A model generated the notes under the pieces. It was not told the origin of the DNA. It saw only the letters and a list, made by a program, of their open reading frames with translations, and made no database searches. Positions 1 to 64,000 of a stretch of DNA of 64,000 bases are shown here, one piece after another (the first letter of the stretch is position 1; each line of letters opens with the position of its first letter). A program made the position numbers and the translations under genes. The DNA comes from Pedosphaera sp. (GTDB lineage Bacteria; Verrucomicrobiota; Verrucomicrobiia; Limisphaerales; SIBH01), in the NCBI GenBank assembly GCA_031414955.1, contig JANOQV010000184.1, forward strand, positions 126,105-190,104. Direction: 5' to 3'.

Positions 1-615
1 CCCGCTCAACACCAGTGTTACACTCGAGGCTTGGATGTCCGCGACCAGTACGCCCTGGATTTGATCATCCACGTAGAGCGTCTTGTTGTTGATCATCACA
101 CTGGGGCTGGAGGGGCGGAAGAATATGCTTTGCAATCGCAGGGGTGGAAACTTCACCGGCTCCACGGGACGAGTCGGTGGAGGCGGCACGGCCACCACCA
201 CCGGGGCGGTGGCGGTCGGGATGGGGACGTTCGTCGGGGCCGGGCGAGATGCCTGGCGCTCAGCCAAAGATTTCTTCACCGCTTCCGTCGGTAAGGTTTT
301 CTTCGCCCCTGAGGGCTCGGTGGGATCAAGGTTGGCGGCCAGACGATTGCGTTTTTCCAGGAAAGTGAAGACGGCTGCGATGCTCACACACAGCACGAGC
401 ACGACGGCGAGAACAATCTGGACGCCCGAGGATTTGCGCGGCGCATCCTCGCCCGCCTCGGTGCCGGCAAAACCCAAGGGTGGGGGGGGAGGCAAAATCG
501 ACGGCGGCAACGCAGGCGGCGGCGGTGGCGGTGGCGCGCTGACTGGCATGGGCGGAGGCAGTGAGCCCTTGCCCAGATGGCCCGCGCGGCGCAAGGCGTC
601 ATTGATCTGGCTCAT
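1..615 (-). CDS. GspB/ExeB-like proline-rich single-TM protein (3' end runs off the window)
   Basis: My translation from ATG 615 gives MSQINDALRRA (GspB-like N-terminus), a poly-Pro tract, a TM (IVLAVVLVLCVSIAAVF) and C-terminal LQSIFF...VMINNK. It has an ATGA overlap with the ExeA-like stop and is absent from the ORF track. Confidence 0.65.
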   Translation of the reverse strand, partial: MSQINDALRRAGHLGKGSLPPPMPVSAPPPPPPPALPPSILPPPPPLGFAGTEAGEDAPRKSSGVQIVLAVVLVLCVSIAAVFTFLEKRNRLAANLDPTEPSGAKKTLPTEAVKKSLAERQASRPAPTNVPIPTATAPVVVAVPPPPTRPVEPVKFPPLRLQSIFFRPSSPSVMINNKTLYVDDQIQGVLVADIQASSVTLVLSG

Positions 616-1436
616 GTGGCGAAGTTCCCCTCCAGCTCGCGGATGGCCCGGTTGGCCAGCCCGAAATCAATGCCCATGCTCTGGTGGATAAAACCCGCGA
701 GCAGGCACTTGTCGCACACCGCGTTGACCAGCCTTGGAATGCCCTTGGTGTAATTAAAAATCCGCCAGATGGCCGCCATGCTGAAGCTTGGCGTGCCGTT
801 GGCCCCCGACACCTGGAGCCGGTGCCGGATGTAATCCTTCACCTCGCTCAATTGCAGAGGGCGCAGATGATAGCGAATGGTCACCCGCTGGCGCAGTTGC
901 CGCAGCGAATGATCGTTCAGCCGGTCCCGCAGCTCGGGCTGCCCCATGAGCACGATCTGGATCAGCTTCCGGTCATCCGTCTCCAGGTTCGAGATCAGTC
1001 GGACCTGCTCCAGCAATTCATTCGTCAAGTTCTGGGCCTCGTCGATGATCAGCACCACTTCACGTTGCTTGGCCATTTCCTCCAGCAGGAAAAAATTGAG
1101 GATTTGCAGCGTCTGAAACCGGTCTTTGTTCCGCACATCCAGACCAAACTCCGTGGCGATGGCCGACATGAGCTGGTCGGGATCCAGCAGCGGATTGAGG
1201 ATGAGCGCGGTCGAATATTGCTCGGGCGGCAATTGTTCCAGCAGGGCGCGACACAGCGTCGTCTTGCCCGCGCCGACTTCGCCCGTCAACTGCACGAAGC
1301 CCTTGCGCTCGCGGATGCCGTAAACCAGATGGTTCAACGCCTCCCGGTGCTTCGGACTCAAATAGAGGAAGCGCGGATTGGGCGTGATCATGAAGGGTGC
1401 CTCCTTCAGACCGTAAAACTGCAAATAGCCGTTCAT
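612..1436 (-). CDS. ExeA/GspA-family AAA ATPase (short form, no peptidoglycan-binding domain)
   Basis: YLQFYGLKEAPF..TPNPRF start, Walker A GEVGAGKT, Walker B LIIDEAQ, GQPEL, GIPRLVN. Confidence 0.9.
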   Translation of the reverse strand: MNGYLQFYGLKEAPFMITPNPRFLYLSPKHREALNHLVYGIRERKGFVQLTGEVGAGKTTLCRALLEQLPPEQYSTALILNPLLDPDQLMSAIATEFGLDVRNKDRFQTLQILNFFLLEEMAKQREVVLIIDEAQNLTNELLEQVRLISNLETDDRKLIQIVLMGQPELRDRLNDHSLRQLRQRVTIRYHLRPLQLSEVKDYIRHRLQVSGANGTPSFSMAAIWRIFNYTKGIPRLVNAVCDKCLLAGFIHQSMGIDFGLANRAIRELEGNFAT

Positions 1437-1624
1437 TGCTCAAAAGGTTCATCGGCTGTCTCTCACAAAAACTTCACTCGACTTCCTACAACCGCCCCTC
1501 ATGCGTTCCGCGACGGTCGGAAAACTTGCTTGGGTCGCAGGCCGTTCCGTTCCGCAATGAGGCCGAGACGGGCCGGGGACACCGGCGAGTTTTCCGGCCG
1601 GCCCGCCGCCGTGATCGGCGGGAA

Positions 1625-3277
1625 GTGATTAGTGATTGGTGCCGTCCCGGCCTTTGGGCAAGCTGCGCCGCGTTGCAATTGGGCTGGAGCAAATCACCGT
1701 GGTTTCGCCGGGGGCTGGCCGTCGTGGCTGGCGCGGCGCTGGCCCTGGCCTTTCCCAAAGCAGGCGTGGGCGGTTTGGCGTGGGTGGCACCGGCCCTCAT
1801 GCTCGGGGCGGCCCGGGGTGGAAATGCTTTTCGCCTCGGCCTGCTCGCCGGGTTCACGCAGCACCTCATTTCGCTTTCCTGGCTGCTGCACATCCCGGTG
1901 AAGTTTTATCCCATTCTCGGCTGGCTCGTGCTGGCGGGTTATCTCGCGCTCTATCCGGCGGCGTGGGTGTGGGCCTGCGGGAAGGTGGGAGGCCGGCGAA
2001 CGGAGGCAGGCTCTGAAAACTGGCTGGCCCGCAAGGGTTTCGCGCTGTTCTGCGCGGCGGCCTGGGTGGCGCTGGAAATGATCGGCGCGCGGATCTTCAC
2101 CGGCTTTCCGTGGAACATGCTCGGTGTTTCACAGCGGCAGAATCTGCTGCCGTTGGTTCAGATCGCGGCCTGGACCGGCGTTTCTGGCGTGTCATTTCTC
2201 ATCGTCTGGTTCTCGGTCTCGTTGCTCCACGCGCTCGAAGCGTTGGTCCGTCAACCGGCCGAGCGTCACGTTTGGCTCAAGGAGATCGCGCTGCCCATGC
2301 TGGTCCTGACCGTGGTTTATGCCGGTGGCCTCCATCGCATCCGTTCGGCCTCGCCGCCGGATCGCTCCCTCCGCATCGCCCTGGTGCAGCCCAGCATTCC
2401 GCAGACGATGATTTGGAACCCGGCCGACGCCGGCGCGCGTTTCGAGGAGTTGCTGAGGCTCACCGCCGCCGCGCTGACCAACCAGCCCGATCTGATCATC
2501 TGGCCTGAGGCCGCCGTGCCCAAAATGTTGCGCGACGATCCGGACCTGCAACAGGCCGTGACCCAACTGGTGCGCTCCAACCGGGTCTGGATGATTCTAG
2601 GCTCAGACGACTTTGGTTTTCGCGGCACCAACGTGCTTTTCTACAACAGTGCTTTTCTCGTGAATCCGCGCGGCGAACTGGCGGCCAGTTACGCCAAGCG
2701 CCGCCTCGTCCTCTTCGGAGAGTACGTGCCGTTCCTCGACTGGCTGCCGTTCATCAAGTATTTCACGCCCATCACCGGCGGTTTCACGGCGGGCGAACAT
2801 CCGGTTCCGTTTGACCTCCATGAACTGGGCGTGAAGACCTCCGTACTCATCTGCTTCGAGGATATTTTCCCGCCTTCCGCCCGCGAGCACGCCGCCGGGG
2901 AGATCGACTTTTTGATGAACATCACCAACGACGGCTGGTTCGGCGACAGCGGCATGCAATGGCAGCACGCCGCCAACGCCGCCTTCCGCGCCGTGGAGAA
3001 CGACCGGCCGCTCGTCCGCTGCGCCAACAATGGACTGAGCTGCTGGATCGATCGGTTTGGGGCGATGCATAACGTGGAGTTTCCTGACGGGCCGGACCTG
3101 CACCGCGCCGGATTTAAGATCGTGACCGTGCCGCTGCCGGCGCGCGCCGCCTCCCCGGCCCGGACTTTTTACCATCGGCACGGCGACTGGTTCGGATGGG
3201 CCTGCGTGGCTCTCAGCGGGCTGGTGCTGGGACTTCGATTCCGCCGGCGCGGGCGCGAGGCCGACCCGGTCCATTAG
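1625..3277 (+). CDS. lnt: Apolipoprotein N-acyltransferase (start uncertain)
   Basis: Multiple TMs plus nitrilase triad motifs WPE, YAKRRLVLFGEYVP, LICFE; also TNDGWF, RAVEN and R.ANNG.S. Confidence 0.92.
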   Translation: MISDWCRPGLWASCAALQLGWSKSPWFRRGLAVVAGAALALAFPKAGVGGLAWVAPALMLGAARGGNAFRLGLLAGFTQHLISLSWLLHIPVKFYPILGWLVLAGYLALYPAAWVWACGKVGGRRTEAGSENWLARKGFALFCAAAWVALEMIGARIFTGFPWNMLGVSQRQNLLPLVQIAAWTGVSGVSFLIVWFSVSLLHALEALVRQPAERHVWLKEIALPMLVLTVVYAGGLHRIRSASPPDRSLRIALVQPSIPQTMIWNPADAGARFEELLRLTAAALTNQPDLIIWPEAAVPKMLRDDPDLQQAVTQLVRSNRVWMILGSDDFGFRGTNVLFYNSAFLVNPRGELAASYAKRRLVLFGEYVPFLDWLPFIKYFTPITGGFTAGEHPVPFDLHELGVKTSVLICFEDIFPPSAREHAAGEIDFLMNITNDGWFGDSGMQWQHAANAAFRAVENDRPLVRCANNGLSCWIDRFGAMHNVEFPDGPDLHRAGFKIVTVPLPARAASPARTFYHRHGDWFGWACVALSGLVLGLRFRRRGREADPVH

Positions 3278-3457
3278 CCTGCCTCCTGCGCCCGGCTTGG
3301 GAAGAACGGAGCCGCCGCCGGGCGTAATCTCACCCATCCGGGCCTCGGTTCCCATCTTCGCCCGTGGGCCGCTCGCTTTCTCCGACCGCTGGTGGCTCAA
3401 GCCGTGCGTCGATAAATCCGATTGTTGCTCAGGAATGCGTACCCAGGAGAAGTCCTC

Positions 3458-6400
3458 GTGAACGCCGCACCCGGCCCGGTTTCGCCGGTGCGGCGTGCGG
3501 CTCCGCTCTGGATGGTCCTCCTGGGCGGAGTGGCGCTGGCTTTCATGGCCTTCCTCATCGCCCGGCAGCAGGAGTCGTTACGGGGGAAGTCTGAATTTGT
3601 CCGGCGGGCGGAGGTTTATTCGGCGGCCATGCAAGCCAGTCTCGCCCAGCACCTGGAAAGCCTTCGCGGCTTGCAGCGTCTGCTGCAACTTTCCTCGCGC
3701 GCGGATTCCGGCGAGTTTCAGACTTGGGCCAGGGAAATTCTTGCCGAGCGTCCGGAGTTGCAAGTGCTGGAATGGTGCCCGCGTGTGTCCGGTGCGGATC
3801 GCGCCCGATTCGAGGCCGAGGCCGGCCGCAATCGTCCGGTTCCCTTCACCATCGTCGAGCGGGATGCCCGCCGACAGCTCCGCCCGGCGGCGCCGCGTTC
3901 CGAGTATTTCCCCGTGCTCCACTTCGCGCCGGTCGAGGGCAACGAACCGGTGAATGGCTTCGATGTGGCCACGGGCCTGGCCTCCCATGAGTTGTGGCAG
4001 GCCCGCGACACCGGGCAGGCCGCGACCTCGGAGCGGTTGCGACTGGTCCAGGATGTGCGCGGTCGGTTCGGGCTGATTGTTACCCTGCCCGTGTATCAGG
4101 CGGGACCGGTTCCAGATTCGGTGGCTCAACGGCGCGAGGCTTTCGCAGGCTGCGTGCGCGGAGTGTTCCGCATGAACGAACTGTTCCAATCCGCCTGGCG
4201 CGAGGTGCCGTTCACCGGGGTGGAGACGCTGGTGGTGGACGGAGCGGCTTTGCAGCCCACGAATCGTTTCATCCTCTTCAATCACTCGACGGACGACCTC
4301 AGCGCCAACCCCGCCACCGAGCAGAACTTTCGTGAGGGCCATCATCACGAGGCCCGGCTGCTCGTGGGCGGACGCATCTGGACGATCCTCTTTCGCCCCA
4401 CGGTCGGCTGGTGGCAATCCCAGTTCAGTTGGTTGCCGCACTTTATCCTGGCCGGCGGGCTGAGCATCACGCTGCTGATTGCCGGATACCTGCGCGGCTC
4501 CCTGCGCCGCACCGAACTCATCGAGTGTACGGTGGTCGAACGCACGGCGGAATTGCAGCGGGCCAATGACTGGTTGAAACTCGAGGTCGCCGAACGGCGC
4601 CGCACCGAGGCCGAATTGTCCAAGGCCCAGGCCACCCTCATGCGGGCGCAGCGGATCGGGCGCGTCGGCAGTTGGGAGGTGGACCTGGACACGGGTGCTC
4701 TTTCCTGGTCGGAGGAGACTTGCCGCATCTTCGGGCACGATCCGGAAACCTTCCAGCCCACCCACGCCGCGTTCTATGCTGCCATTCACCCGGACGACCG
4801 GGCGCGCGTGGAAGCGGCCGGGCGCGCGGCTCGGGAGCATCAGGCCCGCTACGACACCGAGCACCGGGTTCGCCGACCGGATGGCTCCGAACACATCGTC
4901 CATGAGATGGCCGAGGTGGTGCGCGACGAACAGGGTCAGGCCCGGCGCCTGATCGGCACCGTGCAAGACATCACCGAGCGCCACTGCGCCGAGGAGCGCC
5001 TGGAAATGGAGCGCAATCTCCTGCGCACGGTCATCGACCACTTGCCTGATTACATTTCCTTCAAGGACCGCGAGGGGCGCTTCGTCATGTTGAACCAGGC
5101 CTGCCAGCAATTGCTGGGCGTGCCGCAAATGGAGGAGGCCATTGGCCGCACCGACGCCGACTTCCTGCCCGCGGAAGTGGCCATGACTTGCCTGGCCACC
5201 GACGCCCGCATCACAAATTCCGGCCAGCCGGTCATCAATCATGAAGAGCCGCTGCTCACCCGTGACGGCCAGAAGCGCGTCCTGCTCACGACCAAAATTC
5301 CGCTCCGGGATGCGCGCGGCCTTGTCACCGGCATCGTGGGCGTGTCCCGCGACATCACCGAATTGAAACACGCCGAGGAGGCCCGGCACCAGTTGGCGCG
5401 CAAGTTTCAGGAGACGCAAAAGTTGGAGAGCCTCGGCGTGCTGGCCGGCGGCATCGCGCACGATTTCAACAACCTGCTCACCGGTATTCTCGGCCATGCC
5501 GGCCTGGCCCGGCTGCGCCTGGCCCCGGATTCCGAACTCCAGCCTCACCTGGAGCAGATCGAGAACTCTTCCCTGCGCGCCGCCGACCTGTGCAAGCAGA
5601 TGCTGGCCTACTCGGGCAAGGGCCGGTTCGTCATTCAGCGCCTGCAACTCAGCCAGTTGGTTCAGGACACGGTCCAACTGCTCCAGATCTCGATCAATAA
5701 GAAGGCCGTGCTCGATCTGCAATTGGAAGGGCCTTTGCCGGTGGTCATGGGCGATGCCACTCAATTCCGACAGGTCATCATGAATCTCGTCCTGAACGCC
5801 TCGGACGCACTGGGCGACAAGCGCGGCACCATCTCCCTCTCGACCTGCGCCGTGCTGTTGAACCGCGCCACGCTGGCCGAGTACACGGGCGGCGAAGAAT
5901 TGATGCCGGGGCCCTACGTCGTGCTGGAAGTCACCGACAGCGGGTGCGGCATGAACGCAGCCACCCTGGCGCGCATCTTCGAGCCTTTCTTCACCACTAA
6001 ATTCACCGGGCGCGGCCTGGGTCTGGCGGCGGTGCTCGGCATCGTGCGCGGCCATAAAGGCGCTCTCCAAGTGCGGAGCCAGCCCGGCCTGGGTACGACC
6101 TTTCGGCTGGTGCTGCCCGCCGCCGGCCCCGCCAGCCGCGAATCCAATCTCACGGCTCGCCCCACTCCGCCCGTCGGGCGTGGTCACGGCCCGGTGCTGG
6201 TGATCGATGACGAGGAAGGCGTGCGCCTGGTCGCCAGCCAGATGCTGAAGTCCCTGGGCTTCGACGTGCTCACCGCCGCGGACGGTGAGCAGGGGGTCCA
6301 GCTCTTTCGTGCTCATCAGGACAAACTGCGCGCCGTGTTGTGCGACCTGACCATGCCGAAGAAGGACGGCGAGGAAACTATCCGCGAGATTCGTGCCCTG

Positions 6401-6601
6401 GACCCGAAGACGTGTGTGGTCCTGATGAGCGGATTCAACGAACAAGAAACGGCCGCGCGCTTCGTCAGTGCCGGGTTGGCGGGTTTTCTGCAAAAGCCCT
6501 TCACCACGGATCAATTGCGGGAACGGCTGGCCCGTCTGCTGGGGCCGGGCCGCAAACTTAAACCCGTGGTTCCCACAGTCCTGTCCAGGGTAGAGGCGTG
6601 A
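3458..6601 (+). CDS. Hybrid sensor histidine kinase (CHASE-PAS-PAS-HisKA-HATPase-REC)
   Basis: Two TMs around a CHASE-like region, two PAS/PAC, H-box AHDFNNLL, FFTTK..GRGLGL, receiver IDDE/CDLTMP/KPF. GTG 3458 follows AGGAG. Confidence 0.9.
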   Translation: MNAAPGPVSPVRRAAPLWMVLLGGVALAFMAFLIARQQESLRGKSEFVRRAEVYSAAMQASLAQHLESLRGLQRLLQLSSRADSGEFQTWAREILAERPELQVLEWCPRVSGADRARFEAEAGRNRPVPFTIVERDARRQLRPAAPRSEYFPVLHFAPVEGNEPVNGFDVATGLASHELWQARDTGQAATSERLRLVQDVRGRFGLIVTLPVYQAGPVPDSVAQRREAFAGCVRGVFRMNELFQSAWREVPFTGVETLVVDGAALQPTNRFILFNHSTDDLSANPATEQNFREGHHHEARLLVGGRIWTILFRPTVGWWQSQFSWLPHFILAGGLSITLLIAGYLRGSLRRTELIECTVVERTAELQRANDWLKLEVAERRRTEAELSKAQATLMRAQRIGRVGSWEVDLDTGALSWSEETCRIFGHDPETFQPTHAAFYAAIHPDDRARVEAAGRAAREHQARYDTEHRVRRPDGSEHIVHEMAEVVRDEQGQARRLIGTVQDITERHCAEERLEMERNLLRTVIDHLPDYISFKDREGRFVMLNQACQQLLGVPQMEEAIGRTDADFLPAEVAMTCLATDARITNSGQPVINHEEPLLTRDGQKRVLLTTKIPLRDARGLVTGIVGVSRDITELKHAEEARHQLARKFQETQKLESLGVLAGGIAHDFNNLLTGILGHAGLARLRLAPDSELQPHLEQIENSSLRAADLCKQMLAYSGKGRFVIQRLQLSQLVQDTVQLLQISINKKAVLDLQLEGPLPVVMGDATQFRQVIMNLVLNASDALGDKRGTISLSTCAVLLNRATLAEYTGGEELMPGPYVVLEVTDSGCGMNAATLARIFEPFFTTKFTGRGLGLAAVLGIVRGHKGALQVRSQPGLGTTFRLVLPAAGPASRESNLTARPTPPVGRGHGPVLVIDDEEGVRLVASQMLKSLGFDVLTAADGEQGVQLFRAHQDKLRAVLCDLTMPKKDGEETIREIRALDPKTCVVLMSGFNEQETAARFVSAGLAGFLQKPFTTDQLRERLARLLGPGRKLKPVVPTVLSRVEA

Positions 6602-6824
6602 TCGGGTGGGGCGGGTCAGCCAGCCACCGCCGACACGATTCTCGAGCTGACACCACTCGCGTGGCGCGCGGTGGCGCATCGTCCTGGCCTTCCCCGGGCG
6701 AGGCATTCTAGCCTCCAACAAGCCCAGTCTTCGGATGCGCCCCTGCTTTCCCTTGGGCCGGAACTTGATTGCCGCGCCCGTCCGCCCTGTGTTCTGCTTC
6801 GCCCGTTCCCAAAACTTGAATCGC

Positions 6825-7796
6825 ATGTCAGCACCCAAAGCTAATTTCACCCAAGCCGTGCGCGAACGCGTCGCGGAAGTCGTCGTCGGCCAGGATGTCG
6901 TCGTGGAGCGCATGATGATTGCGCTGCTCACGGGCGGGCATCTACTCCTGCTCGGCGTGCCGGGCACGGCCAAGACGCTGCTCGTGAACGCGGTCGCCAA
7001 GGCCGTCGATCTCAAGTTCAGTCGCGTGCAGTTCACCATTGATATGCTGCCGAGCGACATTCTCGGCTCGGAAATTTTGGACCAGACGGCGGGCACCTTC
7101 CGCGTCCACAAGGGGCCGGTGTTCACGAATCTCCTGCTCGCGGATGAAATCAACCGCGCCGCGCCCAAGGTGCAGAGCGCGCTGCTCGAAGCCATGCAGG
7201 AGCGCAAGGTCAGCATCGGCAACAACAGCCATCCGCTGCCCGTGCCGTTCCTCGTCATCGCCACGCAGAATCCCATCGAGCAGGCCGGCACGTTCGAGTT
7301 GCCCGAGGCGCAGCTCGACCGCTTCATGCTTTGCCATCGCCTGAACTACCCGACCTCCGAGCAGGAGGAGGAAGTGCTGCGCCGCCAGCTCAAGATGGGC
7401 CTCAAGCGCACCGAAGGCGGCGCGATGCCGAAGACGGCCTTTGACATGATTTCGCAGGAAGCGGTCTGTCACCTGAGCGAACTCGTCGGCGCGATGGAGT
7501 CGGTGCAGAAGGTTCACGTCAGCGATGTGTTCATGAAACACTGCGTCGAGTTCGTGCGGCTGACGCGCGCGCATCCGGCCATTGAACTCGGCTGCTCGCC
7601 GCGCGCCGGACTGGCCATCGTGCAAGCCGCGCGCGCCCGCGCCTTTATCCACGACCGCGACTACGTGGTGCCGGAAGATTTGTTCCAGCTCGCCGAAGAC
7701 GTGGTGCTCCACCGCATCCGCCTGAGCTACGAAGCGCTGGCCGAAGGCAAGAAGCCCGCGGCGGTGCTGGAGGAGATGTTGAAGAAGTTGGGGTGA
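6825..7796 (+). CDS. MoxR-family AAA+ ATPase
   Basis: GHLLLLGVPGTAKT, RVQFT.DMLPSDI, LADEINRA.PKVQSALLEAMQE, ATQNPIEQAGT..LPEAQLDRF, SPRA. Confidence 0.95.
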   Translation: MSAPKANFTQAVRERVAEVVVGQDVVVERMMIALLTGGHLLLLGVPGTAKTLLVNAVAKAVDLKFSRVQFTIDMLPSDILGSEILDQTAGTFRVHKGPVFTNLLLADEINRAAPKVQSALLEAMQERKVSIGNNSHPLPVPFLVIATQNPIEQAGTFELPEAQLDRFMLCHRLNYPTSEQEEEVLRRQLKMGLKRTEGGAMPKTAFDMISQEAVCHLSELVGAMESVQKVHVSDVFMKHCVEFVRLTRAHPAIELGCSPRAGLAIVQAARARAFIHDRDYVVPEDLFQLAEDVVLHRIRLSYEALAEGKKPAAVLEEMLKKLG

Positions 7797-7824
7797 AGAA
7801 CCGCGAATGGACACGAATTCAGAA

Positions 7825-8059
7825 CGGAGCGCCGCCGTCCCCGGCGGCTTGGGACGGGTGAAAACATTGACGGCTGAATCAAACCAGAGATGAACGCGAG
7901 CAGTAACTTGAGCATCGTAAGCCAGCGAAGACGCTGGCGCTCCGGAGCGCCGCCGTCCCGGCGGCTTTCGGCAAACGAATAGCTTAAAGGCTGAATCAAA
8001 CCAGTGATGAGCACAGGCAGGAAATCCAACGCGCAAAGCCGGCGGGCCGCCGGCGCTCC
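7825..8059. repeat. Two tandem REP doublets (REPIN-like, class A, ~118 bp each)
   Basis: GGAGCGCCGCCGTCC(C)CGGCGGCT ... GGCTGAATCAAACCAG ... AGCC(G/A)GCG..CGC(C/T)GGCGCTCC at 7825-7944, and a diverged copy at 7943-8059. Confidence 0.85.
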
Positions 8060-8813
8060 TGCCCGTCGTTCCACACCGCCTTACAATCCCGGCCTGCAAA
8101 AACTTGTTGAAGGCAAACAGGCATGGACCGTACCGCTGGACGATGACGCCAAGGCCAAGGGCTTTCTCGGCTGGCATCAGCGCGGTTATGTGCCGCACTA
8201 CGATGCGCCTGGGCTGACGCAAATCGTCACGATTCGACTGGCCGACTCGCTGCCTGCCAGTCGCCGGGGCGAATGGGAGCATTTGTTGAGCATCGAAGAC
8301 GACCGCCAGCGTCGTCGCCGTTTGGAGGAATATCTGGATCGCGGCCTGGGCGAATGCTGGCTCGGACGGCCCGAAATCGCGACGCTGGCCGAGTCCGCGC
8401 TGCGCCACTTTGATGGCGAACGCTACGGCTTGGGCGCATGGGTGGTGATGCCGAATCACCTGCACCTGCTCGTGGATGTCTGGGATGTGCCCCTGTCCAA
8501 GTTGATTGCAGGTTGGAAGAGCTTCATCGCGCACGAAGCCAATCAGGTTTTGCATCGAACCGGAGAATTTTGGCAGCGCGAATATCTCGACACGGTAATC
8601 CGGGATGAGACGCACCGGCGGACGGCGGTGAAATATATCGAGAACAATCCGGTGAAAGCGGGTTTTGTCCGCGAGGCGAAGGAATGGAATTGGAGCAGCG
8701 CGCGCCATCGGGATGATTACGGGAACTTGCCGCCTGTGCCCGCAAAAGGAGCGTCCGCAGAACGGAGCGCCGCCGTCCCGTCGGCTTTGGACGAACGAAA
8801 AGTCGAGGGCTGA
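8004..8813 (+). mobile_element. REP-associated tyrosine transposase (RAYT, HUH/Y1 family)
   Basis: WHQRGYVPHYD, VTIRLADSLP, HUH motif WVVMPNHLHLL, WKS, FWQREYLD..IRDE, catalytic YIENNPVKAG, W.WSS; flanked by REP doublets. Confidence 0.9.
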
Positions 8814-8880
8814 ATCAAACCAGAGATGAACGCGCGCAGTGATTTGAACATCGTAAGCCGGCGAGGACGCCGGCGCTCCG
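8763..8880. repeat. REP doublet class A (copy 3)
   Basis: Same termini and core (GGCTGAATCAAACCAGAGATGAAC) as 7825-7944. Confidence 0.9.
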
Positions 8881-8889
8881 GCGCGGAGA

Positions 8890-8986
8890 CGCAACCCTTT
8901 CAGGGTTGGGAAAATCCGGGAACGAACACCCAGGGTAGTCGCTGCGCGCCAACCCTGGGCTGGAGGACGGAACGCCGTTGGCGTTC
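8890..8986. repeat. Multi-hairpin palindromic repeat (AACCC.TTCAGGGTT / CCCAGGG..CCCTGGG / AACGCCGTTGGCGTT type)
   Basis: Three short palindromes in a row; a related arrangement occurs at 15660-15730. Confidence 0.6.
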
Positions 8987-9010
8987 AACTGGAATGAATC
9001 AACAAGAACC

Positions 9011-10435
9011 ATGAAAACAGACAAGGGCCAAACGATTCCGCAGTGTTTCATGTGCCAAACGTCGGTCACAAATCCCAAAGCGATTTTCGAATTGAACGTT
9101 TTTGCTGTGGTTGGAAATAAATTTGTTCGATATGGCTATGGGATAGGCGGCACCAGACCGCGTGAAGGAGAGCATTCAATTTTTACGCCGGTCGGCAGGT
9201 CTAGCATCGTCGGAGGGTGTTGCAAAACTTGCACGATCAAGTGTCAGGAAGAGTGGTTGGCCAAATGCGGGAAATCAAAGAAGGAGACTGGCAGATTCTT
9301 TATTGTGTTTCTCTGTGTAGCCTTGATCGGCGTCGTCTGCTTTCCACTGGTCAGCAGACTTCATTTAGCGAGCGCATGGCACATCTTACCGATTGCCGTT
9401 GCCGGCCTTGGCGCATTAGGTGCGCTTGGCGTTTTGATGCAAGCGCACGAGCACCGCGCAAAGGCCAGGAAAGGATTCTCGATCGAGACGTGCTTCACAA
9501 ACTCAGAATCTTTCAAAAAAGAGGCCACAGCCATAGCAACTTCCATCGATGTTTCGAGAGTGCGATTCAAGTTTGGAAACCCATCAGCTCTCGGCCCCTT
9601 GCTCCTAGAAGTGAAACAGATGGAGGCCTTCGCTGCGAAGGAGAATAATCTGTTGTTACTAACCGATGTTGACATTCTTTCCAATCTCACAGCCTGTGAT
9701 TTCTATGAAGATCGGTATTGGTATCTAACATCTGCCGTGTCAGGGGAATCACTTTTAGGATTCGATACGGAGGGGAATCCCAGCGGCTTCAAGCGGATTT
9801 ACCCGAACATCCCCCCAAAGATGGTAGAAGTGAAAAACATCCGATTCGCAGCTGATAAAAATGCGAGCGTCGCCTGTTTTTTTGCCGAAATCTCAGGCTT
9901 ATCAGACGTTGAAGAGCAAGAACTCGAACCAAAGCCTCCAAAAGAATTTGAATGTGTGGGCCAAGGCGTTGTGGTTTGTAGCGAAAAGACAGTTGTCTTA
10001 AAATCCCCGGGTAGTTTAGCCCACCTGCGACTTCCGGATATTGTTCGACTCGAACTTTCACTTGCCAAAAAGAGCGGTGGACGGGTGATCGCATCTTTCG
10101 TAGGCGGAGTGATTGGCTTCTTTATTGGGTTTTGCGCTGCTATTGTTGCGTTTCTTAATTCGCGACAGGTCATTGCGGCGGAGAAACTTTTGCTGATCAC
10201 TTTCGTTTTGGGGCCAGGACTCGGTGCAATTACAGCGCAGGCTTTCGTTTCAAAGAAGAAACCTGATTCCGGCTTGCTCGTTCTCGCTTTCATCCTGTCG
10301 GACGGCACTCGTCACGCGGTGTGCCTGGAACCTAAAATGGTAACCAAGGCTCGCGACGTTCTAACGTCAGCAGGACTTTCAGTTATCGACGAAACAGCAA
10401 CGGCAGTTGCTTCAACCAACCTTCCTCGAAGCTGA
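9011..10435 (+). CDS. Hypothetical membrane protein, low-GC, with N-terminal Cys pairs
   Basis: Long ORF with visibly AT-richer codon usage, CFMC and CCKTC motifs, about 4 hydrophobic segments. Confidence 0.7.
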   Translation: MKTDKGQTIPQCFMCQTSVTNPKAIFELNVFAVVGNKFVRYGYGIGGTRPREGEHSIFTPVGRSSIVGGCCKTCTIKCQEEWLAKCGKSKKETGRFFIVFLCVALIGVVCFPLVSRLHLASAWHILPIAVAGLGALGALGVLMQAHEHRAKARKGFSIETCFTNSESFKKEATAIATSIDVSRVRFKFGNPSALGPLLLEVKQMEAFAAKENNLLLLTDVDILSNLTACDFYEDRYWYLTSAVSGESLLGFDTEGNPSGFKRIYPNIPPKMVEVKNIRFAADKNASVACFFAEISGLSDVEEQELEPKPPKEFECVGQGVVVCSEKTVVLKSPGSLAHLRLPDIVRLELSLAKKSGGRVIASFVGGVIGFFIGFCAAIVAFLNSRQVIAAEKLLLITFVLGPGLGAITAQAFVSKKKPDSGLLVLAFILSDGTRHAVCLEPKMVTKARDVLTSAGLSVIDETATAVASTNLPRS

Positions 10436-10496
10436 TGTCGGGATCCTTAAACATTTTGGGGCTTTGTTGGCGCTTGGATTTTGATTTTGGGAATTC

Positions 10497-10694
10497 ATGA
10501 ACCGCACCGCCCATCTCGACCACGACCCGCTCGACGCGCGGCAGTTCGAGCTGGCCGTGCGCCGGCTGGCCAATGCGTTGAGCTACGGGCAGGAAAGCTC
10601 GCCGTTCCTCGGCGCGATCGTTTTGGAGGAGCGCCGCCGTCCCGGCGGCTTTGGACGAGCGAATAAATTAACGGCTGAATCAAACCAGAGATGA
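10497..10694 (+). pseudogene. Truncated duplicate of the DUF58 gene 5' end (40 codons) running into a REP doublet
   Basis: [40 protein letters not shown] is identical at protein level to 10811-10930. Confidence 0.85.
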
Positions 10695-10745
10695 ACGTGA
10701 GCAGCAATTCGCGCATCGTAAGCCGGCGAGGACGCCGGCGCTCCG
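10628..10745. repeat. REP doublet class A (copy 4)
   Basis: GGAGCGCCGCCGTCCCGGCGGCT...TGAATCAAACCAGAGATGAAC...AGCCGGCGAGGACGCCGGCGCTCC. Confidence 0.9.
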
Positions 10746-10810
10746 GCACGTTGCATGCGTTCCCCAGTGTGTCGTCCGTTGAAGTTTGGATGTTTCCCTG
10801 AATTCCGATC

Positions 10811-11668
10811 ATGAACCGCACCGCCCATCTCGACCACGATCCGCTCGACGCGCGGCAGTTCGAGCTGGCGGTGCGCCGGCTGGCCAACGCGTTGAGCTAC
10901 GGGCAGGAAAGCTCGCCGTTCCTCGGCGCGGGCATCGAGTATGTGCAGTCGCGCCCCTACCAGTCCGGCGACCCGGTGAAGTTCATCGACTGGCGCGTGA
11001 CGGCGCGCACGGGAAAATTTCACGTCAAGGAATACGAGGCGCCCAAGCAGATGCCGGTCTATCTGCTCGTGGACACGTCGGCGTCGATGTGCGTCAGCTC
11101 GCAGCCGTTGAGCAAATACGCCTGGGCGGTGCAAATCGCCGGCGGCCTCGCGCTGGCGGCGATTGACCACATGAATCCCGTGGGCGTGCTGACCGTGGGC
11201 GAGCGCGACCTGCATCACAAGCCGACGCTGGCGCGCAGTTCGGTGATGCAATGGATGCACGCGCTGCGCCGCTATCATTTCGCCGAGGGCACGACGTTGG
11301 GCCGGCGCGTGCGCGAATTGGTGCCGCGCGTCGAGCAGCGCTGCCTGTTCGTGGTGCTGAGCGACCTGCACGACCCGGACGCGATTCCCGCCATCAAGCT
11401 TATGGCGCAGGATCACGATTGCGTGGTGCTGCATCTCGAAGACCCGGCGGAGCGCGGGCGTCTCGGCGGCGGCATCTACCGCGCGGTCGAAGCGGAGACG
11501 GGGCGCGAGTTCGTGGCGCACGGGCGCAGCCGGTGGTTCGATCAGGAAGAGACGCACAAGCTCTCGCGCGCTGGTGTTGATTATCTGCGCCTGCCGACGA
11601 ATGAACCGATGCTGCCACGCCTGCGGCATCTCTTCAAAAATCGCGGCGGCACGAGGAGGGGGGCGTGA
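10811..11668 (+). CDS. DUF58 domain protein (MoxR partner)
   Basis: G.GIEY..SRPYQSGD.VKFIDWRVTAR, VKEYE, LLVDTSASM, VLSD. Confidence 0.92.
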   Translation: MNRTAHLDHDPLDARQFELAVRRLANALSYGQESSPFLGAGIEYVQSRPYQSGDPVKFIDWRVTARTGKFHVKEYEAPKQMPVYLLVDTSASMCVSSQPLSKYAWAVQIAGGLALAAIDHMNPVGVLTVGERDLHHKPTLARSSVMQWMHALRRYHFAEGTTLGRRVRELVPRVEQRCLFVVLSDLHDPDAIPAIKLMAQDHDCVVLHLEDPAERGRLGGGIYRAVEAETGREFVAHGRSRWFDQEETHKLSRAGVDYLRLPTNEPMLPRLRHLFKNRGGTRRGA

Positions 11669-12690
11669 AAAAAAAGCCCCAAGCTCCAAGCTCCAACCTC
11701 CAGGGAAGATCCAAGCTTCAAGCACCCAGGGGATGGCGCGTCGCTTGGGCAGGGAGCGCCGAGCATCGCTCGGCTTTGGGCATAGCCACGCACGTTCGTG
11801 CCGAGCGATGCTCGGCGCTCCGTTCTTCAGTGTGGTGCCGATTGGATCTTGGAACTTGGTGTTTCTCTGGTGCTTGGAGCTTGGTGCTTGGTGCTTTTCT
11901 CCTGTCCGCTTCAGCGATCTGGGCGGCGACCAACCCAACCAACACCGCTTCACGCAACATCGGCATCGAGGGCAAGGTCACCGTGGCCCTGCCCAAGCCG
12001 GACTACAAACCGCGTCCGCTCGACGACCGCACGGAATTAATTCTGCGCATCGAGAGCGTGAAGCCGTTGTCCAACGGCCAGCACAACTACGAGTTCTTCT
12101 ACATGGGCCTCGAACAGGGCGCGTACAAGCTCGCGGACTTTCTCATTCGCCCGGACGGCACGCGGCCTGATGAACTGGGCGATCTGCGCATCCAGGTGCG
12201 CGCGATGCTGCCCGAGGATCACGACGGCAAGCTCAACACCTACGTGCCACGACTGTTTCCGTTCGTCGGCGGCTATCGCGCGGCGCTGGTCATCCTCTGC
12301 GTGCTCTGGGTGGGCGGCATCGCGGCTTACATTATCCTCACACGGAAAAAGCGCGTGGTGGCCGCGCCGGTGGCGGTGGTGCCCGAGCCATCGTTCGCCG
12401 AGCGGCTGCGTCCGCTGGTGGAAGCGGCAGCGGAAGGAAAACTCTCCGTTCAAGACCAGGCCAGCCTGGAGCGGCTGCTCATGGGCTACTGGCGGGAGAA
12501 GCTGAACTTCTCCGGTCTAGGCGTGGCCGAGGCGCTGGCGCGGCTCAAAGCCCACGCTGAAGCGGGCGACTTGCTGCGCGCGCTGGAGCGCTGGCTGCAC
12601 CAGCCGGGCGGAGCGACGAAGGAAGAGGTGGCGGTGCTGTTACAGCCGTATCGGCAGGTGTCGGCGGCGGTCCAAGGAGGGGCAGAGTGA
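11665..12690 (+). CDS. Hypothetical exported/single-TM protein of the MoxR-vWA operon; N-terminus is repeat-derived
   Basis: GTGA overlap with the DUF58 stop, AGGAGG upstream, signal-like segment, TM near the C-terminal third. Confidence 0.75.
   Translation: MKKKPQAPSSNLQGRSKLQAPRGWRVAWAGSAEHRSALGIATHVRAERCSALRSSVWCRLDLGTWCFSGAWSLVLGAFLLSASAIWAATNPTNTASRNIGIEGKVTVALPKPDYKPRPLDDRTELILRIESVKPLSNGQHNYEFFYMGLEQGAYKLADFLIRPDGTRPDELGDLRIQVRAMLPEDHDGKLNTYVPRLFPFVGGYRAALVILCVLWVGGIAAYIILTRKKRVVAAPVAVVPEPSFAERLRPLVEAAAEGKLSVQDQASLERLLMGYWREKLNFSGLGVAEALARLKAHAEAGDLLRALERWLHQPGGATKEEVAVLLQPYRQVSAAVQGGAE
11672..11898. repeat. Heptamer-repeat inverted hairpin ((CCAAGCT/A)n ... (TGCTTGG)n) with a nested REP doublet class B
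   Basis: Left arm 11672-11728 is an imperfect reverse complement of 11842-11898; inner perfect 22-bp inverted repeat at 11753-11774 / 11800-11821. Confidence 0.88.
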
Positions 12691-12848
12691 AGATCCAAGA
12701 TCCAAGATCCAAGATCCAGAGAAGCGCCAAGCTCCAAACACCAACCGACGGCGGGCAGCACCGCGACACGAAAGCACGTTGGATCTTGGTGTTTGGACCT
12801 TATCTGGATCTTGGATCTTGGATCTTGGATCTTTTCCCCCGCGCATGA
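12687..12848 (+). other. 53-aa bridging mini-ORF across an (AAGATCC)n heptamer hairpin
   Basis: GTG 12687 overlaps the upstream TGA, with AAGGAGG at 12674-12680; its TGA 12846-12848 overlaps the vWA ATG 12845. Hairpin arms 12690-12744 / 12779-12833 have a 31-bp perfect outer stem. Confidence 0.6.
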
Positions 12849-13780
12849 GCTTCCACCATCCAGTCTTCCTCTGGCTGCTCGCCCTGCCCTTCGCCTGGGC
12901 TTTCTGGCAGTGGACGCGGCGTGGACATCTGGTGGTCGTGCCATTCGACCACGGGCCGCAACGCGAAGGCCGCCGGCTGCGCGTGCTGGTGAATTGCGCG
13001 CAGACGCTGCCCGCGCTGTTGCTCGCCATCGCAGTTCTTATTCTCGCCGGCCCGCGCCGGCCCGCGCCGCCGGAGAACGAGCGCATCCTGAACAACATCA
13101 TCATCTGCCTCGATGTGTCCGGCTCGATGACGGCGCCCTTCGGCAGCTATCGCGGCCGCGCGGCCAAGACGCGCTTCGACGGTGCCATGGAAGCGGCCAA
13201 GGACTTCTGTGAATACCGCAAGGGTGACGCGTTCGGCCTGACCATCTTCGGCTCGGAGTATTTGCACTGGTTCCCGCCGACCAAAGAGTTGTCCGCGATT
13301 CGCAATGCGCTGCCGTTCGTACGTCCGCAGAACATGCCGCCGTGGTTTGGCGGCACGCTCATCGCGCGGGCACTGCGTGGTTGCAAGGACCGCCTCGCGC
13401 GCACCAAGGAAGGCGACCGTGCCATTATCCTGATCACGGACGGCGGCAGCGCGGACTTCGGGAATGGCGGCGACCGGCAGATCGCGCAGGAACTGGCCGA
13501 GCACAAGATCCGCGTCTTCACGATTTTGATCGGCAATGACCTGTTCGGCACGGGCGGTATTTACACCATCGGCGCGCTCACGAGCGGCAAGGTCTTTCAG
13601 GCGGGAGACCCCGGCGCTTTGGAAACGATCTTCCGCGAGATCGATCAGATGCAGAAAGCGCAGTTCAAGCAGACCACCTCCGACTGGGTGGATTATTACA
13701 GGCCGCTGGCTTGGGCGGGACTGGGCATCGCTGCAATCTGGGGATTGTCGCTGTTGGGACTGAGATACACACCGTGGTGA
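12845..13780 (+). CDS. vWA domain protein (BatA-like)
   Basis: MSFHHPVFLWLLALP N-terminal TM, MIDAS DVSGSM, GT, LITDG, C-terminal TM. Confidence 0.88.
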   Translation: MSFHHPVFLWLLALPFAWAFWQWTRRGHLVVVPFDHGPQREGRRLRVLVNCAQTLPALLLAIAVLILAGPRRPAPPENERILNNIIICLDVSGSMTAPFGSYRGRAAKTRFDGAMEAAKDFCEYRKGDAFGLTIFGSEYLHWFPPTKELSAIRNALPFVRPQNMPPWFGGTLIARALRGCKDRLARTKEGDRAIILITDGGSADFGNGGDRQIAQELAEHKIRVFTILIGNDLFGTGGIYTIGALTSGKVFQAGDPGALETIFREIDQMQKAQFKQTTSDWVDYYRPLAWAGLGIAAIWGLSLLGLRYTPW

Positions 13781-13784
13781 AAAC

Positions 13785-14789
13785 ATGAGCCGGGAAGAAA
13801 TCATCGCCATCGCCTCGTGGGCCGCTTGCGGCGCCGTAGCGCTGGGAATTTTCGCGGAATGGCTGCACGCGCGGCGCCTTCGCCGGCTGGCGCGGCTGGC
13901 CTTCGGTCCGGAACAGGAACCGCGGCTCTGGACGAAGCTCGTGCCGCCGTTGCGCGTACTTGGCCTGGCCGGCGTAGTGTGGGCGCTCGTCGTGTTGATG
14001 GGTTTCGAGGGTTCGAGCCGCAGCCGCGAACGCACCGCCAAGGCCACGCGTCATCTCATGGTGATGCTCGATGTCTCACCCAGCATGTTGTTGAAGGACG
14101 GCGGCGAGCACGCTTCGCAGACGCGCGCGGCCCGCGCCGCGGAATTGCTCCGCTCCGTGATGGAGCGCGCGCCGAGCGCCGAGGTGAAGATCACGATGGC
14201 GTGCTTCTACACGGATTCCATGCTGCTGGTGAAGGAGTGCTCCGACCGCGAGGTGATCTGGAATTTTGCTGACAATTTACCGCTCTACATCGCCTATCGT
14301 CCGGGTAAAACTGACATGGTGAAATCCCTGAACACCGCCGGCGAGTTCGTGAAGGACTTCCCGCGCAAGAGCACCACGCTGCTCGTGCTCTCGGACGGCG
14401 ACACGGTGCCGGACTCAGGACTGAAGCCGATGCCCTCATCGGTCACGGACATCATCTTCGCCGGCGTGGGAGATCCGATGCGCGGGACGTTCATCGACGG
14501 CCATCTTTCGCGGCAGGACAACGGATCGCTCTCGCAGCTCGCGCGGCGGTTGGGCGGGAATTACCACAACGGCAACGTGAAACATGTGCCGAGCGAAATG
14601 CTGCGCCACCTGCTCGCGCCGGATGAGACGAGCGAGAAATTCAAAGTGAACCTGCGTGTGCTCGCCATCATCATTCTGGGTGCGAGCGCATCGCTGCTGT
14701 GCCTGCTGCCGTTGTTGCTGGAATACTTCGGCAGCGCGTGGAAGCCGGTGGTGCGTGCGGTGAAGCAGGAAGAAGAGGTGGCCGCGTGA
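13785..14789 (+). CDS. vWA domain protein (BatB-like)
   Basis: Two N-terminal TMs, DVSPSM, VLSDGD, GVGD, C-terminal TM. Confidence 0.85.
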   Translation: MSREEIIAIASWAACGAVALGIFAEWLHARRLRRLARLAFGPEQEPRLWTKLVPPLRVLGLAGVVWALVVLMGFEGSSRSRERTAKATRHLMVMLDVSPSMLLKDGGEHASQTRAARAAELLRSVMERAPSAEVKITMACFYTDSMLLVKECSDREVIWNFADNLPLYIAYRPGKTDMVKSLNTAGEFVKDFPRKSTTLLVLSDGDTVPDSGLKPMPSSVTDIIFAGVGDPMRGTFIDGHLSRQDNGSLSQLARRLGGNYHNGNVKHVPSEMLRHLLAPDETSEKFKVNLRVLAIIILGASASLLCLLPLLLEYFGSAWKPVVRAVKQEEEVAA

Positions 14790-14917
14790 ACTGGCGAAAC
14801 ATCAAATACCAAACTTCAAACATCAAAGAAACAGCAAGCACCGAGCAGCAATCAGCTGGCGGCGGTGGACGTTCGGTTGGTGTTTGGAGTTTGTCCTCGA
14901 AAGGAGTTCTCCAATGA
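14786..14917 (+). other. 43-aa bridging mini-ORF across a degenerate (CAAACAT/CAAACTT) heptamer hairpin
   Basis: GTG 14786 overlaps the upstream TGA; TGA 14915-14917 overlaps ATG 14914. Confidence 0.55.
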
Positions 14918-15654
14918 AAAAACTGTTCTTGTTCTTCTGGCTCCTGCTGCCGCTGCCCGTGATCGTCTGGCACTACGGGCCGGGGCAAAAATGGTTCGCG
15001 CGCGATCAGGCGCACACGCTCATCCAGCGCGCGCAGCAATTTGAGTCAGAACGGAAATGGAGCGAAGCCGAGTCGCTCTATCGCGAGGCCGCCGGCAAGG
15101 TGCGCAACGAGGACCCCAAGCTTAAGACCCAGCTCGACATTGCCCTCGTACGGCAGCGTTACCGGCAAGGGGGTGCGGTCGAATCCATCGACATGATCGA
15201 CAGCGTGATCAGCGACGCGAAATTTCACCAGCAACCGGCGGAGATTCAACGCGAAGCACGCGAACTGGCCGGACGAATCCATTATCACGCCGCCTGGGTC
15301 ATGCGGCTCGAAGGCGCGCAAAAGGATCTCTGGATGGAAGAGGCGGAGTTGTCGCGGCAGAACTTTCGTTTGCTCTCCGAGGAAACGTTATCCGCCGGCA
15401 AGGCCAGCTACTCGCAGCTTCAGCAGACGAACCTGGAAAGCTCGGTGCGGTTGCAACGCATGGGCCTGGTGGATTTGATGGCGAAGCCCCTCCCCGAAGA
15501 GGGCCGCACGATGGTGGGCCAGGGCCTGACCGAACAGATGGGGCGCCGCCGCGGGCAGCGCGGCAACCGCCCGGGCATCGGTCCAAACGAAGACGCGCGC
15601 GAGCCGGGCAAGGGCGCAGGCACCTCGCGCTTCGAGCCGGGGAAGGGATCGTGA
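14914..15654 (+). CDS. Hypothetical helical/TPR-like protein (BatC position)
   Basis: AAGGAG RBS, N-terminal hydrophobic anchor, helical repeats, Gly/charged C-tail. Confidence 0.7.
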   Translation: MKKLFLFFWLLLPLPVIVWHYGPGQKWFARDQAHTLIQRAQQFESERKWSEAESLYREAAGKVRNEDPKLKTQLDIALVRQRYRQGGAVESIDMIDSVISDAKFHQQPAEIQREARELAGRIHYHAAWVMRLEGAQKDLWMEEAELSRQNFRLLSEETLSAGKASYSQLQQTNLESSVRLQRMGLVDLMAKPLPEEGRTMVGQGLTEQMGRRRGQRGNRPGIGPNEDAREPGKGAGTSRFEPGKGS

Positions 15655-15659
15655 GCACG

Positions 15660-15730
15660 AGCGTTGAAAGCGCGGGATTCGACGGCCCAGGGGCTTGCCC
15701 TGGGCTGACAAATTCCGCCCCGTTGGGGCT
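15660..15730. repeat. Palindromic repeat (GCCCAGGG..CCCTGGGC; GCCCCGTTGGGGC)
   Basis: Two hairpins, similar to 8890-8986. Confidence 0.55.
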
Positions 15731-15765
15731 GGGATGGATGGCTTAAAAGATTTTTTAGAGAACAC

Positions 15766-18700
15766 ATGAACACAAAACTCTTCATCACCGTCGGTGCGGT
15801 TTTGCTCTACCTGCCGGTCACGCGCGTTGCGGCCCAGACCACCGCCGCTCCGGCGACGGTGCAGATTGCCGTGCCAGTGACGGCGTTGCGAGCGGTCACG
15901 ACTGCCGCGCCGATCGCCGCCGCCAAGAAAGCCACGAACTCCTCCGAGGCCATGCCTCCGGAACTGACCAACGCCATCCACGTCATGAGCTTCGATCGCT
16001 CCTCAGAGTCGCTCTTCGAGGCGGTGAAGTCGCAGCAATCCGGCGGCAAGCTCTCCGAGTCCGAAAAGTTCCGCCTCGCGCTCCTGCTCGGTGACTGGAA
16101 GTCGATCGGCGTGGCCTTGAAGACCCTGCCCGAGGAAGACGCGAACACGGCCTATGCCCGGCTGCTCGAATCGTTGACCACCAACTCTCAGTCGGCCTCG
16201 CAATTTTTCCAGCAGCAGGCCGCGCGTTCGGCTTCCTCGATCACATACGACGAGAATGGCAACCCGATGGCGGCAGCCGCGCCCGGGCCGAGCACGCGGC
16301 GAGGGCTGTTCCTGAGCGATGACTTTTACGCGGTACTCGATGCGGCTCCGGCCGATCTCACGGCGTCGCACATCCCCAGCGTGACCTCGCTGGTGCGGAC
16401 GGCGATCGGCAACGGCGGCAAGCAGGATTTCCTGGTGCGCTTACAGAAGGGACTCAAGGGCATCGGCGGCACCAACGCGCCCGGCAAGAAGCTCGCCTCG
16501 CAACTGCTCTCCAGCGTCGGCTGGATGAGCGACGCCGGGCCGTATCTGCCGCTCGATCGTTCCGAATGGGACAGCGCGGACACGCTCACGCTCGTTCTGA
16601 CCATGGAGTTTTTCACCCAGACCGGCGTGGAGAAACGCGACGAACGCCAGCTCAAGAAAGCCGCCGAGATGTGCGCCTTCATGATGCAGACGAGCCGCTT
16701 CGGATCGAGCGACCGCGGCGTCTTCAAGCAGGCCACGGATCGCTTCGTGAAGCTGCTGCCCGCGCTGGAGCCGGCGGATGCCGAGCAGCTCATCCGGGAA
16801 AATTTCCTGACCCAGACGCCGCTGATGATCGATCTGATCCTCGCGCTCGGCGACGCCGGTCATCAGACGCTGAGGAGCAGCGACCTGCGCGCGCGTGAGC
16901 AAAGCCTGGCCACGCAGAACATCTTGATGCGCGTGCTGGAGGGCAAGAAGGCCGCGCTGCCCGAGGCGGTGAACGTGCTGGTGATGAACTGGCTGGGCGA
17001 GGCCGAGCAAACCTATCGCTCTGGTGGGCGCAACCAGGAGCAGAACATGATCGACTCGGACTATTACATCTACCGCTCCGTGGCGACCACTGCGCGCCCG
17101 AAGACTCTCGCCCCGGACGTGATCCTCTCGCGCGCGCCGTCCGCGACGCTCACCAAACGGTTGAACCAGGGGCTGGCGCAGCGCGTGAACCTGACCACGC
17201 TGAAAGTCACGCTGTTGAACCCCACCGAGATGACGCTCGAGACGCTCAAGAGCTATCTCAAGGAACATCCCGGCCAGGAGAAGGAACTCTGCCAGGACTA
17301 TCTCGCGGCCTGGGTGAAGAAGCGCATGGTGCAGCCGGAAGACCCGAACATCCTGCGCATGAGGCTGCTCGGCTACAACGTGGCCAAGCCGCCGACGAGC
17401 GGCATTCCGCTCACCCGCCTGCGCCAGAACCAGAACGTGGCCGAGTTCAAAACGATGCTCGCGGCGTTGCGCGCGATGTCGCCGGAGCCGATCGAGCCGG
17501 GCACGGTCATTCAAAGCTTCATGACCATCCACAGCGGCGCGGAGGTTTACCGGCTCGAAGACATCGAGGCCATCTTCGGCCCGCCGGAAAAGATGAGCCG
17601 CGCCGAGCTGATGAATCTCGTCACCGGCATGAGGACCAAGCTGCGCGAGCAATGGCGCGACCAGCAGGCCCAGCAGGATGCCGGCTCGAACCGCACCGAG
17701 ACGGAGACGAAGGATGAAGTTTCACGCGGCTACCGCACCGCGCTCGAACTGGTGAAGCGCGGTCTCAAGCCGGAAGACGCCGAGTGGAAGGAGTTCATCG
17801 TGCGCGGCCAGCTTTTCTTCGACGCTTCGGAGTATGAGTTTTCCCGCCAGATCAAGCTGGGCGATTACGTGAACCTGCGCGACGAGGCGTTCGGCAGCTA
17901 CAAGAAGGCCTCGGAGATTTACGCCGGCAAGGTGCCCGAGATGCCCAAGGGCCAGTGGACGATGGAGCCTTACCAGATGTGGTTCTTCGTCATGCTGGGC
18001 GCGAGCGACCTCTCGCAGCTCACCCGAGCGGCGGCGCGATCCGACCCGGGGCTGAAATTGATTGGCGATGCCATGCGCGCCTTGCCCGGCGAAGCGGCTG
18101 AAGGTCACCTGACCAAGTTCGGCGAGATGCTCGGCAGCGTGCTCGGCCAGGTGCCGGCGAACATGAAGCAGAAATTCCTCGGCGCCGGCTTGCAGGTGGT
18201 CGGCGAGAGTCATCCCAGCGCCAAGGTCGCGAGCGCCGCGCTCGGCAATTACAAGGAGCTGGTCGATGAAGTGCAGTTGCGCCTGGCCGTGGATGGGCCG
18301 ACGCGCGTCGGCCACACCCAGCCGTTCGGCGCGTTCGTGAGCATCGAGCACACGCGGCAGCTCGCGCGCGAGAGCGGCGGCTTCGGCAAGTATCTCCAGA
18401 ACCTCCAGTCGCAGCAGCGCAACATCATCTACTACGGCAACGCCGGGCAGAAGGCGATCAACTACCGCGACGAGTTCACCAAGAACATCCACGCCGCGCT
18501 GGACGAAACCTTCGAGGTCGCGAGCATCACGTTCCAGGATGCCGGCGTGAAGGAGATCGATCTGCCGCGCGAAGGCTGGCAGGAGACGCCCATGGCCTAC
18601 CTCGTGTTGCGCGCCAAGGATGCCGCCGTGGATCGTGTGCCGTCCTTCCAGTTGGACATGGATTTCTCGGACACGGCCGGGCAGGTCGTGCTGCCCATCC

Positions 18701-19479
18701 GCTCGCAGGTGCAGCCCATCGACGCCAAGGACAACGAGCCGGCGTTGCGTCCGTGCGAGGATCTCGCGCTGAACTTGACCATGGACGAGCGCGAGTGGCG
18801 CAAGGAAGGCAAGGTCGTGGTGGAGATCACCGCCAAGGGCCGGGGCGTGATTCCCTCCCAGCCGCAGATGTTCGACGTGGCGCGCGAAGGCTTCGACGTG
18901 GAGGTCACGGACAACGGCCTGTCGGTCACGCAGTTCATCAGCGACGGGAAAAAGAAAACCGCGCAGGCGGATCGCGGCTGGCAGATCACTTACAAGCGGA
19001 AGAAGGATTTGCGCGGCGACGTGACGCTGAAGTTTCCCGCCCTCAAGTCCGGCATCACGACGACCAACGTGGAGTACAAGCATTACCAGGACGCTGATCT
19101 CGTGGCGGTGGACGCGAAGCAGGCGCTGGCCGGCGTGACGCTGCGCAGCGGCGGCAGTTCGGCGGCGCGAACCGTGGCCATTACAGTGGGCCTGGCCGTG
19201 CTGGCCGTGGGCGCGTTTGTGTTCCTGCGCAAACGTCCGCAGCAAACCAAAGCCATCGGCGGTCTTACCGTGCCGGAACAAATCACGCCCTTCTCCGTGG
19301 TCGCGTTCCTGCGCCGCATCCAGCGTGAATACGCCGCCCGGTTGGACGAAGGTTCGCGCGCCGCCCTCGGCACGCAGATTCGGGAGATCGAGTCCGCCTT
19401 CTTCAGCGGCGCGACTCCGGCGGGGAATTCTCCGGACCTTGAAGCTGTGGCGCGCAAGTGGATGCAATCGGTGGGGTGA
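15766..19479 (+). CDS. Large exported protein with C-terminal TM (BatD position)
   Basis: 1237-aa ORF with strong host codon bias, signal peptide, C-terminal anchor (AITVGLAVLAVGAFVFL). Confidence 0.8.
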   Translation: MNTKLFITVGAVLLYLPVTRVAAQTTAAPATVQIAVPVTALRAVTTAAPIAAAKKATNSSEAMPPELTNAIHVMSFDRSSESLFEAVKSQQSGGKLSESEKFRLALLLGDWKSIGVALKTLPEEDANTAYARLLESLTTNSQSASQFFQQQAARSASSITYDENGNPMAAAAPGPSTRRGLFLSDDFYAVLDAAPADLTASHIPSVTSLVRTAIGNGGKQDFLVRLQKGLKGIGGTNAPGKKLASQLLSSVGWMSDAGPYLPLDRSEWDSADTLTLVLTMEFFTQTGVEKRDERQLKKAAEMCAFMMQTSRFGSSDRGVFKQATDRFVKLLPALEPADAEQLIRENFLTQTPLMIDLILALGDAGHQTLRSSDLRAREQSLATQNILMRVLEGKKAALPEAVNVLVMNWLGEAEQTYRSGGRNQEQNMIDSDYYIYRSVATTARPKTLAPDVILSRAPSATLTKRLNQGLAQRVNLTTLKVTLLNPTEMTLETLKSYLKEHPGQEKELCQDYLAAWVKKRMVQPEDPNILRMRLLGYNVAKPPTSGIPLTRLRQNQNVAEFKTMLAALRAMSPEPIEPGTVIQSFMTIHSGAEVYRLEDIEAIFGPPEKMSRAELMNLVTGMRTKLREQWRDQQAQQDAGSNRTETETKDEVSRGYRTALELVKRGLKPEDAEWKEFIVRGQLFFDASEYEFSRQIKLGDYVNLRDEAFGSYKKASEIYAGKVPEMPKGQWTMEPYQMWFFVMLGASDLSQLTRAAARSDPGLKLIGDAMRALPGEAAEGHLTKFGEMLGSVLGQVPANMKQKFLGAGLQVVGESHPSAKVASAALGNYKELVDEVQLRLAVDGPTRVGHTQPFGAFVSIEHTRQLARESGGFGKYLQNLQSQQRNIIYYGNAGQKAINYRDEFTKNIHAALDETFEVASITFQDAGVKEIDLPREGWQETPMAYLVLRAKDAAVDRVPSFQLDMDFSDTAGQVVLPIRSQVQPIDAKDNEPALRPCEDLALNLTMDEREWRKEGKVVVEITAKGRGVIPSQPQMFDVAREGFDVEVTDNGLSVTQFISDGKKKTAQADRGWQITYKRKKDLRGDVTLKFPALKSGITTTNVEYKHYQDADLVAVDAKQALAGVTLRSGGSSAARTVAITVGLAVLAVGAFVFLRKRPQQTKAIGGLTVPEQITPFSVVAFLRRIQREYAARLDEGSRAALGTQIREIESAFFSGATPAGNSPDLEAVARKWMQSVG

Positions 19480-19485
19480 ATCCGT

Positions 19486-19596
19486 CGGCGCGCGGACTTT
19501 CCAGTCCGCAGCAACGCGGGGCGACCGGAGACCTCGGCGTGGACGGGCACGGCCTGACTTTTGAGGGTTGCTGCGGGCTGGAAAGCCCGCGCGCCG
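19486..19596. repeat. REP doublet class C
   Basis: GGCGCGCGGACTTTCCAGTCCGCAGCAAC ... GTTGCTGCGGGCTGGAAAGCCCGCGCGCC inverted pair, each half a hairpin. Confidence 0.85.
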
Positions 19597-19647
19597 TTGC
19601 ATGTTGCGCTCGCATCTCACCCTGGTTTCTCCCACTCTCCCTCCACC

Positions 19648-20427
19648 ATGCGGCTCAAGGATAAATCACTCGTCATCATCGGCGGCACGACCGGGCTGGG
19701 ACTCTCGGCGGCCCGGGCCTTCGTCGCGGAGGGCGCACGCGTCGTGGTGATTGGGCGAAACCCGGCCACCGTCGAGGCCGCGGGAAAGGAACTCGGATCC
19801 CAATCGCTCGCCTTGCAGGGCGACGCCAGCGACCCCCAATGCGCGCCCGTGGCGATTCAGAAGGCGCTGGCCGAGTTCGGCGCTTTTCACGGCCTCTACC
19901 ATGTCGCCGGTGGCAGCGGGCGAAAGTTCGGCGACGGACCTTTGCACGAAATCTCCGATGAGGGTTGGAGCCACACCCTGAACGAAAACCTCACCTCCCT
20001 CTTCAACTCCAACCGCGCGGCGGTGCAGCAATTCCTCAAGCAGGGCACGGGCGGCACGGTTTTGAACATGGGTTCAGTGCTGGGTTTCTCGCCCTCGCCG
20101 AAGTTCTTCGCCACCCACGCCTACGCCACGGCCAAGGCCGCCATCATCGGGTTGACCACGGCGGCGGCGGCGCACTACGCCCCGCAGAACATCCGCTTCA
20201 ATGTCCTCGCCCCGGCCCTTGTGGCCACGCCGATGTCCCAGCTCGCGCAGGGCGACGAGGCCATCATGCAATTCATCCGCGCCAAGCAACCGCTTGACGG
20301 CGGGCGCATCGGACAGCCGGAGGACCTCGACTCGGCGGCGGTGTTCTTCATGAGCGATGAATCCAAGTTCGCCACCGGCCAGGTGCTGGCCATCGACGGC
20401 GGCTGGTCGGTGAGCGAGGGACATTGA
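19648..20427 (+). CDS. SDR family oxidoreductase
   Basis: GGTTGLG, YATAK, N.LAP, IGQPED, TGQVLAIDGG. Confidence 0.93.
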   Translation: MRLKDKSLVIIGGTTGLGLSAARAFVAEGARVVVIGRNPATVEAAGKELGSQSLALQGDASDPQCAPVAIQKALAEFGAFHGLYHVAGGSGRKFGDGPLHEISDEGWSHTLNENLTSLFNSNRAAVQQFLKQGTGGTVLNMGSVLGFSPSPKFFATHAYATAKAAIIGLTTAAAAHYAPQNIRFNVLAPALVATPMSQLAQGDEAIMQFIRAKQPLDGGRIGQPEDLDSAAVFFMSDESKFATGQVLAIDGGWSVSEGH

Positions 20428-20651
20428 CCGGGTCGCGCCGGTGGAACGGCGGAACGACGGAGGAAAGGGAAGGACACGAGGCGGGTTCCGAACGTCGCTT
20501 CCGTTTCCGCGTGGATCACCGGCCTCGCCCGGGTAGCGGTACCTCCTGTTTTTCCAATGTTCGTCTCACTTGTCCGAGGGGCGCGGTGGCGGCGGCCTGG
20601 GTGCGCAGGGTTGCGAGGAGTTGGAGGAATCGCGCCGGGCTGGCGACTTGC

Positions 20652-20800
20652 GTGGCACCGACAACCAGCGTGGGGCGGCTACCAGCCCGAAAGAATGGGA
20701 GGGTCCTCAAAACATTCCACGCGCGTTGAATCTTCCGTTGTCGTTCCTGTTGCGTCCGGTTGGTAGCCGGACGGGACCGGGCTGGTCGTCCCTGCTATCC
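20652..20800. repeat. Degenerate palindromic repeat (GGCTACCAGCCC ... GGTTGGTAGCC)
   Basis: Imperfect inverted pair in the convergent intergenic region. Confidence 0.4.
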
Positions 20801-20823
20801 GTCCCTCTTTGCGTTCTCGACCG

Positions 20824-21381
20824 TCAATCCTTCCGCAGTTCCTCGAGCAGCCACGCCCGGGCGTAGGCCCAGGTGCGCTTGGCGGTGCGCTCGGAAAGGC
20901 CGAGCATCTGGGCGGCTTCCACATTCGGCAGGCCGGCGAAGAAGCGAAGCTTGATCAAGTCGGCGCTGACCTTGTCGCGGGCGGCGAGTTTGTCGAGCGC
21001 CTCGCTGACGGCGAGCACGGTGGCGTCGTCGCTGGTGGCGGCCAGGTCGAGGTCGGTCCAATCGACGCGCAGCAATTCTCCGCCGTGCTTCACCGCCTTC
21101 TTGCGCCGGGCGTTGTCCACGAGGATACGGCGCATGGCTTCCGCCGCCGCGCCGAAGAAGTGGGCGCGGTTCTCGAAGCGCGCCTCACCGTGGTCATCCA
21201 CGAGGCGAAGCCAGGCTTCATGCACAAGCGCGGTGGCTTGCAACGTCTGGCCAGGTTGCTCGTGCGCCATCTTCGCGGCGGCGATACGGCGGAGTTCGTC
21301 ATAGACCAGCGGCAACAATTCAGCGGCAGCCACGCTGTTTCCCTGGGCAGCGGCGGTGAGGAGAAGGGTAACGTGGGTCAT
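20824..21381 (-). CDS. ECF sigma-70 factor, TIGR02999 (Planctomycete/Verrucomicrobia) type
   Basis: VTLLL..A..G, LLPLVYDELRRIA, TLQATALVHEAWLRL, AAAEAMRRILVD.AR, W.YARAWL. Confidence 0.93.
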   Translation of the reverse strand: MTHVTLLLTAAAQGNSVAAAELLPLVYDELRRIAAAKMAHEQPGQTLQATALVHEAWLRLVDDHGEARFENRAHFFGAAAEAMRRILVDNARRKKAVKHGGELLRVDWTDLDLAATSDDATVLAVSEALDKLAARDKVSADLIKLRFFAGLPNVEAAQMLGLSERTAKRTWAYARAWLLEELRKD

Positions 21382-21426
21382 GGGGCGGAAGTGGCGGGAC
21401 GAAAGAGGCAAAGGGGAGGGCAAAGC

Positions 21427-21495
21427 GGAGCGCCGAGCCTCGTTCGGCTGGGGCGGAGTTCATCGGGTCTCCGGCCGGGCGATATTCGGCGCTCC
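21427..21495. repeat. REP doublet class B (diverged copy)
   Basis: GGAGCGCCGAGCCTCGTTCGGC ... GCCGGGCGATATTCGGCGCTCC. Confidence 0.75.
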
Positions 21496-21531
21496 AAACT
21501 CTGCTCCCATTCAGCTCCGCTTGCTGGGACG

Positions 21532-24114
21532 TCAAGGTTTGGGAGTTTCCTTGAACGTGGCGTCATGGGGCTTGGATTTCACCGCTACTGGCTCGCGGGT
21601 TTTGGCGAAGGGCACCTTGGTCAACTGGTGCTGCACGGCCAGTTCATCGAGGAAGGCCACGAGGAGTCGTTGCAGGATGCGCTTCTCGCTCTCGAAGTAG
21701 AGGCCGAGCAGGGGCAGGGTGAGCAGGAGCATCCAAAGCCACGGCAGCGTCGAGACCATCACGCCGATGAGCAGGAGTTCGAGTCCGCAGGCCGACCAGA
21801 AGAGCAGCTTGGCCGGCAAGGACCAGCCCGCGGCCAGCCGGCAGTGAAAGAGCTGGTGTCCTTTTTCGACGGCCTCGGCCACGGTGGCGATTTGCAGCCG
21901 GCTCCAGCGCGTGCCCTGGATTTCGACGTCGAATTCGTCCCAGCCCGTGTCGGGTTTGTGCTGCCACTTCTCTTCCTCCAGTTTCGCGATGAGGGCATAC
22001 ACCCAGGTGAGGCGATCCATGCCGGTGTGGCACCAGTACTGGACTTCGTCGAGGGGTTCGCCGCGATCCATCTCGGTGAAAGTGTTGATGCGGCGGAAGG
22101 CGTGGCCGGGCGTGGTGTTGATGCGGAGCCGGCCTTCGTAGCGCGCCCAGCCGCGCGCGATGGGCTGGAGAAAGCAGAGCAGGGCCACGAGCGGCCGGGA
22201 CCAGAGTCGTTGCTGGTTCCGGTCGAGCTGGACCTGGGAAGCGGCGGCGACGCACACACCTGTTGACACGCCGAACATGGTCGCGGCCAGCGGCCACAGG
22301 AAGGTGAACGGCACCGAGAGCACCAAGAGCGGAAGCGTGATCAGGACGTGAAATTCCAGGGATGTCGCCAGCATCAGTCCGAAGGCGGGCGGCGGCGAGT
22401 AGAGTGTCTGGAAAAGCGCGCCGCCGAATGGCCCGTGGTAAATGACCGAGCGCCGCACCACCACGCCCATGTTGGAGGGGCTGTAGATGCGGCCGCGCCA
22501 GATGCTCGCGCCGGAGGAGTTGAAATACTCCGGATGCTTGGTCAGGAGCAGCGCCTCGGCCTCGCCGTAGCCAGCCTGCTGTTTCAAATACGCTTTCACC
22601 GTCGAGCGCCGGTAATGCCAGACGAAGCCCGCCGGGCTGAACCCGATGCGATGGCCGCATTGCTGGAGCCGCCAGCACACGTCCACGTCATCGCCGGCCT
22701 TGCGGTAGATGGGATCGAAGCCGGCGATTTCGTCCAGAGCCCATTTGTAGAAGGCCATGTTGCAACCAGGGATGTGCTCGGCCTCGCGGTCGTTCAACAT
22801 CACATGGGCCGGGCCGCCCGGCGAAACCATCACCGCCGCCGCCACGAGCGAATCTTCCGGCGGCAGGAAATTATGGCCGCCGATGCCGGCGAAGTCGCTG
22901 CTCAACAAATCGCCGATGAGGTAGTGCAGCCAGTCCTCATCGGCGCGGCAGTCTGAGTCGGTGAAAGCCACCACTTCACCCAGCGCGGCCTTGATGCCGG
23001 TGTTGCGCGCGACGGAAAGACCTTTGTTCTCCTGAAAAATGTACCGGACGCGCGGATGATCGGACGCGATGCGGCAGGAGGAATCCGTCGAGCCGTCATC
23101 CACGAGGATGACCTCGTAGTCGGGATAATTGAGCCGCTCCAGCGACGCGAGGCAGATCTCCAGCGTGCGCGCGCCATTGTAGCTCGCGACCACGACCGAG
23201 ACTTTTGGATAGGACGGCAGCGGAAAGTGTGGTGCCCTGCGGAAGGCGTTCTGCACGACGATGAAGGAATCCTTCGGCGACCGGTCACGCGCGGTCAGCC
23301 CCATCGTCCAGTCTTCGACCTGCGACCCATTGCGGAACCAGTCGTCGGTGAAGCTGAAGATGATCAGCCCGGCCAGGCCGCGCCGGAATCCCACCTCGAT
23401 TTGCCAGGCGAGAATCTCGCACTTGTGCGCCTCGCCTTCCCGGCCCGAATCGATGCCGGTCTCGCCGATGATGAGCGGCTTGGTGTCCGCAATCATCTGG
23501 AGGCGGGCCAGGTAGTTTTCGTAGGCGCGGCGCTGGTGCAGATAAATGTTGAAGCAGTGGAAATCGACGTTCTGCGGGCGGAGAAATTCCGTGGGCGGAA
23601 AGTTGCCGAAGGTGCAGAGGCAGTCCGGATCGATCCCCTTCGCCTCGTGGATCAGCTCTTCGATGAACTCGGCCACGCGCCGGGCCCCGCTCCAGCGCAC
23701 GATGTCGCTGGCGATTTCATTGACCACGCTGAGGGCGAACACCGCCGGGTGGCGGGCGCAGAGCGCGGCGGCGTGGCGCACGGCGGTTCGGGCCTCCTCC
23801 CGCAAATTCTCCGAGTCGAGAAAGCAGCGGTCCTTCCGCCAGGGCACGTCCACCAGCACCTTCAGCCCGTGTTCCTGCGCGAGGTCGAGAAACCAGGCTG
23901 GCGGGACGTAGTAAATCCGCACCAGGTTGGCCCCCAACTCGCGGATCTGGGCCAGGTCCAGCTTGGTCTGGTCGTGCGAGGCGAAGTGTTCGCCGGCGGA
24001 ATTTGGGGCAAACGGGCCATAAGTCACGCCCTTGGGCAGAAACTTATTCTCCCCCAGGCGAAAAAACTTTCCGTCCACGCGGACGCGCGCAGGAGTGGTG
24101 CTGGTGGTCATCAA
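21532..24114 (-). CDS. Fusion of an N-terminal glycoside-hydrolase-like TIM barrel with a GT2 glycosyltransferase and C-terminal TMs
   Basis: KGVTYGPF, GANLVRIY, VVNE, IGETG; then VSVVV.SYN, VDDGSTD, FTDSD, GCNMAF, GDDVD.CWRL, QQ.GYG. Confidence 0.85.
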   Translation of the reverse strand: MMTTSTTPARVRVDGKFFRLGENKFLPKGVTYGPFAPNSAGEHFASHDQTKLDLAQIRELGANLVRIYYVPPAWFLDLAQEHGLKVLVDVPWRKDRCFLDSENLREEARTAVRHAAALCARHPAVFALSVVNEIASDIVRWSGARRVAEFIEELIHEAKGIDPDCLCTFGNFPPTEFLRPQNVDFHCFNIYLHQRRAYENYLARLQMIADTKPLIIGETGIDSGREGEAHKCEILAWQIEVGFRRGLAGLIIFSFTDDWFRNGSQVEDWTMGLTARDRSPKDSFIVVQNAFRRAPHFPLPSYPKVSVVVASYNGARTLEICLASLERLNYPDYEVILVDDGSTDSSCRIASDHPRVRYIFQENKGLSVARNTGIKAALGEVVAFTDSDCRADEDWLHYLIGDLLSSDFAGIGGHNFLPPEDSLVAAAVMVSPGGPAHVMLNDREAEHIPGCNMAFYKWALDEIAGFDPIYRKAGDDVDVCWRLQQCGHRIGFSPAGFVWHYRRSTVKAYLKQQAGYGEAEALLLTKHPEYFNSSGASIWRGRIYSPSNMGVVVRRSVIYHGPFGGALFQTLYSPPPAFGLMLATSLEFHVLITLPLLVLSVPFTFLWPLAATMFGVSTGVCVAAASQVQLDRNQQRLWSRPLVALLCFLQPIARGWARYEGRLRINTTPGHAFRRINTFTEMDRGEPLDEVQYWCHTGMDRLTWVYALIAKLEEEKWQHKPDTGWDEFDVEIQGTRWSRLQIATVAEAVEKGHQLFHCRLAAGWSLPAKLLFWSACGLELLLIGVMVSTLPWLWMLLLTLPLLGLYFESEKRILQRLLVAFLDELAVQHQLTKVPFAKTREPVAVKSKPHDATFKETPKP

Positions 24115-24207
24115 CCTAATGGATCGCGAGACGCGAGTCGTTCATCACGCGGCTGATACCAAAGGAGCAAGTAGTTGGCAAGAGAGCCGCAGGTGGCCCG
24201 GACAGGC

Positions 24208-25917
24208 TCACTTGCCCTGGAGTCGTGTGGCCTCGGCGAAAGCCGTCCGGGCCGCGTCGTCCTGGCCGAGTTTGGCCAGGGTGAGCCCGAGGTTGTGGTG
24301 GGCGGTGGCGTTGCTGGCGTTCAATTGAATGGCCCCGCGGAAATGTTCCACCGCGCTCTCGAACTGCCCGAGTCCCCCCAACGTCACCGCATAGTTCTCG
24401 CGGATCGCGGCCAGCTTGGGATTCAGCCGCAGAGCTTCGCGATAGTGCGGCAGGGACTCAGTCAACATCCGATGCTCCGACAGCACATCGGCCAGGGCAG
24501 CATGGGCATCGGCGGAAGCTGGATCGGCTTGCAAGGCGGCGCGGAAGCACTCCGCCGCCCGTTCATCCTGGCCACGCTTGCGGTACTCGAATCCGAGCAG
24601 GACATCCTGCGGGGCGCGCAGCGGATGCGCCTTCAGGGTTGTCGTCACATGGGTCAACAAGGTCTGGCGATTTCGCCAATGCGAGGCCTGCTGGAAACTC
24701 AGGACGCCACAGATCGCCAGGACCGCGCCGCACAGGGCAAGGCTCGCCCTCCGTTCCCGGCGCGGCCAGATGCGCACCAGCAACGCCGCCACCACCAGCG
24801 ACCACAGCACACCCGGGATGTAGCTGTAGCGATCGTTGGGATGATGTGGGTGCTGGCTCAAGCCCAGCATGGGCACGAGCAGGATGAGGTAGGCCGCCCA
24901 AATGGCGGCGGCTCCGGACCAGTGCTGCCGCCGCACGAACAATGCGGCGCTCAACAAAATGATGGTCAGGGCGCTCAGGAGAAAAGGCCAGCTCCACGGA
25001 TCAAAGGTCATCAAGTCGGTGTACATCGGGGCGAGATGGAAAGGCCACCAGGTCTTCCACAGATACGCGGCCCACACGAAAAACGCCTGCATGGCCCTGG
25101 GAACAAGGCCGAACTCATCCAGCGACACCAGGGGAACAAAGGTTCTGGAGTGTGTTTTTGCCCACATGGTTGCCGCGACGATGAGGAATGCGGAAAGAAC
25201 GAAGGGCACTTTTTCCCACCAGACCCGCCGCGCGTCCACGCCCCACAAGCCGGCCTTGCTGAACTCCAGTCGCCGCAGCGGATAAAAATCCAACAAGACA
25301 AAAACGACGACCAATCCCAGCGCGATGGGATAGGTGAACAGGGAGGCGAGAAAACAGCCGGCCGACAGCCCCAACCAGAGCTTTCGTCCCGGCCCGGCGG
25401 CATGACGCAAGTAGCACCAGGCCGCGCTGAAGGCCAGGCACGAGGCGACGCAGTAGATGCGGGCCGAGGCCCACGCGACCGGTTCGGCGCGCAACGGATG
25501 GATCGCCCAGAACAGCGTGCCCACGGTCGCCGCGACCAGCCAGGCGCGGGAATCCAGCGGGCGGTGGCGGGCGGTGGCATCCAATTGCAGGAGCCGTTTC
25601 AACAAGGCAAAGACCAGCAGGGCATTCAGACAGTGGAGCAACAAGTTCCCGACGTGGTAGGTGGTCGGATTGAATTCCCCGGCCAGGGCATAATCCACGG
25701 CCAGCGAAAGCCAGCCCAGCGGCATGTAGCGCGGGATGTAGCTCGTGTCGGTGAACATCCAGCGCAGGGACTCGGCCGTGAGACCGCGGATGTGCGGGTT
25801 CTCGTAGATGTTCATGCCATCGTCCCAATGCACGAAGTCCGCCTGGCGCACCGTCGAAAAGACCGTGAGCGTGAGGGTGAGGATCAGGGCAATTAAATAT
25901 CGATTGAGCCGGCGCAC
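24208..25917 (-). CDS. TMTC-like GT-C membrane glycosyltransferase with C-terminal TPRs
   Basis: FVHWDD...N, YMPL, YH..NLLLH.LN, HPLRAEPVAW.S.R, DRYSY, W.N, TPRs. GTG 25917 follows GGAGG. Confidence 0.85.
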   Translation of the reverse strand: MRRLNRYLIALILTLTLTVFSTVRQADFVHWDDGMNIYENPHIRGLTAESLRWMFTDTSYIPRYMPLGWLSLAVDYALAGEFNPTTYHVGNLLLHCLNALLVFALLKRLLQLDATARHRPLDSRAWLVAATVGTLFWAIHPLRAEPVAWASARIYCVASCLAFSAAWCYLRHAAGPGRKLWLGLSAGCFLASLFTYPIALGLVVVFVLLDFYPLRRLEFSKAGLWGVDARRVWWEKVPFVLSAFLIVAATMWAKTHSRTFVPLVSLDEFGLVPRAMQAFFVWAAYLWKTWWPFHLAPMYTDLMTFDPWSWPFLLSALTIILLSAALFVRRQHWSGAAAIWAAYLILLVPMLGLSQHPHHPNDRYSYIPGVLWSLVVAALLVRIWPRRERRASLALCGAVLAICGVLSFQQASHWRNRQTLLTHVTTTLKAHPLRAPQDVLLGFEYRKRGQDERAAECFRAALQADPASADAHAALADVLSEHRMLTESLPHYREALRLNPKLAAIRENYAVTLGGLGQFESAVEHFRGAIQLNASNATAHHNLGLTLAKLGQDDAARTAFAEATRLQGK

Positions 25918-25935
25918 CGCCGCATCCTCCGCCGC

Positions 25936-26301
25936 GTGCTGGCCCGAGCCATCAAGTTTAGCGCCGTGGGTTTGGGGGTTTGCGCCCTCGATTTCGCGGT
26001 CCTCGCGCTCTTGCAGCACGCCGTGCCGCGCCTCGTGGCTGTCTCGCTCGCCTACTTCCTCGCCGTGAGTGCTCATTTCTGTTTGAACAAATGGTGGGTG
26101 TTTGCCGCGCAGACAAATGTGCGCGCCACGGAACTGGGCCGGTACGTGCTGGTCGTGATGCTCTGCTGGCTCTGCACCGTGGCGGTGGTCGGGCTGGCGC
26201 TGGCGCTCGTGACCGGTTCGGTTTTTGTGGCCAAGCTGCTGGCCATTCCTCCCACGACGATTTTGGGGTTTGTCCTCATGCGACGGTTTGTTTTTCGGTG
26301 A
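25936..26301 (+). CDS. GtrA family flippase-like protein
   Basis: IKFSAVG...LDF, FCLNKWWVF, RY, AK.LAI, F.LMRRFVF; four TMs. Confidence 0.85.
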   Translation: MLARAIKFSAVGLGVCALDFAVLALLQHAVPRLVAVSLAYFLAVSAHFCLNKWWVFAAQTNVRATELGRYVLVVMLCWLCTVAVVGLALALVTGSVFVAKLLAIPPTTILGFVLMRRFVFR

Positions 26302-27040
26302 GTTTCCCGGCCGGGCGCGCTTTGGGCCTGAGGGTCAGGCCGATGCAGAGGTTCAAGGCGATCGAGCGCAGCCCGAGCGGGAAATGACTGCAATGGGTCA
26401 CCTCAAAGTGTTCGCCCAGTTCGCGCAGAATCTCGTGCGGCCGGTTGATGTGCTCGCGCTCGATGAACCAGCGATAGGATTGTTGGTAGCGCTTCTCAAA
26501 AATCCGTTGTGCGGAAATGCGCCGGGCCAGCCCATAGGCGAAACCGCCTTCGCAGGGAATCACCACCGACAGCACGCCGCGCTCCCGGTCGCACAGCCGG
26601 TGCATTTCGCGAATCGACGCCGGGAGATTCGGCAGGTGCTCCAGCACATGCACCGCAATGATGCGGTCGAAGTGGCCGTCCGCGAAATCCAGCCGCGCCT
26701 GGCAGTCGCCCACGCAAGCCTGGACCTGGGGAAAACGTGCGCGGATTTTCTCCGCCATGTTCTCGCGCAGTTCCAGCGCGTGGTAGTTCGACTCCTGCTC
26801 AGGAGAAAGCTTCTCGTAGGGGATGTGTCCGCCGATACCCGCGCCAATCTCCAGCGTGCGGAGGAAATTCTTCGGGGCGTGCTTCACGACATAGCCGTGA
26901 TTGAAGTCATCCACGATGCCGTAGCGATTGGGCAGCACCTCGTGCCAGTGGCGCATAAAGTCGTCACTGATCCGCTGCTGCTCGGGCGAGAGCGACGGGA
27001 TGAGCTTCGGCCAGATCGCGGGGCCAGCGAGCGCGCTCAT
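26276..27040 (-). CDS. Class I SAM-dependent methyltransferase
   Basis: LEIGAGIG, FD.II..HVLEH; ATGA-coupled to the upstream GT2. Confidence 0.88.
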   Translation of the reverse strand: MSALAGPAIWPKLIPSLSPEQQRISDDFMRHWHEVLPNRYGIVDDFNHGYVVKHAPKNFLRTLEIGAGIGGHIPYEKLSPEQESNYHALELRENMAEKIRARFPQVQACVGDCQARLDFADGHFDRIIAVHVLEHLPNLPASIREMHRLCDRERGVLSVVIPCEGGFAYGLARRISAQRIFEKRYQQSYRWFIEREHINRPHEILRELGEHFEVTHCSHFPLGLRSIALNLCIGLTLRPKARPAGKLTEKQTVA

Positions 27041-28029
27041 GCGGCGAAGCGATGGGCGGACAGCGGAGTGACGCGCGAATCGTCGTGCTCGTCGAAGCCC
27101 ACCGCCTCGTCGAGGATGAACTTGGGCCGGCACTTCACTTCTTCGTAGATGCGCGCGATGTATTCGCCCAGGATGCCCACGCTGATCAACTGCACGCCGC
27201 CCATGAGCAGGATCAGGATCACGACGGTCGGATTGCCGATGGGGAACGGGAAGCCAAACACCTTCATGACCGCGTAGATGAGGCCCACCAGAAAACTGCT
27301 GCCGGCGAACACGAAGCCCATTTTGGAACTGAGCGTGAGCAGGTAGCTTGAGAAGCACACGATGCCGTTGAAGCCGATGCGGAAGGAACCGAAGAAGCGG
27401 TTGTAGTTGCCCGCGCCCGAGTGACGCGGCTGCCGGTCAAACTGGATGAGCGTCTGTTTGAAGCCGACCAGCGCGACCAGTCCGCGCAGGAAGCCGTGAC
27501 ATTCCTTGAGCTTGTTGACCTCGTTGATCACGCGCCGGCTCATGAGCCGGAAGTCCCCGGTGTTCGCGGGAATCTCCGCCTCGGCGATCTTGTTGATGAG
27601 TTTGTAGCCAAGATACGCCGTGAGCTTCTTCAGCCAATTTTCGCCGGTGCGGGTGCGGCGCTGGGCCATCACCACGTCGAAACCCTCGCGCCACTTCGCG
27701 ACCATCTGGAGAATCAGCTCGGGCGGGTCCTGCAAATCCACGTCGATGGCCACCACGGCGTCGCCGCGCGAATACTGGAGTCCGGCCAGCGTGGCCATGG
27801 GCTGGCCGATGCGGCGGGAAAACTTGAGCAGCTTGATGCGCGGATCGCGGTCGCGGTGCTCCAGGATGACGCGCTCCGTGGCATCGGGCGACGGGTCCAT
27901 GGAGAAGATGATTTCAAAGTCCAGACCCGTGCGTTCGAGGATGGGCGTGATGCGCTCGAGAAACAGGGGGATGTTCCCCTCTTCCTTGAAGACCGGCACG
28001 ACGACCGAGAGTAATTCTGCGCGTTTCAT
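27037..28029 (-). CDS. GtrB/ArnC-like polyprenyl-phosphate glycosyltransferase (GT2)
   Basis: SVVVP.FKEE, FSR..G...A..AGL, D.DLQDPPE, GDFRLM, GILGEYI.RIY.E.K.RP. Confidence 0.92.
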   Translation of the reverse strand: MKRAELLSVVVPVFKEEGNIPLFLERITPILERTGLDFEIIFSMDPSPDATERVILEHRDRDPRIKLLKFSRRIGQPMATLAGLQYSRGDAVVAIDVDLQDPPELILQMVAKWREGFDVVMAQRRTRTGENWLKKLTAYLGYKLINKIAEAEIPANTGDFRLMSRRVINEVNKLKECHGFLRGLVALVGFKQTLIQFDRQPRHSGAGNYNRFFGSFRIGFNGIVCFSSYLLTLSSKMGFVFAGSSFLVGLIYAVMKVFGFPFPIGNPTVVILILLMGGVQLISVGILGEYIARIYEEVKCRPKFILDEAVGFDEHDDSRVTPLSAHRFAA

Positions 28030-28292
28030 ATTGATGTGGGGTTCGTCGGAGCGGGCGGCTGCTACGAACGCACAGAAGGATCATCGGAACCCGGCTCGGG
28101 AAACTTGAAGGTGCGCCGGGCCTCCCGGCGGCTGTGCGTGGAACCTGCCCACCTTTCATCTTGCCGCCCGCTCGTGCCACCGCCTACGGTCGCCCCAACC
28201 CAGAGCTAAACTCAGTAGTGCCCATGACAACATTGCTGTACCAAAGTGGTTTCGTGACGATGCCGTTACGCTGATTTTCCCCGCGCCTTCCC

Positions 28293-30248
28293 ATGTCGCT
28301 GGAATGGTCAGTCGCAGCCTTGCTGCTGGCGGTCGCCTTGTGGCCGCTGGCCCGGAGCACGCGTTCCCTCGGAACGCGGGTCGCCCTGTTGTTGCTGGTT
28401 CTGGGCCTGGTGCTGGGCGGCTTCGTCTGGAAATCGCGCGCTCAGGCCCGGCTTAATGCGCGCCAGCAGCTCCGGCAAAAACTTCCGGCGGAGCAACGCC
28501 CCGGCGGCTTTGTCCGTTCGGATGCCTGTCGCTCCTGCCACCCGCAGCAATACGAGTCCTGGCATCAGAGCTATCACCGCACCATGACTCAGCGGGCCAC
28601 GCCGGAATCGGTGCGCGGGCCGTTCACCAACGTCACCCTGACGCTGGCCGGCGAAGTCTTTCACCTCTCACGACGGGGCGACGAATTCTTCGTCGAGATG
28701 GTGGACCCGGATTGGACTTATGTGCGTGCGCTCGCACGGCAGGCCTTCCAGCGCGGCACCGGTCCCGAACCGCCGCCCGTCCCGAATCCGCCGCGGGTGG
28801 AGAAGCGCCTCACGCTCACCACGGGTTCGCACCACATGCAGGCCTACTGGGTGGCGGGCGAGCATGGCAACCATCAGTTCAGCTTCCCGTTCACTTTCCT
28901 CTTCGAGGAGAACCGCTGGGTGCCGCGCAACGACGTCTTCATGCTGCCGCCCGACAAACCCGTGCTCCAGCAGGTCTGGAATCACAACTGCATCGGCTGC
29001 CATGCCACGGCTGGACAACCGCAGACCGATCCCCGCGATCACGTTCCGCGCACGCGCGTGGCCGAATACGGCATTGCCTGCGAATCCTGCCACGGTCCCG
29101 GTGAGGAACACATCCGCGCCAACAGCGCACCGCTCCGCCGCTACGCCCTGCATCGCGGCACCAACGCCGATCCCACCATCGTCAACCCCGCCCGCGTCTC
29201 CTCGAAGAAGTCCGCCGAGATTTGCGGCCAGTGTCACGCGGCGCGCTACAACGTGAACCACGCGGAGTGGATGATGGAGGGCTTCGATTATTGGCACCGC
29301 TCGGACCTCACCAACGCGCGCCCCTTGCTGCCGGGCAAGGATTTGCTTCGCCTCACTGACCGGTCGGATCCGGCCGAAGCCGCCGCCCGGCGCTCGCTCA
29401 GCGGTTACTTCTGGCCCGACGGAATGATCCGCGTCTCGGGCCGCGAATACAACGGCCTGGCCGACACTCCGTGCTTTCAACGCGGCAACATGTCCTGCCT
29501 CTCCTGCCACTCGATGCACCAGATGGCCTCCCCCGACGATCAGCTGGCCCGCGGCATGGAAGGCAACCGCGCCTGCTACCAGTGCCACGGCGACTTCGAG
29601 CGGAAGCTCACCCAGCACACCCGGCACGCCGCGAATTCTTCGGGCAGCCTTTGCTACAACTGCCACATGCCGCACACTACCTACGGCTTGTTGAAAGGCA
29701 TCCGCTCGCACCAGATCACTTCGCCCAGCGTGCAAAGCTCCCTCGACACGGGCCGGCCCAACGCCTGCAACCTTTGCCATCTTGACCGCTCGCTCCCTTG
29801 GACCGCGAAGAGCCTGAACCAATGGTATCAACAACCCACCCCAACCATGGAGGCCGACTTCGCCGCCGGTCCCGCCTCGGCGGTGTGGCTCCTGCGAGGC
29901 GATGCCGGCCAGCGCGCGATCATCGCCTGGCACATGGGCTGGGAGCCGGCCCGCCAGGCCTCCGGCACGAACTGGCTCGTGCCCTACCTCGCCGAGACAC
30001 TCGACGATCCCTACAGCGTGGTGCGCTACATCGGGCACCGTTCGCTCCAGACCATTCCGGGCCGGAAGAAAATTCCCTACGACTACATCGCTCCGGCCGA
30101 CCAGCGTGTCTGGATCAAGAGTGAATTGCTCCAGGACTGGGACGCGGCCAGGCTCCCGGCCGAGGAACGGGCCAAAGTGCTTTCACCCCAACAAATCTCA
30201 CGACTGCTGCAACGCCGCGATCATCGCCCCATGGAATTGCTTGAATGA
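28293..30248 (+). CDS. Membrane-anchored octaheme c-type cytochrome
   Basis: Eight CxxCH motifs (CRSCH, CIGCH, CESCH, CGQCH, CLSCH, CYQCH, CYNCH, CNLCH); two N-terminal TMs. Confidence 0.88.
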   Translation: MSLEWSVAALLLAVALWPLARSTRSLGTRVALLLLVLGLVLGGFVWKSRAQARLNARQQLRQKLPAEQRPGGFVRSDACRSCHPQQYESWHQSYHRTMTQRATPESVRGPFTNVTLTLAGEVFHLSRRGDEFFVEMVDPDWTYVRALARQAFQRGTGPEPPPVPNPPRVEKRLTLTTGSHHMQAYWVAGEHGNHQFSFPFTFLFEENRWVPRNDVFMLPPDKPVLQQVWNHNCIGCHATAGQPQTDPRDHVPRTRVAEYGIACESCHGPGEEHIRANSAPLRRYALHRGTNADPTIVNPARVSSKKSAEICGQCHAARYNVNHAEWMMEGFDYWHRSDLTNARPLLPGKDLLRLTDRSDPAEAAARRSLSGYFWPDGMIRVSGREYNGLADTPCFQRGNMSCLSCHSMHQMASPDDQLARGMEGNRACYQCHGDFERKLTQHTRHAANSSGSLCYNCHMPHTTYGLLKGIRSHQITSPSVQSSLDTGRPNACNLCHLDRSLPWTAKSLNQWYQQPTPTMEADFAAGPASAVWLLRGDAGQRAIIAWHMGWEPARQASGTNWLVPYLAETLDDPYSVVRYIGHRSLQTIPGRKKIPYDYIAPADQRVWIKSELLQDWDAARLPAEERAKVLSPQQISRLLQRRDHRPMELLE

Positions 30249-30757
30249 ATCCCACTCCCGAAAAAGCCGCCCGCCCCGACTCCACCGCCCTCGTGGTGCG
30301 CCGCCATTTGCGCTGGGGCTGGTTCACGCTGCTGGTGTTTCTCACCCTGGGCCTCGGGCTGGAGACGTTGCACGGCTTCAAGGTCCAGGCCTACCTCAAC
30401 GTGGGGAACGAAACGCGCCGCCTGATGTGGACCCTGGCCCACGCGCACGGAGCTTTGCTCGGGCTTATGCACCTTGGCTTCGCCTTTAGTGTCCAATGCA
30501 CTCCGGCCTGGACCTCGCGTTCCCGCACGGTGGCCTCGTGCTCGCTCGCGGGCGCGAGCCTGCTCCTGCCGGGCGGTTTTTTCCTCGGCGGAATCTGGGT
30601 TTACGCGGGCGATCCGGGGCTGGGCATCCTGCTCGTGCCGGTCGGCGGCATCCTGCTCTTCGCCGCCGTGCTCTGCACCGCCCTGAGCTTGAAACATTTT
30701 CAACCGGCGTCTCGCCCGGAGCGTAATCCCCAGCCGCCAGGGCCAAGGTCGAAATAG
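30245..30757 (+). CDS. Four-TM membrane protein with His motif (AHAHG)
   Basis: ATGA-coupled to the cytochrome; LETLHG, WTLAHAHG, PGGFFLGG, GDPG.G. Confidence 0.75.
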   Translation: MNPTPEKAARPDSTALVVRRHLRWGWFTLLVFLTLGLGLETLHGFKVQAYLNVGNETRRLMWTLAHAHGALLGLMHLGFAFSVQCTPAWTSRSRTVASCSLAGASLLLPGGFFLGGIWVYAGDPGLGILLVPVGGILLFAAVLCTALSLKHFQPASRPERNPQPPGPRSK

Positions 30758-30773
30758 GTCTGCTCAGGCCTGA

Positions 30774-30949
30774 GAGCCGGTCTGAAAAGTCGCCTGGAGG
30801 CAAAGGTCGCCGGTCCCGGAGTGCGCCCGTCCTCGGGCGCAGCAACGTGCGAAAGTCTGGGGAGGTGGGGTTTTCCAACGCGCCCGGCGTCAGCGCACTG
30901 CTGCGGCCGAGGACGGGCGCACTCCGCCAGCGAGTTTTCAGACCGGCTC
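30774..30949. mobile_element. MITE-like element (15-bp TIR, TGA target duplication) containing a REP doublet class D
   Basis: GAGCCGGTCTGAAAA 30774-30788 / TTTTCAGACCGGCTC 30935-30949; TGA on both flanks; inner GGAGTGCGCCCGTCCTCGGGCGCAGCA...TGCTGCGGCCGAGGACGGGCGCACTCC at 30818-30925. Confidence 0.8.
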
Positions 30950-31004
30950 TGAGCCTGTCGGCCGAGACTTGGCGCGCGGGCCGGAGGCTGCTATTCCTCC
31001 GCCG

Positions 31005-32096
31005 ATGCGATTGCCAACGTCCTCGTGGCTCCGCCGGGCCGCCGCGCTTTTCTTCGGCAGCCTGGTGCTGGTCGCGCACGCCCACCAACCGGGGTTGAGC
31101 ACCGTGCGCATCGATCTCTCATCCAACCAGCTCACCGCCCAGTTGATCCTGGCCTGGCTGGAGCTGGACGCACTGTCCCCGCTGGATACCAACCAGGATC
31201 GAGCCTTGAGCCTGGCGGAGTTCCAGGCGGCCCAGCCCAGGCTCGCGCGGATCGCCGAGTCCGCCCTGGAGTTGCTCGCGGACGGACGGATGCTCGCCTT
31301 GCGCAAACCGCCCGAGGCCCGACTCGACGACGTCACCGGCATCCGGCTGGATTTGGTGTATGAATTCCCCGCCACGCGCGTGCTCACGATCACCTCCGAG
31401 CTGGTCGCGGAATTACCGCCAGGGCACCGGCAGATCCTGACCGTCCGCGACGCCGGCCCGCGCGAACTGCACACCACCGTGCTCGAGCGCGCGCAGCCGA
31501 CGGTGGACCTGCCGCTCTTCGCCCTCCAGGCTGGTCCGCCAGATCGGTGGGCCGCCGTCCGGCAATTCCTCTGGTTGGGGGTGGAGCACATCGTCACGGG
31601 CTGGGATCATCTGGCCTTTCTGTTCGGACTGCTGCTGGTGGGGGGCAAGCTGCGGGACGCGGTGAAGATCATCACTTCGTTCACGCTCGCACATTCACTG
31701 ACGCTGGTGATGGCCACCTTGAACGTCATCAACATTCCTTCGCGCGTCGTCGAACCGATCATCGCGGCCTCGATCATTTACGTCGGCTTCGAGAACATGC
31801 TTCGCGACAACTTCAGCAAACGCTGGATGCTGACCTTCGCCTTCGGATTGATTCACGGCTGCGGCTTCGCCTCGATCCTGCGGGAGATGGGGATAGGCGC
31901 GGAGGGCACGAGCGTGGTGACGCCGCTGATCTGTTTCAACCTCGGGGTGGAACTGGGGCAACTTGCCTTCGCAGCCATCATGCTGCCGCTGATTTGGAAA
32001 TTGAAACCCGCCTTTCCGAAGCGCTGGATTCCGGTGGCCTCGGTCGGGATCATCATGGTCGGAAGTTACTTCCTGGTGCAGCACGTCTGGATTTGA
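31005..32096 (+). CDS. HupE/UreJ family protein
   Basis: Signal ending AHAH, LGVEHI.TGWDHL.FL, TSFTLAHSLTL, VE..IAASI, FGLIHG.GFA, FNLGVELGQ. Confidence 0.92.
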   Translation: MRLPTSSWLRRAAALFFGSLVLVAHAHQPGLSTVRIDLSSNQLTAQLILAWLELDALSPLDTNQDRALSLAEFQAAQPRLARIAESALELLADGRMLALRKPPEARLDDVTGIRLDLVYEFPATRVLTITSELVAELPPGHRQILTVRDAGPRELHTTVLERAQPTVDLPLFALQAGPPDRWAAVRQFLWLGVEHIVTGWDHLAFLFGLLLVGGKLRDAVKIITSFTLAHSLTLVMATLNVINIPSRVVEPIIAASIIYVGFENMLRDNFSKRWMLTFAFGLIHGCGFASILREMGIGAEGTSVVTPLICFNLGVELGQLAFAAIMLPLIWKLKPAFPKRWIPVASVGIIMVGSYFLVQHVWI

Positions 32097-32132
32097 GGCT
32101 CACCCGGCGGCGTCCTGGCTGAACTCCGCCCA

Positions 32133-32558
32133 TCAAAGCCGCTTCTCGTCCGCGTCGATAAAATCGACGAAGTTTTTCAAATCATCGCGGTGGCCCAGGC
32201 CGGCCGCTTCCTTGCGTTGCTGCAAACGGTCGAGCGCGGGCTGATCGTCAGACTTGGGATAGTTGAGCATGCCCTCGGCATGGGCGCGCTTCTCGGCCTC
32301 GCTCCTCTTCACGTTCGCCCGCACCCAGTCGCATACTTCGCCGTCGGTAACGGAGTTTTTCACCACTTCCACCATCTGCTCGTGCGTGATTCCAGCCGTC
32401 TGGCACCAGCGTCCGTCGAAGCCTTGGCCGAGATTCGGTTGATAATCAGGGTGCAGCTTGCCGGCGAGGTGAAGTCGGATTTTGTCGAGGTAACGGGGCA
32501 GGTGCATCCAGCCGCACATGTTTTCGCGCGGGCTGCGGGGATAGATCAGAGTGCTCAC
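32133..32558 (-). CDS. DUF5069-like protein
   Basis: PRSPRE..G..HLPR..DKIR....G.L..DY, C-terminal D.ID.DE.R. Confidence 0.8.
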   Translation of the reverse strand: MSTLIYPRSPRENMCGWMHLPRYLDKIRLHLAGKLHPDYQPNLGQGFDGRWCQTAGITHEQMVEVVKNSVTDGEVCDWVRANVKRSEAEKRAHAEGMLNYPKSDDQPALDRLQQRKEAAGLGHRDDLKNFVDFIDADEKRL

Positions 32559-32821
32559 GGGGCGAAGTGTTTAGGGCGGAGTCGGGGGTGTCAACCTCGT
32601 GGCCAGACGGCCGATGCCCGGTCCTACTGCTGTCGATGTTTGCGCACTCCGACCAGAATAGAACGTCGGCCGGTTCCGGAAACCCAGCCTTTCGAGGGCC
32701 GCAGTTTCCATTTCCAGCCCGCATTTTTCACATCCGCAGGCCGTGTTTGAAGCCCTCCCCTCCAGCCATGAATGGAATTGATGGGTCGCCAACAAATGAC
32801 TCAAACCCGCCCAGCGGACGC

Positions 32822-32837
32822 TGGCACCGGCACTGCT
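32822..32837 (+). promoter_or_regulatory. Putative sigma54 (-24/-12) promoter of the nitrite assimilation operon
   Basis: TGGCACCGGCACTGCT = GG-N10-GC. Confidence 0.7.
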
Positions 32838-32854
32838 AAGGCGTGGCGACGAAC

Positions 32855-34669
32855 ATGAGTTTAGGAACTGCCATTCCGTTTGTGCCGCCCTCGGCGCCGT
32901 TCAGCGCGCCCCAGCGCGCGTGGCTCAACGGCTACCTCGCCGGCCGCTGGTCGTTTGCTGAGACGCACGGCGAGACCACGGAAGCGGCCGCGCCCGTCCT
33001 GGCGATGAAGTCGTTGCTGATTCTTTTTGGCAGCCAGACGGGCACGGCGGAAGGACTGGCGAAGCAGCTTGCCAAAAATTCCTTCCAACACGGTTTCTCG
33101 CCGCGCACGGCCGAGGCGAATTCATGCACCATCGCCGAACTCGCCGCCGCCGAGCGGCTGCTCCTCATCACCAGCACCTGGGGGGAAGGCGATCCGCCGG
33201 ACAATGCCACGCAGTTGTGGGCGACTTTGAACGCGCCGGATGCGCCCAAGCTGACCGGCCTGTCCTTCTCGGTGTTGGCGCTGGGCGATAAGAACTACTC
33301 CGAATTCTGCGGTGCGGGCAAAAAGTTTGACGCGCGTCTGGAGCAACTCGGCGCCAGGCGGATTCATCCACGCGTCGATTGCGATCTGGATTACGAGGCG
33401 GCGGCAAAGGATTGGAGCGCAGCCGCGCTGGCGAAGTTTGAGGAAGTAAACAGTGAGACAGTCATCAGTAATCCGTCACGCCCCGCCCTCCCGACTGGAG
33501 CATCGGCCACGGACTCACTGATTACTGATTCACTGATCACACTTCCCTTCTCCCGAACGAACCCCTTCCCCGCCCGGCTGCTGACCAATCGCGTCCTCAC
33601 GGGCGAAGGGTCGTCCAAGGAGACGCGCCACTTTGAGATTTCGCTCGAAGGTGCCGATTTGAACTACGAAGCCGGCGATGCCCTGGGCGTGTTCCCCACG
33701 AACTGCCCGGCCTTGGTCAGTGACTTGGTGGCGGCGCTGGGTTGCGATGGCGAGGAAGCGGTCAAGGCGCCGGATGGCCGCGAGACTTCGCTGCGCCACG
33801 CGCTGCTGCGGCATTACCAGGTCACGCAGCCGCCGACATCGCTGCTGGCCGCGGTTGGCGAACGCGCCCAGAGCGCCGACCTGAAACATTTGCTCGCGCC
33901 CGAGAATAAGGCTGCTCTTGAGAAGCACCTTCACGGGCGCGAGATCATCGACTTCCTCCTGGCCCATCCGACGGCGCGATTCACGCCGGAGGAATTCATA
34001 GCCTTGCTCCGCAAACTCAATCCGCGCCTCTACTCCATCGCCTCCAGCCCGAAGGCGCATCTGGGCGAGGTCCATCTCTGCGTGGGCATCGTGCGCTACG
34101 AGGCGCAGGGCCGAGCGCGCCAGGGTGTCTGCTCCAGCTTTCTGGCCGACCGCGTGGAACGGGAAACCCCGCTGCCGGTCTTCGTGCAGGCTTCGCACGG
34201 GTTCAAGTTGCCGACGGGTGCGGACACACCCATCATCATGGTCGGGCCTGGCACGGGTATCGCGCCGTTCCGCGCCTTTCTGGAGGAGCGGCAGGCCGTC
34301 GCCGCGCGCGGGCGCAACTGGCTTTTCTTCGGCGACCAGAAGCGGGCCACGGATTTTCTCTATCGCGGCCAGTTGGAAGCCATGTTCAAGGACGGCCTGC
34401 TGACCCGGCTGGACCTGGCCTTCTCGCGCGATCAGGCGGAGAAGATTTATGTGCAGCACCGCATGGCCGAACACGCCCAGGAGTTGTGGAAGTGGCTGGA
34501 GGAAGGCGCGCACTTCTACGTCTGCGGTGATGCCAAGCGCATGGCCAAGGACGTCGAGGCCGCGCTGTATGAAGTGATTCAATTGGGCGGTGGAAGAACC
34601 CCGGAGCAGGCCCAGGAGTACGTGCAGCAGCTCAAATCTGCGAAGCGCTATCAACGTGATGTCTATTGA
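32855..34669 (+). CDS. Sulfite/nitrite reductase flavoprotein subunit (CysJ-like diflavin reductase)
   Basis: Flavodoxin GSQTGTAE, TSTWGEGDPPDN, LGD..Y..FC; RLYSIASS, GPGTGIAPFR, AFSRDQ..K.YVQ, YVCGDA, RYQRDVY. Confidence 0.92.
   Translation: MSLGTAIPFVPPSAPFSAPQRAWLNGYLAGRWSFAETHGETTEAAAPVLAMKSLLILFGSQTGTAEGLAKQLAKNSFQHGFSPRTAEANSCTIAELAAAERLLLITSTWGEGDPPDNATQLWATLNAPDAPKLTGLSFSVLALGDKNYSEFCGAGKKFDARLEQLGARRIHPRVDCDLDYEAAAKDWSAAALAKFEEVNSETVISNPSRPALPTGASATDSLITDSLITLPFSRTNPFPARLLTNRVLTGEGSSKETRHFEISLEGADLNYEAGDALGVFPTNCPALVSDLVAALGCDGEEAVKAPDGRETSLRHALLRHYQVTQPPTSLLAAVGERAQSADLKHLLAPENKAALEKHLHGREIIDFLLAHPTARFTPEEFIALLRKLNPRLYSIASSPKAHLGEVHLCVGIVRYEAQGRARQGVCSSFLADRVERETPLPVFVQASHGFKLPTGADTPIIMVGPGTGIAPFRAFLEERQAVAARGRNWLFFGDQKRATDFLYRGQLEAMFKDGLLTRLDLAFSRDQAEKIYVQHRMAEHAQELWKWLEEGAHFYVCGDAKRMAKDVEAALYEVIQLGGGRTPEQAQEYVQQLKSAKRYQRDVY
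33444..33544. repeat. In-frame heptamer (ATCAGTA/G) inverted-repeat hairpin inside the flavoprotein linker
   Basis: AAGTAAACAGTGAGACAGTCATCAGTAATCCGT versus ACGGACTCACTGATTACTGATTCACTGATCACACTT. Confidence 0.75.
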
Positions 34670-36467
34670 AGCTGCCGTCCCAGCCATGCCGGCTATTCCG
34701 CCCATTCCGACCATGAGCAACACCCCTGCGCCTTTCGACAGCATCCAGGGCGAGAAGCTCACGCCTGAGCAGAGCGCGTATTTGGATGGGTTCTTCTCCG
34801 GGCTGCGCGAGCGCGGGCTGACCTTTGCCCATGTCGCGCCCAACCCGGTCGCGCAGGCGGTCGCCGACACGGCCGATCTGATCTTCGAGGAGCGCGTGAA
34901 GCGCGAGTTGCATCCGCTCGATTCCTATCCGCTCCTGCTCGAGGACGCGGCCACGAACAAGGCACCGGACAAGGAGAACATCTTTCGCTTCAAGTGGCAT
35001 GGGATGTTTTATCTCACGCCGCACCAGGAAGCGTTCATGTGCCGGCTCAAGATTCCGGGCGGCGTGCTCAAGACGTTTCAATTGCGCGAGGTGGCGCGCG
35101 TAGCGCAGGAACTGACCAGCGGCTATGTGCAGATCACCACGCGGGCCAATTTGCAGTTGCGCCTCATCGAGCCAAAGAACGCGCCGGAATTTTTGCGCCG
35201 CATCCAGTCCGTGGGCCTGAGCAGCAAGGGCGCGGGGGCGGACAACATCCGCAACCTCACGGTCAACCCGACGGCGGGAATCGATCCGCACGAGCTGATC
35301 GACACCCTGCCGATCTGCCAGGAGCTGGCGCAGATTATCATCAACGACCGCGCGCTCCACGATCTGCCGCGCAAGTTTAACATCGCCCTCGATGGTGGCG
35401 GGCTTATCGGCACGGTCGAGGACACGAATGACATCGGGCTGAAGGCGGTGAAGATCGACGCGGCCTGCCAGAGCGGCGAGGTGGAGATTCCGGCCGGAGT
35501 CTATTTTCGGGTGAAGCTCGGCGGGGCCACGGGCCATCAGGCTTTCGCGCGCGACCTCGGTGTGCTGGTCAAACCGGCCGAAGCGGTGAAGGTCATTCTC
35601 GCCGCCACGCGTGTTTACGTGGCCCACGGCCATCGCGGCGACCGAAAAAAGGCGCGGCTCAAGCACCTGCTCGAGAAGTGGACGCTGGAACAGTATCTGA
35701 CGGCGATGGAAAAAGTGCTCAGCTACGCGCTGTTGCGCGCGCCCGCTCCATCCGAAACTCCAACGTCGAAACTCGAAGCTCCGCCTCACTCGCACGTCGG
35801 CGTGTTCGTCCAAAAGCAGCCTGGATTAAATTACATGGGGGTCTCGGTGCCGGTCGGCAATATTACTCCCAAGCAGTTGCTGCGCGTCGCGGAGATTGCC
35901 GACCTCTACGGATCCGGCGAGGTGCGGCTCACGGTCTGGCAGAGTTTGGTCATTCCGAACATTCCCGACGCCTACGTCGAGACGGTGAAGAAGGCCGTGG
36001 TCAAGGCGGGCTTCGACTGGCGGCAGTCTCACCTGCGCAGCGGGCTGATTGCCTGCACCGGAAATTCCTACTGCAAGTTCGCCGCCTCGAACACCAAGGC
36101 GCACGCGCTCGACCTGGCGAATTACCTGGAGAAGAAGATCGAGCTCGACCAGCCGATCAACATTCACCTCACCGGCTGCCCGAATTCATGCGCCCAGCAC
36201 TACATGGGCGACATCGGGTTGCTCGGCACCAAGGTGAAAGTCTCGGGTGAGACGCTCGAAGGTTATCACGTTTTCGTCGGCGGCGGCTTCGGCGACCATC
36301 AGGCCGCAGGCCGACAGGTCTTTAGCGGCGTCTCGTTTGAGCAGTTGAAACCGACTCTGGAGAAAATGCTACTCCAGTACCTCAAGCACCGGACGGCCGG
36401 CGAAACATTTCAGAACTTCACGCGGCGACACGATCTGAACGCGCTGCAAACTCTCTTCAGCCTATGA
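34659..36467 (+). CDS. nirA: NirA-family siroheme/4Fe-4S nitrite reductase (alternative start 34713)
   Basis: TTRANLQ.R, GADNIRN, LPRKFNI, ARLK, CTGNSYC, TGCPNSC; nitrate transport context. Confidence 0.88.
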   Translation: MSIEAAVPAMPAIPPIPTMSNTPAPFDSIQGEKLTPEQSAYLDGFFSGLRERGLTFAHVAPNPVAQAVADTADLIFEERVKRELHPLDSYPLLLEDAATNKAPDKENIFRFKWHGMFYLTPHQEAFMCRLKIPGGVLKTFQLREVARVAQELTSGYVQITTRANLQLRLIEPKNAPEFLRRIQSVGLSSKGAGADNIRNLTVNPTAGIDPHELIDTLPICQELAQIIINDRALHDLPRKFNIALDGGGLIGTVEDTNDIGLKAVKIDAACQSGEVEIPAGVYFRVKLGGATGHQAFARDLGVLVKPAEAVKVILAATRVYVAHGHRGDRKKARLKHLLEKWTLEQYLTAMEKVLSYALLRAPAPSETPTSKLEAPPHSHVGVFVQKQPGLNYMGVSVPVGNITPKQLLRVAEIADLYGSGEVRLTVWQSLVIPNIPDAYVETVKKAVVKAGFDWRQSHLRSGLIACTGNSYCKFAASNTKAHALDLANYLEKKIELDQPINIHLTGCPNSCAQHYMGDIGLLGTKVKVSGETLEGYHVFVGGGFGDHQAAGRQVFSGVSFEQLKPTLEKMLLQYLKHRTAGETFQNFTRRHDLNALQTLFSL

Positions 36468-36510
36468 CGAACACCTTAACCGCAGAGAACACGGCTCGAA
36501 ACACACCTTC

Positions 36511-37722
36511 ATGAAATGGTCTCAACTCAAACGCGAAGGTCACTGGCCGACGCTGGTCTCGGCTTTTCTGTATTTCGATTTCAGTTTCATGGTCTGGACG
36601 TTGCTCGGAGTGCTCGGCGCGCAAATCGCCGCCCCCGAATCGCTGAACCTCACCGCGCAGCAAAAATACTTCATGGTCTCCGTTCCAATCCTGGCGGGCG
36701 GCCTGTTCCGGCTCGCGCTCGGTCTGCTTGTGGATCGCATCGGCGCGAAGCACACCGGCATCATCGCGCAATCCATCGTCATCATCGGGTTGGCGTGCGC
36801 GTGGTATTTCGGGCTGAAGAATTATCACGCCGTGCTGCTCATGGGCGTGGTGCTCGGCGTGGCGGGCGCGAGTTTCGCCGTGGCGCTGCCGCAGGCGGGC
36901 CGCTGGTACCCGCCGCAGATGCAAGGTCTCGTGCTCGGCCTCGCGGGCGCGGGCAACATCGGCGTGGTCATTGATGCGCTGCTCGCGCCGCGTCTCGCCG
37001 CGATCTACGGATGGAACGCCGTCTTCGGTCTCGCGGTGATTCCCGCCGTGCTCGTGCTGGCCATCTACATCATCGTGTCGAAGGAAGCGCCGGTGAAAGT
37101 GGCGCCCAAGCGCATCGGTGATTACTTCCGGCTCTTTCGCGACAAGGACGTTCACTGGTTCTGTTTTTTCTACACGGTCACGTTCGGCGGGTTCGTGGGG
37201 CTGGCGTATTCGCTCGGCATGTATTTTAAGGATCGGTTCGGGCTGACGGCGACGCAGTCCGGCGATCTCGTCGCGCTCTGCACGGCGATTGGCGCGCTGG
37301 GCCGGCCGATTGGCGGCGGTATTTCGGATCGCATCGGCGGCATTCGTTCGCTCTATGTTTATTACACCGTGGCGTGCGTGGCGCTGGTGCTGGGCGGATT
37401 AATCAACAGTCTGGCGCTGAACGTCGCGTCGTTCTTCGTGGCCTGCGCGGCGTTCGGCATGGGCAATGGCTCGGTGTTTCAACTTCTGCCGCAGCGCTTC
37501 GGCCGCGAGATTGGCTTGATGACCGGACTCGTGGGCTGCGGCGGCGGGTTGGGCGGATTCTTGCTGGCGAACATGATGGGCCAGTCGCGCCAGCACACCG
37601 GCTCATACCTCGCGGGCCTGCTGATCTTCGCCAGCCTGTGCCTGCTGGCGCTGGTGGGATTGAGTTTGGTGAAACGCCGCTGGCGCACCACCTGGGGCGC
37701 GCTGGCTCAGGCGAGAATTTGA
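36511..37722 (+). CDS. NarK/NasA-type nitrate/nitrite MFS transporter
   Basis: GHWPTL..AFLYFD.SF.VW, GVAGASFAVALP...WYPP..QG...G.AGAGN, G.GNG.VFQL.PQRF. Confidence 0.92.
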   Translation: MKWSQLKREGHWPTLVSAFLYFDFSFMVWTLLGVLGAQIAAPESLNLTAQQKYFMVSVPILAGGLFRLALGLLVDRIGAKHTGIIAQSIVIIGLACAWYFGLKNYHAVLLMGVVLGVAGASFAVALPQAGRWYPPQMQGLVLGLAGAGNIGVVIDALLAPRLAAIYGWNAVFGLAVIPAVLVLAIYIIVSKEAPVKVAPKRIGDYFRLFRDKDVHWFCFFYTVTFGGFVGLAYSLGMYFKDRFGLTATQSGDLVALCTAIGALGRPIGGGISDRIGGIRSLYVYYTVACVALVLGGLINSLALNVASFFVACAAFGMGNGSVFQLLPQRFGREIGLMTGLVGCGGGLGGFLLANMMGQSRQHTGSYLAGLLIFASLCLLALVGLSLVKRRWRTTWGALAQARI

Positions 37723-37761
37723 TTCTCCCGATGCGGTTCTGTCCGTGATTACATCGCGCTG

Positions 37762-39390
37762 TTGAAAGCTGTTCTCACCAGTCACGGCGTGCCGGGAAAG
37801 CCCGGCGCCGCCAGCCAGGACGCCGCCGGCGCGGAAATTTGGAATGACGCGATCATCGCCGTGGTCGCCGACGGCGTGGGCCGCGCGGAACTGGCGGACG
37901 AGGCGGCGCGTCGAGTCGTGGCCGGCACCTTGCAGAATTTCAAGGCCCGTCCGCGCACCTGGAGCCTGCAGAAGGCGCTGGAGGAATTCACCCGCCTGGC
38001 CAACCGCACGCTCTATCAGGAATCCATGGCCCGGCTCGAACGTCCTGAACTCGTCTCGACTGCCGCCATCGTCGCCATCGAAGGCACGCGACTCGCCGGG
38101 CTGAACGCCGGCGATTCGCGCGTCTATCGCCTTCGCGCCGGCGCGCTCACGCAGCTTTCCCGCGACCAGACGGAGCAGAGCCCCGGACTCAGCCATGTGC
38201 TCACACAGGCCGTCGGGTTGCAGCCGGATCTGGCTCCGCATTTCTTCCAGAGCGACGTGGAGAACGGCGACGTGATTCTGCTCTGCACCGACGGCGTGAC
38301 GAACAACCTCCCCGACGACGCGCTCGCGGCCGCGCTCCAAGGCGGTGCGTCCGCGCGCAACATCGTGCAGGCCGCGCTCGAACGCACCACGCCCGAAACG
38401 GCGGACGACACCACGGCCGTCGTCATCCAGGTGGAGGACACGAGCCATCCCGGCCATGTGCAACTGGCCATCCCCGACACGCTGCGCGCGGGCGAGGTCA
38501 TCGATGGCTGTGAACTGCTCCGTCCCTTCGGTGCGAACGAGCGCACCTGGATTGCGCGGCACGCCGGGGGCAAGGTCGTGATCAAATTCCCGCCCCGCGA
38601 AGCGCGCGACAGCGAGGCCGTCCACAACCAGTTCGTGAAGGAGATCTGGAGCGTCACGCGATTGCAGGCCGAGTATTTCATCCGCGCGTTCACTCCGCCG
38701 GAGAACCAGACGCTCTGCTACTGCATGGAGTACATCGAGGCTCCGAACCTGCGGGAATTTCTGCGGGGCGGCACGCTGCCGGCGGACCAGGCGATGGCGT
38801 TGTTGCGCTTTCTGCTCGAAGCCGCGCAGTTCCTGGTTCGTTTCGATCTCGTCCACGGCGACCTCAAGCCGGAGAACATCCTAGTGCTCGGGGAGGGCGG
38901 CGCGCTGCGCTTCAAGCTGATCGATTTCGGCAGCATCAATGAAATTTTCTCCGTCGCCTCGCGCGCGGGCACGCCGAGCTATCTCGCGCCGGAGCGCTTT
39001 CATGGCGCGGCCTGCACCGAACGGACCGAGGTCTTCGCGCTGGGCGTGATCCTCTACGAGACGCTGACGGGCGCGTATCCGTACGGCGAGGTGGAGCCGT
39101 TCCAGACGCCGGTGTTCCGCGCGGCCCGGCGGCCCGGCGCGCTGAACGCGAACCTCCCGCCGTGGCTGGAGTCCGTGGCCTTGCGCGCCATCGTGGCCAA
39201 GCCGGAGGATCGCTATCAAAATTTTTCCGAGATGAAGTTCGATCTCGAACACCCAGCCAAGGTGCGGCCTTTCTTTAACAAGGGCGCTCCGCTGCTGGAA
39301 CGCAATCCGGTGCTCTACTATCGAATCGCCTTCGCGCTTTCAGCGGCGTTGAACTTGTATCTCCTCCTGCGTCTGCTAGGCGGGCGCTGA
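37762..39390 (+). CDS. Bifunctional PP2C phosphatase - Ser/Thr kinase
   Basis: ADGVG, GDSRVY, LCTDGV, DDTT; then K, HGDLKPENI, IDFG, GTPSYLAPE. Confidence 0.9.
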   Translation: MKAVLTSHGVPGKPGAASQDAAGAEIWNDAIIAVVADGVGRAELADEAARRVVAGTLQNFKARPRTWSLQKALEEFTRLANRTLYQESMARLERPELVSTAAIVAIEGTRLAGLNAGDSRVYRLRAGALTQLSRDQTEQSPGLSHVLTQAVGLQPDLAPHFFQSDVENGDVILLCTDGVTNNLPDDALAAALQGGASARNIVQAALERTTPETADDTTAVVIQVEDTSHPGHVQLAIPDTLRAGEVIDGCELLRPFGANERTWIARHAGGKVVIKFPPREARDSEAVHNQFVKEIWSVTRLQAEYFIRAFTPPENQTLCYCMEYIEAPNLREFLRGGTLPADQAMALLRFLLEAAQFLVRFDLVHGDLKPENILVLGEGGALRFKLIDFGSINEIFSVASRAGTPSYLAPERFHGAACTERTEVFALGVILYETLTGAYPYGEVEPFQTPVFRAARRPGALNANLPPWLESVALRAIVAKPEDRYQNFSEMKFDLEHPAKVRPFFNKGAPLLERNPVLYYRIAFALSAALNLYLLLRLLGGR

Positions 39391-39635
39391 GCCACCCCCG
39401 GTGCCAGTCCTGTCCCGCGATAATATTCAGGTTGGCAAAAACCCCACACCACGCGCGTGCGATTTGCGACAGTTGGTGTGCCCGGGAAAATCATTTTCGG
39501 CCCGCCAGCATTGATCATTGCCAACATGAGTGCGGATTGGTGCCACGTTTCTCAAGGCTGTGGAGCCTCTGATGAAACGGATTCATCCAAACCCGCCGTG
39601 GCAAGCGGAGGCCTCCTCGACCTTGATCGAATGAG

Positions 39636-39651
39636 TGGCACATCAACCGCT
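39636..39651 (+). promoter_or_regulatory. Putative sigma54 promoter of the nrt operon
   Basis: TGGCACATCAACCGCT = GG-N10-GC, followed by AAGG as at 32822. Confidence 0.65.
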
Positions 39652-39688
39652 AAGGGTTTGATGAACGCAGTCAATGGTGAGCATACGA

Positions 39689-40990
39689 ATGAAACGAAAC
39701 GATTCAGCCAGAAACTCCACACTCACACGGCGCGGTTTTCTCCGCGCCACCTCCAAGTTTGCCGGCGCGACGGCGCTTTTTAGCGGCTTGCCGCCGGGCT
39801 GGATGGGCCGCGTGTATGCGAACGATGCGCCGGAGCGGGCGGACTTGAAGTTCGGCATCATCGCGCTCACGGACTGTTCGTCCATCATCCTGGCGCATGA
39901 GAAGGGGCTGTTCAAAAAATACGGCATCAACTCCACCGTGGCGAAGGGCGCGAGCTGGGCGGCGATTCGCGACTCGCTCTCCAACGACGATCTGCAAGCC
40001 ACGCACATGCTGCTCGGGATGCCCATCGCGAGCACGATGGGTCTCGGCGGTGCGCCGAAGAAGCCGATGGTCGTGCCGTGGATTCTCAACCGCAACGGCC
40101 AGGCCATCACGTTGAAGAAGGAACTCGCGGGCAAAGTCGGCGAAGACCCGAAGGCGTTGAAACCCTTGGTGGACGCGGCGAAAGCGAGCGGCACGCCGAT
40201 GACTTTTGCGATGACTTTTCCGCCGGGCACGCACGCGATGTGGATTCGTTACTGGCTGGCGGCCGGCGGCATTCATCCCGGCAGCGCGAGCGGCGCGGGC
40301 GCGGATATTTCACTCATCACCATTCCGCCGCCGCAGATGGTGGCGAACATGAAGGTCGGCAAGATGCACGGCTTCTGCGTGGGCGAACCTTGGAACGCGC
40401 GCGCCATCAATGAGGAGATTGGTTTCACCGCCATCGCCACGCAGGGCATCTGGAAGGATCACCCGGAGAAAGTGTGCGCCTTCACCGCCGAGTTCGCGGT
40501 GAAGAATCCGAAGACCGTGAAGGCTGTGCTCAAGGCTTTGCACGAAGCCAGCGTATGGCTCGACAAGATGGAGAACCGCGAGGAGCAGTCGAAGATTGTC
40601 AGCGCCGCGACCTACATCAACTGCCCGCCGGAGACGATCCTCGGACGGTTGCAGGGCAAGTACGTGATGGGCGACGGGCGCAAATTCAAAGACCCGAACT
40701 ACATGACCTTCAGCGATCGCAACTGCAATTACCCGCAGGCGAAGTTCGCCAAGTGGTGGCTCACGCAACTGCGCCGCTGGGGTTTCACCGAGGGCGCTCC
40801 CGACTATGCGGGCGTGGCCAAACAGGTGATGCGCACGGACATCTACGAAGAAGCGATGAAGGAAATCGGTTACGCCCACGGCGGTGCGGACGAGAAGCCC
40901 GAGATGTTCTTCGATGGCGGAAAATTTGACCCGAAGGCTGATTTGGAAGCCTACGCCGCCAGCTTTGCGGTCAAGAGTCTCAAAGGTTGA
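39689..40990 (+). CDS. nrtA: NrtA/CmpA-family ABC substrate-binding protein (Tat signal)
   Basis: TRRGFL, G.IALTD, LNRNGQAIT, AMTFP.GTH..W.RYWLAAGGI, PPPQMVANM, FCVGEPWN, W.DHPEK. Confidence 0.92.
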   Translation: MKRNDSARNSTLTRRGFLRATSKFAGATALFSGLPPGWMGRVYANDAPERADLKFGIIALTDCSSIILAHEKGLFKKYGINSTVAKGASWAAIRDSLSNDDLQATHMLLGMPIASTMGLGGAPKKPMVVPWILNRNGQAITLKKELAGKVGEDPKALKPLVDAAKASGTPMTFAMTFPPGTHAMWIRYWLAAGGIHPGSASGAGADISLITIPPPQMVANMKVGKMHGFCVGEPWNARAINEEIGFTAIATQGIWKDHPEKVCAFTAEFAVKNPKTVKAVLKALHEASVWLDKMENREEQSKIVSAATYINCPPETILGRLQGKYVMGDGRKFKDPNYMTFSDRNCNYPQAKFAKWWLTQLRRWGFTEGAPDYAGVAKQVMRTDIYEEAMKEIGYAHGGADEKPEMFFDGGKFDPKADLEAYAASFAVKSLKG

Positions 40991-40992
40991 AC

Positions 40993-41877
40993 ATGGAATT
41001 CATCAAACGATTCAAACTCGACAGCTTCCTGCTCCCGCTCGTCGGCCTCGTCGCGTTCCTCGTCATCTGGCAGATCGCCGCCGGGCATACCGAGACGAAG
41101 AAGAGCAAGGACGACTTCGGTGATGTCGTGACGAAGACCGTGAAGACCGGTATTTCGCCCGACCTCCCGACGCCGACTGAGACATGGAAGGCGAGCAAGC
41201 CTTACATCACGCAGCCGTTTGCCAAACGCGGCGAACTGGATCAGGGCATCCTCTCTTTCACCTCGCTCTCGCTGTGGCTGGTGGCGCAGGGCTACTTCAT
41301 CGCGCTGCTGCTCGGCACGCCGCTGGGATTTTTCCTTGGGTTGTCGAAGACGTTCACGAAGGCGGTGGACCCGATCATCCAGGTGTTGCGGCCCGTGTCA
41401 CCGCTCGCGTGGTTTCCGCTCGGACTGGTGCTGTTTAGTTCCGTGAAGCTGATGGATGGCTCGGGCAAGACCGCGTTTGGCGCGTCTGATGCCGCCGCGC
41501 TCTTCACCATCGCGGTGTGCGCGATGTGGCCGACGGTGATGAACACGGCGGTCGGCGTGCGCGCCATTCCGCAGGACTATTTGAACGTGGCGAAGGTGCT
41601 GAAACTCTCGCGCACGAAGACGCTGTTCAAGGTGATGCTGCCGGCGACAATGCCCTACATGTTCACCGGCTTCCGTTTGTCGCTCGGCATTGCGTGGCTG
41701 GTGATTGTGGCCGTGGAAATGTTGACCGGACGCCCCGGCGTCGGCGGCTTTCTCTGGCAGGAATACAACGCGGGCAGCTACTCGCGCATCATCCTCTGCA
41801 TTCTCACCATCGGCGTCGTGGGCCTCGTGCTCGACCGTTTGATGAGCGTGGTGGAGAGGCGATTCAAGACCGCCTGA
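40993..41877 (+). CDS. nrtB: Nitrate ABC transporter permease
   Basis: DP.IQVLRPVSPLAW.P, WPT..NTA.GV, TG.RLSLGIAWLVIVA.EML. Confidence 0.92.
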   Translation: MEFIKRFKLDSFLLPLVGLVAFLVIWQIAAGHTETKKSKDDFGDVVTKTVKTGISPDLPTPTETWKASKPYITQPFAKRGELDQGILSFTSLSLWLVAQGYFIALLLGTPLGFFLGLSKTFTKAVDPIIQVLRPVSPLAWFPLGLVLFSSVKLMDGSGKTAFGASDAAALFTIAVCAMWPTVMNTAVGVRAIPQDYLNVAKVLKLSRTKTLFKVMLPATMPYMFTGFRLSLGIAWLVIVAVEMLTGRPGVGGFLWQEYNAGSYSRIILCILTIGVVGLVLDRLMSVVERRFKTA

Positions 41878-41880
41878 GTT

Positions 41881-42783
41881 ATGGCATTTCTTGAATTAAA
41901 AAACGTCTCCAAGAGCTTCGGCGGTGCGACCGTGCTGCGGGACATCAACCTCTCCATCGAGAAGGGCGAGTTCGTGGCCATCGTCGGCTACTCGGGCGCG
42001 GGCAAGACCACGCTGATGTCGCTGCTCGCCGGCCTGCTCAAGTCGGACACCGGCACGGTGCTGCTCGAAGGAAAAGAAATGGCCGGGCCGGGACCGGATC
42101 GCGGCATCGTGTTTCAGAATTATTCCCTGCTGCCGTGGCTGACGGTGTTCGAGAACATCAAGCTCGCGGTGGACCAGGTGTTCGCGGAGAAGTCCGAAGC
42201 GGAGCGCGTGACGCACACGGAGAAATTCATCGAGATGGTCAACCTCACGCCCGCGCGGGAGAAACGTCCGAGCGAACTTTCCGGCGGAATGCGCCAGCGC
42301 GTGAGCGTGGCCCGTGCGCTCGCCATGTTGCCAAAGGTGCTGCTCTGCGACGAACCACTCAGCGCGCTCGACGCTCTGACGCGCGCCAATTTGCAGGACG
42401 AGATCGCGCGCATCCGCTCGCTGCACGACCAGACCATTGTACTGATCACCAACGACCCGGACGAGGCCATCCTGCTCGCCGACCGCGTGATTCCGCTCGC
42501 GGCGGGACCGAACGCAACGCTCGGGCCGTCATTCCATGTGGACATTCCGCGCCCGCGCGACCGCAAGGGTCTGAACCACGATGACCATTTCAAAACGCTC
42601 CGCCGCGACATCATTGACTGGCTGCTGGCCTCGAAAGGCGAACGCAAGGTAGCCGTGACGAAGAAACTGATCCTGCCCGACATCGAGCCGGAAGATTTGT
42701 CCATCCCGCGCGGCGCCTTCAACCGCCGCAAGACGGCGCTGCGCCGCAGTGAGGTAAAAAGCGAAACGGTGGAGGTCGAATGA
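41881..42783 (+). CDS. Nitrate ABC transporter ATP-binding protein
   Basis: [30 protein letters not shown]-loop His appears as N (LITNDPDEA). Confidence 0.9.
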
Positions 42784-45290
42784 GCGCGTACGTCGAACTT
42801 TCCAACATCTCAAAGATTTACCCGACGCCGAAAGGCTCGGCGATCATCGTCAAAAATTTCAACCTCTCGATCAAAAAAGGCGAGTTCATCACGCTCATCG
42901 GGCACTCGGGCTGCGGCAAGTCCACGGTGCTCTCGATGCTTGCGGGTCTGAACGACATCACGGGCGGCGGCATCATTCTCGCCGGCAAGGAACTCGTGGG
43001 TGCGGGGCCGGATCGCGGCGTGGTTTTTCAGTCGCCGTGTTTGCTGCCGTGGTACACGGCGTTTGAAAACGTGATGCTCGGCGTGGACCAAGTCTTCTTC
43101 ACGGCGACAAAACAGGAGCGCAAACAGATCGTGGAATACTATCTCACGGTCGTGGGCCTGGCCGACGCGATGCACAAGAAGCCGGGCGAACTTTCGCAGG
43201 GGATGCGCCAGCGCGTCGGCATTGCGCGCGCCTTCGCGCTCTCGCCGAAGATGCTGCTGCTCGACGAGCCGTTCGGGATGCTGGATTCGCTCACGCGCTT
43301 CGAACTGCAACAGGTGCTCATCGAACTCTGGCGCAAGGACAAGAAGACTGCGCTCATGGTCACGCACGATGTGGACGAGGCGCTGTTCCTCTCGGATCGA
43401 ATCGTGATGATGACTAACGGTCCCGAGGCCGAAGTAGGCGACGTGCTGGAAGTGAATTTTCCGCGCCCGCGTGAGCGCAAGGCGGTGATGGAGCATCCCG
43501 ATTATTACAAACTGCGCGAGCACCTGATCGAGTTTCTCGAAGTTCATGCTTATCGCGGCAAGAAGCACCAGGACCTCGCACCCGCTGCTCCAGTGCCACC
43601 GATGGCACCGGGACCGCAGAACAACGTGCCGCGTTTGGAGCACGCTTCCGCCGGGCCATCAATCGTGAGCAAGCCGAGGATGACAGAACCGTTTCCGTAC
43701 CAAACCAAAACACGGCTAGACTTGGACAAATCTGGATTCACCCTGCTTTCTTCCATTGGCAAAGATTCAAACCATCAACTCATGAAACAAAAGACAACCC
43801 AACTCATCACTCGTCTTGTATTCGCCATCTCGGCGGCGCTGGCGCTGAACCAATCCGACTTGGCGGCGCAAACTAATCCTCCTGCCGCTCCGCCGCCGGT
43901 GCCCAGCGCCGGGTTGGTCAATGACTTCCTGCGCCAGCAATCCGATGTCTTCAAGTCTTGGGATGTCGGCGGACAAGTCCGCGCCCGCTACGACATGAAG
44001 CAGAACTTCGGCACGCCGGGCCTGGCGGGCGCGATTGATTTTCGCGACAAGGGCGGCAATCCGCACAACGATTACCTGCTGCTGCGCGAGAAAGTTCACA
44101 TCGGCTACACCCAGCCCTGGTTCGGCTTCTATGTGCAAGGCCGCGACAGCTCGGTGAGCGGTGATGAGCGCGACCCGAATCCCGACGCCGACTCCTTCGA
44201 TCTGCACCAGGGCTACCTCAAGCTGGGGAATGCGAAGCAGTTTCCGCTCACACTCCAGGCTGGACGCCAGGAGCTTAGTTATGGCGACGAGCGGCTCATC
44301 GGTTCGGCCGACTGGTTGAACATTCCACGCACGTTTGACGCGCTGAAGCTGCGCGTTGAAGGCAAGCCCGGATGGATTGACGCCTTCGTGAGCCGGCCCA
44401 TTCTTGCGGACAACGGCAGCTACAATGGCGACAACGAGTACGAGACCTTTTCCGGTGTTTATGCCTCCACCAAGACGATCATTCCCAAGCAGGAGACGCA
44501 GCTCTACTTCCTTTCGCGCAATGTCAACGTCCGATCGCCCTTCGCTCACGAGAAGGACACGCCCCAAGCCGGCGGACCCACCGCGCGGGACATCTACACC
44601 CTGGGGCTGCGCGTCAAGTCGCTGCCCGGCCAGTTCCGCGGCTTTGATTACGGCGCTGAAATCATGGGCCAGTTCGGACGCTACAAGGAGGGCGGCGCGA
44701 CACTGGCGGCGGCGAAATCGAAGAAGAGTCAGGAGCACGAAGCCTTCGCGGCCTTTGTGGGCGGCGGCTATACATGGACGAATGTCAGCTTCGCGCCGCG
44801 CCTGGGCGTGGAGTACAATTACGCCAGCGGCGACAGCGATCCCAACGACGACCAGCACGAGACGTTCGACAATCTTCATCCCACCAACCACAAGTTCTAC
44901 GGAATGGCCGATTTCGTCTCGTTGCAGAACATCCACAACCTGCGCTTCATGAGCTCGGTCAATCCGTTTCAGAACTTCACCCTCTCGCTCGAGTACTACC
45001 TCTTCTGGCTGGCCGACACTTCGGACAACTTCTACACCGTGACCGGCGCGCGGCGCGGCGATACCATGGCCACTCCGGGCACGGGCTACGGCATCAATGA
45101 GAACTACCACAACTTCGTCGGGTCCGAACTAGACCTCGTGGCCACCTACAGGGTGAGGCCGTGGGCCAGCGCGCAGGTGGGCTATGCGCACTTCTTCACC
45201 GGCGACTACATCAACCAGTCCCTCTCCAGTCCGAACTTCGGATCGCGAGACGCGGATTTTCTCTACCTGCAGATGACGGTGAATTTTTAA
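42780..45290 (+). CDS. Nitrate ABC ATP-binding protein read in-frame into an alginate-export-family outer-membrane protein
   Basis: [25 protein letters not shown] in aa 1-260; no stop before the porin region. Confidence 0.8.
43782..45290 (+). CDS. Alginate export family outer-membrane beta-barrel (probable independent start)
   Basis: ATG 43782 followed by a signal peptide; [14 protein letters not shown]...[25 protein letters not shown]-terminal F. Confidence 0.8.
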
Positions 45291-45457
45291 TTGCGGCGGG
45301 ACGTGCTCGCCGCTTCGGCTGCGAGTGAAGTGGCGGATGGAAACGCGGGTCAGGCTTGTCACCTGGCCCGCGTCGTGTTTTCACGTCGGGCCTTTTCGGG
45401 AACGCCCGGGCGCGTTCGCGCCCTTCTGCCCCGAGCCAGGGGTGCTTGGCCGTGCTC

Positions 45458-45494
45458 TGTCCCAAACGGCTAATCTTTTGTCCCAAACGGCTAA
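45458..45494. promoter_or_regulatory. Perfect 16-bp direct repeat with 21-bp period; candidate regulator binding site
   Basis: TGTCCCAAACGGCTAA at 45458-45473 and 45479-45494. Confidence 0.6.
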
Positions 45495-45838
45495 CTCGGG
45501 CGGCTTGCCAGGGCAGCGAGCGCGGCGGGAGGATACGCGCATGGGTACTGTCACTCCAATGCAGTTCAGGCCAGCCGACGCCGGCGCACGCCATCCCGCC
45601 CTGATCCGACGTCATCGTTGCGGCACCCGGCAGGGCGCGCAGAGCTACCGGGATTCTCTGGGAACAGGCTCTGCGCGCCATTCGGTTTCAGAAGTGGCAG
45701 GTGATTCCACCGCCTGTCGAATTGTTCTGGAGGCAAAGGCGCGGGCGGAGAGTGAGTCCGGCGGCGGGCAAAGATTGGGGCTGGTCGGTTTCAATCAACA
45801 ACGAACAAGCAACCCAAACAGCCAGGGAGAAATGAGTT

Positions 45839-46156
45839 ATGGCCAAAAATAATCCAAAAGAATGGGCGGTGTACACATTCAGCCGCGCGGTCAAGACCAG
45901 CTACATCAGTGAAGACATCGAGTTCGATGATTTCAAAGCCGGAAATTGCGACCAGCTTAGTTTCCATGAAAACAAACTGGCCGGGGACGATCTGCGCACA
46001 GCGATTGATGTTTTCGCGTCCCAGTTGAGCGACTACATGTGGGCGCTGACCTACAAGGAAGCTGACGGGGCCAGGCCGGCGGTTCGGGATGCCGTGCGCG
46101 ACCCCGGCCTGTCGGTGCAGGGATTGCTTGATGTCGTGAAGGCGAACTACAAGTAA
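45839..46156 (+). CDS. Hypothetical protein, 105 aa
   Basis: GGGAG RBS, plausible codon usage, first gene of a tight run. Confidence 0.7.
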   Translation: MAKNNPKEWAVYTFSRAVKTSYISEDIEFDDFKAGNCDQLSFHENKLAGDDLRTAIDVFASQLSDYMWALTYKEADGARPAVRDAVRDPGLSVQGLLDVVKANYK

Positions 46157-46162
46157 GACGCC

Positions 46163-47368
46163 ATGAAACGCCTCATCCGATCCTTCGTCCTTTTGGCGTT
46201 GGCCGCCATCTGCCTTTCAACCTTGCAGGCCGCTGATGATCCCCCGGCACCAGTCATGGAGGAGAAAGTCGCTCCCAGTTTGGCCGGATTCTTGGGATTC
46301 AGCTCCAATCTCGTCATCAACCCTAAGGTTATCACGCCCACGGACGGCAATGGCACGACCTTCGGCCTCGATTATCATTACGGTCGGCGTGTCTTGACCT
46401 TGCTGCAAGCGGGCCGGACGGATGTCGATTTCTCTGTTCATTCCGAGGGCTTGGTGGTGGTGGAAGCTGAGAAATCCCCTCACCGCCTGCTCACGCACGG
46501 CCTCCGCTTGTCCTTGGTGGATTTGTGGCCGTCGGAGCGGTTGCGAACTCCGGCCAGCGATGCGCAGCGCGCTTTGTTCCGGTCGGTGAAGGATACTTAC
46601 GTCCAGCCGTGGGAGGAACTGGCCGGTGAACTCAAAAAGGCCAAGACCAGCGGGCAAAAGGATTCCATTCGAGCTGAAATGGATGATCTGCTGGGCAAGG
46701 CCCAGGCGGAATTGGCGGCCTACGGCACACTGGAAGGCGACACCGCCACGCGAAAACTCTACCTCTCCGGGCACGGCAACACTCCCCGCCAGGAGTGGGA
46801 GGAAGTGTTCTTGAAGCAATTGATCAAGCCGCGCTTTGTCTTTCTCTCTTTGGATCTCGATGGCAACGCTGAAACCGATCAGAACTTCCAGGATGTGCAA
46901 CTGGTCGGGCAGGCGCAGTTACGCGGCAAGGTCTTGATGGATTGGCTGGACGCACCGTTTGCGCTCCTCCGCGGCTCACGCCAGGCGGTCAGTCATCTCA
47001 ACCGCAACGGGGGACCGTATTTCTGGGGTGGAGTAGCCATCGTCGATCCCTCCAGTGCCGAGACGCGCCAAGCCCTGGTGGGGAATGACGATGCTTTTGG
47101 CCGGGCGCAATTCGGCGTGTCTTTTCGCACGGAAGTTTTTAGCGGCAGTTCGCCTTCCAAGTGCGTGGCCTTGGAACTTTCCTGGCGCTACTACCATGAG
47201 TTCAATGCGCCTGCGGCCATTCGGAACAACCAGCTCGATCACACTTCATACTTCAAGGCCACGCTTCTTTTTCCCGGCAACTATTTTCTCGAATACACGG
47301 ACGGCAAGCTCCCGTTGGATGTCGAAAGCTCCTCCACGGTGAGCGTGGGTTGGCGTTACAACTTCTAG
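46163..47368 (+). CDS. Hypothetical exported protein, possibly outer-membrane
   Basis: Signal peptide (MKRLIR...LQA), alternating beta-type C-terminus ending VGWRYNF. Confidence 0.7.
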   Translation: MKRLIRSFVLLALAAICLSTLQAADDPPAPVMEEKVAPSLAGFLGFSSNLVINPKVITPTDGNGTTFGLDYHYGRRVLTLLQAGRTDVDFSVHSEGLVVVEAEKSPHRLLTHGLRLSLVDLWPSERLRTPASDAQRALFRSVKDTYVQPWEELAGELKKAKTSGQKDSIRAEMDDLLGKAQAELAAYGTLEGDTATRKLYLSGHGNTPRQEWEEVFLKQLIKPRFVFLSLDLDGNAETDQNFQDVQLVGQAQLRGKVLMDWLDAPFALLRGSRQAVSHLNRNGGPYFWGGVAIVDPSSAETRQALVGNDDAFGRAQFGVSFRTEVFSGSSPSKCVALELSWRYYHEFNAPAAIRNNQLDHTSYFKATLLFPGNYFLEYTDGKLPLDVESSSTVSVGWRYNF

Positions 47369-47406
47369 TCCCAAGACAAACAAACCAATCACCCCAAGGT
47401 ATCCCT

Positions 47407-48183
47407 ATGGCCGATTCCAACGATGACAAAAAGAGCCGCAAGATCAATGGCCTCCTGCTGGTTCTGCTGACGGGGATTGTAGGCGTGGGCCTGCTGGTGC
47501 CCGCTCCGGGAAACTGGGTCATCATCCTCGTCCTGATGGTCGGCATCCTGTGGACTATTGGCAGTTGCGTCTCGTCCAGTCCGTTTGGTGTGCTTATCAC
47601 CCAGCGTAATCTCATCAGCCTGGCCCGTTTCCAGGCGGTCGCCTGGACGCTGCTCATCCTCTCGGCCTATGTGACCATTGTCCTGATGCGCGTGCGGGAC
47701 GGCGTGGAGAACCCGCTGCTCGTCGCCATCGACAAATATCTCTGGGCTTTGATGGGCATCAGCACGACTTCGCTGGTGGGCACTTCGCTGCTGGTCGGGG
47801 CCAAGCGGGGCAAGGAGCCGACCACACAGGCGATGGATACGGCGGCGGACAAACTCAAGGAGACCAAGGCCGACCTCGACCAGCACCGCCAAGGCACCCT
47901 CTACGCCAATCCCACCCCCACCGACGCGCGGTTGACGGACATGTTCCAGGGGGACGAACTGGGCGACACCGCTCATGTCGATCTCGGCAAGGTGCAGATG
48001 TTCTTCTTCACCGTCCTCGTGGTGCTGGTATATGGCGTGATGGTCTTCCACAAGATCGCCGCCACCCATCCCTTGGCACTGAACGAATTGCCGGTCCTGC
48101 ACGAAAGCATCATCGCCTTGCTGGGCATCAGCCATGCGGGTTACCTGACGAAAGCGGGCCTTTCCCAAACCCAGACTAAATGA
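47407..48183 (+). CDS. Hypothetical multi-TM protein with internal duplication
   Basis: SLARFQ...WT...ALMGIS and DLGKVQMFFFT...ALLGIS. Confidence 0.75.
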   Translation: MADSNDDKKSRKINGLLLVLLTGIVGVGLLVPAPGNWVIILVLMVGILWTIGSCVSSSPFGVLITQRNLISLARFQAVAWTLLILSAYVTIVLMRVRDGVENPLLVAIDKYLWALMGISTTSLVGTSLLVGAKRGKEPTTQAMDTAADKLKETKADLDQHRQGTLYANPTPTDARLTDMFQGDELGDTAHVDLGKVQMFFFTVLVVLVYGVMVFHKIAATHPLALNELPVLHESIIALLGISHAGYLTKAGLSQTQTK

Positions 48184-48342
48184 CCCCGTCTGCCAATATT
48201 GGCCGCCGGTTTGTGCCTCATGGCCCGGAGAAACTGCTCGACGGCAGGCCTCGAGCACGACGGTGGAGATCGAAATACGCTGCGTGAGCGAGGCGAACCC
48301 CGAGCCGTTTGGGGGACGAGGTGCTGAACTAAAGAGGTGATT

Positions 48343-48840
48343 ATGCCCGAAGAAAAAGAGAATGCCGGAGTCAGTGAGTTTCTAAACCCCAAATCCATGC
48401 TCACACCGGGCATCTGCGGGGCGGTCATCATGGTTGCCGCCAATGCGCTCGGCGCGGCCTTTGAGTTGGAAGGTCCAGCCCGGAGTCTGGTGTGTCTGGT
48501 GCTCAGCTTCCTGGCCGGGACGATGGTCTTCGCGGCCGGGGTGAAGAAGCTCGGGCCGAAGATTGCCTTCTACGTGCTCAACTCACTGATCATTTTCAGT
48601 TCGGCGGCCGGGGTGAATTTTTCCGGGCAGAAGGCTCTGGGCGGGGCGGTTCCGACCATGACGAACGTGACCAGCACAGTGGTGTTCGTGACGAATACGG
48701 TGTCGGTCATTCAGTTTGTGACCAACGGGCTGCCGGTCAAGCCCGTGGCCACGCCCGTTTTCAAACCCACGACCAACCAATACTCGACCGTGGTCAAGGC
48801 GGTCAAAGCGCCTCCGAGATTCATTCAGTCCTGGAAATGA
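48343..48840 (+). CDS. Hypothetical 3-TM protein
   Basis: GAGGT RBS; FLNPKSMLTPG, YVLNSLIIFS. Confidence 0.7.
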   Translation: MPEEKENAGVSEFLNPKSMLTPGICGAVIMVAANALGAAFELEGPARSLVCLVLSFLAGTMVFAAGVKKLGPKIAFYVLNSLIIFSSAAGVNFSGQKALGGAVPTMTNVTSTVVFVTNTVSVIQFVTNGLPVKPVATPVFKPTTNQYSTVVKAVKAPPRFIQSWK

Positions 48841-48896
48841 ATGCCCTGTTCCTCAACCAGCACAGCCAATCACAAAACATTCAACCCCTCTGAATT

Positions 48897-50231
48897 ATGA
48901 GTTACGTCCCCAGTTACAATCCCAGCTTCGGCACCCTCGGCATTGAAACCTCCCGGCTCTGGCCGGAGAAAGACATCATCGCCGCCAAGGGCAAGACCAA
49001 GGACACGCTCGGGCTGGCCTTGTCTGGTGGCGGCTATCGCTCGGCGATTTTTTGTTACGGTATCCTGCGCGGGTTGCAAGACATCGGTGTGTTGAGCAAA
49101 ATCGATTACCTCTCGGCGGTCTCGGGCGGATCGTGGATCGCCACGCCCTTCGCCATGGCCGAGGATTTGAAATGGTTTTTCCAGACGGACCCGGAATCGG
49201 CCAACGTGATGGAGGAGGGCTTCGAGTCCCTGCTGGTCAACCCGCTGCGGGTGGCGGAGGAGGCGGCTTTGACCCGGTTCGAGGACGGCGCGGCGAACAA
49301 CAATTACGTGAGCGACCTCTATGGGCGACTGCTGGCGAAGACTTTCCTGCGCGAGCACGGCGATCATTCGCGCTGGAAGCCGCTCGGCAATTCCGAACTC
49401 ATCCTCAATGACGACCGCCCCTACCTCATCGCCAATGGCACCATGAATTATCGCAAGCCGGGCAGTTTCGACGTCACGCAGGAGTGCTTCGAGATGACCA
49501 AGGACTATTGCGGCACGCGCTCGTTGGGCTACGTGGCCCCGTTGGATCTGCCGGCGGATGACAAGGCCATCCGAATCCGCGACAGCATCGCTATCTCGGG
49601 CGCGGCGGTGGCGTTTCATGTGCCGGGCCTGGGTTCGGAGGTGGCCGGCATCGGCTTGAGTCGCGAGATCGTAAATTATGTCGCCGACGAACCCGATGCG
49701 CCGTCGTCGGGAATGCCCGAGGCCGAGCGGCTCGATGTGGCGGACGGCGGGCATTACAACAACCTGGGCGTGGAGTCGCTGGTCAATCGCGGTTGCGGCT
49801 ACATCATTGTGGTCGATGCCGAGCACGACGCGGAGAACAAATCGCGCACGCGCTCCAACCAGTCCTATCACGGGCTGAAGACCTTGCTACAGCGCCACCA
49901 CATCAAACAGCCGGACATCGACGTCGATGCGCTGGACCGGGCCAACGAAGCGGTGCATGTCATCTCGGGCAACGCGAAGGTGCCGGACATCCTCTACGTG
50001 AAGCTCAAGTCCCTGAGCGCATACGACAAGGCGGCGGCGAAGCAGCGCTACAACAAGCCGGGGTTCTTCAAGAGCATCTTCGGGGGCGGAGCCTTCGCCT
50101 TCGACCCGCAGTTCAGTACGGCCAAACTCGACTACAGTTTTGCCGAGCACCGAAACCTCACGGAACTGAGTGTCTTCATGGTCAAGGAGAATGCTGCGGT
50201 CTTCCGGCAGTTTGCTGACCGGGCGCGGTAG
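48897..50231 (+). CDS. Patatin/cPLA2-like phospholipase
   Basis: Oxyanion LALSGGGYRS, nucleophile YLSAVSGGSW, catalytic DGG(HYNNLG), IVVDA. Confidence 0.88.
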   Translation: MSYVPSYNPSFGTLGIETSRLWPEKDIIAAKGKTKDTLGLALSGGGYRSAIFCYGILRGLQDIGVLSKIDYLSAVSGGSWIATPFAMAEDLKWFFQTDPESANVMEEGFESLLVNPLRVAEEAALTRFEDGAANNNYVSDLYGRLLAKTFLREHGDHSRWKPLGNSELILNDDRPYLIANGTMNYRKPGSFDVTQECFEMTKDYCGTRSLGYVAPLDLPADDKAIRIRDSIAISGAAVAFHVPGLGSEVAGIGLSREIVNYVADEPDAPSSGMPEAERLDVADGGHYNNLGVESLVNRGCGYIIVVDAEHDAENKSRTRSNQSYHGLKTLLQRHHIKQPDIDVDALDRANEAVHVISGNAKVPDILYVKLKSLSAYDKAAAKQRYNKPGFFKSIFGGGAFAFDPQFSTAKLDYSFAEHRNLTELSVFMVKENAAVFRQFADRAR

Positions 50232-50249
50232 TCCTGCGCGTGGCGATGG

Positions 50250-50597
50250 CTACTTCCTGTCGCCGTTGGTTGAGCCGGGCTTGACGGGCAAAGGGCCGTG
50301 CTGGGGCCACACCAGGGCCGACACCAGGGTCGATTGAGCCTTCGCCGGCTGGTTGGGGCAGAGGAACTTGCCGTTTTGCTTGAGGATGGCGCGCATCTTC
50401 TCTTTGACGCTGATGTTGCCGAACAGCGCGTTAAGGGTTCTGCAGCAAGCTACCAGGTTGTCTGTGTGATCGGAGCCACCGGCCGACGAGGGAATCAGAT
50501 GTTCGACGCTCGCCTCACTTTTCGAAATCGCGTTGTTGCAAAAAAAGCAGCGCTGCCCCTGAAGGAACATCATGCGCTGGACCGGTGTGGTGGACAT
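50250..50597 (-). CDS. HNH endonuclease
   Basis: CFFC, EHLIP.S.GG, NLVACC..LN...GN. Confidence 0.85.
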   Translation of the reverse strand: MSTTPVQRMMFLQGQRCFFCNNAISKSEASVEHLIPSSAGGSDHTDNLVACCRTLNALFGNISVKEKMRAILKQNGKFLCPNQPAKAQSTLVSALVWPQHGPLPVKPGSTNGDRK

Positions 50598-50640
50598 AAC
50601 AAGATTCTGATCGTGATGGTTTCCCGATGCGCCGCCCGTC

Positions 50641-51345
50641 CTAGCGTGATCGTGTCACCACGCCATCGATGGTAATGACCTGGCCTTCCGCCAGAATCAC
50701 CTGCTCTCCGTTGGCCTTGATGACCGTGCCGTCGCTCAACACTTTGGTGCCGTCATTCATCATGAGGCTGCGGCCTGGTTCGACCGTGACGGTGCTGCCA
50801 TCTTTCTGCACGTTCACGCGCCCGTTTTGCTTGGTGATGGTGTCACGGGCGGTGACCGCGCCGCCTTCGAGTTTGAAAATCTCGCCGTCGAGCAACACGC
50901 GAGATGAGCCACTGAGGAGTGTGATTTTACCTTCGGGCGACACGGTGGTGCCGTCGGCAAGCTTTAAGGTTTCGCGTGGTTCGCTGGCTTGGCCATCCTT
51001 GAGCACTGTGACGCGTCCGCGCTTCCGCGACACATGATCGATGACCGGCATGATCGTGCCGTCGGCTTTGCTTAACATGCCGTCCGCCCCGAGTGAGTCG
51101 CCTTCTTGCAGCGCGCGGGGAGTGCCGCCCTGGACGGTGAACGCGCCGTTGGTGCGGATCACGATTTGGAAGGGCAGGGTGACTTCGTCCGGCGCCATTA
51201 ATGTTCGATCCCCGGGTGAGATGAGGACTTTGCCATTCTTAAACTGGACTTTCTCGGCAGGTGCGGACGGGGCAGGGGCCTGGCCCAAGCAGGCGGTGGG
51301 CACGGCGAACCAAAGACAAAGGATTGTGATCTTCATGGCCATCAT
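50641..51345 (-). CDS. Exported beta-repeat protein (DUF6799-like)
   Basis: Signal peptide; repeated K.G.V / DGT.V..DG / L.EG units. Confidence 0.65.
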   Translation of the reverse strand: MMAMKITILCLWFAVPTACLGQAPAPSAPAEKVQFKNGKVLISPGDRTLMAPDEVTLPFQIVIRTNGAFTVQGGTPRALQEGDSLGADGMLSKADGTIMPVIDHVSRKRGRVTVLKDGQASEPRETLKLADGTTVSPEGKITLLSGSSRVLLDGEIFKLEGGAVTARDTITKQNGRVNVQKDGSTVTVEPGRSLMMNDGTKVLSDGTVIKANGEQVILAEGQVITIDGVVTRSR

Positions 51346-51532
51346 TCTGTTTCTTGCCGGAGCAAAGCCAGTGATCCATCGGGCCGCAATGCGCGCTCCA
51401 ATGCGCGAACGCTGACGCCCATGCGACCCACCGGGAGACTCCGTGCTCCCGTTCCATCGACAGTCTTGAAGCTCAACTTCAGTCGGGAATAAAGGCTAGT
51501 TCAGTGTTCCACCCGGTGCAGCCGGTGGGCTT

Positions 51533-51564
51533 GAAAACAAAAAGCCCCGCCGGAGCGGGGCTTT
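51533..51564 (-). terminator. Rho-independent terminator after rplS
   Basis: AAAGCCCCGC-CGGA-GCGGGGCTTT hairpin followed by a U-rich tract on the minus strand. Confidence 0.85.
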
Positions 51565-51585
51565 ACTGAAATTCGAGGGAGCAGG

Positions 51586-51960
51586 TTATTTCGCTACAGC
51601 GGTGACGGCCTTTTTCTTTTCCTTCACCAGCGTGGCCCCCTTGCCGATGCGCTTGCGCAGATAGGTGAGTTTGGCCCGGCGGACCTCGCCGTGGCGTTCC
51701 ACTTCGATCTTTTCCACGCGCGGAGAATGAATGGGAAAGATGCGCTCGACGCCTTCGCCATAGCTGATGCGGCGGACCGTGAACATTTCGTTCAGCCCGT
51801 GGCCGCGGCGCCCGATGACCACGCCGGCAAAAATCTGGATGCGCTCCTTGTCGCCTTCCACAACCTTCGTGTGGACACGAACGCTGTCACCCACGTTGAA
51901 CTTCAACGCCTCCTTGCGGTACTGTTCCTTCTCAATTTTGTCCAAAATTGCCTGATTCAT
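51586..51960 (-). CDS. rplS: 50S ribosomal protein L19
   Basis: [46 protein letters not shown]. Confidence 0.97.
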
Positions 51961-52012
51961 AAATTGTTTCTTTCCCGGCCCTTCCCGGCCCTTCCCGGCC
52001 TTTACTTTTATC

Positions 52013-52678
52013 TCACTGCAACAAATCTGGTCTGCGTTCCGCCGTTCTCTGTTTCGCCTGGTCACGACGCCATTTCTCGATCTCCGCATGGTTCCCGGAC
52101 ATCAGCACTTCGGGCACCTTCATTCCGCGAAATTCCGCCGGACGCGTGTAGTGCGGATACTCCAGCAACCCGTGGCTGAACGACTCATCCGTCGCGCTCT
52201 CGTCGTCGCCGAGCACGCCGGGGATCAATCGTGTCACCGCGTCAATCACCACCATCGCGGGCAGCCCGCCGTTGGTCAGCACGTAGTCCCCAATCGAAAG
52301 CTCGTCGTGGATCAGCGTCTTAATCCGCTCGTCGAATCCCTCGTAACTGCCGCATAGAAACAGCAAGTGTTCCGACTGCGCCAATTCGCGTGCGATGGCT
52401 TGGGTGAAGGGGCGTCCCGTCGGAGCCATCATCACCACGCGGGTTTTTTCGCCCGCCACCGCTTCCACCGCTTCAAAGATCGGTTCTGGTTTCAGAACCA
52501 TGCCGGGACCGCCGCCGAATGGACGGTCATCGACCGTCTTGTGCCGGTCATGCGTCCAGTCCCGCAGATTCCGAATCTGCAAATTCAACAATCCCGATTT
52601 CCTGGCCCGGGCCACCATGCTCACATCCAACGGCCCCGTGAACATCTCGGGGAACAGCGTGAGCACGTCGATTCTCAT
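52013..52678 (-). CDS. trmD: tRNA (guanine37-N1)-methyltransferase
   Basis: [53 protein letters not shown]. Confidence 0.97.
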
Positions 52679-52696
52679 GCCCCGCAGCCGGACTGG

Positions 52697-52987
52697 CTAA
52701 CTGCCGCCCGCCGGCCCCGCCGGAGCGGCACTCGGGGGAGCCGAAGCGGGCGGATGAGAATCCACCACTTCCAGCGCGCAGCGCAAACCCTTGCGCGCGC
52801 TGCCAGCCTGCAACAGCGATCGGATGGCGTTGATGGTCACGCCCTGCTTGCCGATGATGCGCCCCATATCCTCGTTGCAGACGCGCACTTCGAAGATGGT
52901 CATGCCATTGCGCTCCACCGGGGTGATGGCGACCGCATCGGGGTTGGCCACGAGGCTCTTGACCACGTATTCGAGAAAAGCCTGCAT
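52697..52987 (-). CDS. KH domain RNA-binding protein (KhpA/YlqC-like)
   Basis: DMGRIIGKQG.TINAIR. Confidence 0.92.
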   Translation of the reverse strand: MQAFLEYVVKSLVANPDAVAITPVERNGMTIFEVRVCNEDMGRIIGKQGVTINAIRSLLQAGSARKGLRCALEVVDSHPPASAPPSAAPAGPAGGS

Positions 52988-52993
52988 GAGCGC

Positions 52994-53251
52994 TTAGGCG
53001 CTGGGGGTTGCGGCGCGCTTGGCCTTCTTGATGAAGCTGCGCACCGTGTCACTGGGTTGGGCACCCTGGCTCAACCAGTAGTCGGCCCGATCTACCTTCA
53101 GGCTCACGTTGTCGGAAGCCTTGAGCGGTTGATAGGTGCCGATTTCCTCGATGAACTTGCCATCACGCGGACTGCGGCTGTCCGCCACGACAATGCGATA
53201 AACCGGGGTGTTTGTCGTCCCGATCCGTTTCATGCGAATTCGAACTGCCAT
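52994..53251 (-). CDS. rpsP: 30S ribosomal protein S16
   Basis: [42 protein letters not shown]. Confidence 0.98.
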
Positions 53252-53317
53252 AAATTTTCTGTGTTTATGCGGCTGATTTTCGCCGCTAATCTTCTGGTTT
53301 CCCGAAAAAGAGTCGCG

Positions 53318-53346
53318 AAATTAGTCAGCTCACAAGGGCAATGCAA
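53318..53346 (-). promoter_or_regulatory. Putative sigma70 promoter of the rpsP operon
   Basis: Minus strand TTGCAT-N17-TAATTT. Confidence 0.65.
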
Positions 53347-53735
53347 GCACCCATTTTTTGAAACTGGTTGTCCAAATCCGGCCTGCCGCGAGGGCGCGAG
53401 TCTTCGGACGCAGCTTGAACACCTGATTTTTCCAGGCCCCTCGCCCCCACCCGGGTTACTGAATGATTGGCCGCCTCTTTTGTCTCCTTCGAGCTTTGCG
53501 CCTCAAGCCGAGTAAGTCTCAAAATCAAAGTTCGAGCTTTGAACCATTGCCCCGACGCTACCCCAGGGGCGTGCTGCTCCGCTTCGTGGAGAGAGTGAAT
53601 CGCGCTTTGATTGTTCCTTCCCAAGGATGGCTCTCGGTTCAGCCCCAGGCGGACTGGCTTCCTGCCCCGTGGGGAGAGAACCCAACGCCCGAGACAGGCT
53701 CTTTCGGTTCGGCTGTCCTGCCGTCATGGTGCATC

Positions 53736-55019
53736 TCAGCCCCACAGACCCTGGAGCTTGTCCTTGTCCGTGAGGCCGAGAGGAAACTTCTTGCTCAGTG
53801 AATGATCCGCGATGCCGGCGAATTGCCGCAGGGCCTCGTGGATGTGCTCGGGACGCACGCGGATTCCTTTGTCCTTGTCGGTGGCGAGGCTCTGCGGATT
53901 GAGCGGAACGTGGAATTGCTTTTCGTCCGTCGCGCCGATGACGCGGTTGCCCTGGATGCCGGGGCCGAGAAACATAATGGAGCCGATGGACCAGTGGTCC
54001 TTGCCGTTGCCCTTGTTGTAAGTCGGCGTGCGGCCCATCTCGCTTTGGATGACCACGACGAGCTTCTCCCGAATCTTCAGCGCCTCGGCGCGGCGGATGA
54101 GATAGGCGATGCCGGCGAGGAACTCGGGAATGAGTTTCATCTGGTCGGTGTCGTTGTTCTGGTGGCTGTCGAACTGGCCGATGCTGAGGTTCGCGGAGAC
54201 GCACACGCCGGCCTTGAACGAGGCGAGGGCGATCTCGGCCTGCTGCGCGAGGCGCTCCTTCGGAACGTCCTTGGGGATGTGCGGCGTGATGCGCTGCATC
54301 GTCCTCGAGTTCGCCTGTGCCGCGTAGAGCATGGACTCGGCACGCTCCTGACGCGGGAGCAGTGGCTGAACGGCACGCGCTTCGCGCTGATCGCGCAACG
54401 CCTGCTCGATGCGGGCGAGGGCGAAATCGTCGTGATAGGGCGAGCGCACATTCCCGTCGATGGCGTCGGCGTTGGCGATTTTCTGCAACGATGGCAGGTA
54501 GGGAACGCGCGACATGGCCACGACGTTGCCGGTTGCCGAGTAATTCCCAAAAGTCAGGAACGAGAGCGGGCAGGTTGGTCCTTTGCACGCGGCGACGAGG
54601 GCGGCGAAAGTCGGGTAAGCCATGCTGTCGAGCTTGCCGGTGGCCATGTAGCGCGCGCCGGGAGAATGGTTGTTCACCGAATAGTCGAGGCCGTTGAGCG
54701 TGAGCAGTTCGTCTCCGAATTCGCCGAAGAATTCCTCGTTGCTCATCCCGCCGGTCTTGTGCTTGTCCGTCGGCGCGAACTTGTGCCGGCCCTTCGTCAG
54801 GATGTCGCCTTCCTTGTAGAGCCGGTTGATTTCGCCGACGCCCTTGGGGTCCATGAGGTAGGTCGTGTCCCAGCCGCCCGAGGCATTGAACACGACGTAG
54901 TAAGGCCCGTCGTAAGGCGGTTCTTCCTTCACTGCCGCGCGCAGCAACGAGGCGAGTCCGCCGGGGAAGGCGACGCCGAGACCGACCAGGCCGCAGAGTT
55001 TTAGGAAGTCACGTCTCAT
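53736..55019 (-). CDS. DUF1501 domain protein (Tat signal)
   Basis: MRRDFLK, GGWD, FDSH, SEMGRTP..N...GKDHW, G.GI.G..VIGATD. Confidence 0.88.
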   Translation of the reverse strand: MRRDFLKLCGLVGLGVAFPGGLASLLRAAVKEEPPYDGPYYVVFNASGGWDTTYLMDPKGVGEINRLYKEGDILTKGRHKFAPTDKHKTGGMSNEEFFGEFGDELLTLNGLDYSVNNHSPGARYMATGKLDSMAYPTFAALVAACKGPTCPLSFLTFGNYSATGNVVAMSRVPYLPSLQKIANADAIDGNVRSPYHDDFALARIEQALRDQREARAVQPLLPRQERAESMLYAAQANSRTMQRITPHIPKDVPKERLAQQAEIALASFKAGVCVSANLSIGQFDSHQNNDTDQMKLIPEFLAGIAYLIRRAEALKIREKLVVVIQSEMGRTPTYNKGNGKDHWSIGSIMFLGPGIQGNRVIGATDEKQFHVPLNPQSLATDKDKGIRVRPEHIHEALRQFAGIADHSLSKKFPLGLTDKDKLQGLWG

Positions 55020-55021
55020 GG

Positions 55022-57346
55022 CTATTCGTAGAGAAATTCCTGCTGGCGCAACAGATACGTCACCACGCCGCGCCAGGCGCGGACGGTGTATTTGGGATCG
55101 GCGAATGATTCTCCGGACACGCCCCGACGACAGGCGTAAGCCTCCTGCTTGTCCACCCCCTTGCGCCCGGTGGCGTCGCTGACGATGCCCGCGAAGAGTT
55201 GGAAGCTGCGCTCCACCTCCGGTGAGTTCGTCGCGTCGTCACGGCCCAGCACGCGCTGATGCAGATGAACAATCGTCCGGCGAATCTTTGCGTCCGCTTC
55301 GGCAGTGCCCGGAACCACATCCGGCTCGATGTCCGGGAACAGTTTGCGCTCGGTCGGTGCGCGGCTGAAGTCGAGCGCGGTCTGCTTGCACGCCACGTCA
55401 TTCGCGAGGATGCGCTGAATCGCCCCCATCGCCCCGCTCGGGTCGGACGCGCGCTCCGTGACTTCCTTCGAGTCAATGCCGCCGTAGAGCATCGCCATCT
55501 GTTCGTTCAACTTGCCCCACGGCTTGCCGAAGACCGCACCCACCTTCCGCTCGACCTGCTCGGGCGCGAGCATTCGCACCAGACCGATGTCATCCAGTTC
55601 CGCGCGGCGCTGCGGATTCGCCGCCGCCGCCGCCAGTCCGTCCGCGCGGTAGAAGTCGGACAAGACCCAGTCCTTGAGCACGCTCTTGAAGTTGAACCCC
55701 GTCTGCGCAAAGCGGGTCGCGATGCCTTCGATTTGTTTCCGCTGCGCCTGATACGCGCGGCGCTGGGCGGCGTAAAGCGGGTCTTCGAGTTCCTTCGGCG
55801 GCAGCAGCGCCTTGCGCCCGGTGAGGATGTAATAGGCGTGCTCGACCATCGCGACGGCGAAGCGCGGATCCTTCGCGGTGCGTTCGCCAAGCCATTGCAA
55901 CGCGCGCCAGCGTTCCTCGCCCGGCAAATCCTCGCCCTCGAAACCGGGGCCGAACATATCCTTGAACCAGCCTCCCTTGCGATGCCCGTAAACGCCCTCG
56001 AATTTCCAGTAGTCCTGAAACAGCCCGGCCACCGGATCAATCGTCTTGTGGCACACGACGCACTCGGAAGCCTGCATGGTGGGATTCTCGAACTTCGCCG
56101 AGACGGCGGCGGCGTCCGACACGCGCGCGGCCAGTTCCAGCACATCAATGCCGAGGAAGTGCAGAAAATAAACCCGGGCGCGCTGACGGTTCCGGTTCGT
56201 CTCCGTGGTTGGGTAGCGCTTCAGATATTGGAAGACGCTCAACATCCCGGCGTGCGGATAGAAGCCCGTCCCCGAGTCCTGATGGTCCACCTTGTCCCGC
56301 CCGATGAGCGCCTTGAGCTTCACGGGAATGTATTCTAAAGGGTCGTCCGAGTTCTGGAACTTGGATTCCAACTCCTCGTAGATGCCGTAGCCCCGCGCCG
56401 TGTAGGGCGTGACCATGATGTAATCCGCAGTGACGATTTCGGTGAACGATCGGTCGTGGCGCACGATGTATTCGATGAGCTTCATCGGCTCGCCGAGCAT
56501 GGCCTTGCGGTAATCCCCGGAGAGCCTGTAACCAGCCTGACGCCGTTCCTTCTCGTCGGCGATGTGGCTCAAGTCGTATTTCTCCGTCCAACCGCGCGTC
56601 TTGCTGAAATGCTCGTAGGAAAGCGCGTTCTCCGGTACATCGTCGTAGCCGACCGTGAGGAAGATGTCGTTGAACCCCTCGCGCAGCCGGTCGTAAAAAG
56701 CCTCCTCCTTCATCACTCCGTCGAGGATGGCCGCCAGCGCCTTCACCCCCTCTCGGCCCACGGCAGCCAGTTCGCCCTCCGTCGGGAGCCGCCCGGCCAG
56801 CGAGAGCGTGACGCGCCGGAGCAGCTTGCGCTCCTCCAGCATCACGATGCCGTCGAAGAACGGCGGCGCGTTCTTGTCCGGCAGCATCGCGCTCGCCAGC
56901 AACAAGTTCGGCGACGCATTCGCGCGGCGGACGAAATCCGTCAGCACGCGATAGCCGGCCGAGTCCGGCTTGAGCACTTCCTCGCCGCCGTGCTTGAGCT
57001 GGCCGACGACTTTCAACAGCAACCGGGATTGCTCGCCTTCCTTCCACCGCGCCATCTGGGTGAAGGCACCGAGATTGTGTCGCAGGTCATCGGCTTGGGC
57101 CTGCCCCTGGCTCCGCTTCGGATCACGCAGCACGAACTTGCTCTCCTCGGCGTCACCGCCGGCCTTGTGGCACTTCAGGCAGGACAACGCGCCGACCTTG
57201 GCCCAGACCTCGTCGGTGAAGAATACATCCACCACCGCCGCGCATCCGGCCCCGTTGTAGGGCTTCAACTCCGCGCCCCGCCCGACGACGGCGAGCAGCA
57301 CCATCGCCACGAGCGCGGATGAAACGGAGCGAAGGCCGAAAGTCAT
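55022..57346 (-). CDS. Exported CxxCH-containing partner of DUF1501 (DUF1592/DUF1588-like)
   Basis: Signal peptide, CLKCH...HGG, LRR.TLSLAGRLPT, TADY, HAG.LS, NRNR.RAR, CVVCH..IDP. Confidence 0.75.
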   Translation of the reverse strand: MTFGLRSVSSALVAMVLLAVVGRGAELKPYNGAGCAAVVDVFFTDEVWAKVGALSCLKCHKAGGDAEESKFVLRDPKRSQGQAQADDLRHNLGAFTQMARWKEGEQSRLLLKVVGQLKHGGEEVLKPDSAGYRVLTDFVRRANASPNLLLASAMLPDKNAPPFFDGIVMLEERKLLRRVTLSLAGRLPTEGELAAVGREGVKALAAILDGVMKEEAFYDRLREGFNDIFLTVGYDDVPENALSYEHFSKTRGWTEKYDLSHIADEKERRQAGYRLSGDYRKAMLGEPMKLIEYIVRHDRSFTEIVTADYIMVTPYTARGYGIYEELESKFQNSDDPLEYIPVKLKALIGRDKVDHQDSGTGFYPHAGMLSVFQYLKRYPTTETNRNRQRARVYFLHFLGIDVLELAARVSDAAAVSAKFENPTMQASECVVCHKTIDPVAGLFQDYWKFEGVYGHRKGGWFKDMFGPGFEGEDLPGEERWRALQWLGERTAKDPRFAVAMVEHAYYILTGRKALLPPKELEDPLYAAQRRAYQAQRKQIEGIATRFAQTGFNFKSVLKDWVLSDFYRADGLAAAAANPQRRAELDDIGLVRMLAPEQVERKVGAVFGKPWGKLNEQMAMLYGGIDSKEVTERASDPSGAMGAIQRILANDVACKQTALDFSRAPTERKLFPDIEPDVVPGTAEADAKIRRTIVHLHQRVLGRDDATNSPEVERSFQLFAGIVSDATGRKGVDKQEAYACRRGVSGESFADPKYTVRAWRGVVTYLLRQQEFLYE

Positions 57347-57586
57347 GACTGGCGTTTTGGACGCGGGCCGATTCCATCCCATCGAAAATTCTTCCATTCG
57401 TGCAGCCCTCCTCGCACGCGGCAGGACATCAGCATGAGATGGTGCCAATTGTCGCCGCAATGCCTCAGCCGCAATTTGATGCTATTGCCAATGTTGGTGT
57501 GCTTCCTGGACCGAAGGTTTTGAGCTATGACTTGCCGCCGAAGTGCTGTTACAAACCAACCATCCCGGAATGACCGACGCGTCCTG

Positions 57587-60500
57587 ATGAACCAACGGAA
57601 ACTATTTTTGTGCGCAGCCCTTGGCGTCGCGCTGGTGCTGTTCGTGGTCTGGCGTGAAGGGGGATCCAAGCCCGCGCGCCAGCCGGGGGAGCCTGCCATC
57701 TCCATCCAGTCCGAGAATGATACAACTCGGGCGGGGTCGGAGCCAGCGATGGCATCGCCCGTGGCACGCCGGCTGGAGCCTTTGGCGGCGGCGGTATCCT
57801 TGGGAGGTTGGGCGGTCAGGTATGCAGCGGCTTCGGTGGCAGAACAGGCCGCGCTGGAAGCCGAAGGCGTCTTGCTGGCCAAGGCCCGGCTCACCGCGCT
57901 CGCTGACCTCGTGCAGTCCGACCCGCAGCGGGCCTTGGCGAATGAACTTCCCCACTTGATGCGCCGTGCGTTCCCGGCGTCGGTCCGGGAGTTCATCGAG
58001 GAACGGGTCAGCATGCGTGTGGATTACGACGTGGCCGGGTTGGTGCCACTGCCGGGGCGGGAGAATGAAATCACGCCCGTGATTCGCTCGATCACGCGGG
58101 ATCGGGAGATCTATCAAGTGTTCACCTTTGGTGAGGGTTTGAACTCCGGTTCGCGCACGAATTTCCCCGTGAGCGGAATTGCCGTGCCAGCGAGTTTCGC
58201 GACCACGCAGCCGAAGAATCCGCTCTTCCAACCAGCGAAGCTGATGGCCTTGCGGCCGAATCCAGCGCGCGTACTCGAAGCGGACGAAGCGCGTGAAGTC
58301 CTGTTCGCCCGCAGCGACGCGGTCTGCGGCAGCTCGGGCTTGAACATCGCGGCCAAGAATTCTCCCGCCGCCGTGGAACTGGGCGGCGAACTGCTGCCGT
58401 TCTGCGCGCCGTCGCACGCGGTGGCCTTCGCCGGCACCAACGCGGTCTCGGCCGACGCAGTTGTCGCCTACGCCTACAACGCCATCGGCACCAAGCGATA
58501 CCTATTCATGCGGGTGAAGTTCACCGATGGCAGCTTCACCATTTCCAGCAACGCCGCCGTCACGCTGCTGAACAATCTCTCGAACTTTTTTGCCACCATG
58601 TCTTACGGCAAGCTGCTGGTGTCTCCGTTGTCGGGCAGTCCGGCGAGTGGATCGGCGATCACGCCTGAGCTGCTGCTCAATCACCCGGCCAGCTATTACG
58701 ACAACGCCGGTCTCTCGAAACTTTACCCCGACGCACTGACCGCCGCCGCCGCCGCGGGCTACACCACGGCCAATTACCAATTCGCCGCCGTGTTCACCTC
58801 GGGCCAGCCGGCGGCGGGCTACGCCGGGGTGGCCTACGTGGGGGCGCGCGGCACTCACATCGCCAACGGCTACTTCAGCGAGAAGGTGGTGGCGCACGAG
58901 TTGGGCCACAACAAGGGGCTCTACCACGCGCATTATTGGGACACGAGCGACGCCTCGGTCATCGGCTCCGGCACCAGCGTGGAGTACGGCGGACCCTACG
59001 ATGTCATGGGTTCGGGCAACTACTCGGCGGGCCATTACTCGGCGGGTCACAAGTATGTGCTGGGCTGGATCACCGGCTCGATGGCGCCACTCGCGCCGAG
59101 CGGCACGACGACCTACCGCGTTTACACCCACGATCAGCAGAGCGTGAACAACCTTGTCAGCACGGTGCGGGCGTCGCGCAGCGGCAAGGATTATTTCGTC
59201 GAGTACCGCTCGCGCTACACCGGCGATGACACGCGCAACGGGGTGCTGCCGCACTGGTGCGACGACGGCGGGAACAACGCCACGACGCTCGACGCGCGAC
59301 CCGGCGAGGCGGGCGACGCGCTCTACATCGGGCGAACTTTCTCCGACACCAGCGCGGGGGTTCACATCACGCCGGTCGCGCGCGGCAATGTATCGCCGGA
59401 TTACATGGACGTGGTTGTGACCGTGGGCAACGCCTCGTCGAACAAGGCGCCCGTGGTGATCGTGAGCGCGGATGACACCACGGCGACAACGGGGCAGACG
59501 GTGAATTTCTCCGCCGAAGCCTTCGATCAGAACAACGATGCGCTGGCCTACTACTGGGAATTCGGCGACGGCGCGCACACCACGTCGAATGATCCGGACG
59601 TGGCGCACAGCTTCAGTACGGCAGGCGAGTACGCCGTGCAATGCACCGCCAGCGACATGAAAGGCGGCACGGCGCGCGACACGGTGATCGTGCGGGTCGG
59701 CTCGCCGAGTGTCTTCCGCATCAGCGGCCGCGTGCTCGATCAGAACAGCCAGCCCGTGCGCGGGATCAAGGTCAGCGCGGGCACGAAGTTCGCCTACGCG
59801 GACAGCGACGGCACCTACGCCGTCGTGGGATTGGCGGCGGGCAGTTACACCGTGAGCTGTGCGGAACTGGTCAGCGCCAACACCAGCTTCTCCAAGCCGT
59901 TCTTTGCCAACCCCGTCGCGGTCGGTCCGAATTTCTCCGGGGCGGATTTCCTCACCGGCAACGGCCCGGCGGTGGTCTATGCGACGGTCATCAACACCAA
60001 CGCGACCTGGAAGTATCTCGACAACGGCAGCGACCAGGGCGCGGCCTGGCGCAGCAACAGTTTCAGCGACGCCGCGTGGGCCAGCGGCGCCGGCATCTTC
60101 GGTTACGGGCAGAGCAACGAGACGACCGTGCTGAACTACGGTGGTGACCCCGCCAACAAGTTCATCACGTATTACTTCCGCAAGTCGTTCACGCTCGCCA
60201 ACCCGACCAACAACGCGAGCTACACGTTGAGCATCCTGCGTGACGACGGTTTCGTGGCCTACCTGAACGGCGTGGAGATCTGGCGCGACAACATGCCGAC
60301 TGGCGCGGTGACGTCGGCGACGCTGGCCACGGATCAGGTCGAGCCGGATTCGTATCGGAACCTGACGCTCGCACCGTCGCAGTTCCTCGCGGGCGCGAAC
60401 TTGCTGGCGGTCGAGATGCACCAGGTCGTGGGCAGCAGCTCGGATTTGAACTTCGATCTCTCCTTGAGTGGGTTGAGCGCGGTCAGCGCCACCGGGCAGA

Positions 60501-63136
60501 AGATGGTTTATCTCACCACGCCCGGCGATTGGTTCACCACGCCTGGTCCGACGAACATCAATCTTGCCGCCACCGCGCTGGCCGAGGGCGGCGACGCGAC
60601 GCGACTTCAGTTCTACGCCAACAACGTAAAGATCGGCGAGGACACGAATGCGCCGTTCACCTTCACCTGGACGAACGCCGCCGTCGGCACCAACTCGCTC
60701 AAGGCCATCGCCACCTTCGACACGGGTGTGAACGCGACCTCCGCGCCGGTCACGCTGGTCGTCACGCCGCTGCCCTATAACCTCACGCTGATCAGCACCG
60801 GCGCGGTCTGGCGTTACTACGCCAGCAACGCTGCGCCCGTCGGCGCTTGGACGGCGCTGAATTTCAGTGATGCTGCGTGGCCCAGCGGCCCGGCCGAACT
60901 TGGCTACGGCGATGGCGACGAGGCCACGGTCATTCCCTCCGGGCCAACGAACAATTTCTGGATCGCGAGCCACTATCGCCGCGCGTTTCACGTCCGCGAC
61001 TCCTACTCCGTGACCAATCTTTCGCTTTCGCTGAAGCGCGACGACGGCGCGGTGGTTTATCTCAATGGCACGGAGATCATCCGCGATGGCCTGCCCTCGG
61101 GTGCGATCAGCTACGTGACTCAGGCGACGAATGCGGTGAGCGGCACCGCCGAAGACGACTTCCTCGACTTCAACGCCAGCCCGGCGCTGCTCCTTCCCGG
61201 CACGAACGTCCTCGCGGTGGAGATTCACCAGGTCACCAACACGAGCAGCGACGTGAGCTTTGACCTGAGCGCAAGCGCGCTGGCCTCGACGAACCGCCCG
61301 CGCGGCATCTGGCTCACGTCGCCGGCCGCGGGCGCGAGTTACACGCTCCCAGCCACGGTGCCGTTCACGGTGCAACTCGTCCTGGCGAGCAATGTCGGCG
61401 TGAGCAAGGTCGAGTTTTACGCGGCCACGACCAAGGTCGGTGAGGCCACGAATTATCCCTACTCGTTCAACTGGGCCGCAGTTTCCTCGGGCACCTTCGC
61501 CCTGACCGCCGTGCTGCGCGAAACGGGCGGCGGCAGCGCGACCAGCGCGCCGGTGAGCATCACGTTGCGCGCGCCCGCGCCGGAAGTCTCGCTGGTGAGC
61601 TTCGGCGAGCTCTGGCGCTACCTCGACAACGGCGGCGGGCCGGCGACGAACTGGACGAGCGTGACGAACTTCGATGACAGCGTGTGGAACTTGGGCGCGG
61701 CGAAGTTCGGCTACGGCGGCGACGGCGAGAACACGGTCATCAGCTACGGTCCCAACTCCAGCGCCAAGTTCACCACCACCTGGTTCCGGAAAACATTCAC
61801 CGTGGCGAACCCGGCGGTCTTCAACGCGCTCAAGCTCCGGGTGGTGCGCGATGACGGCGCGGCGGTGTATCTCAACGGCACGGAAATCTGGCGCGACAAT
61901 CTGCCGGCGGGCACCCTGGTCTCGAACACTTTTGCCCTCACCGCCATCGGCACGACGAACGAGTACATCCCGGTCGAGGCCGTGGTAACTAATCTGTTGC
62001 GCGCCGGGACGAACACGCTGGCGGTGGAGCTGCACCAAGCCAGCCTGACGAGCAGCGACCTGGGATTCGATTTGTCCTTGGCCGGACTGCTGACCACGAA
62101 CCTGTCGCAGGGCATCTTTTTTACCAGCCCGGCGCAGGGTGAACACTTCACTAACGGCGGGATTATCGCGCTTGCTTCATTCGCGCAGGCCACCAGCGCG
62201 GTCACGCTGGTCGAGTACTTTGCGGACGGCACCAACGTCACCCAAGCCACCGCGCTGCCTTATACCGCGATTTGGTCCAATACCACGCCCGGCGCGCACG
62301 CGCTGACCGCGCGGGCCACGCTGGCCAACAGCATCGTCCTGACCTCGGCGCCGTTGCATCTCGTGGTCGGGCCGCCCGCTTTCGCCAGCGTGCTTGCGTC
62401 GGCGAACGGAGACTGGCGGTACCACGACGAGGGGCTTGATCTTGGCACCGTGTGGAATGGCTTCGGCTTCGACGACTCAGCGTGGGATGTCGGTCCGGCC
62501 AAACTTGGCTTCGGCGACGCAGACATCGTGACTGTGCTGGCCAGCAACCGCGCCGACCTCTCGCGCATCATCACCTACTATTTCCGCCGCGACGTATCCG
62601 TGCCGGCCCACGCTGTGGTCACCAACCTCGCGCTCCGCCTCCAGCGCGACGACGGCGTGATCCTTTACCTGAATGGTCTCGAGGCCTGGCGCGACACGAA
62701 TATGCCCGCCGGCTTGGTGAGTGCGAACACGCAGGCGCTGGTCGCGATTTCCGGCGCGGGCGAAACGGCGTGGCTCACCGGCTCCGTGGATCCGGCGCTC
62801 TTGCAGCCGAACCAGAACCTGCTCGCGGTGGAGTTGCACCAGAGCGGCACCAACAGCAGCGACCTCGGCCTCGCGCTCGAACTCATCGCCTTCGGTTACA
62901 TCGACCACAACCCGCCGCCCGCGCCCCCGCTGGTCAGCTTCACGCTCGGAGCTGGCGGGACGTTGAACCTGAGTTTTGCCGAGACGGATGGGCGTGTCTT
63001 CGTGGTCGAGTCTTCGAGTGATTTGCAAAACTGGTTCCCGGTCGCGACCAACACCGTCAGCGGGGGGTTGTTCCAGTTCGTCGCCAATCCAGCCCTGGAT
63101 CCAAAGAAGTTCTTCCGCATTTTGTGGCGACGGTGA
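57587..63136 (+). CDS. Large secreted zinc metalloprotease with PKD, Ig-like and four repeated beta-sandwich modules
   Basis: HELGHNKGLYH plus YD.MG Met-turn; PKD (Y.WEFGDG); 4x W[KR]Y...W..G...G[YF]G...RDDG..[VL]YLNG.E...LAVE.HQ; C-terminal VESSSDLQNW...FFRI. Confidence 0.85.
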   Translation: MNQRKLFLCAALGVALVLFVVWREGGSKPARQPGEPAISIQSENDTTRAGSEPAMASPVARRLEPLAAAVSLGGWAVRYAAASVAEQAALEAEGVLLAKARLTALADLVQSDPQRALANELPHLMRRAFPASVREFIEERVSMRVDYDVAGLVPLPGRENEITPVIRSITRDREIYQVFTFGEGLNSGSRTNFPVSGIAVPASFATTQPKNPLFQPAKLMALRPNPARVLEADEAREVLFARSDAVCGSSGLNIAAKNSPAAVELGGELLPFCAPSHAVAFAGTNAVSADAVVAYAYNAIGTKRYLFMRVKFTDGSFTISSNAAVTLLNNLSNFFATMSYGKLLVSPLSGSPASGSAITPELLLNHPASYYDNAGLSKLYPDALTAAAAAGYTTANYQFAAVFTSGQPAAGYAGVAYVGARGTHIANGYFSEKVVAHELGHNKGLYHAHYWDTSDASVIGSGTSVEYGGPYDVMGSGNYSAGHYSAGHKYVLGWITGSMAPLAPSGTTTYRVYTHDQQSVNNLVSTVRASRSGKDYFVEYRSRYTGDDTRNGVLPHWCDDGGNNATTLDARPGEAGDALYIGRTFSDTSAGVHITPVARGNVSPDYMDVVVTVGNASSNKAPVVIVSADDTTATTGQTVNFSAEAFDQNNDALAYYWEFGDGAHTTSNDPDVAHSFSTAGEYAVQCTASDMKGGTARDTVIVRVGSPSVFRISGRVLDQNSQPVRGIKVSAGTKFAYADSDGTYAVVGLAAGSYTVSCAELVSANTSFSKPFFANPVAVGPNFSGADFLTGNGPAVVYATVINTNATWKYLDNGSDQGAAWRSNSFSDAAWASGAGIFGYGQSNETTVLNYGGDPANKFITYYFRKSFTLANPTNNASYTLSILRDDGFVAYLNGVEIWRDNMPTGAVTSATLATDQVEPDSYRNLTLAPSQFLAGANLLAVEMHQVVGSSSDLNFDLSLSGLSAVSATGQKMVYLTTPGDWFTTPGPTNINLAATALAEGGDATRLQFYANNVKIGEDTNAPFTFTWTNAAVGTNSLKAIATFDTGVNATSAPVTLVVTPLPYNLTLISTGAVWRYYASNAAPVGAWTALNFSDAAWPSGPAELGYGDGDEATVIPSGPTNNFWIASHYRRAFHVRDSYSVTNLSLSLKRDDGAVVYLNGTEIIRDGLPSGAISYVTQATNAVSGTAEDDFLDFNASPALLLPGTNVLAVEIHQVTNTSSDVSFDLSASALASTNRPRGIWLTSPAAGASYTLPATVPFTVQLVLASNVGVSKVEFYAATTKVGEATNYPYSFNWAAVSSGTFALTAVLRETGGGSATSAPVSITLRAPAPEVSLVSFGELWRYLDNGGGPATNWTSVTNFDDSVWNLGAAKFGYGGDGENTVISYGPNSSAKFTTTWFRKTFTVANPAVFNALKLRVVRDDGAAVYLNGTEIWRDNLPAGTLVSNTFALTAIGTTNEYIPVEAVVTNLLRAGTNTLAVELHQASLTSSDLGFDLSLAGLLTTNLSQGIFFTSPAQGEHFTNGGIIALASFAQATSAVTLVEYFADGTNVTQATALPYTAIWSNTTPGAHALTARATLANSIVLTSAPLHLVVGPPAFASVLASANGDWRYHDEGLDLGTVWNGFGFDDSAWDVGPAKLGFGDADIVTVLASNRADLSRIITYYFRRDVSVPAHAVVTNLALRLQRDDGVILYLNGLEAWRDTNMPAGLVSANTQALVAISGAGETAWLTGSVDPALLQPNQNLLAVELHQSGTNSSDLGLALELIAFGYIDHNPPPAPPLVSFTLGAGGTLNLSFAETDGRVFVVESSSDLQNWFPVATNTVSGGLFQFVANPALDPKKFFRILWRR

Positions 63137-63203
63137 TGCTGGACCGGGAAGGCTGAATTTCTCCAGTTGACCCAGCGCAGTCCTGGCCGCCGAATGGGCG
63201 GAC

Positions 63204-63830
63204 ATGAAGTATCGCCTGGTCATCTTCGACTCCGACGGCACGCTGGCGGACACCCTCCCGTGGATGCGCACCGTCTTCAATGACCTCGCGACAGAGCATG
63301 GTTTCAAGAGCGTCGAAGCCGGGGATTACGAAAAGCATCGCGATTTGCACGGGCGGGAAATGCTCCGGGCGCTGGGCCTGCCGCTCTGGAAACTGCCCTT
63401 CGTGGTGCGGGACATGCGCCGTCGGATGGCAGCGCATCCGGGCAATTTCCATCTCTTCCCCGGCCTCGGCGAAGCGTTGCGGCGACTCTCCGCTGGCGGA
63501 GTAAAACTCGCGGTGGTGAGTTCCAATTCCCGAGCCAATGTGGAGCGCGTGCTCGGCCCGCAACACACCGCGCTCCTGACGGCGCTGTCCTGCGACGTCT
63601 CCATGTTTGGGAAGACGGCGCGGCTGCGGGCCGTGGTGCGGGCGAGCGGGATTCCCCGATCGGCGGCCATCTATGTCGGGGATGAAATCCGGGACGCAGA
63701 GGCAGCGCGCCGAGCCGGGTTGGCCTTCGGCGCGGTGGCCTGGGGCCAGCACAGCGGGCCGGCTTTGCGCGCGCAGCAGCCGGAGGAGTTCTTTGAGACG
63801 GTCGAGGATCTGGTCGCGAAACTGTCTTGA
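63204..63830 (+). CDS. HAD-superfamily hydrolase (phosphoglycolate phosphatase-like)
   Basis: FDSDGTLADT, VVSSN, FGK, YVGDE.RD, V.WG. Confidence 0.92.
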   Translation: MKYRLVIFDSDGTLADTLPWMRTVFNDLATEHGFKSVEAGDYEKHRDLHGREMLRALGLPLWKLPFVVRDMRRRMAAHPGNFHLFPGLGEALRRLSAGGVKLAVVSSNSRANVERVLGPQHTALLTALSCDVSMFGKTARLRAVVRASGIPRSAAIYVGDEIRDAEAARRAGLAFGAVAWGQHSGPALRAQQPEEFFETVEDLVAKLS

Positions 63831-63877
63831 TCCGCGTGGGCCGTCTCCAGAACGGGGCCGTAACTTCACCCTGTCTA

Positions 63878-64000
63878 GAGCCGGTCTGAAAATTCGGCCC
63901 CGGAGTGCGCCCGTCCTCGGGCGCAGCAAGGCGCGAACAGCAGCGGGTATGGGTTTTTCAACACGCTCCAAGTCTTCACGTTGCTGCGCCCGAGGACGGG
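63878..64000. mobile_element. Second copy of the MITE/REP class D composite (truncated by window end)
   Basis: GAGCCGGTCTGAAAA at 63878, then GGAGTGCGCCCGTCCTCGGGCGCAGCA ... TTGCTGCGCCCGAGGACGGG. Confidence 0.8.

What the first reader, a model, noticed from the sequence alone, without database searches (positions are those of the whole stretch)
7793..19664. Insertion hairpins in the MoxR-vWA operon carry 'relay' mini-ORFs that preserve translational coupling
Seen: all seven core genes end in G-TGA (GTG at 7793, 11665, 12687, 13777, 14786, 15651, 19476), and six of these junctions hold an inserted hairpin. At 12687-12848 (53 aa, AAGGAGG RBS) and 14786-14917 (43 aa), the overlapping GTG opens a stop-free frame through the hairpin that ends in an exact ATGA overlap with the next gene. 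At 11665 the frame fuses directly into the next gene. At 19476 it ends at 19664, just inside the SDR start; at 15651 it ends 19 nt before the next ATG. Inference: this is a class of small elements that target, or are only tolerated at, stop/start overlaps and pass ribosomes across themselves. They would be non-polar and could also set subunit stoichiometry or act as RNA processing sites. Established: similar heptamer-repeat arms flank four-helix-bundle (TIGR02436, 23S IVS-type) genes, so these may be empty derivatives.
Basis: partly seen in the sequence, partly recalled or inferred. Interest (0 to 1): 0.85.

Follow-up and report, generated by a model that had tools for sequence, protein, structure and literature searches.

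The report
Hairpin inserts bridged by relay mini-ORFs
In these soil and water bacteria, hairpin-shaped repeats often sit between genes that used to touch, and they nearly always carry a short throw-away reading frame that appears to hand ribosomes across to the next gene, a trick so far described mainly for hairpin-free repeats of mycobacteria.

Summary
Real, but not one element class. The operon (Verrucomicrobia) holds inserts of several unrelated families: heptamer hairpins and REP-like doublets, one with a RAYT gene. Relays 12687-12848 and 14786-14917 and the 11665 fusion are confirmed; in most relatives these sites are plain RTGA overlaps. The frames at 7793, 15651 and 19476 are not supported as relays. 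Genome-wide, 45 of 75 heptamer hairpins between co-oriented genes carry a frame from the upstream stop to the downstream start; +1/+2-nt controls give 5 and 8, chimeras 24.5% (p 7e-11). When both ends are RTGA, spacer length fits the relay frame in 20 of 27. When the next start is not RTGA, a stop still lands beside it in 20 of 30. Across relatives, 51 of 59 inserts at tight junctions (MoxR-vWA, mre, pst) are bridged, against 3 of 30 at loose ones. Best reading: selection keeps translational coupling across the hairpins. The concept is known from MIRUs and attC short ORFs, and this scan noted it on four other genomes. My searches found no report for heptamer hairpins. Translation is inferred, not shown.

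The parts
6825..7796 (+). MoxR AAA+ ATPase (gene A), ends GTGA
   Evidence: Pfam AAA_3 and AAA_lid_2; start from gene caller
7793..7861 (+). 22-aa frame from the overlapping GTG; does not bridge the junction on its own
   Evidence: no chain to the RAYT ATG within 20 nt
7840..8062 (.). REP-like doublets of the RAYT-associated family (4 copies in the window)
   Evidence: family D1
8007..8813 (+). REP-associated tyrosine transposase (RAYT)
   Evidence: NF047646, 84.9 bits over a cut-off of 80; PF01797
8826..9014 (+).
   Evidence: such a chain arises in 25% of shuffles, so not significant alone
9011..10435 (+). Low-GC membrane protein gene of no known family, inserted between MoxR and DUF58
   Evidence: no Pfam or NCBIfam hit
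10435..10801 (+). Chain of three overlapping short frames (21 aa; 65 aa = DUF58 5' duplicate fused to a REP; 36 aa ending 9 nt before DUF58)
   Evidence: chain in 42% of shuffles; 122-nt 98% duplication D3
10811..11668 (+). DUF58 gene (B), ends GTGA
   Evidence: PF01882
11672..11898 (.). Heptamer hairpin with a nested REP doublet (about 11752-11826); read in frame as the leader of gene C, right arm forming a hydrophobic signal-like stretch
11665..12690 (+). Gene C with the fused leader (341 aa), ends GTGA
12690..12833 (.). Heptamer hairpin, 56-nt arms, foot about 11 nt before the vWA start
   Evidence: I2 (-102 kcal/mol)
12687..12848 (+). 53-aa relay frame, GTGA to ATGA
12845..13780 (+). vWA gene D (BatA-like)
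13785..14789 (+). vWA gene E; 4-nt gap from D, no insert (a 3-aa GTG frame ends in ATGA)
14786..14917 (+). 43-aa relay frame across a degenerate heptamer hairpin, GTGA to ATGA
14914..15654 (+). Gene F, no family hit
15686..15745 (.). REP-like hairpin (Acido-Lenti-1-like, just under the gathering score); frame 15651-15746 ends 19 nt short, relay not supported
15766..19479 (+). Gene G, 1237 aa, no family hit
19486..19596 (.). REP-like hairpin of another family (36 genomic hits); frame 19476-19664 overruns the SDR start by 17 nt, relay not supported
19648..20427 (+). Short-chain dehydrogenase; not found after gene G in orthologous loci

Best explanation
Hairpin-forming repeats of several families, above all a heptamer-armed family, lodge in operon junctions that were overlapping or nearly touching (shown by comparison with relatives). 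The hairpin foot lies a few bases before the downstream start, in a genome where few starts have a Shine-Dalgarno motif, so fresh initiation there should be blocked (inferred). An insert persists only if a frame begins at or just after the upstream stop, stays open through the hairpin, and either ends on or beside the downstream start (relay) or runs into a disposable N-terminal leader (fusion). The frame pattern is shown. That ribosomes translate it, melt the hairpin and so allow the next gene to start is inferred; whether by reinitiation or by unfolding is open. The peptides are unconserved by-products. The frame, not the sequence, is what selection keeps.
For: Genome, 75 elements between co-oriented genes: 25 exact, 20 near (-12 to +14), 13 fused, 11 none, 6 other. 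Exact plus near falls to 5 and 8 of 75 after adding 1 or 2 nt; chimeras 24.5%, shuffles 7.5% (p 7e-11). Upstream stop is RTGA in 54 of 75 against 32% in the genome. With RTGA at both ends, gap mod 3 is the relay value in 20 of 27 (p 2e-5) and in 14 of 16 in relatives, a test blind to openness. With a non-RTGA start, a stop lies beside it in 20 of 30, against 0 and 2 after shifts. Non-heptamer repeat hairpins after RTGA: 17 of 33 against 5 and 5; unstructured non-repeat gaps: 33 of 145 against 23 and 24, not significant. Comparative, inserts of 60 nt or more: 51 of 59 bridged at tight junctions (44 of 52 without this genome's rows, my count), 3 of 30 at loose junctions. A homologous pstC-pstA insert keeps the frame although its loop and stop position differ. 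A MITE carrying the same hairpin sits far from stops and relays in 0 of 9 co-oriented cases. SD-like motifs precede 271 of 2763 ATG starts.
Against: No expression data. 17 of 75 elements are not bridged under my rule. Fusions (13 of 75) are no commoner than in chimeras (18%). Reverse-complementing the element in place still gives 29 of 75 relays, so openness is partly intrinsic to the heptamers. A test for loss of in-frame stops in stop-bearing units showed nothing (5 of 8 against 15 of 24 intact). The loose-junction control is imperfect: only 2 of 20 long mreB-mreC spacers were flagged heptamer-type, and starts of gene G are uncertain. Genes were called with a home-made caller, and the distance windows were set after seeing data (the same rule was applied to controls). 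Kin are not independent. Reinitiation itself is disputed in E. coli (PMC7538156, abstract).
Confidence: 0.75

Rival explanations
1. By-product. Insertion duplicates the RTGA overlap, heptamer arms are stop-free in most frames, and the short frames arise without selection.
For: Common units have no stop in any frame (sequence). An ORF runs through on the antisense strand in 33 of 76. Reverse-complemented elements still relay in 29 of 75. Two earlier scan notes took this view (e1-2038882, e1-6807353).
Against: Duplication predicts an even spread of gap mod 3, but 20 of 27 and 14 of 16 take the relay value. Stops sit beside non-RTGA starts in 20 of 30. mreD-pbp2, mostly not an RTGA overlap when empty, is bridged in 13 of 14. 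Insert lengths and units vary widely.
Confidence: 0.07
2. Built-in design. The heptamer element targets coupled junctions and brings its own start and frame, as proposed for MIRUs, so the relay comes from the insertion mechanism rather than from later filtering.
For: 82 of 89 classifiable elements lie between co-oriented genes, 6 divergent and 1 convergent, against 67% expected (p 2e-8). Median 3 nt from stop to arm and 9 nt from arm to start. Many copies open with ATGA followed by A's. Four-helix cargo versions are bridged on 6 of 8 flanks (one upstream call is uncertain).
Against: Unrelated REP-like families show the same bias. Lengths vary and loops are all different (0 similar pairs apart from one duplicate call). 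No transposase is tied to the family. This does not exclude the best explanation; both may act.
Confidence: 0.12
3. The hairpins are host regulatory devices (RNase III sites or translation-gated stabilisers that set subunit ratios), and the relay is what keeps them compatible with coupling.
For: The same junctions are filled repeatedly (mreD-pbp2 in 15 of 30 loci, mreC-mreD in 11 of 29 at 60 nt or more). Arms stay paired and change unit in concert while loops diverge. A four-helix IVS with heptamer repeats is cut by RNase III in rRNA (PMC4990558, passages).
Against: Most relatives do without the insert at each junction. No RNA data. Cleavage inside a needed relay frame would undo it.
Confidence: 0.06

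Closest known systems
MIRUs, mycobacterial interspersed repetitive units (review PMC12548453, passage seen; the 1997 original not read, details recalled)
   Same: Short repeat at a start codon whose ORF is coupled at -4 to the next gene, thought to make the insertion non-polar.
   Different: MIRUs are recalled to lack dyad symmetry; these are strong hairpins. Several unrelated families are involved, endings range from -8 to +7 as well as exact -4, fusions into leaders occur, and the phylum differs.
Short ORFs across integron attC sites, and ORF-11 at attI1 (review PMC8876359, passages seen)
   Same: A short ORF through a stem-loop relieves the block to downstream translation by termination-reinitiation.
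   Different: No integrase or cassette array was looked for or seen; these are core chromosomal operons (mre, pst, MoxR-vWA).
REP/RAYT and GTAG/CGTC repeats (PMC3733652, passages seen)
   Same: Palindromic doublets beside a RAYT gene at 7840-8881; REPs abut or enter ORFs, also in Verrucomicrobia.
   Different: The word 'coupling' does not occur in that paper's text; heptamer-armed hairpins are another architecture.
Four-helix-bundle (TIGR02436, S23p/IVS) elements with heptamer repeats (PMC4990558, passages); TAACTGA repeats before start codons (PMC4679880, abstract and passages)
   Same: Heptamer repeats next to start codons; arms around four-helix genes in this genome (4 of 4).
   Different: Here most copies are empty hairpins in mRNA junctions with relay frames. 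'Translational coupling' does not occur in PMC4679880.

Membership tests
MIRU | Internal ORF coupled at -4 to the downstream gene, same orientation | tested here: met
   12687 and 14786; 25 of 75 exact genome-wide
MIRU | No dyad symmetry (recalled) | tested here: not met
   z -8.6 and -10.2
MIRU | Insertion into DTGA overlap with duplication (recalled) | tested here: inconclusive
   Empty sites are RTGA at B-C, C-D, E-F and mreC-mreD, but mostly not at mreD-pbp2 or pstA-pstB; no strain-level pair
MIRU | Sequence homology to mycobacterial MIRU families | not tested
   No MIRU sequence was fetched
REP/RAYT | RAYT gene flanked by its palindromic repeats | tested here: met
   8007-8813 passes NF047646; family D1 flanks it. 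Holds for that family only
REP/RAYT | GTAG or CGTC terminal tag | not tested
   Not scored
Four-helix-bundle (TIGR02436) element, empty derivative | Cargo-bearing forms with the same kind of arms in the genome | tested here: met
   4 of 4 genes
Four-helix-bundle (TIGR02436) element, empty derivative | Cargo remnant in the empty loop | tested here: not met
   tblastn best E 0.99 over 76 elements; loops not coding-like (mean z -0.13, 54 loops). Fast loop divergence could erase a trace
Four-helix-bundle IVS | Excision by RNase III | not testable with these tools
   Needs RNA-end data
Integron attC | Cassette array with integrase and core sites | not tested
   Not searched
Rfam Acido-Lenti-1 | Score over gathering threshold | tested here: inconclusive
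   35.7 bits against 37 at 15686-15730

The most novel reading that the evidence does not exclude
The heptamer hairpins are a widespread, undescribed family that actively seeks translationally coupled junctions (possibly with help from the four-helix-bundle proteins they sometimes carry) and is kept as a translation-gated RNA switch: folded and cut or blocking when upstream translation stops, melted by the relay ribosome when it runs.
Probability: 0.2. Interest if true: 0.85.

Novelty: new variant of a known kind. Interest (0 to 1): 0.62.

Why it matters
It shows, with frame-specific controls, that coupling in a phylum with few SD motifs is under enough selection to shape dozens of unannotated mini-ORFs per genome. 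It explains a large class of spurious small proteins and odd N-terminal leaders in annotations. It also offers many natural junctions with graded spacing (-8 to +7) behind very stable hairpins, well suited to test reinitiation against RNA unfolding, an open question in the coupling field.

Tried and rejected
Single-class reading: rejected. Relay status of 7793, 15651 and 19476: not supported. Multi-step chains across the 3-kb insert: present, but common in shuffles (rates 0.11-0.55 for the longer gaps), so not used as evidence. Stop avoidance within TGA-bearing units: no signal, underpowered (32 units). Hydrophobicity of fused leaders against relay-preceded starts: 8 of 12 against 18 of 46, p 0.11; the signal-peptide reading of about 10 of 12 fusions is by eye only. 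Origin of loops: no cargo remnant, no shared loops, and only short chance-level hits apart from one nested REP. Rfam: only miRNA-like hairpin matches far below threshold, plus Acido-Lenti-1. The 16S 3' tail was not found in the assembly. RNA runs: no RNA holder listed. Rows dropped before counts: duplicates L039, L040, L051, L054; L047 (second copy in one genome), L035 (N's), L038 and L081 (near-identical to a kept locus); one duplicate C12 element (76 to 75); loci without a start call. Literature: 10 searches found no paper on relay frames across heptamer hairpins. The library lacks most subscription papers, including the MIRU original. No supplements were read.

Full report
Setting. The window is G000:C184:126105-190104. 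Titles of related records point to Verrucomicrobia. The operon is MoxR (A), DUF58 (B), C, vWA (D), vWA (E), F and a 1237-aa gene G, followed by an SDR.

Observation. All stated coordinates and lengths check out. The hairpins at 11672-11898, 12690-12833, 15686-15745 and 19486-19596 are significant; the 14790-14913 insert is a decayed heptamer element with z -1.7. The inserts fall into separate families: heptamer hairpins (B-C, C-D, E-F), a RAYT-associated doublet (three regions in A-B, with the RAYT gene at 8007-8813), and two further REP-like types (F-G, G-SDR). A fourth REP type is nested in the B-C loop.

Empty sites. 38 loci with an orthologue of D were fetched and mapped; 4 were duplicates. 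B-C, C-D and E-F are RTGA overlaps in most empty sites; D-E and A-B are gaps of a few bases; F-G is a loose spacer (median 39 nt among sites under 60 nt); no SDR hit followed G. At B-C, 28 of 31 loci have a start at -4 to +4 in frame with gene C, including leaders lengthened to 82-120 codons by inserts (my count). Among inserts of 60 nt or more, C-D is bridged in 7 of 9, D-E in 6 of 7 and E-F in 3 of 4, with relay frames up to about 125 codons and inserts of different families. F-G is bridged in 0 of 11, with uncertain starts.

Genome-wide test. I wrote a dicodon gene caller (4548 genes) and found 149 paired heptamer arrays, 139 of them 450 nt or shorter. 82 lie between or run out of co-oriented genes, 6 are divergent and 1 convergent; the other 50 were inside called genes or lacked neighbours. 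For 75 elements with an upstream stop and a downstream gene, a start within -8 to +15 of the stop opens a frame through the hairpin that ends exactly on the start in 25, within -12 to +14 in 20, is fused in 13, ends elsewhere in 6 and is absent in 11. Adding 1 or 2 nt at the midpoint leaves 5 and 8 relays; adding 3 changes nothing; 5550 chimeras give 24.5% and shuffles 7.5% (p 7e-11 against chimeras). In-place reverse complement leaves 29, as expected for a palindrome of unchanged length. Two results argue against a mere by-product of target duplication. Gap length modulo 3 takes the relay value in 20 of 27 RTGA-RTGA cases. And where the next start is not RTGA, an in-frame stop lies beside it in 20 of 30, against 0 and 2 after shifts. 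A separate gap-based count gives 36 of 51 for heptamer hairpins after RTGA (3 and 8 shifted), 17 of 33 for other repeated hairpins (5 and 5), and no significant excess for plain gaps (33 of 145 against 23 and 24).

Independent operons. I chose mreBCD-pbp2 and pstCAB because this genome has elements there, and examined the 30 best loci of each. mreC-mreD is bridged in 9 of 10, mreD-pbp2 in 13 of 14, pstC-pstA in 6 of 7, pstA-pstB in 5 of 5 and pstB-pstB in 2 of 3; the loose mreB-mreC spacer in 3 of 19. With the MoxR operon the totals are 51 of 59 against 3 of 30, or 44 of 52 against 2 of 28 without this genome's rows (my count). Kin are not independent, and most long mreB-mreC spacers are not heptamer elements, so the Fisher p of 1e-12 overstates. 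A 23-copy MITE that carries the same kind of hairpin lies 81-181 nt from stops in its 9 co-oriented cases and relays in none.

How it evolves. A pstC-pstA insert shared with a same-genus genome has the same length and arms, an unrelated loop and a stop at a different place, yet keeps the frame. At mreC-mreD two close genomes differ in the repeat unit on both arms and by 15 nt, again in frame. Loops are unique among elements. In fusions the right arm reads as a hydrophobic stretch followed by an Ala-rich motif in about 10 of 12 cases by eye, but the formal test was not significant.

Mechanism. Shown: position, frame bias and junction dependence. Inferred: the hairpin foot (median 9 nt before the start; mean unpaired probability 0.14 over the 25 nt before the D start) blocks fresh initiation in a genome where about 10% of ATG starts have an SD-like motif. 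A ribosome handed onto the relay melts the stem and ends at the next start. Whether the same ribosome reinitiates or a new one loads on the unfolded RNA is open (PMC12548453, passages; PMC7538156, abstract). The strong concentration at tight junctions may also reflect targeting, which these data cannot separate from filtering.

Comparison with what is known. It works like a MIRU (PMC12548453) and like attC short ORFs (PMC8876359), but fails the recalled MIRU feature of no dyad symmetry, so it is not filed as a MIRU. All four TIGR02436 genes have heptamer-like arms and 6 of their 8 flanks are bridged, which links the family to IVS-type elements, but no cargo remnant was found in empty loops. 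Ten paper searches found no description of relay frames across heptamer hairpins. This scan noted the same pattern on four other genomes; two of those notes called it largely a by-product, which the frame tests here contradict for this genome.

Verdict. Observation partly confirmed, interpretation partly supported: a real, genome-wide and order-wide pattern, a new variant of a known kind, with translation still to be shown. Interest 0.62.

Noticed in passing
G000, 23 copies (e.g. C109:4456, C150:9893): Homogeneous MITE of about 210 bp with terminal inverted repeats beginning CAGGG and flanking duplications of about 10 bp (ISAs1-like, recalled). It carries a heptamer hairpin and has no relay frames.
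   Followed up: partly
window 10495-10616 and 10809-10930: 122-nt, 98% identical duplication of the DUF58 5' end with a REP doublet between the copies.
   Followed up: partly
window 9011-10435: Low-GC 474-aa membrane protein gene without family hits, inserted with the RAYT between MoxR and DUF58; relatives have other inserts or none there.
   Followed up: partly
L079-L108, mreB-mreC spacer: A conserved short stem (TTCGCC paired with a GGYGAA-like motif) spans the spacer in many genomes, and extra sequence lies in its loop.
   Followed up: no
G000 fused cases, e.g. C184 45153, C56 1504, C65 55631, C249: The right arm of the hairpin appears to serve as the hydrophobic core of signal peptides, or precedes a prepilin cleavage motif.
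   Followed up: partly
L080 and L081, mreC-mreD: The repeat unit has changed in concert over all units and on both arms between two close genomes.
   Followed up: partly
window 30811-30950 and 63877-63959: Further REP-like doublets of another family.
   Followed up: no
window about 60000-62900: Four roughly 805-nt internal repeats within a large gene (families D2, D4, D5, D7).
   Followed up: no
window 41945-43097: Two similar ABC ATPase-like segments 914 nt apart (D8, D11).
   Followed up: no
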